From Promethearchaeota archaeon (lineage in GTDB: Archaea > Asgardarchaeota > Lokiarchaeia > Sigyniarchaeales > SOKP01), in assembly GCA_048938025.1 (NCBI GenBank), contig JBHLMP010000022.1, forward strand, positions 1 to 55,075: a stretch of DNA of 55,075 bases. Direction: 5' to 3'. Position numbers and translations under genes: made by a program. The stretch's first letter is position 1. Every line of letters begins with the position of its first letter. Below, piece by piece: positions 1 to 55,075 of this stretch. The notes under the pieces were generated by a model. The model saw only the letters and a list, made by a program, of their open reading frames with translations, was not told where the DNA came from and did not search any database.

Positions 1-387
1 TCCAATAACATCCCTTAGTGCACCCTGAGTATAGTTAAATACAGCTCTCATAAAGTTTTCAATTTTTGTTGTAGCATATTGAGGATTTATAACTTTATAA
101 AATACACTTGTATCGGCGGTAATTGGTATATTATCTTTTGTGATAATGTCTTGTTTAGAGATATCTAACGTTTTAATTCTTAAATCAATTGACATGGATT
201 TTTCAATAAGCGGAAATTTATATATGATCCCAGGTCCTACAGTTCTTTTATATTTTCCAAATCGAAAGATTATTAAGCGTTTATACTCAGTCACGGTTCT
301 AAGTCCTGATATGATTATAAGGAAAATGATGCCTGCCAAAATACCAAGTAATACACCTACTATAATACCTATCTCAGAAATTTCAAT
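1..387 (-). CDS. SPFH/band 7 (stomatin/slipin-like) membrane protein, 3'-truncated by window edge; start codon uncertain
   Basis: Manual translation: IEISEIGIIVGVLLGILAGIIFLIIISGLRTVTEYKRLIIFRFGKYKRTVGPGIIYKFPLIEKSMSIDLRIKTLDISKQDIITKDNIPITADTSVFYKV...LRDVIG. TM helix followed by typical SPFH motifs (FRFG, GPG, DLR, QDIITKDN). Not in ORF track. Confidence 0.85.
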   Translation of the reverse strand, partial: MEISEIGIIVGVLLGILAGIIFLIIISGLRTVTEYKRLIIFRFGKYKRTVGPGIIYKFPLIEKSMSIDLRIKTLDISKQDIITKDNIPITADTSVFYKVINPQYATTKIENFMRAVFNYTQGALRDVIG

Positions 388-481
388 CCCTCCATAATGT
401 TTTTTTTTAAATTAAAGTAACTTTAAGCTAATTATATTTTTTTTCCTATATAATATTGCTTTTTAAATTTAGTTACGATCG

Positions 482-1777
482 TTAACATAAAAGGTATTTT
501 TTTAATTCCCACTGTTTTTCATTATCGTTTGATTTCGCGATTTCATATCCTTGAAGTTCAGCATATTTTATATCCAAATAAATTTCTCGGAATTCTTTTC
601 CTAAAACCTTTTTTATAAATTCACTCTCTTCAAATGCGTTCAAAGATTCTTCTAAACTTCCCGGGAGTTTTTTAATCCCTAATTTTTCCTTTTCATCATT
701 AGTTAAATTATCAACATTTTTAGTAGTTGGCATATTAGGTTCGATTTTATTTTTTATTCCATCTATTCCAGCTGCAAGTAATATTGCACTACCAAGATAT
801 ATATTCATAGCTCCATCTCCAGCTCTATATTCAATTCGAGCAGATTTTTCATAACCTGGAACACGTATTAGTGCTGTTCTGTTACCAATTCCCCAAGAAG
901 TATATACTGGAGCTTCGTGGTTAGGAATTAAACGTTTGTAAGAGTTAGTAGAAGGATTTAATATGGCAGAAATTGCAAATATGTGCTTTTGAATTCCTCC
1001 AATATAAAATCGAAGAATATCACTTATCCCTCTTTCTTTATTGACAAAAAGATTTTCACCATTTTTAGAAAGAAATTGATGAATGTGAAGACCATTGCCT
1101 GCCAATTCAGGAAAAGGTTTTGGCATATAGGTACAAATAAGATCATTATGAAATGCTTTTACTTTTGTTATCATCTTAGCTGTTTGAACGTTATCCGCTT
1201 GGTGTAAAGCATCATTAGTGGTTAATTCCACTTCTTGTTGACCAAAACCAAATTCATGGTGAAAAATTTTAACACCAATACCCATTTGCATTATTTCATC
1301 AATGATTTGACGACGTAAATCTTGGAAGAGATCTTTAGGAAGAATATCCATATATGTTCCCATATCACCTGGATTTTTATCTTTTGTAAGAAAATACCAT
1401 TCTAATTCTGGTCTTGTTTTAAAAGTATATCCCATAGATTTGGCCTTATCGAGAATTTTCCTTAGAATTCCGCGAGGGCATGTGGGATATGGTTTTCCTT
1501 TATTATCGGTTAAATCGCAAATAAAGCGCCCCACTCTGGGATTAAATGAGAGTACCGCAAAAGTATTGAAATCAGGAACAGCACACATGTCACTTTGCTC
1601 AATTTTAAGAAATCCTAGAGATGAGCCATCTATTCCTGTACCTTCCTGCATCTCATTCCAAATTTTAGTAGGAAACTCAACAGCTTTAAATTCACCCAAA
1701 ATAGTCGTAAACTGGAACTGAATGTAATCTAATCCTTTCTCTTCAAAAATTTTATTAAAATCTGTCATTGGTTTCAT
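482..1777 (-). CDS. glnA: Glutamine synthetase type I family
   Basis: DGSSLGF, PELEWY, HHE, MPKP..AGNGLHIH, NSYKRL..EAP, NRTALIRVP, RIEYR motifs. Confidence 0.85.
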   Translation of the reverse strand: MKPMTDFNKIFEEKGLDYIQFQFTTILGEFKAVEFPTKIWNEMQEGTGIDGSSLGFLKIEQSDMCAVPDFNTFAVLSFNPRVGRFICDLTDNKGKPYPTCPRGILRKILDKAKSMGYTFKTRPELEWYFLTKDKNPGDMGTYMDILPKDLFQDLRRQIIDEIMQMGIGVKIFHHEFGFGQQEVELTTNDALHQADNVQTAKMITKVKAFHNDLICTYMPKPFPELAGNGLHIHQFLSKNGENLFVNKERGISDILRFYIGGIQKHIFAISAILNPSTNSYKRLIPNHEAPVYTSWGIGNRTALIRVPGYEKSARIEYRAGDGAMNIYLGSAILLAAGIDGIKNKIEPNMPTTKNVDNLTNDEKEKLGIKKLPGSLEESLNAFEESEFIKKVLGKEFREIYLDIKYAELQGYEIAKSNDNEKQWELKKYLLC

Positions 1778-1887
1778 CAGCTACTTTTAAGTTGATATTC
1801 TATATTCTCGCAGCATTTTCCTCTTCTACTGCAATCATAAATACACGAACATCTATTTTTAATTTCTTCTTGATTACATTCTGTCAT
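1777..1887 (-). CDS. 36-aa Cys-rich small protein (resembles N-terminal half of DUF6485 family), coupled to glnA
   Basis: MTECNQEEIKNRCSCIYDCSRRGKCCENIEYQLKSS*; its TGA overlaps the glnA ATG (TGATG). Confidence 0.6.
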   Translation of the reverse strand: MTECNQEEIKNRCSCIYDCSRRGKCCENIEYQLKSS

Positions 1888-2054
1888 AACTTATCGATTA
1901 TTTTGTATATAAGTATAGAAATTATTGAATTTAAATTAATCATACTTTAAAAAAATTAATTGTATTAGAAAAATGTTGGAAGTAATAATTTTAATTAAAA
2001 AATAAAGCGAAAAAAAATATCAAGAAAAAAAAAAGAAAATTTATTTATTTGAAC

Positions 2055-4544
2055 TTATTTCTTATTTACCTTCTTTATGATTATTATCGAAATTGCGAAT
2101 ATCGAGCCAAATAAAATTAATACGTTATATCCGGGAATTCCAGGAGAACCACCACCGGGAGGTTGGCTAGACCATTTTAAATCATATTCATTTCCTGCGT
2201 CACCCCAATCAATTAAAAGATAGTAGATTCCGCTCGAAGGAACAATAGTGTTAATATATTCATTATCAGTAGAAGACCAACTTGCCGTTATAAAAGAAAG
2301 AGAGTTATCATAAACAGTAATATCGATATCCCCCTCACTATGAGTAAAAGTCAGCTCTACTCTCAAATGCTCATTTCCAGATGTAATATAAATTTGATAC
2401 CAATCATCATCAGCCTGAATACCAAGGCCGTCAATCGTACTCAACCATACACCTTCATAGGATGAGAGATCATAAGCTTCATAATAATAGTCATTTTCCT
2501 CATAATTATCATCAGTAGGAGCTACAGGTGATGTGTCATTCCACCATAAATCATATTCGTTTCCGGCATCAGCAAAAAAGATCAAAAGATAGTAGGTTCC
2601 ACTGGAAGGAAGTATATAGTCAATATATTCATTATCAGTAGAAGACCAACTTGCCGTTATAAAAGAAAGAGAGTTATCATAAACAGTAATATCGATATCC
2701 CCCTCACTATGAGTAAAAGTCAGCTCTACTCTCAAATGCTCATTTCCAGATGTAATATAAATTTGATACCAATCATCATCAGCCTGAATACCAAGGCCGT
2801 CAATCGTACTCAACCATACACCTTCATAGGATGAGAGATCATAAGCTTCATAATAATAGTCATTTTCCTCATAATTATCATCAGTAGGAGCTACAGGTGA
2901 TGTGTCATTCCACCATAAATCATATTCATTTCCTGCATCGCCATAATAAATTAAAAGATAGTAAGTCCCACTCGAAGGAACTATATAGTTAATATATTCA
3001 TTATCAGTTACAGACTCACTATACGTTATTAAGGAGATAGAAGCATCATAAACATCAATGTCAATATCCCCCTCACTATGAGTAAAAGTCAGCTCTACTC
3101 TCAAACGCTCATACCCAGGAGTAACATAAATTTCATACCAATCATCATCTGCCTGAATACCAGATCCGTTAATCGTACTCAACCATGTGTCTTCATAGGA
3201 TGAAAGGTCATAAGCTTCGGTATCATCGTCATTTTCCTCATAATTATCATCTGGGAGATTGGCATAATACGTTAATAGAAAATCATCCCATGACAAGTCA
3301 TTAGTGAAATCTAAAATTGTTTCATAACTACTATCATAATTCCCAATTATTACTGGATAATAAATGGTAATTCCATGAAAACCTGGATGATTCAACCCAT
3401 GTGCTTCAGCTATCATCATTGAATTTATGGCATTCATAATATTTTGTGCTGCATTCTGAATTGCGGTATCTGAAATTCGATTATAAAGCTGATATGAAAA
3501 ATTGTATAAATCAATGAATGTTGGATCAAAATATGATGCATCACTCGCCCATCTAGCAGCTCTTATGTCAGTTAGGTATGTACCAATTTTAGAGGTTAAT
3601 TCTAATGCTAGTGATTCGATTGCGGTCGATAAAGTATTTTCTTGTAATAAGTCTACAGCTGATAAAGTTTCAATATCATTGGTACCATAATATTCGATGT
3701 ACCTATTTACTATTATGGTTCCAAGAGAATTTGGACTCATCGTTGGTGTGCTTGTTAAATCACTTAGAATTGTGTCATAAGGCCATCCTTCTAATGGGAT
3801 AACCTCCTCAGAAGAGACGCGTACTTGTGCTAAATCTTTTAATTGGTAGTCAACTTCTACATTTGCCATTAAACAGGCATCAAAACCAAGCAAGTCGATA
3901 TATACATCTGCTGTAGAAAGAGCTGTTTCTACTTCTTGGATTGTGAGATAATCAACATCAGTGTTATCATAGCACACTCCTTTAAAGAGGGGATCATTTT
4001 TTTCTTCCTGACTTTTCCAACCATCTCCATGATTCCATAGCACTAACGCATAATGATCGGATGGCCAATTTGTAGTACCCCACGTAATAAAGTTAGAAAG
4101 CGTAGATGACAATCCCATATTTTGTTCCCCGAGATCTAATAAGGCACTAGCAGCATTTGGAGTCATTCCTGGAGTGATATAAAATCTTTTTGTTGTTGTC
4201 CAATCATCGTAAGATGTGTCATATCCTGAAATTCGATCAAATTGTACAACAATACTAATATTAGCATCTGAACCAACAGACGACATTTCTAAAAAGTCAC
4301 TAATACCAGCAGCTTCTAGGTTATTATCGGCATCTAAGTAGACTAAAAAAGTCCAATCATTTGGAGATTTACCATTAGTATTCACTGTTTTATCTTCTTG
4401 AATCAATCGTTCATTTAAATTTGAGATTCCAACGGTTCCGTATAATATCGTTGCTACAATATTAAAAATAAGAAGTAATACTAAATACGCAATAATTTTT
4501 TTATAGATTTTTGTAGATTGCATAAAATTATTATGATCCTTCAA
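2055..4544 (-). CDS. Secreted clostripain-family (C11) cysteine peptidase with three PPC-like repeats and C-terminal Loki-CTERM-like anchor
   Basis: WTFLVYLDADNNLE, catalytic WNHGDGW and FDACLM, three DDNYEEND...GTYYLLI repeats, C-terminal IPGYNVLILFG...IIKKVNKK. Confidence 0.85.
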   Translation of the reverse strand: MKDHNNFMQSTKIYKKIIAYLVLLLIFNIVATILYGTVGISNLNERLIQEDKTVNTNGKSPNDWTFLVYLDADNNLEAAGISDFLEMSSVGSDANISIVVQFDRISGYDTSYDDWTTTKRFYITPGMTPNAASALLDLGEQNMGLSSTLSNFITWGTTNWPSDHYALVLWNHGDGWKSQEEKNDPLFKGVCYDNTDVDYLTIQEVETALSTADVYIDLLGFDACLMANVEVDYQLKDLAQVRVSSEEVIPLEGWPYDTILSDLTSTPTMSPNSLGTIIVNRYIEYYGTNDIETLSAVDLLQENTLSTAIESLALELTSKIGTYLTDIRAARWASDASYFDPTFIDLYNFSYQLYNRISDTAIQNAAQNIMNAINSMMIAEAHGLNHPGFHGITIYYPVIIGNYDSSYETILDFTNDLSWDDFLLTYYANLPDDNYEENDDDTEAYDLSSYEDTWLSTINGSGIQADDDWYEIYVTPGYERLRVELTFTHSEGDIDIDVYDASISLITYSESVTDNEYINYIVPSSGTYYLLIYYGDAGNEYDLWWNDTSPVAPTDDNYEENDYYYEAYDLSSYEGVWLSTIDGLGIQADDDWYQIYITSGNEHLRVELTFTHSEGDIDITVYDNSLSFITASWSSTDNEYIDYILPSSGTYYLLIFFADAGNEYDLWWNDTSPVAPTDDNYEENDYYYEAYDLSSYEGVWLSTIDGLGIQADDDWYQIYITSGNEHLRVELTFTHSEGDIDITVYDNSLSFITASWSSTDNEYINTIVPSSGIYYLLIDWGDAGNEYDLKWSSQPPGGGSPGIPGYNVLILFGSIFAISIIIIKKVNKK
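2253..2927. repeat. Intragenic tandem duplication, period 369 bp; 2253-2558 appears identical to 2622-2927; diverged third copy to ~3250
   Basis: Same sequence (e.g. cattatcagtagaagaccaacttgccg) at 2261 and 2630. Confidence 0.9.
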
Positions 4545-4683
4545 AATATAAATCTACCATTTTTATTAAAAGTGCAATATTAATTCTTCATAACCGTAGT
4601 ATTAATTTTCTTATGAGTGATTAATAAATAGAACTAGATGCTTAATTAAACATATTTAGTATGTTATTTGAGGTAATAGTTTA

Positions 4684-5709
4684 ATGCAAATTGAGATCTT
4701 AGAACCTTCGGATTTATTAGATAACAATGGTGAATTAATTCAAAAAGGGTGGGCACGTAAACTATTACTTAAGTATGATCGCACAAAAATTAAAGCTGGA
4801 TGGCTTAGGATCAAAGAATGGGATTATTATGCAATTTTAAATCCCGAATATGGGATAACGTTTACGTTTTCAGATTTAGGATATGCTGGACTAATTGCAG
4901 CTGTGTGGTTAGATTTTAAAGAGAGAGTTTTCATACCTGATGAAATAATGGTCTGGTTCACTAAGGGGCATTTGAACTTACCTAGCAGCTCTGAAACTGG
5001 AGATATCAATTTTTCTGAAAAAGGAAATACACTTTCAATTAAAAAAGAAGAAGATAGACGCATTATTAACTTTAATTTTCCCAATTTCGACAATGGTCGA
5101 GGAATTGAAGCAAATTTAGTATTATATCAAGATCCTAATATGGACACAATGGTAATTGCTACTCCATGGAAGGAAAAACCAACAAGGTTTTATTATAATC
5201 AAAAAATCAATTGTATGCCTACTCAGGGATTTGTGCAATTAGGTAATCAGAAATATGATTTTACTGATTATAATAGTTTTGGGGTCTTGGATTGGGGTAG
5301 AGGAGTATGGACTTATAAAAATACATGGTATTGGGGTTCTGCTTCAGGAAAGTTAGAAGATGGTACTCCAATTGGGTGGAATATAGGATATGGGTTTAGT
5401 GATAGATCTTATGCCAGTGAAAACGTGATTTTTTATGATGGTGTAGCACATAAATTAGATCAAATAACTTTCCATTTCGATCCAGAAAATTATATGAAGC
5501 CTTGGAAATTTACAAGTAATGATGGACGGTTTGAGATGAATTTTGAACCTATATTAGACAGAAATTCAAAAATCAACTTTTTAGTGCTGAAAAGTATTCA
5601 ACACCAAGTCTTTGGTTATTATACTGGATTACTTATTCTTGATGATGGAACTAAAATTCAAATAAAACGCCTATTGGGCTTTGCAGAAGAAGTTTTTAAT
5701 AAATGGTAA
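4684..5709 (+). CDS. DUF2804 family protein
   Basis: RIKEWDYY, FYYNQKINC, LDWGRGVW, WYWGSASG, QHQVFG, GFAEEVFNKW. Confidence 0.8.
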   Translation: MQIEILEPSDLLDNNGELIQKGWARKLLLKYDRTKIKAGWLRIKEWDYYAILNPEYGITFTFSDLGYAGLIAAVWLDFKERVFIPDEIMVWFTKGHLNLPSSSETGDINFSEKGNTLSIKKEEDRRIINFNFPNFDNGRGIEANLVLYQDPNMDTMVIATPWKEKPTRFYYNQKINCMPTQGFVQLGNQKYDFTDYNSFGVLDWGRGVWTYKNTWYWGSASGKLEDGTPIGWNIGYGFSDRSYASENVIFYDGVAHKLDQITFHFDPENYMKPWKFTSNDGRFEMNFEPILDRNSKINFLVLKSIQHQVFGYYTGLLILDDGTKIQIKRLLGFAEEVFNKW

Positions 5710-5756
5710 ATTAAAACTTGAATATTTGCATTAAAAATTTTAAAAAGAATAAATCC

Positions 5757-5864
5757 TTATTCTACTAAACTGAATGTTCCTTCACTTTCACCACAATTGG
5801 GGCATTCTTCTGGAATATCGTCTAGATCAAATTCAAATCCACATTTATCACACTGCCAGACCAA
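5757..5864 (-). CDS. 35-aa rubredoxin-like metal-binding protein
   Basis: TTG start; (M)VWQCDKCGFEFDLDDIPEECPNCGESEGTFSLVE*; WxCxxCG...PxxCPxCG...F pattern; missed by ORF track. Confidence 0.8.
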   Translation of the reverse strand: MVWQCDKCGFEFDLDDIPEECPNCGESEGTFSLVE

Positions 5865-5968
5865 AAAAATTTACCCTATTTGGATTATTTAAATCTATTG
5901 TAATTAGTATAAAAAAAAATTTATCTAAATTTAAAATGTTTTTGGGAATAATCTCGATTCTATTATTT

Positions 5969-6835
5969 TTAGGCGATAACACCCTCTTTTTTGGCCGTTT
6001 CCAATTGTTTTGTATGATTATAAAAAAGCGAAATTTCTTCTTGTGTTAAAATAATATCCGCAGCTTTAACATTAGCTTCCATGTGTTCGATTCTAAATGC
6101 TTTTGGAATAGTAATTACATTTTCATGATTTATTAACCAAGCAATGGCTATTTGTTGTATTGTAGCATTATGGGATTGTGCAACCTTCATTAGGTTATCC
6201 CGAATTTCACCAGGTACGTTTGAATATCCACGATGAGCTAGGGGACTATAAGCAGTCATAATTATTCCTTCTTTCTGATAAAATGGTAAAGAATTATGAA
6301 TGTGTTTTTGATAAGTCAAATTAGCATGAACTTGATTATTCACTAATTCAACTTTTTTAAGAGCCTGTTGTGCTTTTTTAAATTGTTCAACTGAGAAATT
6401 ACTTACTCCAATATATCTTGTTTTCCCTTCATTAACTAGCCCCTCTAGAACCCTCATTTGCTTTTCAATCGAAACAAATGTAGATGGCCAATGAATCAAA
6501 TACAGATCTAAATACTTAATACCTAATCTTTTTAAACTGTTATAAGCAGCTTTCTTCATTGTTTTATACCGTAGATGCATAGGAAATAATTTACTGGTTA
6601 TAAAAAGATCATCTCTATCATGCTCAGCTATAATTTCACCGACAATTTTCTCAGAAGTACCACGTCCATAAAACTCTGCTGTATCAATGTGAGTTAAACC
6701 AAGTTCTATTCCTCGTTTTATAGAATTCTTCCATTGTTCATAGTATGCTTTGTTCTTTATACTTCTTATGCCCCAAGTACCCTGTCCTATTATCGGAATT
6801 GTTTCACCAGTTTTTCCTAGTTGAATTTTTCTCAT
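5969..6835 (-). CDS. Aldo/keto reductase
   Basis: GQGTWG, IDTAEFYG, DLYLIHWP, IGVSNF, AYSPL, IPKA. Confidence 0.92.
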   Translation of the reverse strand: MRKIQLGKTGETIPIIGQGTWGIRSIKNKAYYEQWKNSIKRGIELGLTHIDTAEFYGRGTSEKIVGEIIAEHDRDDLFITSKLFPMHLRYKTMKKAAYNSLKRLGIKYLDLYLIHWPSTFVSIEKQMRVLEGLVNEGKTRYIGVSNFSVEQFKKAQQALKKVELVNNQVHANLTYQKHIHNSLPFYQKEGIIMTAYSPLAHRGYSNVPGEIRDNLMKVAQSHNATIQQIAIAWLINHENVITIPKAFRIEHMEANVKAADIILTQEEISLFYNHTKQLETAKKEGVIA

Positions 6836-7073
6836 GTTAAAATAAACAAAATTAGAAAATTTATTAATACTCGTTTTAAGTCATTGAACTTTATTCCAAT
6901 CTATTAAAGTTTCTTAATATTTTCCTTAAAATTATTTATAAATTATAAAATGAGAAGACTTAGGTAATATTTTTATAAAATTAGATTTACCGTAATAGGA
7001 ACAATTCACTAATGAAATTTTTTTTTGAATTGTAATTTAAACCACTTCCATAAATTCTTACCTAAATTACTTA

Positions 7074-7129
7074 AAATTTACCGGTAAATTTAAGAGTTTA
7101 CCGGTAATTTACAGTACAAGCTTTATATA
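7074..7129 (+). promoter_or_regulatory. Two TTACCGGTAA palindromes 20 bp apart immediately upstream of a TATA box
   Basis: AAATTTACCGGTAAATTT (7074-7091), TTACCGGTAA (7098-7107), TTTATATA (7122-7129). Confidence 0.6.
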
Positions 7130-7207
7130 CAAACTTAACTATGTAAATTCTGATTAATATTAAATTGATTTTAATTGAAAATAAATTATAAGAAAAGGCG
7201 AAAAATA

Positions 7208-8599
7208 ATGCGCAAAAAATTGATTAAAATAAACATTTTGATAGTTCTTCTGGCTATATCAATTATTTTCCCGGTTTTTGCTACTTCAGCTAAAAAGAAA
7301 GTTTGGTATCTCACATATCCAATTTATATTAATGAATCTATCGATGGCTTAAAATGGGCAAATTGGGCTAACCAACCGTGGTGTAAGGGATCAGGTACAG
7401 AAGACGATCCGTACATGATTAAAGATCTAACAATTGAGGTAAGTGGATCTGTTTTTGCTATGATGATTGAAGGATCAAGTGTTCATTTCAAGATAATGAA
7501 GTGTACTTTGCGCAACATAGGAGGGGAAGGAACTGCAGCGCTCATATTGCTCGGAACACAAAATGGAGTCATCTTTAAAAATACATTTTATGGAAGCAAC
7601 ACGGGAATAGCCTTAATTGGATCGGAGAATAACGTAGTTCAGAAGAATCTGTGTTATGAAAATACTGTCGTGGGGATTTACAACCAATGGGGTATGTTTA
7701 ATAATATTAAACAAAACGACTGTAAGAACAACGAAAACGGAATCGTGATTGAATCAGCCCATAAAACAATAATAGAGAAAAACGACTGTACAGGGAACGG
7801 TTTAACAGGCATTGCATTGATAACTCAGAATGAGGAAAATACTCCTAAAGATAACATCATTTATGCAAATAAGGTAGAGAACAACCAAGTGGGAATTTAC
7901 TTAGGTGATGCGGATAAAAACGATATTATTAGAAACACAGTTGCACAAAACACGTACGGTATCATGTTTGACTTTGGATCCCAGGAAAATACTGTATATC
8001 ATAATAACATCATTGATAATGTCGTCCAAGCGGTTGACTTTCAACCCTGGACGAACAATTGGCATCATCCTTATATGCTAGAAGGAAATTACTGGTCAGA
8101 TTATACAGGTATGGATAGTGACGGTGATGGTATAGGAGATACGGAGTGGCCCGAGATTGGATTTGATGCATATCCTTTCATGGTAGAAAATGGTTGGGAT
8201 ATTTTTACTGCTAAAGAGGAGGAAATACTAAACACGTTTCTCGATCCCGATTCTAATCGGTTTCCTGGCCAAGTTCAAGCCAATGAGACGATTTACTTAA
8301 TTTTTGGAATGAAACAAGGATTTTCAGAAAGAATAAACGGATTATTCTTCCCCCCATATACAGCTCAATTTTTGTTTTTTGGAACCCATGAAATGCAAGG
8401 TAGTCTTTGGTATTTCGATGAGATAGTGGGGGGAGAGCCTGGTCTTACCCAATTTTTCTATATAGTATTCCCACCAAACTTTTTCACTGATATAGGTTTT
8501 CCTTTAGGGTGGTATGAGTTTTATATACAAGTTAGTCTCTATAACGACGGGGTACAGCAATATGACACGATTGGACCCTACTATTTTGAATTAGTCTAA
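7208..8599 (+). CDS. Secreted NosD/CASH-type right-handed beta-helix protein with unknown C-terminal domain
   Basis: Signal peptide after ATG 7208 (ORF track starts at TTG 7175), GSGTEDDPYMI, repeated NxIxxN..GIxL, GNYWSDY...DGDGIGD. Confidence 0.8.
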   Translation: MRKKLIKINILIVLLAISIIFPVFATSAKKKVWYLTYPIYINESIDGLKWANWANQPWCKGSGTEDDPYMIKDLTIEVSGSVFAMMIEGSSVHFKIMKCTLRNIGGEGTAALILLGTQNGVIFKNTFYGSNTGIALIGSENNVVQKNLCYENTVVGIYNQWGMFNNIKQNDCKNNENGIVIESAHKTIIEKNDCTGNGLTGIALITQNEENTPKDNIIYANKVENNQVGIYLGDADKNDIIRNTVAQNTYGIMFDFGSQENTVYHNNIIDNVVQAVDFQPWTNNWHHPYMLEGNYWSDYTGMDSDGDGIGDTEWPEIGFDAYPFMVENGWDIFTAKEEEILNTFLDPDSNRFPGQVQANETIYLIFGMKQGFSERINGLFFPPYTAQFLFFGTHEMQGSLWYFDEIVGGEPGLTQFFYIVFPPNFFTDIGFPLGWYEFYIQVSLYNDGVQQYDTIGPYYFELV

Positions 8600-8603
8600 T
8601 AAT

Positions 8604-8631
8604 GGCTCATCAGAGCCTATTTTTTTTTTTT
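8604..8631 (+). terminator. Hairpin plus T-tract terminator
   Basis: GGCTC-ATCA-GAGCC followed by a long T run just after the stop at 8599. Confidence 0.6.
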
Positions 8632-8673
8632 AATAAAATTAATATAAAAAATAAAAAATAAAAGAGTATAATT

Positions 8674-9516
8674 TTAGTATTGTTTTAAATATTTAAAAAG
8701 TATATGCAGATCTGTTAGGCTATCAATAGGCTTAATTATGATATCCTCTGCTCCTGTTTTAGTTAAAATATCCTGTTTTTTATCTTTAGAAACAATAGCA
8801 GATATTAAAATTATTGGAGTAGAGTTATACTCACTTTTAGCTTTTAGTATCTGACAAAATTTATCTCCATTGATATTACTCGTTTTCAAGTTTATATCAA
8901 CCAAGATAGCTTTCGGAGTCAATGTTTTTAATAAATAGAATGCTTCCTCTGATGTTTCTACTGATTTAATGTTGATCCCTTTCTGTGAGAAAAAAGTATC
9001 TATGGTTTTTCGTTCAAGTTCATTATCTTCAATATATAAAACATCAATTTTTTTCACAAATCTAGCAATTTTTGGCTCCTCAAAATGATGTTTTACAGAT
9101 TCTTCTATTCCTTTGAGCGCTTCTTTAATATTATCTATCACTTCTAACATATTTTCACAATCACCATAACAATTTTCCAACATTAAAATTGAAAGTTTAA
9201 GAGGTGAAAGTTTTTGCTTCAATTCTTCATAAAAACCGTTGCCTTCTTCATATACATCAATAGCTTTACTAATAAACTCATAAAAGTACTTCTCATCATA
9301 TTCTATTGAATGATTTAGTGTGTTCTTCTTAGCTACTATGTTTATGTAATCAATGTTATTATCAACGAAATTTCTTAAAAGACGAGCTTGGTTATTAATT
9401 TTGAACTCTTCCATAAAATTTTTTAATTTAGCGTCAAGATATGGTTCTACATAAGAATACCATTTAATATCCTTCCTTACTTTTTCTAAATTCTTATTTT
9501 TACTATTTTGATTAAT
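8674..9516 (-). CDS. Response regulator with C-terminal receiver domain (start at ATT 9516 or ATG 9414)
   Basis: YIEDN, ILVDINL, ISA, IIKP receiver residues; frame open 34 codons upstream of the ATG to an ATT preceded by GGTGAGGT. Confidence 0.8.
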   Translation of the reverse strand: MNQNSKNKNLEKVRKDIKWYSYVEPYLDAKLKNFMEEFKINNQARLLRNFVDNNIDYINIVAKKNTLNHSIEYDEKYFYEFISKAIDVYEEGNGFYEELKQKLSPLKLSILMLENCYGDCENMLEVIDNIKEALKGIEESVKHHFEEPKIARFVKKIDVLYIEDNELERKTIDTFFSQKGINIKSVETSEEAFYLLKTLTPKAILVDINLKTSNINGDKFCQILKAKSEYNSTPIILISAIVSKDKKQDILTKTGAEDIIIKPIDSLTDLHILFKYLKQY

Positions 9517-9580
9517 TCTACCTCACCAACTTTTATTATTTTTAACTTTTTCCATAAAAATGATAACACACTTCTTTTTA

Positions 9581-10306
9581 CTATGCTTTTGGGATTATAA
9601 TTATAAAATTACTCCCTTTTGACGAGTCTCCTCTTATTCGATCCTCTATCCACATTTTACCCTCCCATAAATTAATTAACATAGCAACAAGAGAGAGCCC
9701 GATACCCATACCTTTGGATTCTTTACTCTTTCTATGGCCTTCTTGAAGGATTTCATACTTATCTGTAGCTTCTATTCCAATCCCATTATCTTTAAATTCT
9801 AATTTTGTGAATTTCTGGTTTAATTCTATTATTTCTGATATTGAAACTTCAATTTGGACTAATGTGTTTCTGTTATATCTAATTGAATTTATAAATATAT
9901 TCTCAAATACATCAAGGAGTAAAGCATTAGCACTTACGTAGATTGTTTTAGCCTCAGAGTTAATTTTAATTTCGATTCTTCTACGTGGAAAATTTGTCTT
10001 AGCAAATCGAACTGCGTTGTTCAAATTTTTTAAAAGATCTATAGGTTCTAAAGGCATTACAGATTCTTCCAATTCAGAAAGTTTTCTAAAATTTCTCACT
10101 AATTTCTTCCCTCGACTTACTTGTTCTTCAATAAGTTTAAAATATTCCAGGATATCCTCCTTTCTAATCCCTTCTTTTAATGACATTATGCATAATTCAA
10201 ATGCATTGCTAATTGAATGAAATAAATTTGAAATATCATGAATAAATAACCCTTCAAAGCATTTAGCTCTAATATAGACTTTATCATATATACTATCGAT
10301 TTGCAT
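9581..10306 (-). CDS. Histidine kinase core (HisKA + HATPase) without sensor domain
   Basis: HDISN H-box, ENIFINSIRYN, DNGIG, GMGIGL; likely ATG at 10306 after GGAGTGA. Confidence 0.85.
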   Translation of the reverse strand: MQIDSIYDKVYIRAKCFEGLFIHDISNLFHSISNAFELCIMSLKEGIRKEDILEYFKLIEEQVSRGKKLVRNFRKLSELEESVMPLEPIDLLKNLNNAVRFAKTNFPRRRIEIKINSEAKTIYVSANALLLDVFENIFINSIRYNRNTLVQIEVSISEIIELNQKFTKLEFKDNGIGIEATDKYEILQEGHRKSKESKGMGIGLSLVAMLINLWEGKMWIEDRIRGDSSKGSNFIIIIPKA

Positions 10307-10638
10307 GACATTTATCACTCCTATTTTTTGTGTTATCTTAATATAATTACAAAAAGACTTCGATTTATAGTTTCTATTACACAACTTTCCGCGAAGTTCG
10401 AACTTTATAAGTCACAAAAAAGAAAATAGAATAATTTAAAAACTCAGATCTCCTAAAATATTATTGATTTGACTTTCAAATGGTTAAAAAGTTTAGAATT
10501 ATTTATAACTATATTATCTAGATAATAAGCTTTGAGAAGCTGAGACTTTATTTAATTGAAATTATAGAAGAATTAATTTTTTTTAAAGATGTAATAAATT
10601 GGATTGATTCTTACTTATAAAATTTATATTCTTCTGGA

Positions 10639-11172
10639 TTATTCAGCAATAATAGCAATTATTCTTTCGAAAATTTCTTGTTGATTTTGGCGACTTAAAC
10701 TAAATACTACTATATCTGGTATTTTAAGAAGGGAATCCTTTAGTGGATGTTGTATTTTTTGCCCAATTGTTGCGATAATTTTAATGTCAGAATGGAAAAA
10801 TTCAGTTATTAGATTTTGAAATTTTCTAGAAAAAAGCTCCATTTTTCCAATTTCATCAATAACTAATAATTCTTTTTTATGAAATACAATATCTTCTAAT
10901 TTTGAGATTAAATTCTCAAATTCTTCTAAAAAAATATGATATCGCCCTAATTTGTATTTAGTATTATAATTACCAATCCTTGCTAATTTTCGCCTTTCTC
11001 CTGAATTAATATCTTCGATATCAAATCCAATACGATTACCATCTTTTCGAACTTCTGGAGTTAAAAAGCCATAAATTGTATAATTACGATTAGAGAAATA
11101 TTCTATTAATTTAACAATTGAAGTTGATTTACCACATCGAGGTGGACCAGTTATAAGGATTTTTTTAATCAT
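10639..11172 (-). CDS. NTPase_1 (THEP1/HCR-NTPase) family nucleoside triphosphatase
   Basis: ITGPPRCGKST, GFLTPEVR..RIGF, IDEIGKMEL. Confidence 0.9.
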   Translation of the reverse strand: MIKKILITGPPRCGKSTSIVKLIEYFSNRNYTIYGFLTPEVRKDGNRIGFDIEDINSGERRKLARIGNYNTKYKLGRYHIFLEEFENLISKLEDIVFHKKELLVIDEIGKMELFSRKFQNLITEFFHSDIKIIATIGQKIQHPLKDSLLKIPDIVVFSLSRQNQQEIFERIIAIIAE

Positions 11173-11272
11173 TTAATTGATAAATTAAAATTTTAAATAA
11201 TAGTAAGAATTTAAATGAAATTATAAAATAATTAATTAATTGTTTTTTAAAATTACAAAGAGAGATGAAAAA

Positions 11273-12220
11273 ATGAAAAGTTCTACATTTACGTTTACAG
11301 ATCAAGATGGGATTAAGATTTTCGTATATAAATGGGAACCAGATACAGTCCCTAAAGCTGCTGTCCAATTTATTCATGGAATGGCAGAACATGCTAAAAG
11401 ATATGCCCAAGTAGCAGAAGCTTTATGCAATGCGGGATATATTTGTTATGCCAATGATATTCGAGGTCATGGAATGACTGCTGGCGATTTAACTGAAGCG
11501 ACTTTAGAGGGGAATGCTGGAGTTTTAGGACCTAATGGATGGAGAGGGGTGGTAAATGATGTTTATGAGCTATCAAAGATTGTAGAGAAAGAATATCCTG
11601 GTCTTCCTTTATTTCTAATAGGGCACTCTTGGGGTGCTATGATTGTGCAAGATTATATTCAAGAATGGGGAAATGAGATCAAAGGGTGCATTTTAAGTGG
11701 TACTACTGGAAAAGTAAGAGCATTAGTACTTAAAGCTGGCAAAATGATTGTTAAAAATGAGATAAAAAAATTAGGACCAACTGCCCCAAGCGAAAAAATG
11801 CATGATATGAATTTTAAGAGTTATAATCATGATTGGCAACAAGAAGAAGGAGCAACAGGATTTGAATGGCTCAGTAGAGACAAAGCGGAAGTCCAAAAGT
11901 ATATTGATGATCCATGGTGCGGATTTATTACTCCTGCAACATTTTGGTTAGAATCTATCAATGGGAGTATAAAAATATATGATGAAAAAAACGAGCAAAA
12001 GATACCAAAAGATCTACCAATTCATTTTATTTCAGGAGCTTTATGTCCGGTAGGAAATAAAACTAAAGGAGTCACGGCGATGATTAATCGACTAAAGAAG
12101 CTTGGTATGAAAGAGGTGACTTATAAATTTTACCAAGATACTCGACATGAACTTTTTCATGAAATTAATCGTGAAGAAGTTTTTAAAGACGTTATTAACT
12201 GGTTAGATTCTCACTTATAA
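11273..12220 (+). CDS. Alpha/beta hydrolase, lysophospholipase/monoacylglycerol lipase-like
   Basis: HGMAEH..RY, DIRGHG, GHSWG nucleophile, RHELFHE; ATG 11273 preferred over TTG 11240. Confidence 0.88.
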   Translation: MKSSTFTFTDQDGIKIFVYKWEPDTVPKAAVQFIHGMAEHAKRYAQVAEALCNAGYICYANDIRGHGMTAGDLTEATLEGNAGVLGPNGWRGVVNDVYELSKIVEKEYPGLPLFLIGHSWGAMIVQDYIQEWGNEIKGCILSGTTGKVRALVLKAGKMIVKNEIKKLGPTAPSEKMHDMNFKSYNHDWQQEEGATGFEWLSRDKAEVQKYIDDPWCGFITPATFWLESINGSIKIYDEKNEQKIPKDLPIHFISGALCPVGNKTKGVTAMINRLKKLGMKEVTYKFYQDTRHELFHEINREEVFKDVINWLDSHL

Positions 12221-12249
12221 CCTAATTTTTTTTCTAAATTTTTCCAATT

Positions 12250-13383
12250 CTATTTGTTTAAATCTTTAAATTTCAATAAGAGTGCCTTTTGTTTATCAGA
12301 TATTTTTTCAGGTACTTTGATATTCACTATGACATATTGATCTCCCCTTTCTTTTCCCCGTAGATATGTAGCTCCACTTTTTTTAATTCGAAATTCTGTT
12401 CCTGGCTGAGTTCCTGGAGGGATCGTCAACTCCCTTTCTGTCATCTTCTTTTCTTTATAATCCAAAGTAAGGACCTTGATTTTTCCACCTAAAATTGCAG
12501 TTATAATATCCAAATCTATAGGAGTATAAAGATCATAACCACGACGAATAAATCTTTCATTCTCTTTAATTCTAATCCCCAAATAAAGATCACCAGGAAT
12601 AGCATTTACAGAAGGTACATGCCCAGCCCCCTGTACTTTAAGATGAACTCCATTTTCTACGCCGGGTGGTATATTAACATGTATAGTTTTATGATCAGGA
12701 ACTACCTTTTTACCATTACATACCTTACACTTCTTTTTAATTACTTTACCTGTACCATTACAAGCATAGCATTCTGACTCACGAATAATAGTACCAAATC
12801 CAGATTGCGTCATTTTTCTAATTCGACCCGTTCCTTGACACTCTGGACAATTTGTAATACTTGATGGATCTTCAGCTCCAGTTCCTTCACATGCGTCACA
12901 GGGAGTATATCGTTCTATTGGGACATCTTTTTTTACTCCAAACATAGCCTCCTCAAAACTAATTTCTAAGAAGTCTTCTATATCTTGTCCGACTTCTCTA
13001 CGTGGTGCAGTTCTTCTTCTAGCTCTTGAACCAAAACCACTGAAACCAAAATCATCAAATCCTCCAAATGGACTAAATTCACCAAAGATGCTCCGAAATA
13101 ACTCATCGATACCTGGTATTCCACCACGGAAAAAATCACTCATATCTATGTGTACTCCACTAAAACCGAAGCGATCATAATTTTTTCTCTTATCAGAATC
13201 ACTTAATACCTCATAAGCTTCTTGGAGTTCTATAAATTTTTCTTTTGCTTTAGGATCTGTTTTGTTCATATCTGGGTGAAGTTCTTTAGCTAATCTACGA
13301 TATGCTAGTTTGATATCATTCTGGGAAGCATCTTTACTTACTCCCAATACCTCATAGTAATCTCTTTTTTTGCTGGAACTCAT
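12250..13383 (-). CDS. dnaJ: Chaperone DnaJ
   Basis: J domain with HPD, G/F region, four CxxCxGxG-type motifs, C-terminal domain. Confidence 0.97.
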
Positions 13384-13569
13384 AATCTCTTAGATTCTTG
13401 TTGTTATCAAATAAGGTTAAAAATCAAGTAATTAAAATTGTTTCTGAAATTTAATTTTTTAGGTATTTGGTTATTATATAAATTAATATATGAAATCTTT
13501 ATAAATCAAATCTCTTATCAACATAAATGAATTTGCTCATAAAAAAATCATAAAACCTTATATATAGCA

Positions 13570-14127
13570 TTGACTTATCTAAATTCTATGGAATCTAATG
13601 AAATTGAAATAACTGAAAATCTTAAAACTAGATATTATCTAGTCTCCGGTTGCATAGTAGTTCTCTTTATTATATTTACTGTAATGTTTAGTCAATTCCC
13701 AGGTAAAGCATTTTTATATTTTCTAATGATTGAGGGAATTTTGGCAGCCATTATAGCTCCTCTTATGATTTACGCCTATTCTAGGAACAAATGGGTAACA
13801 TATGCCTTATCAGAACAAAAATTTATGATTGTAAAGCCAAGAAAGATTCGCTTTGAAATTAGTTGGTCGGAATTTGATGTGATGAAATTCAAATTATTAG
13901 GGAGTGAGTTTGGCACACTTAAAGGTAGAAAGTTGGAAAGGAAAACCAATGTATTTAAACTTAAATTTTTACGCGGAAATGATCAAATTAAAGATATAAA
14001 ATTCGCTGTCCTCAATAGAGCTAAAGCGAGAGAACTAGGCGCGGCAATAATTAATTATGCAAAAAATATGGGCAAAGATATTATCTTAAAACAACGTGAT
14101 ATACAATTAAGAAATCTAGATGTTTAA
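13570..14127 (+). CDS. Hypothetical two-TM membrane protein with PH-like soluble domain; probable paralogue of 48437..48964
   Basis: Two hydrophobic helices then KFMI..ISWSEFD; C-terminal GKDIIL resembles GKDVIL of the paralogue. Confidence 0.65.
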   Translation: MTYLNSMESNEIEITENLKTRYYLVSGCIVVLFIIFTVMFSQFPGKAFLYFLMIEGILAAIIAPLMIYAYSRNKWVTYALSEQKFMIVKPRKIRFEISWSEFDVMKFKLLGSEFGTLKGRKLERKTNVFKLKFLRGNDQIKDIKFAVLNRAKARELGAAIINYAKNMGKDIILKQRDIQLRNLDV

Positions 14128-14305
14128 GATTTTTGAGGATTAAGTTTAATATTATTAAATAGAAGCTAGAATTAGATAATGTAATTTTATTTAATGATAA
14201 AATTAGCAAATTCCTTTTCTTATTTAAAATAATAGTAAAAAAAAAGAGGATTATTCTCTTTCTTAAATAGTTAATAAGATTTTTGTTGATATTAATTAAT
14301 ACTAC

Positions 14306-16327
14306 TTATTGATCCGAATCCTCATCCCAGTCAACGTCCACAACCTTCTTCTTCTCTTTTTCATCTTTTTCCTTTTTATATGTAGCACCACCAGCACCTG
14401 TCTCGTCAGCTCCACCGGGGGGTACGCCACCCATACCTCCTGGAGGGGCACCTCCCATACCGCCCGCGGCACGTTGAGCTTGCTCGGCTGCTTGTTGATA
14501 AACTTGATCTTGAGCTTGTGAAGCGTAAATTCTTTGGGAAAAACTATACATAGATTTTTGCAGATTTTCTATTCCAAGTTTTATTCTTTGAACGTCATCA
14601 GTCTTAATATCTTCTTCTAGGGAGCTGATTGCCGCTTCTATTTCTTTCTTTTCATTTTCCTGGATCTTATCTTTATTATCTTCCATTAATTTCCTTGTTT
14701 GGTAGATCATAGAATCTGCATTATTTTTAACTTCAACTAATTCTCTTACTTTTTTATCCTCCTCTTCAAATTCTTCTGCAATTCTAACTTTTTCTTGAAT
14801 TTCTTCAGGAGTTAAACCTTTAGCTCCAGTAACAGTTATCCCTGTTTCTTTGCCCGTTCCTAAATCTTTTGCAGTTACATGAACTATTCCGTCAGCGTCG
14901 ATTGAAAATTTAACTTCAATTTGCGGAATACCTCGGGGAGCAGGTGGGATTCCTGTTAAATGGAACATTCCTAATGTTATATTATCTTTTGCCATAGCTC
15001 TTTCTCCTTGAAGAACATTTATGGTAACTGCTGGTTGGTTATCAGCGGCTGTACTAAATACCTGACCCTTTTCTGTTGGAATTGTGCTATTTCGCTCAAT
15101 TAGTTTTGTGAATACTCCTCCGAGAGTTTCAACCCCCAGTGATAGTGGGGTTACATCTAATAAAAGAAGGTCTTCTACATCTCCAGCAATAACACCACCT
15201 TGAATAGAAGCCCCTATTGCTACACATTCCATAGGATCGACTGAATGCTCTGGTTCTTTTGCAAAAAATTTCTTAAATCTTTCTTGAACAGAAGGCATTC
15301 GAGTAGGACCACCAACTAAGATTACTTTGTCAACATTGCTTACTGGTATTTTAGCATCGGAAACGGCTCTTTGCATAATTGGATCTAATCTTCTTAGTAC
15401 AGGTTCAATTAGAGCTTCTAGTTTTGCTCTTGTCAATTCCAACGTTAAATGAACTGGATTACCCCCTTTCTGACTTAAATACGGAAGATTAATCGTAGTG
15501 GAAAGTGTAGTAGATAATTCAATTTTCGCCTTTTCACCAGCATCTCTAATTCTTATCATTGCTTTATTATCACCCTTCAGATCAATCCCTTCCTTCTTCT
15601 TGAATTCTTCGGTTATCCAATCCACTAATATATTGTCCATATCTGTCCCTCCTAATTGGGTATCCCCCGCTGTTGACATAACTTCCACGACACCCTCTCC
15701 GTATTCCATGAGTGTAATATCGAATGTACCACCCCCCAAGTCTAGAACGCATATTTTCATCAATTTATCTTTTGTATCTTTATCGAGACCATAGGCTAAA
15801 CAGGCAGCGGTTGGCTCGTTAATCATTCGCACGACCTCAAGACCAGCAATTTCGCCAGCATTCTTAGTGGCTGTTCGCTGTGCATCATTGAAGTATGCTG
15901 GAACTGTGATAACGGCTTTTTTCACATCTTCACCAAGGTATGCAGAAGCATCAGTCTTAATTTTTTTAAGTATCATTGCGCTTATTTCTTCTGGCGAAAA
16001 TTCTTGCCATTTTTCTCCCACTTTTAATTTTGCCTTATAAGATGTGCCCATTTTCCGTTTTATAGCTGTAACTGTTCCATCAGGATTTGATACTGCTTGT
16101 CTTCTGGCTGGTTCCCCAACTATCTTTCTACCGCTCTCATCAAAAGCAACATATGAAGGAAATGCTTTACCCCCTAAGGTTCTTCCTTCTGCTGCAGGGA
16201 TAATTTCTGGTTTGCCTGTGCCCGTTAAAATAGCGCAAGCACTGTTAGAAGTCCCTAAGTCGATTCCTATAATTTTTTCCTTTCTAGTAGATTTTTCCTT
16301 CTTTTCTCCTTTCTTCTCATCACTCAT
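14306..16327 (-). CDS. dnaK: Chaperone DnaK (Hsp70)
   Basis: [47 protein letters not shown]. Confidence 0.98.
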
Positions 16328-16362
16328 AGTTAAAATATCACTTCTTCTTAGAATTATGGATA

Positions 16363-16412
16363 TTTAATAATTTAATCTTAAAAGATTTTTTAGACTTTAA
16401 TAATTTAATCTT
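16363..16412. promoter_or_regulatory. 17-bp direct repeat TTTAATAATTTAATCTT in dnaK/grpE divergent promoter region
   Basis: Exact copies at 16363-16379 and 16396-16412, adjacent to TTTATAAA (16411-16418). Confidence 0.45.
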
Positions 16413-16576
16413 TATAAAATTGTAAATTGTTTCTATTAAGTATATATTAATTAAAATAGAATTAAAAATTTTATTTATATAGATCGCTATATCATAAAAA
16501 ATAAAATTGATTATCAATTTTAAATCATAAAATTATAATTCATATAACATTCTAACGAATTATAAAGGGAACTGAT

Positions 16577-17416
16577 ATGGCCAAAGAAAATGATGACGAT
16601 ATAAAAGAAAAAGCTACGCAAGAGGCTTCTGCAGAGGAAAATATAACATCTAAAGAAAAAGTAACAACTCAACCAAGTTCTGAGGGAGGATCAAAAAGTG
16701 AAGAGGTCAAAAGACTAGAAGAAAAAGAGCATTATGAATTAGATTATTTCTCGAAAGAAGATTTAGTAAAAAAAAATGAAGATCTTGAGAAAGAATTAGG
16801 GAAACATAAAGAAAGTGTCGAGAAATTACAAAAAGTAAATGTAGATTCGAAGAATAAGTATATGAAATTACAAGCCGACTTCGAAAATGCTCAAAAGCGA
16901 TGGGATAAAAACCGCCAAAACTTAAGAATTGAATATACGGCTTCTGTTTTGAAAAATTTTTTACCCTTATATGATTCTTTCAAAAAAGCTATTGATAGTG
17001 ATAAAGCAAATGAAACCGAGAAAAACATACTTACAGGATTTTACAATCAATTTATGAACATTTTTAAGTCATATGGGGTTGAGCCAATACAGGTTAAAAT
17101 AAATGATCCGTTTGATTATAGTATACATGAAGCTTTAAGTACGGTTGAAAAAGAGGATATTCCTGAGAATAGTATAATAGAAATAGTCCAAGACGGTTTC
17201 AAATATGGAAAAGAAGTTATAAGGTATGCAAAAGTTATAATTTCTCGAAAACCGAAACCTCCTGAACCAGAACCTGAAGAAGAAAAAATTGAAGAAAAAA
17301 AAAAAGAACAGATTATTGAAAGCCAGGAAACCTTAAGTGATAAAAAGGTACTTAAGGAAGAAAAACTTAAAGAAAAGAAATCCAAAAAAGAAAAAAAGAA
17401 AGACATTCAAGAATAA
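16577..17416 (+). CDS. grpE: Nucleotide exchange factor GrpE
   Basis: LQADFEN..KR, FDYSIHEAL, VQDGFKYGKEVIRYAKV; Lys/Glu-rich tail. Confidence 0.93.
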   Translation: MAKENDDDIKEKATQEASAEENITSKEKVTTQPSSEGGSKSEEVKRLEEKEHYELDYFSKEDLVKKNEDLEKELGKHKESVEKLQKVNVDSKNKYMKLQADFENAQKRWDKNRQNLRIEYTASVLKNFLPLYDSFKKAIDSDKANETEKNILTGFYNQFMNIFKSYGVEPIQVKINDPFDYSIHEALSTVEKEDIPENSIIEIVQDGFKYGKEVIRYAKVIISRKPKPPEPEPEEEKIEEKKKEQIIESQETLSDKKVLKEEKLKEKKSKKEKKKDIQE

Positions 17417-17459
17417 GGCATATTTTAAACTAGTTTTAATAGAACCTATAAGTAAATTT

Positions 17460-18023
17460 CTATTCTTTTTCAATAATAACTTCAAATCCTCTTTTTCGTA
17501 AATATTTGCTTAAGAGAGCACCTATGATAGATAACCCTCCACTTAAAAAAGGTGCAATAACAGCAAATCCAGGATTAAATATTTCCCAATAACTAAGTTC
17601 TAAACCATCAAATTCATTATAATAATAATTCATCATGATCTCCATTTGAATTATATAACTTATTGTTGCTAAAATAAGAGAAATCCCTAAAATTATCCAA
17701 AAAAGTTCATATTTATTAGAATTTCCCTCTTTTGCTGCTTTGTAGGCTAATATACATATCCAAGAAGCAAATATAAAAAGCCCAATGAAATGGATGAATT
17801 GCTGTAAGAATATAAGTAATGATGCTTGGGTTGGTGATATTTCAAAAAACCAATATGTAGAATATCCATAGGGAACAACATAAAAAAATACAAATCCCCA
17901 CATCCAATAATATACCTTTATTCCTAATAGATTCCCATAACATGAAGGAGTAAATAGTCCAATAATTGTTAAAATTCCGGCAATTAGAGGAAATAACCAA
18001 ATATAATCTTTTAAATAGGCGAT
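17460..18023 (-). CDS. Hypothetical multi-pass membrane protein; N-terminus extends 40 codons above the track's ATG (17903)
   Basis: In-frame IAYLKDYIWLFPLIAGILTIIGLFTPSCYG...YYW-MWG with no upstream ATG/GTG/TTG; GAGCTGA precedes ATC 18023. Confidence 0.65.
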   Translation of the reverse strand: MAYLKDYIWLFPLIAGILTIIGLFTPSCYGNLLGIKVYYWMWGFVFFYVVPYGYSTYWFFEISPTQASLLIFLQQFIHFIGLFIFASWICILAYKAAKEGNSNKYELFWIILGISLILATISYIIQMEIMMNYYYNEFDGLELSYWEIFNPGFAVIAPFLSGGLSIIGALLSKYLRKRGFEVIIEKE

Positions 18024-18250
18024 AATAATCAGCTCTTCTTAGAATATTTTAGATTAGAACTTTAAAAGATTTAAGTCCAATTAAGTAATAGGAGAAAATT
18101 CAATTTAATAGTTTGGCTTTTATCGGAATTTTTAAATTAATATGAAAGCAAGATACTTATAATAAATAGGGGAGTTTTTTATTTATAACCTAAAATCTTA
18201 TTAGCTTTAATATTCTATCTTACTTAAATATTCTTAAATGTGTTAACATT

Positions 18251-18505
18251 ATGGGAGAAGAACCACAATTACCACCTATTCCGGCAATCGGAGATGTTTT
18301 AGATCGAAAAAAATCATTTATAGAGAGAAAACATAGTGTCGTTAAATGTGGAGCATGTCAGGCTGATTATATACGAGCGTTTAAACAGGGAGATTTTGTA
18401 TTTAAAGGGTTGTTGGATGAAGAGTGCGAGAAATGTCATAGAAGAAAATTAACGATCGTTGAAATTTATTCTGAATGGATTAATCCAAAAAAAGAAAAAA
18501 AATAA
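18251..18505 (+). CDS. Small archaeal Zn-ribbon protein
   Basis: CGAC...RAFKQGDFVF...CEKC...IVEIYSE. Confidence 0.75.
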   Translation: MGEEPQLPPIPAIGDVLDRKKSFIERKHSVVKCGACQADYIRAFKQGDFVFKGLLDEECEKCHRRKLTIVEIYSEWINPKKEKK

Positions 18506-18628
18506 TAACTTGCTTTAATAAAGTCTTTTTTTATTAGAGTTTATTAAATTTATTCAAATCTTGATATTGAATATCATAAGCGAAGAATTAGAACAACCAA
18601 AAATCCTAATAAAAGCGAATCTTTAGAA

Positions 18629-19525
18629 TTATCTAATTAAATCGCGAAGTTCTTTATAACCAATAATTTTTAAGTTAACTTCTTCAACGCACTCCATTAT
18701 TCTCTTATCTGTAAAGGCTTCATAATCCTGATTTCGCCAAGCTGCTGAATCGGGAGTTATAGCTTTTAATTCAGAACTCCTTTTCGCTGGATGAAATAAA
18801 AAATGAGTTAAACCCGGTTCTATTTCTCTAATAAGCTTACAATAATATTCTTTTTTATTAGGTTGCTCACCCCCCGTTTCAGTAATAACATGATCTAAAA
18901 GAGGAAAACCTTCTGCTTCTATTATTGAAATGAATTTTTCATAAATCTTTATATAATCTTTTAATCCCCTCGCAACCAGTTCTTCTTTAGTTACTCGTGG
19001 AAAGAGTCCAGGAATCTCAAATTCCTTAGCTAAATCTATGTACGATCTAATAAATTTAGGATGGACTATAGTTGCCATATGGGGATCAATGTGAGTTACA
19101 TCTATTCCATTATCTAAAGCCAATTGAATTTGAGAACGCAATTCAATTTCGGCTGCTTCAGCTGTTACATTAGCAATTGCTTCTTCAGACGTGCGCCAAA
19201 GGGAATTTTCTGAATCCAATAATCCTGTTTTAGGATCCACACTACTTAATGCTCGCCATCGGTAAAGATCATACTCACATGTGAGAGTTAGATGAACTCC
19301 CAAATCATATTTTGGATTACTCTTATAAATTGATGCCACCTCTAAAAACCAAGGAGCCGGAGTAATTATGGCTCCACAACTAGCAATTCCGAAATCTAAA
19401 CATTCAAATGAAGCGACATTTGAAGCGTGCGAGAAACCGATATCATCAATATGAAATATTACTACTTTATCAGTTGTTTCATATCCCAATTTTTCAATAA
19501 TTGATTGATTTATCATTATATACAA
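18629..19525 (-). CDS. ChbG/YdjC family carbohydrate deacetylase
   Basis: HIDDIG, GVHLTL, THIDPHM, FHP. Confidence 0.85.
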   Translation of the reverse strand: MYIMINQSIIEKLGYETTDKVVIFHIDDIGFSHASNVASFECLDFGIASCGAIITPAPWFLEVASIYKSNPKYDLGVHLTLTCEYDLYRWRALSSVDPKTGLLDSENSLWRTSEEAIANVTAEAAEIELRSQIQLALDNGIDVTHIDPHMATIVHPKFIRSYIDLAKEFEIPGLFPRVTKEELVARGLKDYIKIYEKFISIIEAEGFPLLDHVITETGGEQPNKKEYYCKLIREIEPGLTHFLFHPAKRSSELKAITPDSAAWRNQDYEAFTDKRIMECVEEVNLKIIGYKELRDLIR

Positions 19526-19565
19526 CTTGTTCTTTTCATATAAATAGATATTAAAAACTTACTTA

Positions 19566-20558
19566 CTACTCTAAACCTAACAGTTCAATAATTTTATTCG
19601 CCATAGAATATGGATCTAAGGACTTTTTCATTGCTTTTTCTAAATAAGGTTCAATTTTTTCACTATTATTTACGAGGTCTTCAATCTTTTTTGATAATTT
19701 ATGTTTTAAAATTTGAAGAGTTTCGGATTTTATCCTATTTAGTTGATAATTTTCAATAAATCCTGTACTTTCTAAGAAACTTCTATGAACATTAACAATT
19801 TTAAGCAAATCTTCAAAATTCTCCCCTGTTTTTGAGTTTACTTTAATGACCTGAGGTGTCCAACGCTTCATTTTCGCAAGATTTTTACTAAATTCTTGTG
19901 AATCATATATAAAATTTTTATTTAGCTCTAACATCTGCACTATTTCCGCTACTTTTCTATCCGCTCCTGGCAAGTCCATTTTATTAACTACAAAAATATC
20001 AACAATTTCCATTATACCTGCTTTAATGGCTTGAATATCGTCGCCCAATCCTGGGACTAATAAAACTACAACAGTCTGAGCAGATTTGAAAATATCAACT
20101 TCGCTCTGACCTACTCCCACAGTCTCCACGATAATAATATCACAACCGTAAGTATCTAAAATCTTAATTACATCTTCTGTGGCTCTTGCAAGTCCTCCGA
20201 GCTGCCCCCTATTGGCCATGCTCCTGATGAAAACATTTTCAAGGGTAAAATTTTGTTTCATTCTTATTCTATCTCCAAGTAAAGCTCCACCAGTAAGAGG
20301 TGAAGTAGGATCAACACAAATTATCCCAACTTTTTTACCCTTATCAACAAAAAGTTTAGTTATCGTTGAAATAAAAGTAGATTTACCACTACCAGGTGCT
20401 CCGGTCACTCCTAAAATATAAGCATTTCCAGTTTTATTATAGATATTATTTACAATTTTTTCTGCTGTTTCAATGTCATTTTCTACGATAGTAATCAAAC
20501 GGGCAGCAGCACGAGGATTTCCTTCAATTAATTGATCAATTAAATTAGAGTAATCCAT
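19566..20558 (-). CDS. meaB: MeaB/ArgK B12-mutase chaperone GTPase
   Basis: GAPGSGKST, VDPTSP..GGALLGDRIRM, ETVGVGQSE, NKMD. Confidence 0.95.
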   Translation of the reverse strand: MDYSNLIDQLIEGNPRAAARLITIVENDIETAEKIVNNIYNKTGNAYILGVTGAPGSGKSTFISTITKLFVDKGKKVGIICVDPTSPLTGGALLGDRIRMKQNFTLENVFIRSMANRGQLGGLARATEDVIKILDTYGCDIIIVETVGVGQSEVDIFKSAQTVVVLLVPGLGDDIQAIKAGIMEIVDIFVVNKMDLPGADRKVAEIVQMLELNKNFIYDSQEFSKNLAKMKRWTPQVIKVNSKTGENFEDLLKIVNVHRSFLESTGFIENYQLNRIKSETLQILKHKLSKKIEDLVNNSEKIEPYLEKAMKKSLDPYSMANKIIELLGLE

Positions 20559-20959
20559 TATCTTTTCAAATTATTTTTGACAAATTCAACAATCGTTTTT
20601 AATTCAGTACCTGGACCATAAAATCCTTTCAATCCACATTTTTCTAAAAAAGGTTTATCTTCGTCTGGTATAATCCCACCAACCGCAACTAATACATCAT
20701 CAATGCCATTTTCTTTTAACTTTTCCATAATGACAGGACATAGAGCATTATGAGCACCACTTAACATTGATAGCATCACAGCATCAGGATCTTCTTGAAT
20801 GACTGTGTTTACAATATCATCAGGGGTTTGGTGAATACCTGTATATATTACTTCCATTCCTGCGTCTCTTAAAGCTCGCGCAAGGACTTTTGCGCCTCGA
20901 TCATGTCCATTTAAACCTGGTTTGCAAACTAAAATCTTAATCTTTCTCTTATCTCCCAT
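20558..20959 (-). CDS. Acyl-CoA mutase small, cobalamin-binding subunit
   Basis: KPGLNGHDRGAK, LRDAGMEVIYTG, SMLSGAH, GGIIP. Confidence 0.93.
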   Translation of the reverse strand: MGDKRKIKILVCKPGLNGHDRGAKVLARALRDAGMEVIYTGIHQTPDDIVNTVIQEDPDAVMLSMLSGAHNALCPVIMEKLKENGIDDVLVAVGGIIPDEDKPFLEKCGLKGFYGPGTELKTIVEFVKNNLKR

Positions 20960-20972
20960 TGGTTACACCTTA

Positions 20973-22607
20973 TTAAAAAATCGAGTCTTCATGATATATT
21001 CCGAACACTTCTTTTAATGCATTTATGATTTCTCCAATTGATGCATATTCTCTAACAGCATTAATTATATGAGGCATTAAATTTTCAGTTCCTCTAGCCG
21101 CTTCTTTTAATCTATCTAAAACTTTATTTAGTTTTTCGTTATTTCTTTCGGCTTTAATTTTAAGAAGTTCTTCGACTTGTTCTTCAGCTACCTTCTCATC
21201 AATCTTTAATAATGGTGTAGTACAAGGTTCTCTCAATTTGAGATCATTCACGCCGACAATAATTCTCTCTTGTCTTTCAATTTCTTGCTGATATTTGTAG
21301 GAGGCATTGGCAATTTCTCTCTGGAAAAAATTAGCTTTAATAGCGGGGATTACACCTCCAAGTTCATCAATCCTATCAAAATATTCCTCTGCTTCTTCTT
21401 CCATTTTATTAGTAAGCCATTCTATATAATAAGAACCCGCTAAAGGATCAACAGTATCAGCAACTCCGGACTCATGAGCAATAATTTGCTGCGTTCTTAA
21501 TGCAATTTTAGCAGCCTTCTCTGTTGGTAGGCATAATGCCTCGTCGAAGCTATTACTATGTAAGGATTGGGTTCCACCCAAAACAGCAGCTAGTGCTTGA
21601 AGTGTAACCCTAGCAATATTATTTTCAGGTTCTTGAGCAGTTAATGAAACCCCTGCGGTTTGAGTATGAAAACGCAATCGCATTGATTCACGTTTTTTTG
21701 CCCCATATTTATTTTTCATTCTTTTAGCCCAAATTCTTCTTGCAGCTCTATATTTACAGATTTCTTCAAAAAAGTTATTATGAGAATTAAAAAAGAAGGA
21801 CAACCTTGGAGCAAAATCATCAACATCTAAACCTCTTCCAATTGCAGATTCAACATAAGCAAATCCATCTGCTAACGTAAAGGCTAATTCTTGAACTGCT
21901 GTTGATCCTGCTTCTCTAATATGATATCCCGAGATGGAAATAGTGTACCATTGAGGTACATATTTCGTACAATACTCAATTGTATCAACAATTAATCGCA
22001 TTGAAGGCTCAGGAGGAAAAATCCAAGATTTTTGTGCGATATATTCTTTTAATATATCATTTTGTATTGTACCACGTAGTTCATCAGGAGTATGCCCTTG
22101 TTTTTCTGCGGTTACAATATACATAGCAAGTAATATAGATGCTGGTGCATTTATAGTCATCGAAGTAGATATTTTAGATAAATCTATTCCATCAAATAAA
22201 GTCTCCATATCTTTTAATGTATCTATACTAACTCCTTCTTTTCCAATTTCACCCAAAGCTTTTTCATCTAAAGCTTCAATACCATATATAGTATGTAAAC
22301 TAAATGCAACACTTAAACCAGTTTGACCATGTTCTAACAAGAATTTATATCTTTGATTAGTTTGATCAGCGCTTCCAAATCCAGCAAATTGTCTCATCGT
22401 CCAGAATCTCCCTCGATACATATTTTGATAAACACCACGCGTAAATGGAAATTTTCCAGGTTCTCCTAAATCCATAACATAATTTAAGTCTTTTATATCA
22501 TCCGGTGTATATAATCGTTTAATCTCAATGCCTGATAGATTTTTAAATTTTTCTCTTCTTTCTTTTTTAGTTGGCCTTAAAGTTTTTTGTTCATCAATTT
22601 CAGTCAT
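20973..22607 (-). CDS. Acyl-CoA mutase large subunit, isobutyryl-CoA-mutase-like specificity residues
   Basis: FPFTRG, WTMRQFAGF, QNDILKEYIAQK, ISGYHIREAG, HTQTAG, GGTQSLHSN. Confidence 0.92.
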   Translation of the reverse strand: MTEIDEQKTLRPTKKERREKFKNLSGIEIKRLYTPDDIKDLNYVMDLGEPGKFPFTRGVYQNMYRGRFWTMRQFAGFGSADQTNQRYKFLLEHGQTGLSVAFSLHTIYGIEALDEKALGEIGKEGVSIDTLKDMETLFDGIDLSKISTSMTINAPASILLAMYIVTAEKQGHTPDELRGTIQNDILKEYIAQKSWIFPPEPSMRLIVDTIEYCTKYVPQWYTISISGYHIREAGSTAVQELAFTLADGFAYVESAIGRGLDVDDFAPRLSFFFNSHNNFFEEICKYRAARRIWAKRMKNKYGAKKRESMRLRFHTQTAGVSLTAQEPENNIARVTLQALAAVLGGTQSLHSNSFDEALCLPTEKAAKIALRTQQIIAHESGVADTVDPLAGSYYIEWLTNKMEEEAEEYFDRIDELGGVIPAIKANFFQREIANASYKYQQEIERQERIIVGVNDLKLREPCTTPLLKIDEKVAEEQVEELLKIKAERNNEKLNKVLDRLKEAARGTENLMPHIINAVREYASIGEIINALKEVFGIYHEDSIF

Positions 22608-22849
22608 AAGATATTCCTTATAAGTTTAAATTTCTCTTGGTAAAATAATAATTGATTTATGTTAGTTTTTTATAGGGATTTAAGATTATTAATTTTTTTT
22701 GTTGAAGTTTTATAAGGATTTTGATCAGTTCATTTAAATCAGTTCATTAAGGATTTATTACAAAAAACATTAATAGGATATATATTTAATTCATGAACTA
22801 TGGATTTATTTTAATTTAAGGTTCATTCATAATTAAGGTATAAATATTT

Positions 22850-23587
22850 ATGACAAAACTCATATATTTAGGTTGTTTAAGTCAAAAGAATTATGAATCT
22901 ACATGTAAAAATGCAATAAAAATTATTAAATTCTTAGATAATGAATATAAAGTATTTGATGATGCACCATGCTGTGGTTCCTTAGCATTTAATGTCTCTC
23001 CAGATGAGGTATTAAAAACTCATGTTCAATACGTAAATAATTGGTTTAAAGCTAACGATATAAATGAACTTGTCACAATTTGTGCTGGATGTTATAGTTA
23101 TCTTACAAAATATTATAAAGAATTTCTGGGAGCTGATTTTAATGTTGAAGTAAAACATTTACTCCAATTTATCACAGAACCGGGGAATTTACAAAAGCTA
23201 GATCTACAGAATTCAGGAAAGAGGTTAAATATAAATTACCATGATGCCTGTCATCTAAGGAATGCTTTAAAACCAATTATAGAGGAATCAAGAATTATCT
23301 TAAAAAGTATTAAAAATGTAGATTTTAATGAAATGGATTATAATAGAACAAATAGTATTTGTTGTGGAGCTGGTGGAGGAGTTTATTCTATTTTTAAAGA
23401 AAATAGTGACTTCAATGCTAAAGCTATTTTTGATAATATGAAAAAAGGAAAAATCTTGTTAACTGCTTGTCCATTTTGTTATACTGCCTTGAAACGCATA
23501 AAGGAAGAAAATAATATAAAAAAATCGATTATCAAATTTGAAGATTTTATTGCTAATCTAATGGAAGGAGTTGATCCCATCAATTGA
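22850..23587 (+). CDS. CCG-domain Fe-S protein (LutA/HdrD/GlcF-like)
   Basis: GC, PCCGS, CAGC, YHDACH, ICCGAGGG, TACPFC. Confidence 0.85.
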   Translation: MTKLIYLGCLSQKNYESTCKNAIKIIKFLDNEYKVFDDAPCCGSLAFNVSPDEVLKTHVQYVNNWFKANDINELVTICAGCYSYLTKYYKEFLGADFNVEVKHLLQFITEPGNLQKLDLQNSGKRLNINYHDACHLRNALKPIIEESRIILKSIKNVDFNEMDYNRTNSICCGAGGGVYSIFKENSDFNAKAIFDNMKKGKILLTACPFCYTALKRIKEENNIKKSIIKFEDFIANLMEGVDPIN

Positions 23588-24888
23588 ATGATAAAGCAAA
23601 AGAGTTATATGAAGAGCTTAAGGATAAGGTAAATAGAATAAAAGAAGAAGATAGCCTAGAAAGTCATTATTGGAATTTCTGGAAACTAGGTTGTTTTTTA
23701 AAGACGAAAGCTCATGATATAAAAAATGTATATGAAGATACAAGCCGAGAATTTGTAGAGAAATATAAAGAACAACTAATAAAAATGAGAGAACAAGTCC
23801 TTGAAAATTTAGATTATTATGTAGAGAAATGTATAAATGTGATGCGTAAAGCAAATAATTTTAAAGTATATTATGCTAAAACGAATGAAGAAGCTCACCA
23901 CATTTTTATGGAACAGCTTGGAGATAATAAAGTTGTTTACAAATCTAAATCGAATGAGGCAAAGGATATTGGGATAATCGATTTTTTGAAGGAAAATGAA
24001 GTTATTATTAAAGAAACAGATTTAGGGGATGTTTTAGTTCAATTATTCGATTATAAATTACCTAGTTTTCAAGTAGGACCCGGAGCTCATTTTTCAATCG
24101 AAGATATAGTAACAAAAATAAAAAAAGTGTACGGGGTAGAATTAGAACCAAAACCAAGTGCAATTGTTGATTATTTTAGAAAGACATATAGAAAAGAATT
24201 ACTTAATGATGTAAAAGTTTCTTTAACATCAGCTAATGCAATATCTGCTGAGGATGGGACGATTATATTAGGTGAAAATGAAGGAAATATAAGTTTATTA
24301 ACTCGAGCAACTGAAAAGCATATTGTAGTTTGTGGAATCCATAAAATTGTACCCACAGTTTTAGACGCTGTGCTTGTAGCAAAAATACAATCTAGAATAA
24401 ACAATGTGCCTTTTAATTATATCAATCTTATTTCAGGTCCTTCTAGTACATCAGATATACGAGGTATAAATGTTTCAGGAATGTATGGAGCAAAAGAGGT
24501 TGTTGTTATTCTCGTTGATGAGTGGCGTACAAAAACTATAAAAGAAAATTTATTTTATAAGGATTACTTGAAATGCATCTCATGTAGGACCTGTAATTTT
24601 GTGTGCACAGCAGCACGTGCTTTTGGTAATATATTTGCTTCGAAATATGGATGGGGGGCTACTGCTATTCTAACAGACTATATTCACAATGGAATCGAAG
24701 CTGCTGTTGAAGATGGATTATTTTTTTGTACTAATTGTGAAAACTGTTATCATTGGTGCCCCGTTTCAATAAATATAGGTGAAATTATGAAATCTATAAA
24801 AAAAGAAGCAAATATAAAAGGATTATGTCCTCCCCCTTTAAAGGAATATCAGCAAAAGATACTTAAAGATAAGAATCCATTTAAATAA
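23584..24888 (+). CDS. LutB-like LUD-domain 4Fe-4S protein
   Basis: KSKS, ETDLG, ENEGN, ISGPS.TSDI, CISCRTC, CTNCENCYHWCP; TTG overlaps upstream TGA. Confidence 0.85.
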   Translation: MNDKAKELYEELKDKVNRIKEEDSLESHYWNFWKLGCFLKTKAHDIKNVYEDTSREFVEKYKEQLIKMREQVLENLDYYVEKCINVMRKANNFKVYYAKTNEEAHHIFMEQLGDNKVVYKSKSNEAKDIGIIDFLKENEVIIKETDLGDVLVQLFDYKLPSFQVGPGAHFSIEDIVTKIKKVYGVELEPKPSAIVDYFRKTYRKELLNDVKVSLTSANAISAEDGTIILGENEGNISLLTRATEKHIVVCGIHKIVPTVLDAVLVAKIQSRINNVPFNYINLISGPSSTSDIRGINVSGMYGAKEVVVILVDEWRTKTIKENLFYKDYLKCISCRTCNFVCTAARAFGNIFASKYGWGATAILTDYIHNGIEAAVEDGLFFCTNCENCYHWCPVSINIGEIMKSIKKEANIKGLCPPPLKEYQQKILKDKNPFK

Positions 24889-24895
24889 AAAAAAA

Positions 24896-25777
24896 TCATG
24901 TAGAGCGGGTTATAATAAAATCAACCAATTTAACCTGGTTTTTAACATTCTCGTAAACTTTTGGAGCTTTTTCTTCTAAATAATCCTTAAAAACCACCCA
25001 ATTCTGCTTCTTATCTGAAGGCGCTCCATCTAATAATTTTTTGACTTCATTAAAATCCCATACAAAAATAAGCGCATTGTTAATTCTATTAGCATCATCA
25101 CATAATAGAAAAAGATAATAATCGTTCAAATCCCAAGGATTGAGAACATGAACTGGTTTATTTCCATCCCCTGCTTTCTTGCCTCTTAATGCACGAGTAT
25201 CTACCTGTGTTGGTAATACCATATTAAAAGTTATATTCTCTTGCTTATATTCTGCAGCCATCGATTTTTGTAAACCTACCACAGCATATTTACTTGCAAC
25301 ATATGCTGCGAATTTTGATGGAGCATTAGGATATGCTTCACTTCCAGTAATTATAAATCTTGCTTTATCCTTCTTATCATCCTTCTTCATGTAAGGATAA
25401 GCTGCTTTAAATGTATAGAACACTCCAAGTATATTAATATTTAAGATCTCAGAAAATTTCTCATTCATAAATTCATGAGTTGTCCACATTCGAGAATATC
25501 CAGCGTTGGCAACAATTCCATTAAGTAAACCTAATTTATTATGAAATGTTTGAAATGCTTCTTCAACTTCTTCAAATTTAGTTATATCTGCTGGTTTAAC
25601 AACCACTTTTACTCCAGCAGCTAATTCTTCAATTTCCTTCTTCGTAGTATTTAATTCTTCTAAAGTTCTAGATGTTAATCCAATATTAGCACCTTCATTA
25701 GCACATGCTATTGCTATCGCCTTCCCTATCCCTCTACCTGAACCAGTTATTACAATATTCTTTCCTTTTAACAACAT
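24896..25777 (-). CDS. Short-chain dehydrogenase/reductase
   Basis: TGSGRGIG, ANAG, YVASK. Confidence 0.92.
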   Translation of the reverse strand: MLLKGKNIVITGSGRGIGKAIAIACANEGANIGLTSRTLEELNTTKKEIEELAAGVKVVVKPADITKFEEVEEAFQTFHNKLGLLNGIVANAGYSRMWTTHEFMNEKFSEILNINILGVFYTFKAAYPYMKKDDKKDKARFIITGSEAYPNAPSKFAAYVASKYAVVGLQKSMAAEYKQENITFNMVLPTQVDTRALRGKKAGDGNKPVHVLNPWDLNDYYLFLLCDDANRINNALIFVWDFNEVKKLLDGAPSDKKQNWVVFKDYLEEKAPKVYENVKNQVKLVDFIITRST

Positions 25778-25871
25778 GATTTTTTATCGAAATTTGATTA
25801 AAATGATTAATTATATAAAAAAGTAATAAGAATTTTAAATTTTGAGAGTAATTCTAAAATCCTATTACTTA

Positions 25872-26999
25872 TTAGACTTTATATGCTTCATTAATAGCAG
25901 AACATCCCCCACACCTTACACACCCAGCTATGTTTTCTAAAGGATTAACTCCATATTGCTTCATTAACTTTCCAGCATTAAGATAAATTTCCAGTAAATT
26001 TTCATAATTAGTTATAGGGAGATCTTTTTTTCCTGGAATTGAGCGAACTGGAGTAATAAATGGAATAACTCCTAGTGAAATTACCTTTTCGATGTCCTTA
26101 ATAAAATTCTCTTTAGATTCCCCAAAACCAGTTAAAACATACGTTTCTACTTGATTTTTACCAAAAACCTCTAAGGCATAAATCCAATTTTTTTTAAATA
26201 CATCATAGGGGATATGAGCCTTTCCAGGAGTAATTTTTCTTCTTAAATTCTCATCTAAAATTTCAATATGTATACCTATTGTATCAGCACCAGCTTCTTT
26301 CAATTTGTTTATATAATCCAAATCCTCTAAAGCTTCAATTTGTACGTGCAATGGGATATCTGGGTGATTCATTTTTATACCCCTCAATAATTCAATGTAT
26401 CGATTTGCGCCTTTATCAACTGTTTCTTCTGTGCCACTGGTTAATGTCATATGAGAACATCTGCCTTCTTTTTTTGCTGCTGTGATAACTTCTGACATCT
26501 GAATATAATTCTTTTCTAAAATAGTAGTGTCGTATGCTAGACTTAATTCAATTCCACAAAACTTGCAGGCTTCCCCACATGCCCAATATGTACATTTTTG
26601 ATATATGGTACTTGCTAAGCAATCAATTCCATGTACTAAAGCGATCTTTCTCATCTCAATGCCATCAGACGTTTTTAACTCATAAAATCGTGGGTTGGTA
26701 ACCAGCTTTACCTTCCCAAAATTTTTACCTTTTATTTCATCATAAATTTTAAAGTATTCTTCCTTTTTTTCTTTAAAAATTAAATTGGTTTTTTGTTTAT
26801 CGTTCCATAGAACAGTATTTACTAATGTTTTATCTTCTAATAAGAAATATCGACCTCCAAGTGGTCCCGCCCCTCCTTTACGACCAAATTCAATTTCAAA
26901 TCCTTGGTCTTTATAATGTTCAATTAATTGTCTGTCTAAGAAAATTCCTTTACATAATAATTCAGTCTTTTGTTCTAATGCTGTAAGAGAATCTATCAT
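25872..26999 (-). CDS. Radical SAM protein, MSMEG_0568-like family
   Basis: GRKGGAGP, HGIDCLASTIYQKC..W...CKFC, C-terminal AGCVRCGGCS. Confidence 0.8.
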   Translation of the reverse strand: MIDSLTALEQKTELLCKGIFLDRQLIEHYKDQGFEIEFGRKGGAGPLGGRYFLLEDKTLVNTVLWNDKQKTNLIFKEKKEEYFKIYDEIKGKNFGKVKLVTNPRFYELKTSDGIEMRKIALVHGIDCLASTIYQKCTYWACGEACKFCGIELSLAYDTTILEKNYIQMSEVITAAKKEGRCSHMTLTSGTEETVDKGANRYIELLRGIKMNHPDIPLHVQIEALEDLDYINKLKEAGADTIGIHIEILDENLRRKITPGKAHIPYDVFKKNWIYALEVFGKNQVETYVLTGFGESKENFIKDIEKVISLGVIPFITPVRSIPGKKDLPITNYENLLEIYLNAGKLMKQYGVNPLENIAGCVRCGGCSAINEAYKV

Positions 27000-27212
27000 A
27001 TCAATAAAATTAGTTTATTATTAATCTTCATGGATTTAAATTATCTCGCTTATTTAATTTTAAGTGTTATTAAAAGAAAGAAAATTTTATAAACTAATCG
27101 ATAGTATTCATATTTAATCAATTTTTATAACAATTCTCTTTTTCTAGGAAAAATTTTTTAATTATTCGTTATTATTTCATCTATATTTTAACTTAAAAAA
27201 GTGGAAAAAGAA

Positions 27213-27845
27213 ATGGCTCATCGGCGTCCTTGGAGGTGCTACAGTTCGTGGTCGCGTAGACCCTATCAACATAAAAGAAGCTCTAATCGTAGACGGGAAT
27301 TTGCACGAGGTGGAGCTCAGTCCAAAATAGTTCGTTATTGGGGTGGAAACAAGGAAGCTCCATGGGAGGATTGGGACCTTGTTATTGGGTTGAAGGTTAA
27401 TTCTCAAGTCCAGATTTCCTCAAATACGCTCGAAGCTATAAGAATTACAATAAATGGTGTTCTTCAAAGAAAACTAGGTAGACAGAATTATCGGCTTCGA
27501 ATTCGTTCTAAGCCATTTCAGAAGATTCGGGAGAATCGTATGTTGGCGTTTGCTGGTGCAGATCGGGTACAATCAGGTATGAGGAATTCTTTTGGGAGAT
27601 CTACGGGAGTATGTGCCAGAGTTAAAGCGGGTCAAATTATTGCGGATGTAGGTACTCATATAAGAAATCTTCCCTTAGTGAGAGATAGACTTAGAGTAGC
27701 AAGTATGAAGGTACCTAGTTCATGTCAAATTGTTATTATTAACTATAAGACTCCAGAACTCTTAAAACAATCAGGATTGCCATTATATGACGATAAAAGA
27801 AGAAGAGAAGTACCTCTTTATGAATTAGAATTTGCTACTACTTAA
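27213..27845 (+). CDS. rpl10e: Ribosomal protein uL16 (L10e)
   Basis: RRPWRCY, LEAIRI, RENRML..AGADRVQSGMRNSFG, ARV..GQ. Confidence 0.95.
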   Translation: MAHRRPWRCYSSWSRRPYQHKRSSNRRREFARGGAQSKIVRYWGGNKEAPWEDWDLVIGLKVNSQVQISSNTLEAIRITINGVLQRKLGRQNYRLRIRSKPFQKIRENRMLAFAGADRVQSGMRNSFGRSTGVCARVKAGQIIADVGTHIRNLPLVRDRLRVASMKVPSSCQIVIINYKTPELLKQSGLPLYDDKRRREVPLYELEFATT

Positions 27846-27848
27846 GTT

Positions 27849-29315
27849 TTATCCCCAAAATGGTTTCCAGCGATTCCATATGTCCCATCGCTGTATATTT
27901 TTAATATTATACAAGAACGCTTTTTGTCTATATCTACTTTTTAATATTTTATAAATTTGACGGGATATATAAACTGGTCGCTGCATGAACTTTCTATGAG
28001 CATCTTTTATTCTTAGCATTAGTTCACTCAAAGGTATATTAAGAATAGCAGTACCAACTTCCCAACATTCATCAGGGTTGATTCTTTTTTGATCAACCAT
28101 TTGATCCCAAATCCAATTTCCTGGAATTATGCCTAGAATGTGAAATTGTGGAAAATCAATATCCAAGTTTAGTGCTAAATTAAATGTATCAATTATTTCC
28201 TCGCGTGTCTCAATTGGCGCACCTACTATAAAATTTGCTAGAATAATATCAATCCCAACCTTTTTCGAATTCTTTATTGCATTATAGACTTGATTTAGTG
28301 TAATTCTTTTATTATACCAGTCTAAAACTCTTTGTGAGCCACTTTCGACTCCATAACTAATGATCTTGCAGCCCATATGTTTCATTGCAGTCAGAAGCTC
28401 CCTTGAGCTCTGAGTTACCCTCCCCTCAGCCATCCAATTTATATCTATCTTTTCTTTTCTAATTAAATAAGATAGTTCCATTAATCTTTTTTTACTTATA
28501 GTAAAGTTATCATCAACCCAATACAAATTTTGATAACCTTGATTCTCAAGTAGAGAAAGTTCTTCTACTATATTTTTTGGAGATCTTGGACGCCATCTGC
28601 CCCAAAACATAGCGCTTGAGCAAAATGTACATTGAAATGCACATCCTCTTGAAGAAGAAGCAGTAGTAAAATTTCCTAGCGAAATATCAAGACCTTCGAC
28701 TTCACTTTTATATTCTACATTTCCTAATAATTTTCTATTTGGAATTGGAAGTGTGTCAATATTTTCTATTAAAGGTCTATCTTCATTCCTAATAATTCTC
28801 CTATTACTTCGATACGATACACCTCTTATATCTTCAAAGCTATGACCTTTTTCAGTTTTTTCAGCAATTTCTAGAAGAGTGTTTTCCCCCTCTCCTCTAA
28901 TGCAAGCATCAATGAAGGGGTATTTATTTAATATTCTGATATCATTAAAAGTTGCATGATAATTCCCAAATATAATTTTAACATTAGGATTTATTTCTTC
29001 TTTTACTCTTTTAGCAATTTCTGCAGAACTTATCCCCGTTCCTGAGGTGGTTATCGTTGAAAAACCTAAAATATCTGGATCCTCTTGTTTTATCCATTGA
29101 AGAGTTTCGTTAATTGAAGTTCCTCTCGCAAATTGATCGTAAATAGATGTATCAAAATTATTCTCAGTTAGATAAGTCGCGAGGTATAGTATCCCCATTG
29201 GCGGGAATCCATAAAAATCTATTTTTTCTTTAACATATTTTTCGGCTTCTTTAACAGTATTTAGGAAAATACCTTCTTTATCTGGGGGTTTTGGAAAAAT
29301 TAAAGATACTTTCAA
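27849..29315 (-). CDS. Cobalamin-binding (class B) radical SAM protein
   Basis: PPMGILYLA, GNYHAT, RGEGE, SRGCAFQCTFC, VDDNF, GVESG. Confidence 0.9.
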   Translation of the reverse strand: MKVSLIFPKPPDKEGIFLNTVKEAEKYVKEKIDFYGFPPMGILYLATYLTENNFDTSIYDQFARGTSINETLQWIKQEDPDILGFSTITTSGTGISSAEIAKRVKEEINPNVKIIFGNYHATFNDIRILNKYPFIDACIRGEGENTLLEIAEKTEKGHSFEDIRGVSYRSNRRIIRNEDRPLIENIDTLPIPNRKLLGNVEYKSEVEGLDISLGNFTTASSSRGCAFQCTFCSSAMFWGRWRPRSPKNIVEELSLLENQGYQNLYWVDDNFTISKKRLMELSYLIRKEKIDINWMAEGRVTQSSRELLTAMKHMGCKIISYGVESGSQRVLDWYNKRITLNQVYNAIKNSKKVGIDIILANFIVGAPIETREEIIDTFNLALNLDIDFPQFHILGIIPGNWIWDQMVDQKRINPDECWEVGTAILNIPLSELMLRIKDAHRKFMQRPVYISRQIYKILKSRYRQKAFLYNIKNIQRWDIWNRWKPFWG

Positions 29316-29479
29316 AAAATCACTTTAAATGTGAATTAAAACATTATTATAATTAAAATCATTTTTTCAATTCTTATTAAAGATCTTTGTTGTATTATTA
29401 TTAAAGATGTTTGATGTATTTATTAAAAGAGATAAAAATTTGTAAAAATTATATACAAACTCAAAAAAAAGTTTGGTAA

Positions 29480-30940
29480 ATGAAATTACTTGATAAAGAA
29501 ATTCGAAAAGTAGCATTAGTAAATCCAAATTTTATTACCAAAAGCATTACAGATAAATTTACAATCCCTGCCTTAGGATTAGAATATCTTGCTGCTAATA
29601 TTTTAGATTTAGTTGAAGTGAAGATAATTAATGGTAAAGTAAGGAATTTAAACCTAATGGAAATAATGGAGGAAATTAATGAATTTAAACCAGATATTGT
29701 TGGAATTTCATGTTGTTTCACAACAGGAGTTAATTTTGCCTTAGAAATCGCGAAAGAGTCAAAAAAATTTGGATATTCAATAGTTTTAGGTGGGTGGCAT
29801 CCTAATTTTGCTCCTTCTGAAATTTTAAAGTATCCATTTGTAGATATTATTGTTCGAGGAGAGGGAGAAATAACCTTTCGGGAATTAACCGAAAATAAAA
29901 ATTTGGAAGAGATAAAAGGATTATCCTATAAAAATAATGGGAGCATTATTAACAATCCAGATCGCCCATTAATCAAAGATTTAAATAAGCTACCACTTCC
30001 AGCGAGAAAATTGAGATATAAAAAGTCTTATTTTCAAATCTTTCAGATGCCTATAGATGCGATTGAAACATCAAGGGGTTGCCCATTTAAATGCACTTTC
30101 TGTAATATTCATCTCTTTTATCGAGGAACTTATAGAACAAAAAGTCCAGAACGGGTTATCCAAGAGTTAAAAATCATTGCAAATGGAAAAAAACACATAA
30201 ATGTAATGATTGTGGATGATAATTTCACAACCGATATTAAAAGAGTAGAGAAAATTTGTGACTTAATAATCAAAGAGGGAATCAAAGTGGATTTAACTTG
30301 TCAAAGTCGCATTGATGTTATAAAAAAGAATCCAGATGTAATCAAAAAAATGTCTAAGGCAGGATTTTGGTGTTTTTTCCTTGGTATTGAGTCCTTTAAT
30401 CAAAAGGCTTTAAATAATATTCAGAAAAGAGTTCATTTAAAAGATATTTTTGAAGCAATCAAAATACTTCATGATAATGATATAGTTATAATTGGCAGTA
30501 TGTTGGTAGGTTCAAATCTTGATGAGGAAGAGAAAGATACTGATCTAATGATAAAAGTTGTTAAAAAATTAAGAATAGATTTTCCATTATATTCCGTAAT
30601 GACACCTTTACTAGGTACTAAATTCAGAGATATCTTGATTGAAAAAAATTATCTGGTATCTCATAATTGGAGTGAATACAATTTTACCACGGCAGTAAAT
30701 CGATTAAATAAACTATCAAAGGAAAAGCTTGACCAACTTTTATCTAAGGCTTATTATTATGGATATTTTCATAGGGGGTGGAAAGATACTTTAATGAGAT
30801 TATATAGGAAAAAAGGAATTAAAATATTTTTAAATACAAGAAAATTTAAAGCTCTTAAGGATCTTTTAGGTTTATTTAGAAATATTAGAAGAATGAAAAA
30901 TGAAATAGATTCAATATCCCCTACCATAAAATTTAATTGA
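29480..30940 (+). CDS. Cobalamin-binding (class B) radical SAM protein
   Basis: LGLEYLA, GGWHP, RGEGE, SRGCPFKCTFC, VDDNF, GIES, TPLLGT. Confidence 0.9.
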   Translation: MKLLDKEIRKVALVNPNFITKSITDKFTIPALGLEYLAANILDLVEVKIINGKVRNLNLMEIMEEINEFKPDIVGISCCFTTGVNFALEIAKESKKFGYSIVLGGWHPNFAPSEILKYPFVDIIVRGEGEITFRELTENKNLEEIKGLSYKNNGSIINNPDRPLIKDLNKLPLPARKLRYKKSYFQIFQMPIDAIETSRGCPFKCTFCNIHLFYRGTYRTKSPERVIQELKIIANGKKHINVMIVDDNFTTDIKRVEKICDLIIKEGIKVDLTCQSRIDVIKKNPDVIKKMSKAGFWCFFLGIESFNQKALNNIQKRVHLKDIFEAIKILHDNDIVIIGSMLVGSNLDEEEKDTDLMIKVVKKLRIDFPLYSVMTPLLGTKFRDILIEKNYLVSHNWSEYNFTTAVNRLNKLSKEKLDQLLSKAYYYGYFHRGWKDTLMRLYRKKGIKIFLNTRKFKALKDLLGLFRNIRRMKNEIDSISPTIKFN

Positions 30941-31007
30941 AATTCCAAATTTTCAACAACAATTCCAAACCTTTCTATGAGATAATTCAAAACACGTCAC
31001 TAATGCA

Positions 31008-32159
31008 ATGTTAAGTATTACACGTAATTCAAAAAACAAATCTTTTCAATTGCCAATATTAGGATATTTGGGGTATATTATCACTAAATTTTTTCATTCA
31101 TGTACACCGTTTACTTTTATTCATGAAAGATTTGAAACTTTGACATTATGTAATGAAATTCGTAAATTGGAAATAAATAAACCTATTTACATTACTGGGC
31201 TTGCTCGTGCAGGAACTACCATTATGCTGGAAATGTTGAGTAAACACCCAGATTTAGCAACACATCAATATAAGAATCTTCTTATACCATATATCCCTAA
31301 TTGGATGTATAAAATTTCCAATAAAGTTAAGTTTTATTCAAAACCTACTGAAAGGATTCATAAGGATGGTATAATAATTACGAGTGATAGTCCCGAAGCA
31401 GTGGAGGAGATTTTCTGGAGAAAATATTTTAAGCACATAAATACTGAAAATTCTTCACATTTAATTAATGGAAACACTATAAACCCCAAATTTGAAAGAT
31501 TTTATATAAATCATATACGAAAACTCTTAATTGCCCAAAATCGTCCTCGTTATTTAGCAAAAAATAATTATAATATCACTAGATTGGAGTATTTATTGCG
31601 ACTTTTTCCATCTGCCAAATTTTTGTTAATAGTTCGTAATCCAGTCAATCATATTGCTTCTTTAATCAAACAAACAAAGCTTTTCATGAAGATGGAAAAA
31701 GATATTCCTCTTTTACAAGACTGGTTGAAAATTCTGGGACACCAAGAATTTGGTCATCGTCGCATTTGCATAAATGTAAATAACACCGAACTAATTCATA
31801 AAATCCGTAAATTGTGGAGCAATAAAAAAACATATGTAAAAGGATGGGCATATTACTGGGTATCTATTTACGATTTTATTGCCGAAAATCTTAAAGTAAA
31901 TGAAAATCTAAGAAAAGCAACTTTTATAGTTAATTATGATAAATTATGCGAAAAGCCAGCAGATATTATTGATGGAATACTTGAACATACTGAACTACCA
32001 TTAGATAAATTTCTGAAAGTTAGAGAATATTATATCAGGCATTTACATAAACCTACTTATTATTCTCCTGACTTTTCTGAACAAGAACTCTCAGATATTT
32101 ACGAAATTACAAAAGATACAGCTTCCCGATTTGGATTAAAAAATCCTTCAGGTAATTAA
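31008..32159 (+). CDS. PAPS-dependent sulfotransferase family protein
   Basis: PIYITGLARAGTT (5'-PSB loop), IVRNP...IAS (3'-PB), YDKLCEKP. Confidence 0.85.
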   Translation: MLSITRNSKNKSFQLPILGYLGYIITKFFHSCTPFTFIHERFETLTLCNEIRKLEINKPIYITGLARAGTTIMLEMLSKHPDLATHQYKNLLIPYIPNWMYKISNKVKFYSKPTERIHKDGIIITSDSPEAVEEIFWRKYFKHINTENSSHLINGNTINPKFERFYINHIRKLLIAQNRPRYLAKNNYNITRLEYLLRLFPSAKFLLIVRNPVNHIASLIKQTKLFMKMEKDIPLLQDWLKILGHQEFGHRRICINVNNTELIHKIRKLWSNKKTYVKGWAYYWVSIYDFIAENLKVNENLRKATFIVNYDKLCEKPADIIDGILEHTELPLDKFLKVREYYIRHLHKPTYYSPDFSEQELSDIYEITKDTASRFGLKNPSGN

Positions 32160-32894
32160 TTGTTTTAAAGTTACAAATTCCGCGTTTCTAGCTGACCATT
32201 CCTCAATAAACCCTCGTAATCTTTTTAAAAATGTTTTTCCTGTATGAAGCCAACGATCTGGTCTAAAGAACATATTTTTAAATATTTCTGACTTACTTAC
32301 ATTCTTACGAATTAAAGTTTTCATATTAATTGCTTCACACGGATGAAAATATAATATAAGTAATTCATTTTTAAAGATCTTCCGTTTTAGAAAAGGATAA
32401 GGTAATCTCAAATAGATACTATATTTTGAAGGGTGAAATTCTTGAATTTTCTTGTTATCTATTTGGTAATGTGATAATTTTTTGGGTGATACAATCGAGG
32501 AATCGTATCTAAATCCTAAATTACTTAATATTTCGAATAAAAATTTTGATGGTTTTAAATAAGGAGCTCGAAAACCAATAATCTCTGAATTCTGACAAGT
32601 TATTTCTAGAATCTTTTTATTTTGATAAATTACATCTTGACATTTAATAAAATCTAATTGATTTAATCGTTCATGATTTAAGCCATGACAAGCAATTTCA
32701 TGACCTTTTTGCTCAATTAGTCTAATAATTTCTGGTAGATGCTTAACAACATTTCCAGTGCAAAAAAAAGTCCCCTTGATATTAAAATTATTTAAGATAT
32801 CCAATATTTTTAATAATCCAATTTCCACGCCAAAATATGTATTTAAAACATTTGGAAGATCCCTTTCAATATCAAAAGTCAATGCAATCTTCAT
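32148..32894 (-). CDS. Polysaccharide deacetylase (NodB/CE4-like)
   Basis: LTFDIE, HEIACHGLNH, GFRAPY, YDSS, YFHP. Confidence 0.88.
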   Translation of the reverse strand: MKIALTFDIERDLPNVLNTYFGVEIGLLKILDILNNFNIKGTFFCTGNVVKHLPEIIRLIEQKGHEIACHGLNHERLNQLDFIKCQDVIYQNKKILEITCQNSEIIGFRAPYLKPSKFLFEILSNLGFRYDSSIVSPKKLSHYQIDNKKIQEFHPSKYSIYLRLPYPFLKRKIFKNELLILYFHPCEAINMKTLIRKNVSKSEIFKNMFFRPDRWLHTGKTFLKRLRGFIEEWSARNAEFVTLKQLIT

Positions 32895-33025
32895 AATTAG
32901 CGCAGTAGTCTTTAAGATATAATATAAACTAATTTTATTTGTATTAAATTTTATTTAAAAGCATAAAACTGATAAATTTATTATTAATTTCAATATTTAA
33001 TTTCAGAAAAGTAGATTAAAAAACA

Positions 33026-34138
33026 ATGCGATTGTTAATATTAGGTGCAGGGATTACTGGGTGCACATTGGCAAGGCTGATGAAAAATAAAGATTATATT
33101 GTTTCAATTAAGGAAAAACAAGATCATATTGGAGGATTATGTTATACAAAGACAAGTCCTAATGGAATTCTATATGAACCCTATGGTGGACATGCATTTC
33201 ACACTAAAGATAGTCGTATTAAAAAGTTTGTTCTTAATTTCTCAGAGTTTAATAATTATATTCACCGAAAGGGGATTTTTATCAATAATGTATTACGTCA
33301 TTTTCCTCTCAGTAAGAAAACCATTCTTGAGATGGAAAGGTGTGAAAAAATACTCAAGGAACTAGAAGAACGACCAACTACTCCTGATTTAACTAATTTT
33401 GAAACTTTCGCAATTTCTCAATTTGGTAATACTTTATATAAATTATTTATATATAATTATTCTAAGAAAATGTGGGGTGTAGAACCCAAAGAGTTAACAA
33501 CTGAATATATTAAAAATCGTATAACACTAAAAGATTCTAATACTCAGTTATTCGAAGATAAATTTCAAGGGCTACCGGTTAAAGGATATACAGCATTCCT
33601 TAGAAATATGATAGATGGCATCCCTATTGAATTAAATACTAGTGAATTTGATAAGTCTTTATACGATCTCATTTTATACTCTGGTCGAATAGATGAGCTT
33701 TTTAAATTTAAATTTGGAAATTTACAATTTAGGTCTTTACGATTTGATTATAAGGAAAACGAGGTTTGGGAAAATGATAATTATGGTTCAATTAACCTTC
33801 CTCAACATGCGAAATATATACGAAAAGTAAATTTTAAAATTATGTATCAACAGAAAATAAATAAATCATGGATTCAATATCAAGAACCCATATCATTCAA
33901 TAATAATATACCAATGTATCCTATATATACTAAACAAAATATTGAATTATTTGACAAATATCTTATTGAAGCTTGCAAGTCTGATAAAATTATTCCTGTT
34001 GGTCGTTTGGGATTATATAAATATTTAGAAATGGGACAAGCTATTTCTTTAGCAATGAATATGATTCCCCTAATCGAAAATTGGAAAAGATTAAGCCCTA
34101 AAAATAGATTTCTTGAAATTAAAAAGATAATAGGGTAA
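33026..34138 (+). CDS. glf: UDP-galactopyranose mutase
   Basis: GAGITG, HIGGLCY, YGGHAFH, YSKKMWG, FQGLPVKGYT, PMYP, GRLGLYKYLEM. Confidence 0.85.
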   Translation: MRLLILGAGITGCTLARLMKNKDYIVSIKEKQDHIGGLCYTKTSPNGILYEPYGGHAFHTKDSRIKKFVLNFSEFNNYIHRKGIFINNVLRHFPLSKKTILEMERCEKILKELEERPTTPDLTNFETFAISQFGNTLYKLFIYNYSKKMWGVEPKELTTEYIKNRITLKDSNTQLFEDKFQGLPVKGYTAFLRNMIDGIPIELNTSEFDKSLYDLILYSGRIDELFKFKFGNLQFRSLRFDYKENEVWENDNYGSINLPQHAKYIRKVNFKIMYQQKINKSWIQYQEPISFNNNIPMYPIYTKQNIELFDKYLIEACKSDKIIPVGRLGLYKYLEMGQAISLAMNMIPLIENWKRLSPKNRFLEIKKIIG

Positions 34139-34153
34139 TGAGCCCAGGAAAAG

Positions 34154-34924
34154 TTATATTTGCTTCTTCCAATCGATATCTTTTGCTAAATTATAAAAAA
34201 TGTCTTTCTTTTTATGATATTGGGCAATACGTCCTAAACTACGACGTGTGCTTAAAAATCTTCCGCTAGTTAATACTGAAACAAAATTTAAGGTTTTAAT
34301 TTTGCCCTTTTTCATAATTCTACTTAGATATATTAATGAATCTGAAAAAACCTTGTCAATCCCTATTAATTTTTCCGGTAGTTCCTTAAATCCACCAACT
34401 TTAGAAAATATATCTCTTCTAACAATTATATTGCAACCTATAAGTTCAGGATATCCAAGTAAAGTTTTAAAAAAATAATACAAATGCATACTAAAGTTAA
34501 GAAAAAAATAGACTGTTATAGTATATGTCTGAGAACCCAATTTAATTGAAATGGCCCTCCCATCATAATATTTTACTCTGGCACTACAAGCAAGAAGATC
34601 ATTATGTTTCCCAAAGATTCTATAAATCTTTTGTAAGAAATATGGATCTATTATCGTGTCTGCATCTAAAAATATTAGTAAATCACCAGAAGTCTTAGGT
34701 ACAACGTAATTTAATTGAAAGTTTTTACCCTTTTTGGGGGATTTATACACTTTCGCAAATTTTTTGGCAATAGAAACGGTTTTATCAGAACTTTGCCCAT
34801 CAACTACAATAATTTCATAATGAATGTCGCAATTTTGCTTTTTAATAGCTGTTAATGTGTCTTGTATGTTAGGCTCCTCGTTATAAGTAGGGATAATAAC
34901 AGAAATTTTTGGTTTATAATTCAT
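34154..34924 (-). CDS. Glycosyltransferase family 2
   Basis: SVIIPTYNEE, VVDGQSSD, FLDAD, GGF. Confidence 0.9.
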   Translation of the reverse strand: MNYKPKISVIIPTYNEEPNIQDTLTAIKKQNCDIHYEIIVVDGQSSDKTVSIAKKFAKVYKSPKKGKNFQLNYVVPKTSGDLLIFLDADTIIDPYFLQKIYRIFGKHNDLLACSARVKYYDGRAISIKLGSQTYTITVYFFLNFSMHLYYFFKTLLGYPELIGCNIIVRRDIFSKVGGFKELPEKLIGIDKVFSDSLIYLSRIMKKGKIKTLNFVSVLTSGRFLSTRRSLGRIAQYHKKKDIFYNLAKDIDWKKQI

Positions 34925-35043
34925 TTTATTTTTATCTATAATAATTGAGAATAGAAAATCTATTTATTATTCAAAAATGATTTTTTATTATTCTATAAAA
35001 GTTTCAAAAAGATTAAAAAATTAATTGATTATGGAATAAGAGA

Positions 35044-36159
35044 ATGTCTGAAGTCTCTGGAAAAGTGAAATTTTTTACAAAAGGTTTCATATTTTCATTT
35101 ATTTTTTTACTCTTTAGTTCAACAATTATCATTTTGCTTATAATAAATAGAATTTTTTTTTCAATTTCATGGATCGATTCAATTTATAGATATATAACAC
35201 CAATATTATCAAAAATTTTCTATAAATATAATATCTATGTCTATGGTGGAATTTTAATAGCTTTTGTGTTGCTACTTCCTTTATTTGTTCTAGGATATAA
35301 TATAGCAAAAACGAAACAATTGACTGGGTCAATAATGTATCTTTTTAGTTTATTAGGATTCGTCATTATCATTTTCATAGCATCTTATTATACTTATTTT
35401 AGTATCTTATTTATCAAAGATTTAACTCTCAATGTGAGATTATTGCTATTCTTACTTTTTTTGCCAATTAATTTTCCATTGAGTCTAATTTTGTTTTTAG
35501 TAAATATAGATTTCGCAATATTTTTTAAGGATTTAATTAAAGCACGGAAAATTTGGAAACATAAAAGACCTAAATTTGAAATCGAAGTAAAAGGTAAAAT
35601 AACTAATATCAACATAGAAACGGAGCAACATATTTTCACTCCTGTACCAATGTTAATTATAGCAAAATACCTTCAGACTAAGGGTTATTCTGTATCGTGG
35701 TTTGTAAGAGGCGCTTTTAATCATTTAATATCATTAGTTATCACCTATTTAACAGGATGGCCACGAGCAAGAAACGTATTATTTCGACTTACCGGAATGA
35801 AAATAGGTAAAAATTGCCATATTTCTCAAAAAGCAATACCGGATCCACTCTTACCTGAATTAATTGAATTTGAAGATGGTAGTGGCTGTGGTATTGGAGC
35901 AAAATTATTAACCCATAATGCTATGAATATTAACCATGGAAGCTTCAGTTTTGGTCCAATTAAAATTTGTAAAAATGCAAGAATAGGAGCATACTCACTT
36001 GTATTACCTGGAGTTACTATTGGTGAAGGATCAATTATTGGAGCACATTCCGTAGTAGCAGATGACATTCCCCCATATTCCATTGCACATGGTTCACCGG
36101 CTAAAGTTGTGCGGTCTTTAACTGAAGATGAAAAAAAAGAGGTAAATAAAGAATATTAG
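35044..36159 (+). CDS. Membrane-anchored hexapeptide-repeat (left-handed beta-helix) acyltransferase
   Basis: About four N-terminal TM helices, GMKIGKN, IGAYSLVLPGVTIGEGSIIGAHSVVADDIP...GSPAKV. Confidence 0.85.
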   Translation: MSEVSGKVKFFTKGFIFSFIFLLFSSTIIILLIINRIFFSISWIDSIYRYITPILSKIFYKYNIYVYGGILIAFVLLLPLFVLGYNIAKTKQLTGSIMYLFSLLGFVIIIFIASYYTYFSILFIKDLTLNVRLLLFLLFLPINFPLSLILFLVNIDFAIFFKDLIKARKIWKHKRPKFEIEVKGKITNINIETEQHIFTPVPMLIIAKYLQTKGYSVSWFVRGAFNHLISLVITYLTGWPRARNVLFRLTGMKIGKNCHISQKAIPDPLLPELIEFEDGSGCGIGAKLLTHNAMNINHGSFSFGPIKICKNARIGAYSLVLPGVTIGEGSIIGAHSVVADDIPPYSIAHGSPAKVVRSLTEDEKKEVNKEY

Positions 36160-36231
36160 TTTTTTAAATAATAAAGCTAAGGATAAAATTTTTTAATTAG
36201 ATTTAACAAATTATAGAATGGGTAATTTAGT

Positions 36232-37416
36232 TTGGCGTCTGAAATTATACTTAATGATTTAAGAAATGAAGTAGAAGCAACTTCTAATGATTGTAAACTA
36301 TATAAACAAATCTGTGAAGAAAAAGAATATGATTTTGATCAGACAATCAAAGGATCAAACCTTGATGAAGTACCTTATGTAAATTGGAATTATTTTAAAG
36401 AATCAAATAAAAGATTTCAGGAATTATTACGAATTCCTTATAATAAATTATCGTATTGGACAATTAGTTCATCCACGTCTGGAGATCCAAGTTTAGTAGG
36501 GAGAGGAGCTGAAGACATTGAAGTATTTAAAAATAATTATAGAAAAGTATTTGAAGAATATTCAAGAATGCGCTCAGTTGAACGTTTAATCTTATTTGCG
36601 CCATCACTTGAATTTATGAATAAAATGCCGGGGACTTGGTTAGGAAAACGAGGTTTTCTTTTTTATCGAGATATTACAGATATTTGGAAGCATTATGAGA
36701 TAAACTATTTACTGAAATTCAAAGTTTGGAAGGTTCTTTTTTACTTAATTACTCATTTTAAGGCAAAAGCATTTATCGAAATAAATGGAAAATTAATGGT
36801 GAAAAGTCTTAAAGAGGTAGAACACCAGCAAATCCCTACATTAATTGCTAATTCAGTTCCTCTAATATATCAAAATTTTGTAGATTATCACAAGAAACAT
36901 AAAAAAGGTTTTAATATGCCCAAAACTTTCAGGATTCAACTTGGAGGTGGAGGATGGAACGGTATAAAGGGGAGAGTAAAACTTGAGCATAAAATAGATA
37001 AAGTGGACTTTATGGAAAAGATATCTAGTTTTTTTAACATCCCATATGATAATATTACAGATAATTATGGTGCTACTGAAGTTCCAATTGCCTGTGGTGG
37101 TCATTGGAGTAAGAATTATGAGGATTTTCTTTTTCATATTGATAAAGATGAAGCTTCTTTAATCATCCGTGATATAGAAACCCTCGAAAGAATTAAAAAA
37201 ACAAATGAACCCGGTATAATAGAGGTATTAACCCCTTACGGTGTCAAATCTTATGCTGGTGTTGCTGTCATGCTTGATGATATAGTAGAAATAGTAGATT
37301 TTAATAAATGTGTTGAATGTGGTAGAGAAGGTATAGTATTCAGAATAACGGGAAGAATGACACCAGAAATTGGAAAAGGATGTAGTTCTTTTACGAATTT
37401 GTTCCCTTTTAAATAA
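36232..37416 (+). CDS. LuxE-like acyl-protein synthetase (ANL superfamily)
   Basis: SSSTSGDPS, GGGGWNG, DNYGATE, DD, FRITGR...KGCS with LuxE-type C-terminal Cys. Confidence 0.75.
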   Translation: MASEIILNDLRNEVEATSNDCKLYKQICEEKEYDFDQTIKGSNLDEVPYVNWNYFKESNKRFQELLRIPYNKLSYWTISSSTSGDPSLVGRGAEDIEVFKNNYRKVFEEYSRMRSVERLILFAPSLEFMNKMPGTWLGKRGFLFYRDITDIWKHYEINYLLKFKVWKVLFYLITHFKAKAFIEINGKLMVKSLKEVEHQQIPTLIANSVPLIYQNFVDYHKKHKKGFNMPKTFRIQLGGGGWNGIKGRVKLEHKIDKVDFMEKISSFFNIPYDNITDNYGATEVPIACGGHWSKNYEDFLFHIDKDEASLIIRDIETLERIKKTNEPGIIEVLTPYGVKSYAGVAVMLDDIVEIVDFNKCVECGREGIVFRITGRMTPEIGKGCSSFTNLFPFK

Positions 37417-37524
37417 ACTCTTAAGTTCTTGAAAACCTTTTTATGTAAAATTTAAGAAAATAAATATAGAAATACCTAAATTTATAGTCTAATAGCAATA
37501 CAAAAGTCAGTAAATAGAATCAAT

Positions 37525-38379
37525 ATGTTTGATAATAATTCTAATTCTTGGATAAAGAAATTAATTATTCTTTTCATATTTATAGGAGTAATAATGTTAA
37601 CTGCTGAAGTAGATTGGGCTGCGGAGCATCCTGACGTAGGAATTGCTGTACGATTAATATGGTTAATTAGTTTATTAAGTTTAGGTTTAATTTTACCCAT
37701 TCTATTTATGTATTTTGCAGGAAATGAAGAGAGCGAAAGAGGAGAATCTGATAAAAAGTGGTTTTTAATTGCAATTATTCTATTCTTGATCGCTAATGGG
37801 ATACCAGTTATATTTTACGTCATACTTGAAATCTCACCTGGTTTTTTCTTATATCTCCAAATAATTTTGTTTGGGTTAATTCCGGCTTTTTTTCATCAGC
37901 CAAAAAAAATGAACTATCGAATTCTAATATTAGTTATTCTTTTTGGAGCAATTATTATCCCCTTAGGAGTTTTAGTCAATTTGACAATTAATGATATCTG
38001 GTATAAGGGAGTAGTTGATAAAACTATGTACTATTTATCCTTTTGGGGATTGGTAATGACCTTTTTCTATCTTATTGTTGCGATTGGCTGGAAATTGGGT
38101 GGTGGCACTAAAAGGCAAAGTTGGAATATATTCGTAGCTGGCACTCTTTTACAATATAGCACTCTTGAAGATTTCTTATATTTCTTATTAAATGGAAAAC
38201 CGCTTCCTGGTAATTGGCCTTGGATGAGTGATTTTGTTATTAATCTAGAGGTTTTATTTGGGCATATTCCTACTGATTTAGATCTTCTCATATTTTGTCT
38301 AATAATTAGTATAATAGCGCTATTTATTCTTTTTGATGGTCATGGATACATATGGACAAAAATTAGAGAAAAACGATAA
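37525..38379 (+). CDS. Hypothetical polytopic membrane protein
   Basis: About eight hydrophobic segments; conserved-looking LEDFLYF...P.NWPWM. Confidence 0.7.
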   Translation: MFDNNSNSWIKKLIILFIFIGVIMLTAEVDWAAEHPDVGIAVRLIWLISLLSLGLILPILFMYFAGNEESERGESDKKWFLIAIILFLIANGIPVIFYVILEISPGFFLYLQIILFGLIPAFFHQPKKMNYRILILVILFGAIIIPLGVLVNLTINDIWYKGVVDKTMYYLSFWGLVMTFFYLIVAIGWKLGGGTKRQSWNIFVAGTLLQYSTLEDFLYFLLNGKPLPGNWPWMSDFVINLEVLFGHIPTDLDLLIFCLIISIIALFILFDGHGYIWTKIREKR

Positions 38380-38397
38380 TAAAAATAAGTGGAGAAA

Positions 38398-39693
38398 TTA
38401 GTGAAGCCAATCTATTATTGAAGAACAACTTCTACCTTGAGCATCAGTTAATCGACCAATTACTCTAAATGTAGCACCTTCATAACCACATTCTGGACAT
38501 TTCTTTTTTGAAATAAGCTCTACAATATCGTCAACAAGTACTGCCTGATTTATGCTACCATTTACACCATATGGAGTAATCACTTCGAGTAAACCTTCCA
38601 TACCATCATTTACAGGTTCTAATTTATCTAGATCTCTTACTATTATCCTAGTGGTATCAGGGCAATGTAACAAGAAATCTTGATATTTTTCAGACCAATG
38701 TCCTCCAAAGAGAGTCGGACTCTCTGTAAATGCATAAATATCAGCAATATCTTTCGATTTAATGTTAAAAACTCTTTCATAATTTTCAATAAATCTAACT
38801 TTTTCTACTGCGTCTAACTTTGCTTCACCCTTAACGCCATCCCATCCTCCACCACCGCAACCAACGAAAGCTACTCCATCAAGATCAAAAGAAACATTTT
38901 CTTTTAATAGTCTTTTCTCAAACATGTTATTCATTAAAAGTGGGCTCCCGCCAAATATAATTTTACTCACTTCTAATCCTTTCCAATGTCCTGTTTTCAG
39001 AATTGTTTTAACCATTTTCAACATTTTGCTTACATCTAAAATAAAACCCCCTCTTATTGAAAGAGATGAAAGTATTGCCCAGATTGTTTTTAAAATTTTT
39101 CCTTTTACCATATATTCCTCATGCCCATAGTATTCCCAAGGTTTGTTCATACATGCTGTGAAATAGCGTGTTTTTTTAACATATTCAAAACCTTTAGCGT
39201 TTTTTCTTGCCATAAATGACATCATCAAACGATTTGGGGCAAAATTAAAAACAAGACATCGCTTGGATCCAAGTTTTAAATCTTTCCATCTAAAAAACTC
39301 TGTGAAAACTTTAATTGAATTATATTGGATCTGGTCAAAATCATCTAATGTTCGAGGAACAAGTGAGGGGTCCCCCGTGGTAGAAGATGAACATGAAAAT
39401 AATACAATTTTATCAAGAGGTGCTTTTAATAGTTGTAATGTTCGATCTTCTGATTTCTTATAAATATTAGTTGGAGTATATGGGATAATATCTAAATTTT
39501 CGATTATTAAATTATCTGGAATTGTAAAATCGAACTTCTTACAAAAATTTTTTCTGTAATAATTACAGTTATTATAGGAAACTTTTATTTGCTCCAATAA
39601 ATCTTTACAAAATTTTTCATCTGGATAAAGATTAGGTTTAAAATCAAAATATTTCGTTTGTAATTCTTCAGGTAGATAATCATGAACTACCAA
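38398..39693 (-). CDS. LuxE-like acyl-protein synthetase, second paralogue
   Basis: SSSTTGDPS, GGGGWDG, DIYAFTE, FRVIGR...RSCS. Confidence 0.75.
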   Translation of the reverse strand: MVVHDYLPEELQTKYFDFKPNLYPDEKFCKDLLEQIKVSYNNCNYYRKNFCKKFDFTIPDNLIIENLDIIPYTPTNIYKKSEDRTLQLLKAPLDKIVLFSCSSSTTGDPSLVPRTLDDFDQIQYNSIKVFTEFFRWKDLKLGSKRCLVFNFAPNRLMMSFMARKNAKGFEYVKKTRYFTACMNKPWEYYGHEEYMVKGKILKTIWAILSSLSIRGGFILDVSKMLKMVKTILKTGHWKGLEVSKIIFGGSPLLMNNMFEKRLLKENVSFDLDGVAFVGCGGGGWDGVKGEAKLDAVEKVRFIENYERVFNIKSKDIADIYAFTESPTLFGGHWSEKYQDFLLHCPDTTRIIVRDLDKLEPVNDGMEGLLEVITPYGVNGSINQAVLVDDIVELISKKKCPECGYEGATFRVIGRLTDAQGRSCSSIIDWLH

Positions 39694-39792
39694 ATAAAAA
39701 ACCGATCTCTGTAATTCTTTGTATTAATTTAAAGAATTAATGTTAAATAATTAAATCTTATCTGATATTTACCAAAAAAAAAAGAAATTAAA

Positions 39793-41157
39793 TTATATTT
39801 TAGATAAGGCTACTATTTCTGCTTCTTCTTTTTCGAAAAACATTGGAGTTTTTTCCCAACTTAAATCTTTAGGAAGTCTAAATTGACGTAAAAACATATA
39901 AAGATGAATAAAGCCACTTATAGGAAAAAATAACAAAAGGCTATAATGCTTATCACAGTATTTTCGTACCGCATTAAACATAAATCCAAATTGAAAGATC
40001 AGGCAGAAAAGGGTCCAAATAAGTAAATAAAATTCTCCAATCATTAAATAAAATATGGCAAAACCAATAATAATAGGAATCCATGTATCTAAGTTTGCTA
40101 TAACCATCATTGTCATATTTCTGGAGATAATTAGTGATTTTCCATTCTTTTTTTCACTTTTCATTTGCATTAATTGAGGCATATCAAAAATGAATCCTGC
40201 TAACCAGCGGGTTCGTTGTTTTACTAAAATATCCCAAGTATTTGGTACATATTCATAAATTTTTGCTTTGGGCGAAAAGTAAATTTTTACTCCATCCAAA
40301 TTTAATAACACAGATAGATATAGATCTTCTGTCATTGAATCTTCATTAAAACCTCCATATTTCAGAAGATGTCTTGTTCTTACGGCAAAATTTCGACCAA
40401 ATGAATAAGCTGATGACCCTAATCTATTTTTTATTTCAAATAATAACCCTCCTCCAGAAACAATAGAATAATCAAGAAAGATACCTTTAGTTAATTTATT
40501 ATCTTTCCAATTTTTAACTAAAACAGGACCTATTACTGCATTATATCTATCATCTTGAAATGGTGAGATTAAATGTTTTAATGTATCTGGTTGTAAAATA
40601 CAACCTGCATCATAAAGGACAACAATATCATTTTTTACATATTTTAAGCCATAATTCAGAGCTGGAGGTTTTCCCTTTTTAGGAAGATCCTCTGATAACA
40701 CTTCTATATCTATTGTGTTGTGCTCTTTTGCAAAATTTCTACAAAAACCTGATGTATCATCTGATGATCCACTTGTAATTACAATTATTTGGATGTTTTC
40801 CTTAGGATAATTTGATTCAATAATCGAGTTCAAAGTCCTTTCAATTAGTATTCTTTCATTTTTACACGCAATTAATATACTTATCTTTGCATAGTAAGGT
40901 GTTTTGGTTCGATAACCTCTACCAAATGACGCTAAGAAATGGATTCCATAAAAAATTATAAAACCTAGCAACATTATTAGGCCAATTAATGGAAAAATAA
41001 ACCACCAATAAGTTAAAGGGCTAAGAATGAACCTGTCAATCGCTCTTTTTACTCCAGATGACCAGAAAGGTGCTAAATACATGTGAAATAGCACAAAAAA
41101 TATTACCCATACAGAACCAAATAATAAATATCTTGAGATTTTCATATTTTCATTCAC
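39793..41157 (-). CDS. Membrane GT2 glycosyltransferase (D,D,D,QxxRW type)
   Basis: GKPPALN, YDAG, TED, QRTRW, flanking TM helices. Confidence 0.88.
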   Translation of the reverse strand: MNENMKISRYLLFGSVWVIFFVLFHMYLAPFWSSGVKRAIDRFILSPLTYWWFIFPLIGLIMLLGFIIFYGIHFLASFGRGYRTKTPYYAKISILIACKNERILIERTLNSIIESNYPKENIQIIVITSGSSDDTSGFCRNFAKEHNTIDIEVLSEDLPKKGKPPALNYGLKYVKNDIVVLYDAGCILQPDTLKHLISPFQDDRYNAVIGPVLVKNWKDNKLTKGIFLDYSIVSGGGLLFEIKNRLGSSAYSFGRNFAVRTRHLLKYGGFNEDSMTEDLYLSVLLNLDGVKIYFSPKAKIYEYVPNTWDILVKQRTRWLAGFIFDMPQLMQMKSEKKNGKSLIISRNMTMMVIANLDTWIPIIIGFAIFYLMIGEFYLLIWTLFCLIFQFGFMFNAVRKYCDKHYSLLLFFPISGFIHLYMFLRQFRLPKDLSWEKTPMFFEKEEAEIVALSKI

Positions 41158-42085
41158 CTATATTTTTATCCAATTTTTTTAAATTTTTCCAAATATAGCT
41201 GGCAAAAAGAATCACCGAAAGAGTCATAATGCCTAAAAGACTGATTTGATAAATCAACATTGTCCAATCTACTATCCACTCGTGCGATGCAGACCATATT
41301 TCAGTAGCATCGGGATTAATTAAATGGGTTATTAATACAGTAAGACTAGAGGAACCATAGAGTGCAAAAAATGTAGTAATTAATAATATTCGTGTTATTC
41401 TCTCACCAATAAATGGTTTTGTTTCATGTAAACCTAAACCTTCATGTCTTGCTCTCATATACTCATAAATAAAAATTAGTAAGATATTGGTCCAAACCAT
41501 CCATGAAAAATTAAATCCATTCGATAAAACCACTAAATTAGTAGGAACTAAACATACTAACATTAATGTATCACTTACTCTATCAATCACATTATCTAGC
41601 CAAGCACCACTTTTAGATTTGATATCCAATAACCTTGCGATTGCTCCATCAATCCCATCGATAACTCCTGTAACTAGTACTAAAGCAGCAAGTGCAAAAA
41701 ACAAAGAGCCATAACCTAGTTGGTCAGAAAACAAGTCTAATCTGTGCCCCCTACTAGCTATTATAACACCATAAAATATGAGAAATGATAAAATTAAATT
41801 CATAAAAGATACCATGTTTGGAGTTAAGCCCCATTTGATAAAGATTTTTGCTCCGTGATATGTTATTGGCATATAAATTTTTCCAGCTGGATCCTTTTTC
41901 ATTTGTGCAAATTGTTCTTCTAACTTGTGGGCTTGTCCATGATCGCCAAGCCAATCTTTTATAAATTCATCCAAGCTCATAAATTCTTGTTTCGGTTTTT
42001 TATTAGTGAGTCCAATAATGAAAATAATTAATAGGATCCCAAGTAAGACTAGCGGAAATACTATATCAAATATTATTTTTGTCAT
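41150..42085 (-). CDS. CDP-alcohol phosphatidyltransferase
   Basis: TPN and DGIDGAIAR...GAWLDNVIDRVSD signature; overlaps the GT2 start by 8 nt. Confidence 0.9.
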   Translation of the reverse strand: MTKIIFDIVFPLVLLGILLIIFIIGLTNKKPKQEFMSLDEFIKDWLGDHGQAHKLEEQFAQMKKDPAGKIYMPITYHGAKIFIKWGLTPNMVSFMNLILSFLIFYGVIIASRGHRLDLFSDQLGYGSLFFALAALVLVTGVIDGIDGAIARLLDIKSKSGAWLDNVIDRVSDTLMLVCLVPTNLVVLSNGFNFSWMVWTNILLIFIYEYMRARHEGLGLHETKPFIGERITRILLITTFFALYGSSSLTVLITHLINPDATEIWSASHEWIVDWTMLIYQISLLGIMTLSVILFASYIWKNLKKLDKNIGE

Positions 42086-42267
42086 ATAACTTGCCGGGTA
42101 TTATTTTATTCTTTATTGTTCTTATAAATTTGAAAATGGTAATTTAATATAGAGTATCATATGTTATTTAAATTTAGTGTTGAACTCATTATATGATTAA
42201 ATGAAAGTTTATTATATTCAACTTGTATTTATAATATTAATACTATCGTCTAGGTAGAATAAAAATC

Positions 42268-43617
42268 TTGAAGAACCTTGAATCTTTTTTTAACCCAAAA
42301 AGTATTTTAATTGTAGGTGTTTCAAGGAAAGCTTATACTTTTAGTTATACTGTCTTAAAAAACCTTTTAGAGATTTTTTATAAAGGCAAACTTTATATAT
42401 TAAACCCTAATGCTAATGAGATATTAGGTGTTAAATCCTATCATTCATTAGAAGAATTACCTGAAATTCCAGAGCTAGCAGTAATAGTTTTAGGTACAAA
42501 AATATTAGACAGTGTGGAAGAATTAGGTAAGTATGGTGTAAAATATGTAACAATTCAATCTGAATTAAAAACAGGAATTAATGATACTGATTTAACATTA
42601 AAATTGCATAAAGTCTGTGAAAAATATGGGATAACATATTTAGGACCTTCAATGATAGGAATTATTAACTTTATTGATAACTTTACGACATCAATTATTC
42701 CTGTTAGACAACATATAATGCGTGAAAATAAGAACATAAAAGAGGGTATAGGTTTCATAGCACAATCCGGAGGGTTAGCAGGAGCTTTAGGGTGGTGGAG
42801 CCCTTCACAAAAATTACCCATATCAAAAGTTATACACCTAGGAAAAGGCTTTCACGTTAGTGAACAAGACATTATTGAATTTTTTCTTAATGATAAAACA
42901 ATTAAAGTTATTTCTTTGTTTTTAAGGGAAATTTCGGATGAATTAATCGATGCAGTAAAGGGTATCTCTCCATATAAACCTGTTCTTTTCTTTTATGTAG
43001 GTAAAAACGAATTAAAAGAAAGAGAATTAGAAAAAGCAGGAGGAATATCAGTATTAAATTATATTGAGCTTTTTGAGATAGCTAAAATATTCTTATGGTG
43101 TCCAGAACCAAAGGGTCCAAATTTAGGGATTATTGGACCTAGTTCTGGTGCAATTCATCTAATTGTAAAAGAAATGAGAAAACAACATTTATCTTTGGCA
43201 AAACCAGACAAAGAATCTCAAGACATAATTATAAATAAAATCGGTGGCTCTACTTGCGCATATGGTAACCCGGTTGATTATTGGCCCCCAGAGAAATTTA
43301 TCGGTATTAAAATCTGTGGGATATATAATACATCAGCCTCTACCTTATTAAGAGATGAACATGTTGATGGATTAATCCTTGCCTTAGAATTTTTTATTGA
43401 AATTGAATTCGATTTTAATATATTTGATAGTATAAGAAGAATAAATCCAGATAAACCAATTATCGCAATTCTTATACAAGCTGAACATGAAGGAGCTAAA
43501 AGAGTATTTAAATCTGCTTCAGAGATAAGGATTCCCGTCTTTGAAAATGAAATTGAGCGAGCTGTAAGAGGATATAGATTGTTATATGACTATTATTCAA
43601 AAATAAAAAAGAAATAA
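42268..43617 (+). CDS. ADP-forming acyl-CoA synthetase alpha-like CoA-binding protein lacking phospho-His loop
   Basis: FFNPKSILIVGVS, LGPSMIG, AQSGG, GNPVD present; SHTG segment absent. Confidence 0.8.
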   Translation: MKNLESFFNPKSILIVGVSRKAYTFSYTVLKNLLEIFYKGKLYILNPNANEILGVKSYHSLEELPEIPELAVIVLGTKILDSVEELGKYGVKYVTIQSELKTGINDTDLTLKLHKVCEKYGITYLGPSMIGIINFIDNFTTSIIPVRQHIMRENKNIKEGIGFIAQSGGLAGALGWWSPSQKLPISKVIHLGKGFHVSEQDIIEFFLNDKTIKVISLFLREISDELIDAVKGISPYKPVLFFYVGKNELKERELEKAGGISVLNYIELFEIAKIFLWCPEPKGPNLGIIGPSSGAIHLIVKEMRKQHLSLAKPDKESQDIIINKIGGSTCAYGNPVDYWPPEKFIGIKICGIYNTSASTLLRDEHVDGLILALEFFIEIEFDFNIFDSIRRINPDKPIIAILIQAEHEGAKRVFKSASEIRIPVFENEIERAVRGYRLLYDYYSKIKKK

Positions 43618-43626
43618 AAAATTAAC

Positions 43627-44886
43627 TTAAGAAAAAATTTCCTTTAGCTCTTCAGGTACTTCATCTGATTCATCCATTAAGGAAAGAGCATAAATGGATT
43701 CTCCACATTTACACTCTTTTGCCTCAAATAAGTAAAATCTAAACTGATTTTTCCAATTGCAAATTTGAACATTACTAATATTAGCAACATCCCCACAAAG
43801 ACAAAAAATTGCCAAATTTGGTGAATAAGCTGGGATTATTGTCTTGAAATCTAGAGGTGCTTTGTTAAATTCACATTCATTTAACATATCGTTAATTTTT
43901 TCCGCTAAATTATCTTTTAGAGTTGGAATAAAGCTATTTATTATTCCACTGCTCCCGTTCATTTCTGTAAGAACAATAAAATTTTTTTCGCGCTTTTCTG
44001 CTTTAGCTTTTTCTGGAAAAATTGGCTGTTGGTATTGCAGAAGGTTCTCAGGTATAGGAATTGGTTCCACACCAGGAGGATAATCAAATGTATAGAAAAA
44101 CTGATTAGTTCCTCTTGCACTTTTTTGACTAATCATTTTTAGATTTTCATAATCTCTACTAGACAAAGTAAATTTTATCAGCTGAAGAGGAACTTTCAAC
44201 TCAAGAAGTTTTGATCTGACATTATCTAAGATTTCGCTTGCAAAACTTTTTAGAATCATGATATCTTCTCTATTCTCTGCATACATCTGATTTTTATTTT
44301 GATCTTTAAATTGAAACCATTTTTTGACAACACTTCCCTTTATCAATTGAGGAACCATACAAAACACACATAAGAGTGGAAAGAGAAAGAAGAGGATTCC
44401 CTCTATAAATGATAACCCAATGATAAGAACAAACATAGGGATCAAAAGTAAGAAAGTTAACTTTCGCAATCGTTTATCCATTGATGATTTAATTCCTTTG
44501 CTAAATGCAAGCTCTTCTGCATTAGATTTTAACTTTTTTATAGTTTCAATAATTTTCTTTGATTCAAAGCTTTGTACCAATAATTTATCTTCTTCTTCTT
44601 TACTTTGTTTAAAAGTTGCCATGTGAGTTCCTATTTGATTTAAATATTGGTCGATCGCACGTTCTTTATAGATAAAATCTAAAGTCTCTTCAGAATAATA
44701 ATCTAAAAATCGTGCTATAAAAAGTTTTTTTTCAACATCTTGGATGGCTGTTGGACTTAAACCTAGAGCCTCTTGAATCAGTTGACCCTGTGTTCTTCTA
44801 ACTTGTCTTTTAGATCTTTTCTTTTCTTCAGTTCGCGCTTTTGAAAATTCAGCTTCTACTTTTTTATCGTTATCAGTTTCACTCAT
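43627..44886 (-). CDS. Hypothetical two-TM protein with Cys-rich C-terminus
   Basis: Long ORF, central TM hairpin, CLCG...ECKCG. Confidence 0.7.
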   Translation of the reverse strand: MSETDNDKKVEAEFSKARTEEKKRSKRQVRRTQGQLIQEALGLSPTAIQDVEKKLFIARFLDYYSEETLDFIYKERAIDQYLNQIGTHMATFKQSKEEEDKLLVQSFESKKIIETIKKLKSNAEELAFSKGIKSSMDKRLRKLTFLLLIPMFVLIIGLSFIEGILFFLFPLLCVFCMVPQLIKGSVVKKWFQFKDQNKNQMYAENREDIMILKSFASEILDNVRSKLLELKVPLQLIKFTLSSRDYENLKMISQKSARGTNQFFYTFDYPPGVEPIPIPENLLQYQQPIFPEKAKAEKREKNFIVLTEMNGSSGIINSFIPTLKDNLAEKINDMLNECEFNKAPLDFKTIIPAYSPNLAIFCLCGDVANISNVQICNWKNQFRFYLFEAKECKCGESIYALSLMDESDEVPEELKEIFS

Positions 44887-45055
44887 AATCTAATCAAAAT
44901 TAGAATTTTTAAGATATATATACTAATAAATTATACTTGGATAATTAACTTTTCTAAAAATTCTACTTAATTTTTAAGGTAAAAAAGCACTCTTTTAATT
45001 AATTCTCTCTAAAGTCAGTTAAACCTAAAGAAATCAATCTTCATTAATTAATTTG

Positions 45056-45075
45056 GTTCAATAATTTACCAGATT
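45056..45075 (+). promoter_or_regulatory. Conserved upstream motif, copy 1
   Basis: GTTCAATAATTTACCAGATT; 18/20 match to 46274-46293; followed by a T/A-rich TATA-like tract. Confidence 0.55.
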
Positions 45076-45161
45076 GCTTTTTATTATTACATGTAATGTT
45101 TAGTATTATTAGAACTATTTTTTATTTTTAACATAAAATATCAAAATTAGGGGATATTATC

Positions 45162-46190
45162 ATGCAAAAAAAAAATAACCTGATATGGATTTTCTTATTA
45201 GGAATTTTAGTTTTTAATTTGAGTCTTGGTTTAGCTGTTGCTTCCGATGATGATGATGATGGAATTGATGATGATTTCGAAGACTCTAATAAAAGAGATA
45301 TTGAAATTGAGTTTGATTCAAATGAAATACAAATTAAATCAGAGCAAAGGAATGGTGACCGTCAAGATGAAATTGAATTGACTATCAAATATGATTCTGA
45401 AGGATTAAATATTGAAATTAGTTATGAGTCTGAAGTTGAATCTGAAAATGAAACTGAATCTGAATTTGAAATAGAATTTGAAGTATCATTCCGTAAACTT
45501 ATTGAATTTGTTGATCTTAACAATAATGGTGTTTATGATGAATCCTTTGATCAATTTATTCAAGAAACAGAAATCAATACATTTCAACCAATAATTTATA
45601 CATCATTTGACATATCTATTGATACAAAAATGCATTATATCATAATTAATACTACTGATGGAGTGTTTGCTGCTCACGTATACTTAGTAGAAGAATTTAC
45701 AATTGTAAATAATACATTAATCACCCCAACTGAAACCAAAATTGATATTGAAATAAATAATTTTAACTACATCGACGCGAATTCACAACTTGCCCTATAT
45801 GTGGAACTAGGATCTGAAATGGATTATGAAGAAGATGACTATACGGAGGATGAGGAAGATGGTTATGCTGAAAATGAAGAAGGAGTATACACATCAAATA
45901 ATGGATTTGCTGGATTCTTTAATTGGGCTGAGAATGCCACCATTGATGGAGTCTCTAAGAAAGTATTAGCTAGTGAAATTACGGTTGATGAATATGATGA
46001 TCAAGAGCAAAAACTTTATCTTAATTATCCAAGAGGAATACATATTTATCATGATCCAAAAATAGGTATTATGACCTTGAGTTCATCAGCTCTCCTATTA
46101 CCATTTGTTCTCTCAATATCGATTGCATCTGTAGTTGCTGTGATTGCAATAATAACTATTCTCATCATAAGAAAACGTAAAGTTACTTAA
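45162..46190 (+). CDS. Acidic secreted, C-terminally anchored surface protein (paralogue 1)
   Basis: Signal peptide, DDDDDGIDDD, EF-hand-like DLNNNGVYD, HDPKIG, TM plus RKRK. Confidence 0.8.
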   Translation: MQKKNNLIWIFLLGILVFNLSLGLAVASDDDDDGIDDDFEDSNKRDIEIEFDSNEIQIKSEQRNGDRQDEIELTIKYDSEGLNIEISYESEVESENETESEFEIEFEVSFRKLIEFVDLNNNGVYDESFDQFIQETEINTFQPIIYTSFDISIDTKMHYIIINTTDGVFAAHVYLVEEFTIVNNTLITPTETKIDIEINNFNYIDANSQLALYVELGSEMDYEEDDYTEDEEDGYAENEEGVYTSNNGFAGFFNWAENATIDGVSKKVLASEITVDEYDDQEQKLYLNYPRGIHIYHDPKIGIMTLSSSALLLPFVLSISIASVVAVIAIITILIIRKRKVT

Positions 46191-46273
46191 ACAAGTTTTG
46201 ATAATCCAAAAATATTCAAAATATTTTTTTTTCCTTTTAATAAATATAAAAATTGAAAATGAAAACATCTTTA

Positions 46274-46293
46274 GTTCAGTAATTTACCAGCTT
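46274..46293 (+). promoter_or_regulatory. Conserved upstream motif, copy 2
   Basis: GTTCAGTAATTTACCAGCTT followed by TTTTATAT. Confidence 0.55.
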
Positions 46294-46387
46294 ATTTTAT
46301 ATTTAAAATCGGACATTCTAGGATCAGATAAGATTTTCAGCAAAATTTATAATATACCAACATTGCAATTAATTTGAGAATACTATC

Positions 46388-47689
46388 ATGAAAAAGAAAT
46401 ATACTATCTTAAGTTTCTTATTCTTAGGCTTTTTAATCTTTAATTCCATCATTGGAATATGTGTTGCTTCAGATGATGATAGTGATGGTGTTGATGATGA
46501 TTTTGAAGAATTAAATAAGAGAAATATAGATATAGAATTTGATCATGATGAGGTTGAGATTGAATCAACCTTAAGAGATGGTGAAACAGTTGATGAGATT
46601 GAAATTTATATACATAATGAGAATGATGGTATTCATTTTGAATTCAGTTACGAATCTGAATACGATAATGAATCAGAATCAGAATCAGAATTAGAGTTGG
46701 AATTTGGAGTAGTTTTCCAAAAAATTATTGAATTTGTTGATCTTAACGATAACAATATTTATGATGAATCTGTTGATCAACTAATCCAAGAAGTTGAATT
46801 AGACTCATTTGAAGATGTGAGTTATGCTGAATTTAATATCTCCAATGATTGTAAATTACATTGTTTTACAATAAACACAACAGATGGCATATTTTCTGCA
46901 CATGTTTATATTGCGGAAGAATTTGATTTCATAAATGATACTTTAATTACACCAACAGAAATTAAAATTGATATCGATATTAATAATTTCAATTATCTCA
47001 ATGCCACTTCCCAACTTGCTCTATATGTAAAACTTGAGTCAGAACTAGATTATAAGGAAGAAGATTATACTGAGGATGAAAAAAATAAATATGCATCTAA
47101 TGAACAAGGAGCATTCATCACTAACAGTACATTTCTAGGATTTTTTACATGGAATGAGAATGCCACTATTGATGGAGTTTCTAAAAGAGTATTAGTTAGT
47201 GAAATTCAAGTTGATGATGATGATGACCAGGAACAAAAACTCTATCTCAACTATCCCCGTGGGATGAAGATTCACCATGATCCTAAAATTGGTATGGCAA
47301 TAGTTAAATCAGAACACAAACCTTTTTTTGCTATAGTTATTATTGGAGTCGTTTTGCTATTTGGTGTAACTACAGCTGTGGCCTATAGTGTTCATCACTT
47401 TTCAGGTAGAAGGGATGTTATTCCACTGATAGATGAAGAAGAAAGAGGAATTCCAAGGAAATTAAATCAATCGTTAATTCAAATTTTTGATGAAGAGAAT
47501 GCTTTAGAAAAAATCTCTCAATTAGGTGATGTAAACTTAACTGCTTTATCTGAAAATTTTTTAAAAGTTTTGGAACAGCTTGAGTGGGATTTAGATGAAA
47601 AAGAAGAATTCATTAAAGAAATGCTTTCATTAACCCCAAAAGAAAGAGAAAACATCATCCAAGAAATGATAGAAAAAAGTAATTTGTGA
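46388..47689 (+). CDS. Acidic surface protein (paralogue 2) with extra cytoplasmic helical domain
   Basis: Same ectodomain motifs; after the TM an extra ~95 aa ending NLTALSENF...EKEEFIKEMLSLTPKERENII. Confidence 0.8.
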   Translation: MKKKYTILSFLFLGFLIFNSIIGICVASDDDSDGVDDDFEELNKRNIDIEFDHDEVEIESTLRDGETVDEIEIYIHNENDGIHFEFSYESEYDNESESESELELEFGVVFQKIIEFVDLNDNNIYDESVDQLIQEVELDSFEDVSYAEFNISNDCKLHCFTINTTDGIFSAHVYIAEEFDFINDTLITPTEIKIDIDINNFNYLNATSQLALYVKLESELDYKEEDYTEDEKNKYASNEQGAFITNSTFLGFFTWNENATIDGVSKRVLVSEIQVDDDDDQEQKLYLNYPRGMKIHHDPKIGMAIVKSEHKPFFAIVIIGVVLLFGVTTAVAYSVHHFSGRRDVIPLIDEEERGIPRKLNQSLIQIFDEENALEKISQLGDVNLTALSENFLKVLEQLEWDLDEKEEFIKEMLSLTPKERENIIQEMIEKSNL

Positions 47690-47721
47690 AAATTAACAAA
47701 TTACTAATAGCGTAGGATATT

Positions 47722-48372
47722 ATGAATATGGCTTTAAACTTATCAAAACAAGAAGAAATCGTATTAAATGCAGTTCAGGACTATTTAAACAAAAATAGAC
47801 ATTTTAATCTTAAAAAAATTCTTCCATTCATCCAATCAAGGTTTAGGAGGGCTTCAATAAACATAAATAAATATGGAATAGAAACTATTCTTAAATCTCT
47901 AGTTAAAAAAAAACTAATTGTAGAGGGTTCAAAATTAACAAGTAATGAAATCCTACAGAATGCTAAAAGAGTAGAAATTTACGATTTTATTTTAAAAAAT
48001 CCTGGTACTTACTTCAATAAAATTATTACTAAATTAAAGATTAGCAACCACATAGTTGTGTGGCATCTTAATATGCTAGAAAAGTTTGGTTATATCAAAA
48101 AAGAAAAAATAGAAAACCACAATGTTTATTTTGATTCAGAGGTGGCTTTCAATGAAGTAAGGATAAAATATTATCTCTCAAATAGAAAATGTGAAAAAAT
48201 TATTGGTTATTTACAAATCAATAAAATTGGTATTAATAAAACTCAACTTTCTACTGATTTAAGTATGCATATAAATACAGTTCAAAAATATTTGATAATC
48301 CTTGAAAAAATTGGAGTAATATCTAAAAAAAAGCAAAGTCGTACTACTCTATATTTTCTAAATCCTATTTGA
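47722..48372 (+). CDS. Winged helix-turn-helix transcriptional regulator (tandem wHTH)
   Basis: RVEIYDFILKNPG...WHLNMLEKFGYI and second HTH LSTDLSMHINTVQKYL. Confidence 0.8.
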   Translation: MNMALNLSKQEEIVLNAVQDYLNKNRHFNLKKILPFIQSRFRRASININKYGIETILKSLVKKKLIVEGSKLTSNEILQNAKRVEIYDFILKNPGTYFNKIITKLKISNHIVVWHLNMLEKFGYIKKEKIENHNVYFDSEVAFNEVRIKYYLSNRKCEKIIGYLQINKIGINKTQLSTDLSMHINTVQKYLIILEKIGVISKKKQSRTTLYFLNPI

Positions 48373-48436
48373 AAAACATGTGGTGGATGTCTTTACAAAA
48401 AGGTTAATTCCTCTAAGTTAAATTTTAAAATGTATT

Positions 48437-48964
48437 ATGATTTATATTAAAACTATGGAAGTTTATGAAACTCACAAATTCAGAACTTATGGTTTAATAG
48501 GTCTTACACTTTGTTTCGCAGTTCCCTTGATGATTTTCACAGGTTTCGCTATTGTAGAAGGAGGTCTTTTCCTAAAAGCATTTATCTTCATAGATTGCCT
48601 TGTACTCCTACCTCTTGGGTTCATGTCCTTTTATTTTTATTTCTTTAAACTTTGGATATCATTTGTAATTGATGAGGAAAAATTTGAGATTATTGGACCA
48701 CATTCTAAAAAATCAGTTTACTGGTCAGAATTTGATAATATGAGATTGAAAGTGAAGGGTCATCATATAGGGCTTGTTCAAGCTACTACCAGAGATAGGG
48801 TTGATTTTCGGATTCATTTCTATCATCAAGATCCTAAAAGATTAGTTAAGTATATTAAGTTCCATTTTTATAAACAATTGAATGGAAAACAAATACTAGA
48901 TTCTATCCTCACTTATAGTCAAAATAAGGGTAAAGACGTAATTTTAACAAAAAGATATATTTAA
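48437..48964 (+). CDS. Hypothetical two-TM membrane protein (paralogue of 13570..14127)
   Basis: KFEI..VYWSEFD, GKDVIL. Confidence 0.65.
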   Translation: MIYIKTMEVYETHKFRTYGLIGLTLCFAVPLMIFTGFAIVEGGLFLKAFIFIDCLVLLPLGFMSFYFYFFKLWISFVIDEEKFEIIGPHSKKSVYWSEFDNMRLKVKGHHIGLVQATTRDRVDFRIHFYHQDPKRLVKYIKFHFYKQLNGKQILDSILTYSQNKGKDVILTKRYI

Positions 48965-49083
48965 TCAAATTTCTTTATAAATTTTTCATGAATTTACTAT
49001 TCATGAATTTGCTATTATTAGATTCAAGTATCCTTAGATTAATTTGGAAAAAAGAATGTAAAAAAATTAATATTCTGTAATAT

Positions 49084-49323
49084 TTAGTATGGAACACTCA
49101 CTACTTCTTTAACTTCCGGGACAAATTGTTTAAGAGCTCGTTCAATTCCCATCTTTACGGTCTGCTGAGAATATGGACATCCAGCACAGTGCCCCAATAG
49201 ACGAAGCTTTACAACTCCGTCGTCCGTAATATCAACGAGTTCACAATCGCCTCCATCCATTTGGAGCTGCGGTCTTATCTTATCAATTACTTGTTTAACT
49301 TTTTCTTTATCCATTTTTTTCAC
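49084..49323 (-). CDS. NifU/Nfu-type Fe-S carrier protein
   Basis: [20 protein letters not shown]...GIE. Confidence 0.92.
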
Positions 49324-49510
49324 ATATAATATATATTTTCCTTAATATAGAATATAAAAACTAACTCTTAAAACCTTTGTTTTATATTTTATTAATCTTT
49401 ATTCAAAATATTTACATTTAGCAAGAAATTATCCAATAAGATTAATAAAACAAAAGTAATCAAATTTCATATTGAAATCACTAATTATTAAATAATAGGT
49501 ATTATTAGAA

Positions 49511-50305
49511 ATGAGTGAAAAATATTGTATATCGTCAGAAGATGTTATAAAAACGGCTGTAAGCGCCTCAGGGAAAAAAAGAGAAGATTTTAACGTGGAT
49601 CCTTATGTGATATTATTTTTCTCTGGATCCTTGTTGGAATATTTAAAAAAGGAAGCAAAAGTAGAGAAGATTGAATGGCTCGCTCCTTATCATCCTTATG
49701 CTGCAGCTGAATTGTTTAAAGGGAACTATCAGGGGATACCATTTACTGCTGTATTACCACCGATGGGAGCTTCACCAATTTCTTCACTAACAGAAGATCT
49801 TATTTCTTGTGGAGCAATGGTTATCTTACTTGTATGTGGTGCTTGGGGAATTGGAAGGAATGTAAAACTTCTTGACTATGTTATTCCAACACATGGAATT
49901 GGGATTGATGGTACTTCTATTCATTATGGAAGAGAATTAGATGAAGAATTAGAAATAGATCTTAGAATTGTTGAAATCTTGGTTGAAGAAACAAAAAGTC
50001 GGACAAATAATTATCATGTGGGAAAGAATTATTCTAAAGAAGCATTTTATACAATAAGCCATGAGGAAATAGGCAAACTACAAAATAAGGGTGTGATTTC
50101 TATGGAAAATGGGGAATTAAATGTTCTTGCAACCATATGTAAATCAAAAGGAGTTAAATTTGGTGCTATTTTTTATAGTTATTGTAATTTACTTGAAGGA
50201 TGGAAAATTCCTTGGGGAAGTGAGAATTATAGAGAATGTGTGTATCTTGAAGCTGAAATTGCATTAGCAACCCTTAAAAGAATTATAAGTATTAAAATAA
50301 GTTAA
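49511..50305 (+). CDS. Nucleoside phosphorylase family (PNP_UDP_1), divergent
   Basis: MGASP...EDL, CGAWGI, DGTSIHY, EAFY, SMEN. Confidence 0.75.
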   Translation: MSEKYCISSEDVIKTAVSASGKKREDFNVDPYVILFFSGSLLEYLKKEAKVEKIEWLAPYHPYAAAELFKGNYQGIPFTAVLPPMGASPISSLTEDLISCGAMVILLVCGAWGIGRNVKLLDYVIPTHGIGIDGTSIHYGRELDEELEIDLRIVEILVEETKSRTNNYHVGKNYSKEAFYTISHEEIGKLQNKGVISMENGELNVLATICKSKGVKFGAIFYSYCNLLEGWKIPWGSENYRECVYLEAEIALATLKRIISIKIS

Positions 50306-50355
50306 ATATAAGAAAAGATTTAATATTTAAAATATAATATTAAAGATATTAATAA

Positions 50356-50754
50356 TTGAATGTTGATTATTTCATTATGGATGAAAAAGAATTTGTAAAA
50401 CAATTAAATAAAGCACAAGACTTAATGATACAAGAAAAGTATAATGAGGCCCTTAATTTAATTGGAGAATTAAAGGAAATTGAGAGAAAAAGTGATTTTA
50501 ATTATAGCTTAACTCATCGCTTCTATCAACTTGATTCAAACATTCATTCACTTTATAATCAACAGGTTATTTTGGATCACATTAATGATATTTCTAAAAA
50601 GCAGGCATCAATATCTTTTCAAGAAATAAGCGCATTAATAAAAAAAAATACCAAATTAGACTTAAGTGATGATATTTTAAGGAGAGAAGTTGAATTGTTA
50701 ATTTTAAGAAACCTAATAAAGTGCGAATTAGATGGGGATCTATTAAAATTTTAA
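50356..50754 (+). CDS. Hypothetical helical protein with C-terminal winged-helix (PCI-like) domain
   Basis: TPR-like EKYNEAL; SISFQEIS...EVELLILRNLIKCELDG. Confidence 0.55.
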   Translation: MNVDYFIMDEKEFVKQLNKAQDLMIQEKYNEALNLIGELKEIERKSDFNYSLTHRFYQLDSNIHSLYNQQVILDHINDISKKQASISFQEISALIKKNTKLDLSDDILRREVELLILRNLIKCELDGDLLKF

Positions 50755-50841
50755 AAATTGTGTTCAAAAAGTCTATCAAAAATTATCGACTTTTATAAAT
50801 CTATTTTTGGAATAATTATAAAACATTAAATATGCTAAGCT

Positions 50842-51435
50842 ATGATAATCTACGCATTGGAAAAAAGTATCGAGATAAAAGTTGTTTATTATGGACCGGC
50901 TCTTAGTGGAAAAACAACAACTTTAAAATCTCTTTTTAACCATTTTGGAAAAAAAGATAAAGTATATAGCATTGAAAGTACTGTTCAGCGAACATTATTT
51001 TTCGATTATGGAACAATTTTATTTAAGAATGATTTATGGAAGTTAAAGATCCATATCTATTCAACCACAGGGCAGGACTTTTATTTGGTAACACGACCTA
51101 TTACGTTAAAAGCAGTTGATGGAATAATCTTCGTAGCAGATTCTGAGATAAGTGCTTATGAGCGTAATCTTATTTCATGGAAGGAATTAGAATCCTATTT
51201 CTCAGTTACTTTAAAAAGTATCCCCAAGATTATCGCATTTAATAAACAAGATAAACCTGAAAAATTTAGTCCTAATAACTTTTTAGAGGAAATTCAATAT
51301 GAGAAGTACAATAACATTGATACGGAATATACTATAGCCTTAAATGGAGAAGGAGTCTTAGCTTCGTTTGAGAATATCTTAAGATTGATCTTCAACGATT
51401 ATTATAAAAGTGAGTTAATCACAGCCATGAGTTAA
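50842..51435 (+). CDS. MglA-like small GTPase
   Basis: KVVYYGPALSGKTT, RTLFFD, TTGQ, DGIIFVADS, NKQD. Confidence 0.88.
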   Translation: MIIYALEKSIEIKVVYYGPALSGKTTTLKSLFNHFGKKDKVYSIESTVQRTLFFDYGTILFKNDLWKLKIHIYSTTGQDFYLVTRPITLKAVDGIIFVADSEISAYERNLISWKELESYFSVTLKSIPKIIAFNKQDKPEKFSPNNFLEEIQYEKYNNIDTEYTIALNGEGVLASFENILRLIFNDYYKSELITAMS

Positions 51436-51468
51436 TATACTTCTTACTTAATTTTTCAGGTTTTTAGA

Positions 51469-52308
51469 TTACTTTTGATCTAATATTCTCAAAGTAATTG
51501 GCCTTACATCATTTTCAATCCCAAAGGTAGGGATTATCCATAGATATAAACAATATCTAAGATCTCGATAATGTGGTTTAGAAAAGTTCATATGTCCCAA
51601 TTTACCAGGAAAAAATATACCACCTCCATTAGATAAATCCTTACAAACTGACTGGCCTTTAGAATTAACTAGATATTGAGTCACAGCGTAATGTTCATCA
51701 TCAATGCAATATATATAAACTTCTGGAAAATCCGGATGTACATGAGAAAAAATACAATCATCTTCTAAATTTACACTTGTTACAACACCTTGTTTTAACG
51801 CTTCCATTGGAATATTAGTGAAGCCAGACATGAAAAAACCATTCTTTATTGCCGTCCAAACAGTTCTATACGTTGCCATTTTATGTTCTGAACCAAATTC
51901 TCCTCGCGGAGTAAATTTTTCTAAATTAAATCGTTGAATTTCAAATTCTGCGTCCACCTCTTTTCTTGAAAGGCTAAAAACTAGACAAATTTTACATTTA
52001 TGTTTTGGATTAATAGTGAATTTCTTTTCAGGAGGTATAAAAAACAGATCATATTGGTTTAAATCAAACTTACTCTTCTCATAAATTAGAAGTGCTTTTC
52101 CTTCCAATAATGAGCCATTTAATATTTCTTTTTTATCTGTTCTTAGTTTCAATTCAGAATCAAAATAGAAATATTCCAATTTAACATTATTAAATTCTCT
52201 TTCAACTGGTTCTTTGGGGTCTTCAAAATAAAAGGAATACATAGTGGATTTCGTTAACTCTTCTTTCTTACATGAAGAATTGTCTAGCCCTTTCAATTTT
52301 GAAACCAA
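51469..52308 (-). CDS. Cupin-fold protein, IolB/KduI-like
   Basis: Double beta-helix pattern; HVH..PEVY...GH metal ligands. Confidence 0.55.
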   Translation of the reverse strand: MVSKLKGLDNSSCKKEELTKSTMYSFYFEDPKEPVEREFNNVKLEYFYFDSELKLRTDKKEILNGSLLEGKALLIYEKSKFDLNQYDLFFIPPEKKFTINPKHKCKICLVFSLSRKEVDAEFEIQRFNLEKFTPRGEFGSEHKMATYRTVWTAIKNGFFMSGFTNIPMEALKQGVVTSVNLEDDCIFSHVHPDFPEVYIYCIDDEHYAVTQYLVNSKGQSVCKDLSNGGGIFFPGKLGHMNFSKPHYRDLRYCLYLWIIPTFGIENDVRPITLRILDQK

Positions 52309-52339
52309 ATTTTAATTAATTAATTTTTCAATTGAACTT

Positions 52340-53551
52340 TTAAAAGAAATCAGAAGAAACTGGTGATTGAATTCTTAAGTTTCGTTGTGAATTATCAGAT
52401 ATTAGAGAAATTAATGCTGAAATATTTTGCTTAGTTTCATAAACAATTTCTTTTTCTTCTTCTTTTTTCCATCTATTAAATCCAGTTAAGTATGGTGCTG
52501 TTTCAAATAAACCTTCCATTAGTCCGGAAACCTTAACTGTTACACCTTGAAGATCTTCTTTTGAAATATTCTTAATTCTTAAGCGATATTTTTCTAAATC
52601 CGAATCTATAGAAACAACTTTATAGAATTTTTGAAATTTAGACGAGATCCCATCAAATAAAGAGGGAGCTCCAACATGTTCTCTAGAAAACAGATCCAAA
52701 TCTTTTTTGCTTTCTTCAATAGGTTTTACGCTTATAGTTATAGGTAACTCAAATCTAATTTGTTCTTTACCATATTCTGGTTTCTTATTACCTATTATTA
52801 AAAGAGACCATTCAGTATAATCACCATATTTAAAGCCCCAATACTCTTTTTCTGTAGGTTTCCATAAATAATTATGACTTGGTTCACCAATCTCGGGGAC
52901 TTTTAATAGTAAAAAACCTTTATCAATATCAGTTGTTTTAGCAGCTCCAGCAATAGCAGGAGGGAGTTCTTCAACCTTCCGGCAATTTTGTCCATATGCT
53001 TCACAATAACAAACCAAATTCGATTTTTGTAGTAATCGCACTTCAATTTGTTTGAGTTCTTCAGATGTGAAACTTATTTTGATGGTTTCATCAGGTTTAA
53101 ATACATCTTTTGTGAGAAGCACATTTAAACCAGAAATTGAAAATGAGATTGGCTTTGGCATTTTAGCTTGAAGACCTGATTCTTTTGCTTTTATTTCAAT
53201 ATCATGAGTTTTATTAATAACTAAATCTTCTTCTGGATTAAGAGGATGTGGTTGTCTTAAAATTAGTTTAATAAAATAATTTAAATTTCTATTTTTTATT
53301 GTAGGAACGACATTATTCTTTATCAATAGAGACCTATCTCTTATGTATCTACCTGCTTCAAAATTTCCTTTTGAAAATATTTCTTCTTTTGAAATATGAA
53401 GCTCTTTAGTACAAGGAGGATTAGTAATTAATCTAATACCACTCCATAAAATAGAGGTATCTTCCTCAAAAGTAAATTTGGTCCTAATATTTAATTTATC
53501 TCCAATAAATACAGAACCGTTATTTAAATCAGTTAACTCTAATTTTACCAA
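52340..53551 (-). CDS. Hypothetical protein with arrestin/Vps26/SpoOM-like fold
   Basis: FIGD..I, GRY...VPT...NYFIK; KDVFKPDETI...LLQ...LKVP..PS...LPITI. Confidence 0.55.
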   Translation of the reverse strand: MVKLELTDLNNGSVFIGDKLNIRTKFTFEEDTSILWSGIRLITNPPCTKELHISKEEIFSKGNFEAGRYIRDRSLLIKNNVVPTIKNRNLNYFIKLILRQPHPLNPEEDLVINKTHDIEIKAKESGLQAKMPKPISFSISGLNVLLTKDVFKPDETIKISFTSEELKQIEVRLLQKSNLVCYCEAYGQNCRKVEELPPAIAGAAKTTDIDKGFLLLKVPEIGEPSHNYLWKPTEKEYWGFKYGDYTEWSLLIIGNKKPEYGKEQIRFELPITISVKPIEESKKDLDLFSREHVGAPSLFDGISSKFQKFYKVVSIDSDLEKYRLRIKNISKEDLQGVTVKVSGLMEGLFETAPYLTGFNRWKKEEEKEIVYETKQNISALISLISDNSQRNLRIQSPVSSDFF

Positions 53552-53780
53552 GTCTAGATTAATTTAATGAAGTGTTTAATATTAATTTTATAAAAGGATG
53601 AGATTTTATTAAAAACTTATTATTAGTTGTTAAGATTTAAGGATTACGTAAATATTTTTCTTCTTTATTTTTCATTTTTTATAAAAATAACCTCCTCATT
53701 TTCAAGAAAAAGGTAATAAGTAAATATTATAAGTTAGTCTTTATATTTAAAATTAAAAAGAGTTTAAATATTAGGTAATA

Positions 53781-54497
53781 ATGAAGGAAAGTGATGATAG
53801 TCAAATAAAGGCTATTCTCTTTGACTTAGATGGCACCTTAATTGAAATTGATTTGGATTTATTCATATCCAACTATTTAAAGTTATTGGCTCAAAGTGTA
53901 GCTCATATTATTTCGCCTAAAAAGTTTATTGCTAAAATCTTAAAAGCTTCAAAAGCTGTTGAAGAAAATGATGGTCGCAAAACTAATATAGAAATATATA
54001 TTGATGCTTTTTTTCCATTAGAAGGGTATTCTTATGAAGAAATTAAACCTTTTTTCGATAATTTCTATGAAAAAAATTTTTCTAAATTACGTCAATATAC
54101 CCGTAGGAAACCAGAAGCTAGGGCTGTCATTCAAACTGCTTTTGATAAAGGATATGTTGTAGTAATCGCCACTACTCCTATACTTCCTTTAACGGCTATT
54201 GAGCAACGATTAGAATGGGCGGGCGTAGATGATTTTCCATTCCGCTTAATAACAACTATTGAAAATAGTAGAGCAACTAAATCATTAACAAATCTGTATT
54301 ACTATGAGCAGATTCTAAACACTATTGGATATCCAGCTGAATCATGTCTGATGGTGGGTGATGAGGATAAGGATATGATTGCTGGTCAATTAGGAATGCA
54401 AACTTTTCTTATTCTTAATTCTAATACAGAAATAAATCAAAATAAGATTGAGCCCACATATAAGGGGGATTTAATAGATTTGTTAAATTTGATATAA
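53781..54497 (+). CDS. HAD-superfamily hydrolase
   Basis: FDLDGTL, ATTP, MVGD...DM. Confidence 0.9.
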   Translation: MKESDDSQIKAILFDLDGTLIEIDLDLFISNYLKLLAQSVAHIISPKKFIAKILKASKAVEENDGRKTNIEIYIDAFFPLEGYSYEEIKPFFDNFYEKNFSKLRQYTRRKPEARAVIQTAFDKGYVVVIATTPILPLTAIEQRLEWAGVDDFPFRLITTIENSRATKSLTNLYYYEQILNTIGYPAESCLMVGDEDKDMIAGQLGMQTFLILNSNTEINQNKIEPTYKGDLIDLLNLI

Positions 54498-54503
54498 ACT
54501 TAA

Positions 54504-54665
54504 TCATTTCCATGTATATTCAAGTTTACTCATATTATAAATCTGATAAGGATCCTCCATTAACACTTTAGCTAAACACTTAGAACAATAATAAACTTCT
54601 TTTTTCCTATCTTTAAAAAAACACATAAATAATTTTTCTTTCTGTAAGCATCCTTCGCACCTCAT
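54504..54665 (-). CDS. 53-aa Zn-finger protein
   Basis: MRCEGCLQKEKLFMCFFKDRKKEVYYCSKCLAKVLMEDPYQIYNMSKLEYTWK*, preceded by AAGGAG; missed by ORF track. Confidence 0.7.
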   Translation of the reverse strand: MRCEGCLQKEKLFMCFFKDRKKEVYYCSKCLAKVLMEDPYQIYNMSKLEYTWK

Positions 54666-54754
54666 TTTTCTATCTCCTTAAAAATTTGTTCTGAAAAAAT
54701 AAAAATATTATTATTAAATTAAAAATAAAGTTGCCTTCTATTTCTTTTTCTAAA

Positions 54755-55075
54755 TCACTTTTTCGATTTCACTGCCATTTTATTTATCTCATCATATCTA
54801 AAACAATCAATTGTATGATCATTAACCATACCTACAGCCTGCATAAATGCATAGCATATCGTAGGGCCAACAAATTTGAAATCTCTTTTTTTCAAATCTT
54901 TACTCATTTGTTCTGATTGTCCAATCTGCGATGGCAATTCTGAAAGTGTCTTAAATTTATGTATTATTGGTTTGTAATTAACAAATTTCCAAATATACTT
55001 ATCAAAAGAGTTAAATTCTCTTTGGACTTCTAAAAATGCCTTTGCATTTGCAATTACAGCATTTATCTTTAATCT
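54755..55075 (-). CDS. tag: DNA-3-methyladenine glycosylase I, 5'-truncated by window edge
   Basis: RLKINAVIANAKAF...SFDKYIW...MSKDLKKRDFKFVGPTICYAFMQAVGMVNDHTIDCF. Confidence 0.92.
   Translation of the reverse strand, partial: RLKINAVIANAKAFLEVQREFNSFDKYIWKFVNYKPIIHKFKTLSELPSQIGQSEQMSKDLKKRDFKFVGPTICYAFMQAVGMVNDHTIDCFRYDEINKMAVKSKK

Follow-up and report, generated by a model that had tools for sequence, protein, structure and literature searches.

The window analyzed here, a stretch of 55,075 nucleotides from a Lokiarchaeia contig, carries two LuxE-family genes among genes for glycosyltransferases, a CDP-alcohol phosphatidyltransferase and several other enzymes. Re-reading the genes at 35044-43617 gave the same order and strands as a preliminary description of this DNA. 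The locus comprises the following genes:

27849-29315, minus strand, and 29480-30940, plus strand: divergent pair of B12-binding radical SAM genes (B12-binding and Radical_SAM domains)
31008-32159, plus strand: sulfotransferase (Sulfotransfer_3, 1.5e-19); variable module member
32148-32894, minus strand: cytoplasmic CE4 polysaccharide deacetylase, 248 aa (Polysacc_deac_1, 4.6e-18)
33026-34138, plus strand: UDP-galactopyranose mutase, Glf (GLF, 9.3e-41); variable module member
34154-34924, minus strand: soluble GT2, 256 aa (Glycos_transf_2, 1.3e-30)
35044-36159, plus strand: acetyltransferase; multi-TM region at the N-terminus, left-handed beta-helix (hexapeptide) domain at the C-terminus (Hexapep, 8.8e-10)
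36232-37416, plus strand: LuxE-1, 394 aa, clade C1; lineage-specific second LuxE-family gene (PF04443, 64.5 bits)
37525-38379, plus strand: polytopic membrane protein, 284 aa, of no known family; variable module member
38398-39693, minus strand: LuxE-2, 431 aa, clade A; LuxE-family acyl-protein-synthetase-like, last gene of a conserved operon (PF04443, 93.1 bits)
39793-41157, minus strand: membrane-embedded synthase-type GT2, 454 aa (Glyco_tranf_2_3, 4.6e-32)
41150-42085, minus strand: divergent CDP-alcohol phosphatidyltransferase, 311 aa; first gene of the operon (PF01066, 45.9 bits)
42268-43617, plus strand: ADP-forming acyl-CoA-synthetase alpha-subunit-like protein (CoA_binding_2 and Succ_CoA_lig; TIGR02717, 7.3e-60); flanking core gene

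The CDP-alcohol phosphatidyltransferase and membrane GT2 genes overlap by 8 nt, and 72 nt separate the acetyltransferase from LuxE-1. The junctions between LuxE-1, the membrane protein and LuxE-2 are bridged by short public contigs (X1 records 2 and 3, X5 record 18, X9 record 29). The same layout is present in three other assemblies (L036-L038), which supports the assembly. These three are also the only loci with LuxE-1 orthologues of at least 89% identity.

LuxE-1 and LuxE-2 are members of the LuxE family. Both exceed the Pfam LuxE cut-off of 24.9 bits, as does a third paralogue in the source genome (59.6 bits), and all motifs quoted in the preliminary description are found in the two translations. 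The P-loop reads SSSTSGDPS in LuxE-1 and SSSTTGDPS in LuxE-2; GGGGW and GGHWS..Y.DFL occur in both; and the remaining motifs are YGATE and YAFTE, CVECG and CPECG, and GKGCSS and GRSCSS, respectively. The two proteins share 33% identity, and neither has a TM helix or signal peptide. In the tree, LuxE-1 groups with sequences from G012 and P0126 (clade C1, support 98/91). The solved bacterial LuxE (PDB 7xc6, chain E) is the sole PDB sequence match below 1e-3 for LuxE-2, and the family profile aligns with it almost throughout (E = 1.1e-34; profile positions 14-392, LuxE residues 32-368 of 373). For PaaK structures, the match to this profile is no better than 1e-10 and is confined to the N-terminal ~100 residues. 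Thus, the PaaK or F390-synthetase identity that had been raised as a competing assignment does not apply. The phenylacetate-CoA ligase model TIGR02155 likewise reaches just 25.6 and 14.7 bits (cut-off 646.3), covering only the N-terminal region. Nor are the proteins LuxE orthologues: against the NCBIfam LuxE equivalog NF052244, LuxE-2 scores 36.7 bits (cut-off 550), and LuxE-1 is not among the matches listed.

The tail arginine and cysteine of LuxE are retained. LuxE consists of an ANL N-terminal domain with a short tail in place of the C-terminal subdomain, and the study of the LuxC-LuxE complex names its Arg355 as catalytic and its Cys364 as acylated (PMC9157457). LuxE-2 R414 and C423 align with these two residues. 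LuxE-1 ends 10 residues after its tail cysteine (C384) and LuxE-2 ends 8 residues after C423; thus, neither has an ANL C-terminal subdomain. K288, C399, C402, H332, H343 and C423 of LuxE-2 are kept in all 36 rows of the Asgard clade alignment, bearing out the terminal cysteine first noted from the sequence, and R414 is kept in 35 of 36. Conservation at this level shows that the motif residues are not there by chance. The catalytic K238 of LuxE directly follows GGGW, whereas the invariant K288 lies four residues after the tryptophan, a three-residue shift, although the loop could still place it correctly. As judged from these alignments, LuxE-1 and LuxE-2 are truncated LuxE-type ANL adenylating enzymes and not PaaK/F390 types.

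LuxE-2 belongs to a widespread operon. We compared 46 loci with LuxE-2 orthologues from other species; denominators of 37 to 39 denote loci with enough flank, and related loci are not independent. The order CDP-alcohol phosphatidyltransferase, GT2, LuxE-2 is kept in 32 of 37 loci. A GT2 precedes LuxE-2 on its own strand in 34 of 39 (in 30 the two genes are directly adjacent) and is missing from this position in the other five. One LuxE-2 orthologue with no upstream GT2 sits amid housekeeping genes (L040); in L073 and L074, GT2 and CDP-alcohol phosphatidyltransferase are both absent, and the only associated genes are three for B12-radical-SAM proteins downstream of LuxE-2. Clade B LuxE genes have no conserved neighbors across 24 loci.

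The operon GT2 has TM helices at both ends and carries TED and QRTRW motifs. It matches the PgaC/IcaA model (1.4e-31; 109.9 bits, cut-off 422) and the NodC model (3.4e-10; 39.4 bits, cut-off 550). The CDP-alcohol phosphatidyltransferase clears its Pfam cut-off of 22 bits, and its translation carries the DGxxDGxxAR...GxxxDxxxD motif (DGIDGAIARLLDIKSKSGAWLDNVID). Its closest PDB relatives are AF2299 and PIP synthase. Archaetidylinositol-phosphate synthase was rejected as its identity (NF040950, 72.7 bits against a cut-off of 180), and that model gives higher scores for four further paralogues of the genome (115-158 bits). Judged by its profile matches, it is a divergent sixth paralogue and not the housekeeping enzyme. 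The tight linkage of LuxE-2 to these two genes had been noticed in the preliminary description and proves widespread. Therefore, acylation of a glycosylated CDP-derived phospholipid, as proposed there, is a reasonable reading, although extending it to ester or hybrid membrane lipids lacks support.

This operon forms the center of an accessory cell-envelope glycoconjugate module that has been heavily rearranged. Of 24 genomes sampled from the source genus, an identical set of 11 has the LuxE family, GT2, CDP-alcohol phosphatidyltransferase and acetyltransferase, and the other 13 have none of these. The CE4 deacetylase is present in 10 of these 11 genomes and in 0 of the 13. Mapped onto a core-gene tree (a single-gene tree serving as proxy), the module requires about six gains or losses, at least five of them forced by well-supported branches. 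Flanks of LuxE-2 contain the acetyltransferase in 24 of 38 loci and, together with the acetyltransferase, the small soluble GT2 in 23 of 38. CE4 lies within 8 kb of LuxE-2 in 15 of 38 loci and so does not adjoin it in most. Glf, sulfotransferase and B12-radical-SAM genes are present or absent between module versions; orthologues of the B12-radical-SAM pair adjoin the module in G012, G021, G008 and G004. The polytopic membrane protein, missing from L037 and from one contig variant, has no Pfam, NCBIfam or PDB profile match and no Atlas lead.

Other module enzymes fall below family-specific cut-offs. The best NCBIfam matches of the acetyltransferase, which has predicted TM segments in its N-terminal region, are acetyl-CoA-using O-acetyltransferases, all under cut-off. 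CE4 matches the XrtA-system deacetylase model (1.8e-25, under cut-off) and the NodB model (2.8e-18; 66.1 bits, cut-off 240), and Glf scores 247.7 bits against 303.75 for TIGR00031. CE4, sulfotransferase, Glf and the small GT2 all lack a TM helix or signal peptide.

The usual partners of LuxE were sought across the source genome, which is 96.7% complete. Profile searches of the whole genome gave no match to LuxC (PF05893), LuxD (PF02273) or any PP-binding/ACP model, extending to the genome what had been noted of luxC and luxD in the window. Two genes of the luciferase-like-monooxygenase family are located elsewhere, on contig C49; this is a broad family with matches in 9 of 14 control genomes.

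The two LuxE-type enzymes probably supply an acyl group for a surface glycolipid or glycan rather than for membrane lipids, as their sequences and gene context suggest. By homology, LuxE-1 and LuxE-2 would each adenylate a carboxylic acid with ATP. We infer that the acyl group then moves to the enzyme's own C-terminal cysteine, on a short flexible tail. Thus, each enzyme would be its own acyl carrier, with no need of CoA or ACP. We infer the following order of steps. The CDP-alcohol phosphatidyltransferase would make or attach a phospholipid anchor, probably of the inositol-phosphate type, to which the GT2s would add hexosamine or hexose units at the cytoplasmic face. The cytoplasmic CE4 would then strip an N-acetyl group, and another acid would be installed from the LuxE thioester (or acyl-AMP), either on the amine thus exposed or on a hydroxyl. 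Lastly, the membrane acetyltransferase, sulfotransferase, Glf and B12-radical-SAM enzymes may add variable decorations. We consider this explanation as a whole, in which self-acylating, ACP- and CoA-independent LuxE donors decorate a phospholipid-anchored glycan, somewhat more probable than an even chance.

LuxC persists among relatives of these enzymes. The sister LuxE clade of clades A-D, found in other Lokiarchaeia families, is still paired with LuxC, once within the same operon. This is the case in G026, a genome from a different family of the order, where CDP-alcohol phosphatidyltransferase, GT2, a U32 protein, a LuxE-like gene, LuxC (2.4e-95) and an SDR follow one another on one strand; the LuxE-like protein shares 76% identity with P0125, which belongs to the sister clade. 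Of 9 metagenome loci examined from this clade, 6 have LuxC beside the LuxE-like gene, and LuxE-LuxC fusions exist (P0184). A cognate luxC, anticipated in the preliminary description as another account of these genes, is therefore found beside the sister clade in other families but not in the source genus. By sequence, clades A-D appear to belong to an Asgard-specific LuxE radiation that has lost the LuxC reductase.

These relatives raise the possibility of a reductive route, in which LuxE-2 would feed an unrecognized reductase in LuxC's stead. The aldehyde or alcohol so formed would either serve the CDP-alcohol phosphatidyltransferase as its alcohol substrate or become an alkyl substituent, giving an alkyl-phospho-glycolipid. 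However, beyond the lack of a LuxC match in the source genome, the 11 module-bearing genomes of the genus yield just two weak partial ones (G003, 5.3e-8; G004, 7.2e-4), and no reductase recurs in the module across scanned loci. Furthermore, the genus module has a CE4 deacetylase, which was not found in the LuxC-bearing versions of G026, G027 and G029. This suggests a different chemistry, and we regard the reductive route as unlikely.

B12-radical-SAM genes point to another role for the tail cysteine of LuxE-2, which might tether a small acid for modification by these enzymes (methylases or alike). The product would be a specialized small molecule or an unusual acyl group, and the glycolipid link would be secondary. 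Tandem arrays of two or three such genes immediately follow LuxE-2 in 6 of the 38 loci with sufficient flank, L073 and L074 among them, and also in the shorter loci L044 and L080. Two occur in the module of the window. In L053, a U32 protein, an ABBA prenyltransferase and SPASM radical SAMs follow LuxE-2, which has the look of small-molecule tailoring. However, 32 of 38 loci lack the tandem array, the linkage to GT2 and CDP-alcohol phosphatidyltransferase is far stronger, and radical-SAM chemistry could equally prepare the acyl group as a sub-step of the glycan-acylation pathway proposed above. A carrier role of this kind is improbable.

It is also doubtful, to a high degree, that the LuxE-like enzymes pass their acyl group to free CoA for use by the hexapeptide acyltransferase. 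That transferase lies directly upstream of LuxE-1 and, within the genus, is found in exactly those genomes that have the LuxE family, and the LuxEs have weak N-terminal similarity to PaaK-type CoA ligases. However, they lack the ANL C-terminal subdomain, which performs thioesterification in CoA ligases, and the best matches of the transferase use acetyl-CoA. The neighboring CoA-binding protein, which the preliminary description had named as flanking the two units, is a core gene unrelated to the module: its orthologues are present in 22 of 24 genus genomes and in 37 of all 41 genomes, whether or not these carry the module.

The earlier proposal of a LuxE-1/LuxE-2 heterodimer that makes ester-linked or hybrid membrane lipids is very unlikely to hold. 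In its favor, the genes for LuxE-1 and LuxE-2 are convergent neighbors here and in three close relatives (L036-L038), and the operon has a lipid-type CDP-alcohol phosphatidyltransferase. Against it, a LuxE-1 type and a LuxE-2 type occur within 8 kb in just 4 of 38 loci, the module lacks a LuxE-2 orthologue in G001, G008, G021 and G024 and a C (LuxE-1) type in G003, and a GT2/radical SAM/alpha-beta-hydrolase cassette takes the place of LuxE-1 in 18-19 of 47 loci. Neighborhood conservation thus holds for the order of the LuxE-2 operon and not for the twin layout, which is lineage-specific; an obligate heterodimer is therefore unlikely. LuxE-1 is an additional, lineage-specific cassette with which LuxE-2 need not pair. 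The analysis does not support a connection to ester or hybrid membrane lipids, since the module is accessory (11 of 24 genomes), its CDP-alcohol phosphatidyltransferase is a divergent paralogue, and its content is glycan-like (Glf, two GT2s, CE4 deacetylase, sulfotransferase and O-acetyltransferase). Overall, what was first observed at the locus stands, and its interpretation does so in part.

The Asgard proteins resemble bacterial lux LuxE in fold family, in the absence of the C-terminal subdomain, and in the GGGW loop, the P-loop and the aligned tail cysteine with its preceding arginine. They differ in not being orthologues (36.7 against 550 bits), in lacking a LuxC, LuxD or luciferase operon, and in having invariant GHWS, His and CxxCG positions that are missing from the aligned LuxE sequence. 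Their context is a glycolipid or glycan rather than bioluminescence. A parallel in context comes from the flagellin glycosylation islands described for Aeromonas, where LuxE and LuxC homologues lie amid glycosyltransferases and acetyl-, methyl- and phospho-transferases (PMC7874193). Both systems place LuxE-family genes in variable surface-glycan islands. The Aeromonas islands, however, encode LuxC, ACP and an AMP-dependent synthetase (PMC7874193), whereas the Asgard genome gave no LuxC or ACP match. With the PaaK/F390-synthetase/CapK branch of ANL enzymes, the Asgard LuxEs share related N-terminal ~100 residues and a P-loop, but they have no C-terminal subdomain, and their matches to PaaK are partial in the PDB and low for TIGR02155 (25.6 against 646 bits).

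The Nod-factor pathway combines a GT2 (NodC), a CE4 deacetylase (NodB), an N-acyltransferase (NodA), a sulfotransferase (NodH/NoeE) and an O-acetyltransferase (NodL). The Asgard module has equal enzyme classes, cytoplasmic or membrane-bound: a NodC/PgaC-like GT2, a NodB-like CE4 and an LbH O-acetyltransferase, along with a sulfotransferase with a weak NoeE-like match. However, no Asgard match reaches an equivalog cut-off, and the CDP-alcohol phosphatidyltransferase and Glf have no Nod counterpart. A profile search did not find NodA, and the control for this search was also silent everywhere. We treat the likeness as a working analogy, not as membership in a Nod-factor or PNAG-type GlcNAc-oligomer pathway; on this analogy, a deacetylate-then-reacylate scheme would explain why the module needs an acyl-activating enzyme.

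A LuxC-less branch of the LuxE family has radiated in Asgard archaea and is wired into a putative phospho-glycolipid/glycan module. Seven long ORFs occupy positions 35044-43617, arranged and oriented as in the preliminary description, and all motifs quoted there are found in the translated LuxE proteins. The ORFs, with their Pfam/NCBIfam assignments, are:

35044-36159, +, hexapeptide acetyltransferase with a multi-TM N-terminal region
36232-37416, +, LuxE-1 (PF04443, 64.5 bits; cut-off 24.9)
37525-38379, +, polytopic membrane protein of 284 aa, without family
38398-39693, -, LuxE-2 (PF04443, 93.1 bits; cut-off 24.9)
39793-41157, -, membrane GT2 (top models PgaC/IcaA, 1.4e-31, and NodC, 3.4e-10, both far under cut-off)
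41150-42085, -, CDP-alcohol phosphatidyltransferase (CDP-OH transferase), overlapping the GT2 by 8 nt
42268-43617, +, ADP-forming acyl-CoA-synthetase alpha-like protein

Upstream of 35044 lie a soluble GT2, a UDP-galactopyranose mutase (Glf), a CE4 polysaccharide deacetylase, a sulfotransferase, and two B12-binding radical SAM genes. The membrane GT2 is synthase-type, with TED and QRTRW motifs in its translation. Neither a TM segment nor a signal peptide is found in the CE4 deacetylase, sulfotransferase, Glf, small GT2, LuxE-1, or LuxE-2; thus, the steps that they catalyze are cytoplasmic. The CDP-OH transferase has the family motif but ranks fifth-best of six genome paralogues against the AIP-synthase model, making it a specialised copy. 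All of its closest solved relatives act on inositol phosphates. The 284-aa membrane protein had no match in Pfam (to E 10) or in a PDB profile search, and searching the ESM Atlas with it or with a 419-aa neighbour yielded no useful lead. A public contig from run X4 joins 37414 to 38377, skipping the membrane-protein gene; this gene is likewise absent from assembly L037, where LuxE-1 and LuxE-2 are directly convergent. A scan for bacterial-type promoters and terminators found 48, no better than the 55 expected from shuffles.

Several features flank the locus. Downstream, two paralogous proteins, secreted or acidic (45162-46190(+) and 46388-47689(+)), each open with a signal-like N-terminus and then a poly-Asp run; the first protein ends in a TM helix and RKRKVT, resembling a sorting signal, and an HTH gene follows the pair at 47722-48372. 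Homologues of these acidic proteins directly adjoin LuxE copies of the C2 type (a subclade treated below) in two genomes, G007 and G017 (loci L026 and L029). Upstream of the module, MSMEG_0568-type radical SAM and ribosomal L10e genes lie at 25872-27845, while in genome G003 (L046, 1827-4492) the CoA-binding core gene stands on one side of them and the CDP-OH transferase on the other. The module has therefore been shuffled around a core-genome anchor. The genes at 19566-24888 (methylmalonyl-CoA mutase large subunit, MeaB, and LUD/CCG-domain genes of lactate-utilisation type) belong to ordinary metabolism and have no tie to the finding.

To our knowledge, LuxE is known almost solely as one of the three components of the fatty acid reductase in bioluminescence. 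Judged by sequence, LuxE-1 and LuxE-2, which are 33% identical, are members of the LuxE family and not LuxE orthologues. With LuxE-2 alone as query, the sole solved structure below 1e-3 was the LuxE of a LuxC-LuxE complex (7xc6_E, 5.2e-6). A 20-sequence family profile matched LuxE over almost its entire length (E 1.1e-34) and PaaK-type ligases at 1e-10 or weaker, over the first ~100 residues only. The NCBIfam LuxE equivalog model scored 36.7 bits against a cut-off of 550. Both proteins end 8-10 residues past a Cys, and so the ANL C-terminal subdomain is absent. The LuxE structural study defines LuxE by truncation of this subdomain, with a C-terminal motif that holds the acylated Cys364, and also names Arg355 and, in the GGGWK loop, Lys238 (PMC9157457). 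In our alignment, R414 and C423 of LuxE-2 correspond to R355 and C364. The P-loop, Arg, and tail Cys are intact in both LuxE-type enzymes, which also have a Lys in the loop. In the 36 aligned Asgard-clade rows, K288, C423, C399, C402, H332, and H343 are all kept in 36/36 and R414 in 35/36. The GGGW-loop Lys is invariant in this clade but stands four residues past the Trp, compared with one in LuxE, and is a tentative counterpart of Lys238. GHWS, the second His, and CxxCG do not occur in the aligned solved LuxE sequence and are subfamily markers. H332, H343, C399, and C402, universal among the Asgard-clade members, are also frequent in outer clades; the two His and the CxxC pair may form a subfamily-specific metal site.

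The linkage between the CDP-OH transferase, GT2, and LuxE-2 genes is conserved. We scanned one genome per species, which returned 184 relatives, and used the best 80 (78 loci); the titles of these 80 are Asgard or “uncultured archaeon”, plus one Bathyarchaeia label. Forty-six of the 78 loci hold a LuxE-2 orthologue (≥60% identity), and the following counts cover those with enough flank. A GT2 lies upstream of LuxE-2 on the same strand in 34/39 loci (directly adjacent in 30), and GT2 and CDP-OH transferase both lie near it in 32/37. Other genes are found within 8 kb less regularly: the acetyltransferase in 24/38 loci, the small GT2 in 23/38, and the CE4 deacetylase in 15/38. Exceptions include L040 (a LuxE-2 orthologue amid housekeeping genes), L077 (all module genes absent), and L075 (a CDP-OH transferase without GT2).

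The module genes are also co-inherited. Of 24 genomes sampled from the genus, 11 have all four of LuxE-family gene, GT2, CDP-OH transferase, and acetyltransferase, and the other 13 carry none. CE4 is found in 10 of the 11 and in 0/13 of the others; the one miss is G017, whose module contig ends there. On a core-gene tree (a single-gene proxy, in which kin are not independent), module-bearing and module-free genomes are interspersed, with ~6 changes, at least five of them forced by well-supported branches. The CoA-binding neighbour (42268-43617), which the preliminary description had counted as a flanking ligase homologue of the locus, is itself the core gene of this tree; present in 22/24 genomes of the genus and 37/41 overall, it was rejected as a member of the system.

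In a tree of 55 family members, an Asgard clade (100/99) comprises four subclades, A-D, of which A contains LuxE-2 and B the copy on contig C21. Clade C (100/100) splits into C1 (LuxE-1, G012, and P0126) and C2, to which eight further copies from the genus belong. LuxE-1 shares 57-62% identity with copies from other families and only ~50% with the C2 copies from the genus to which it belongs. Four genomes (G001, G008, G021, and G024) have the module and a C2 copy with no LuxE-2 orthologue, and G003 has clades A and B with C absent. The slot beside the acetyltransferase holds a GT2/radical SAM/alpha-beta-hydrolase cassette in 18-19/47 loci; the window lacks this cassette and has LuxE-1 and the membrane protein in the slot. 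The twin layout is therefore a cassette arrangement specific to one lineage; it is shared with L036-L038 and is real in independent contigs.

The clade B paralogue, the third LuxE-family gene of this genome (G000:C21:2034-3347(-), locus L031, 437 aa, PF04443 59.6 bits), lies beside GNAT and flavodoxin genes. We rejected clade B as a positional part of the module, since its 24 orthologous loci have no conserved neighbours; it co-occurs at genome level, being confined in the sampled genus to module-bearing genomes.

LuxC was not found here but occurs in relatives. Models for LuxC, LuxD, and PP-binding/ACP had no match in the window's own genome (96.7% complete). Two genes of the luciferase-like-monooxygenase family, a broad one, lie on another contig. 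The clade sister to A-D, whose members include P0125 and a Bacillus protein, P0129, is LuxC-linked: LuxC is adjacent in 6/9 metagenome loci examined, and LuxE-LuxC fusions of 825 aa occur. Five genomes from other families of the order (G026, G027, G029, G037, and G038) have a strong LuxC match (1e-51 to 1e-95) beside a distant LuxE, and G035 has both on separate contigs. G026 encodes, on a single strand, CDP-OH transferase > GT2 > U32 protein > LuxE-like > LuxC > SDR (L194, G026:C133:71000-90500, 10063-17625(-)), its LuxE being 76% identical to P0125. An activated acid is therefore an old requirement of the operon. In the window's genus, the LuxC-less clade A enzyme occupies the same operon position. 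The genus module's CE4 deacetylase was not found in G026, G027, or G029. L194 also carries a C1-type LuxE, 62% identical to LuxE-1, ~9 kb from the LuxC operon.

What the module makes can be proposed from the CDP-OH transferase, synthase-type GT2, and LuxE-2 in a fixed operon, plus co-inherited cytoplasmic sugar-modifying enzymes. The CDP-OH transferase would make available or attach a phospholipid anchor, and the GT2s would assemble a short hexosamine-containing glycan. CE4 would free an amine, to be acylated by the LuxE-Cys-thioester or directly by acyl-AMP; acetyl, sulfate, galactofuranose, and radical-SAM modifications would follow, varying by strain. The product at the Lokiarchaeial surface could be GPI-, PIM-, or Nod-factor-like: an acylated inositol-phospho-glycolipid or lipoglycan that would combine an isoprenoid phospholipid anchor and a de-N-acetylated hexosamine with a non-acetyl acyl chain. 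LuxE would itself carry and deliver this chain, independently of CoA and ACP, and the product might anchor the acidic surface proteins at 45162-47689. We regard this full structure as a tentative and rather improbable candidate.

Among the less likely alternatives, a reductive route, with an unrecognised reductase in place of LuxC, draws on the LuxC genes beside sister-clade and distant LuxE in other families; the window's own genome gave no LuxC match. LuxE might instead be a carrier for radical-SAM tailoring: at least two tandem B12-radical-SAM genes directly follow LuxE-2 in 6/38 loci, and in L073 and L074 three radical-SAM genes are all that lies near it, set against the GT2 and CDP-OH transferase linkage of most loci. 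A role in acyl-CoA supply would fit the acetyltransferase gene directly upstream of LuxE-1, but both LuxE proteins lack the ANL C-terminal subdomain, and the CoA-binding neighbour is a core gene that module-free genomes also carry. The heterodimer with hybrid lipids first envisaged fares worst: an obligate LuxE-1/LuxE-2 heterodimer is unlikely, since a LuxE-1-type gene lies within 8 kb of LuxE-2 in 4/38 loci and some module genomes lack LuxE-2 or clade C, and a bearing on ester or hybrid bulk membrane lipids (the “lipid divide”) is unsupported on present evidence.

Gene content downstream of LuxE-2 varies. In L044, L062, L068, L071-L074, and L080 the orthologue is directly followed by a tandem array of two or three B12-binding radical SAM genes, with ~40% identity to window 27849-29315; L073 and L074 are without GT2 or CDP-OH transferase. 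In L053 (G004, 9359-16677), the downstream genes encode a U32 protein and an ABBA (Orf2-type) aromatic prenyltransferase, together with a 471-aa ORF and a pair of SPASM radical SAM proteins. This set looks like small-molecule tailoring; the ORF weakly resembles (27%) the B12-radical-SAM genes of the window.

We know of little characterisation of Lokiarchaeial envelopes, and the module provides a concrete gene set for strain-variable surface glycoconjugates there. A literature search of main texts found no paper on these Asgard genes. The Asgard-specific LuxE radiation spans at least four clades without LuxC, its best-conserved member fixed at the end of a CDP-OH transferase/GT2 operon. Should the self-acylated Cys serve as acyl donor, glycolipid or glycan acylation would be independent of ACP and CoA, in an organism without an ACP match. 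If the acylated-glycolipid reading is true, acyl transfer here would follow a new logic, and an ester- or amide-linked acyl lipid component would for the first time be assigned to Asgard genes. About half of the sampled genus is module-positive and half negative, which offers a natural comparison.

In its logic, the proposed acylated-glycolipid scheme resembles Nod-factor synthesis and the N-acylated O-antigens of bacteria. A search for NodA gave no match, but its control also matched nowhere. Perosamine acylated with tetronate is described in one report (PMC3441752), and luxE/luxC genes in Aeromonas glycosylation islands in another (PMC7874193). In the islands described there, LuxC accompanies LuxE, whereas the genome of the window gave no LuxC match.
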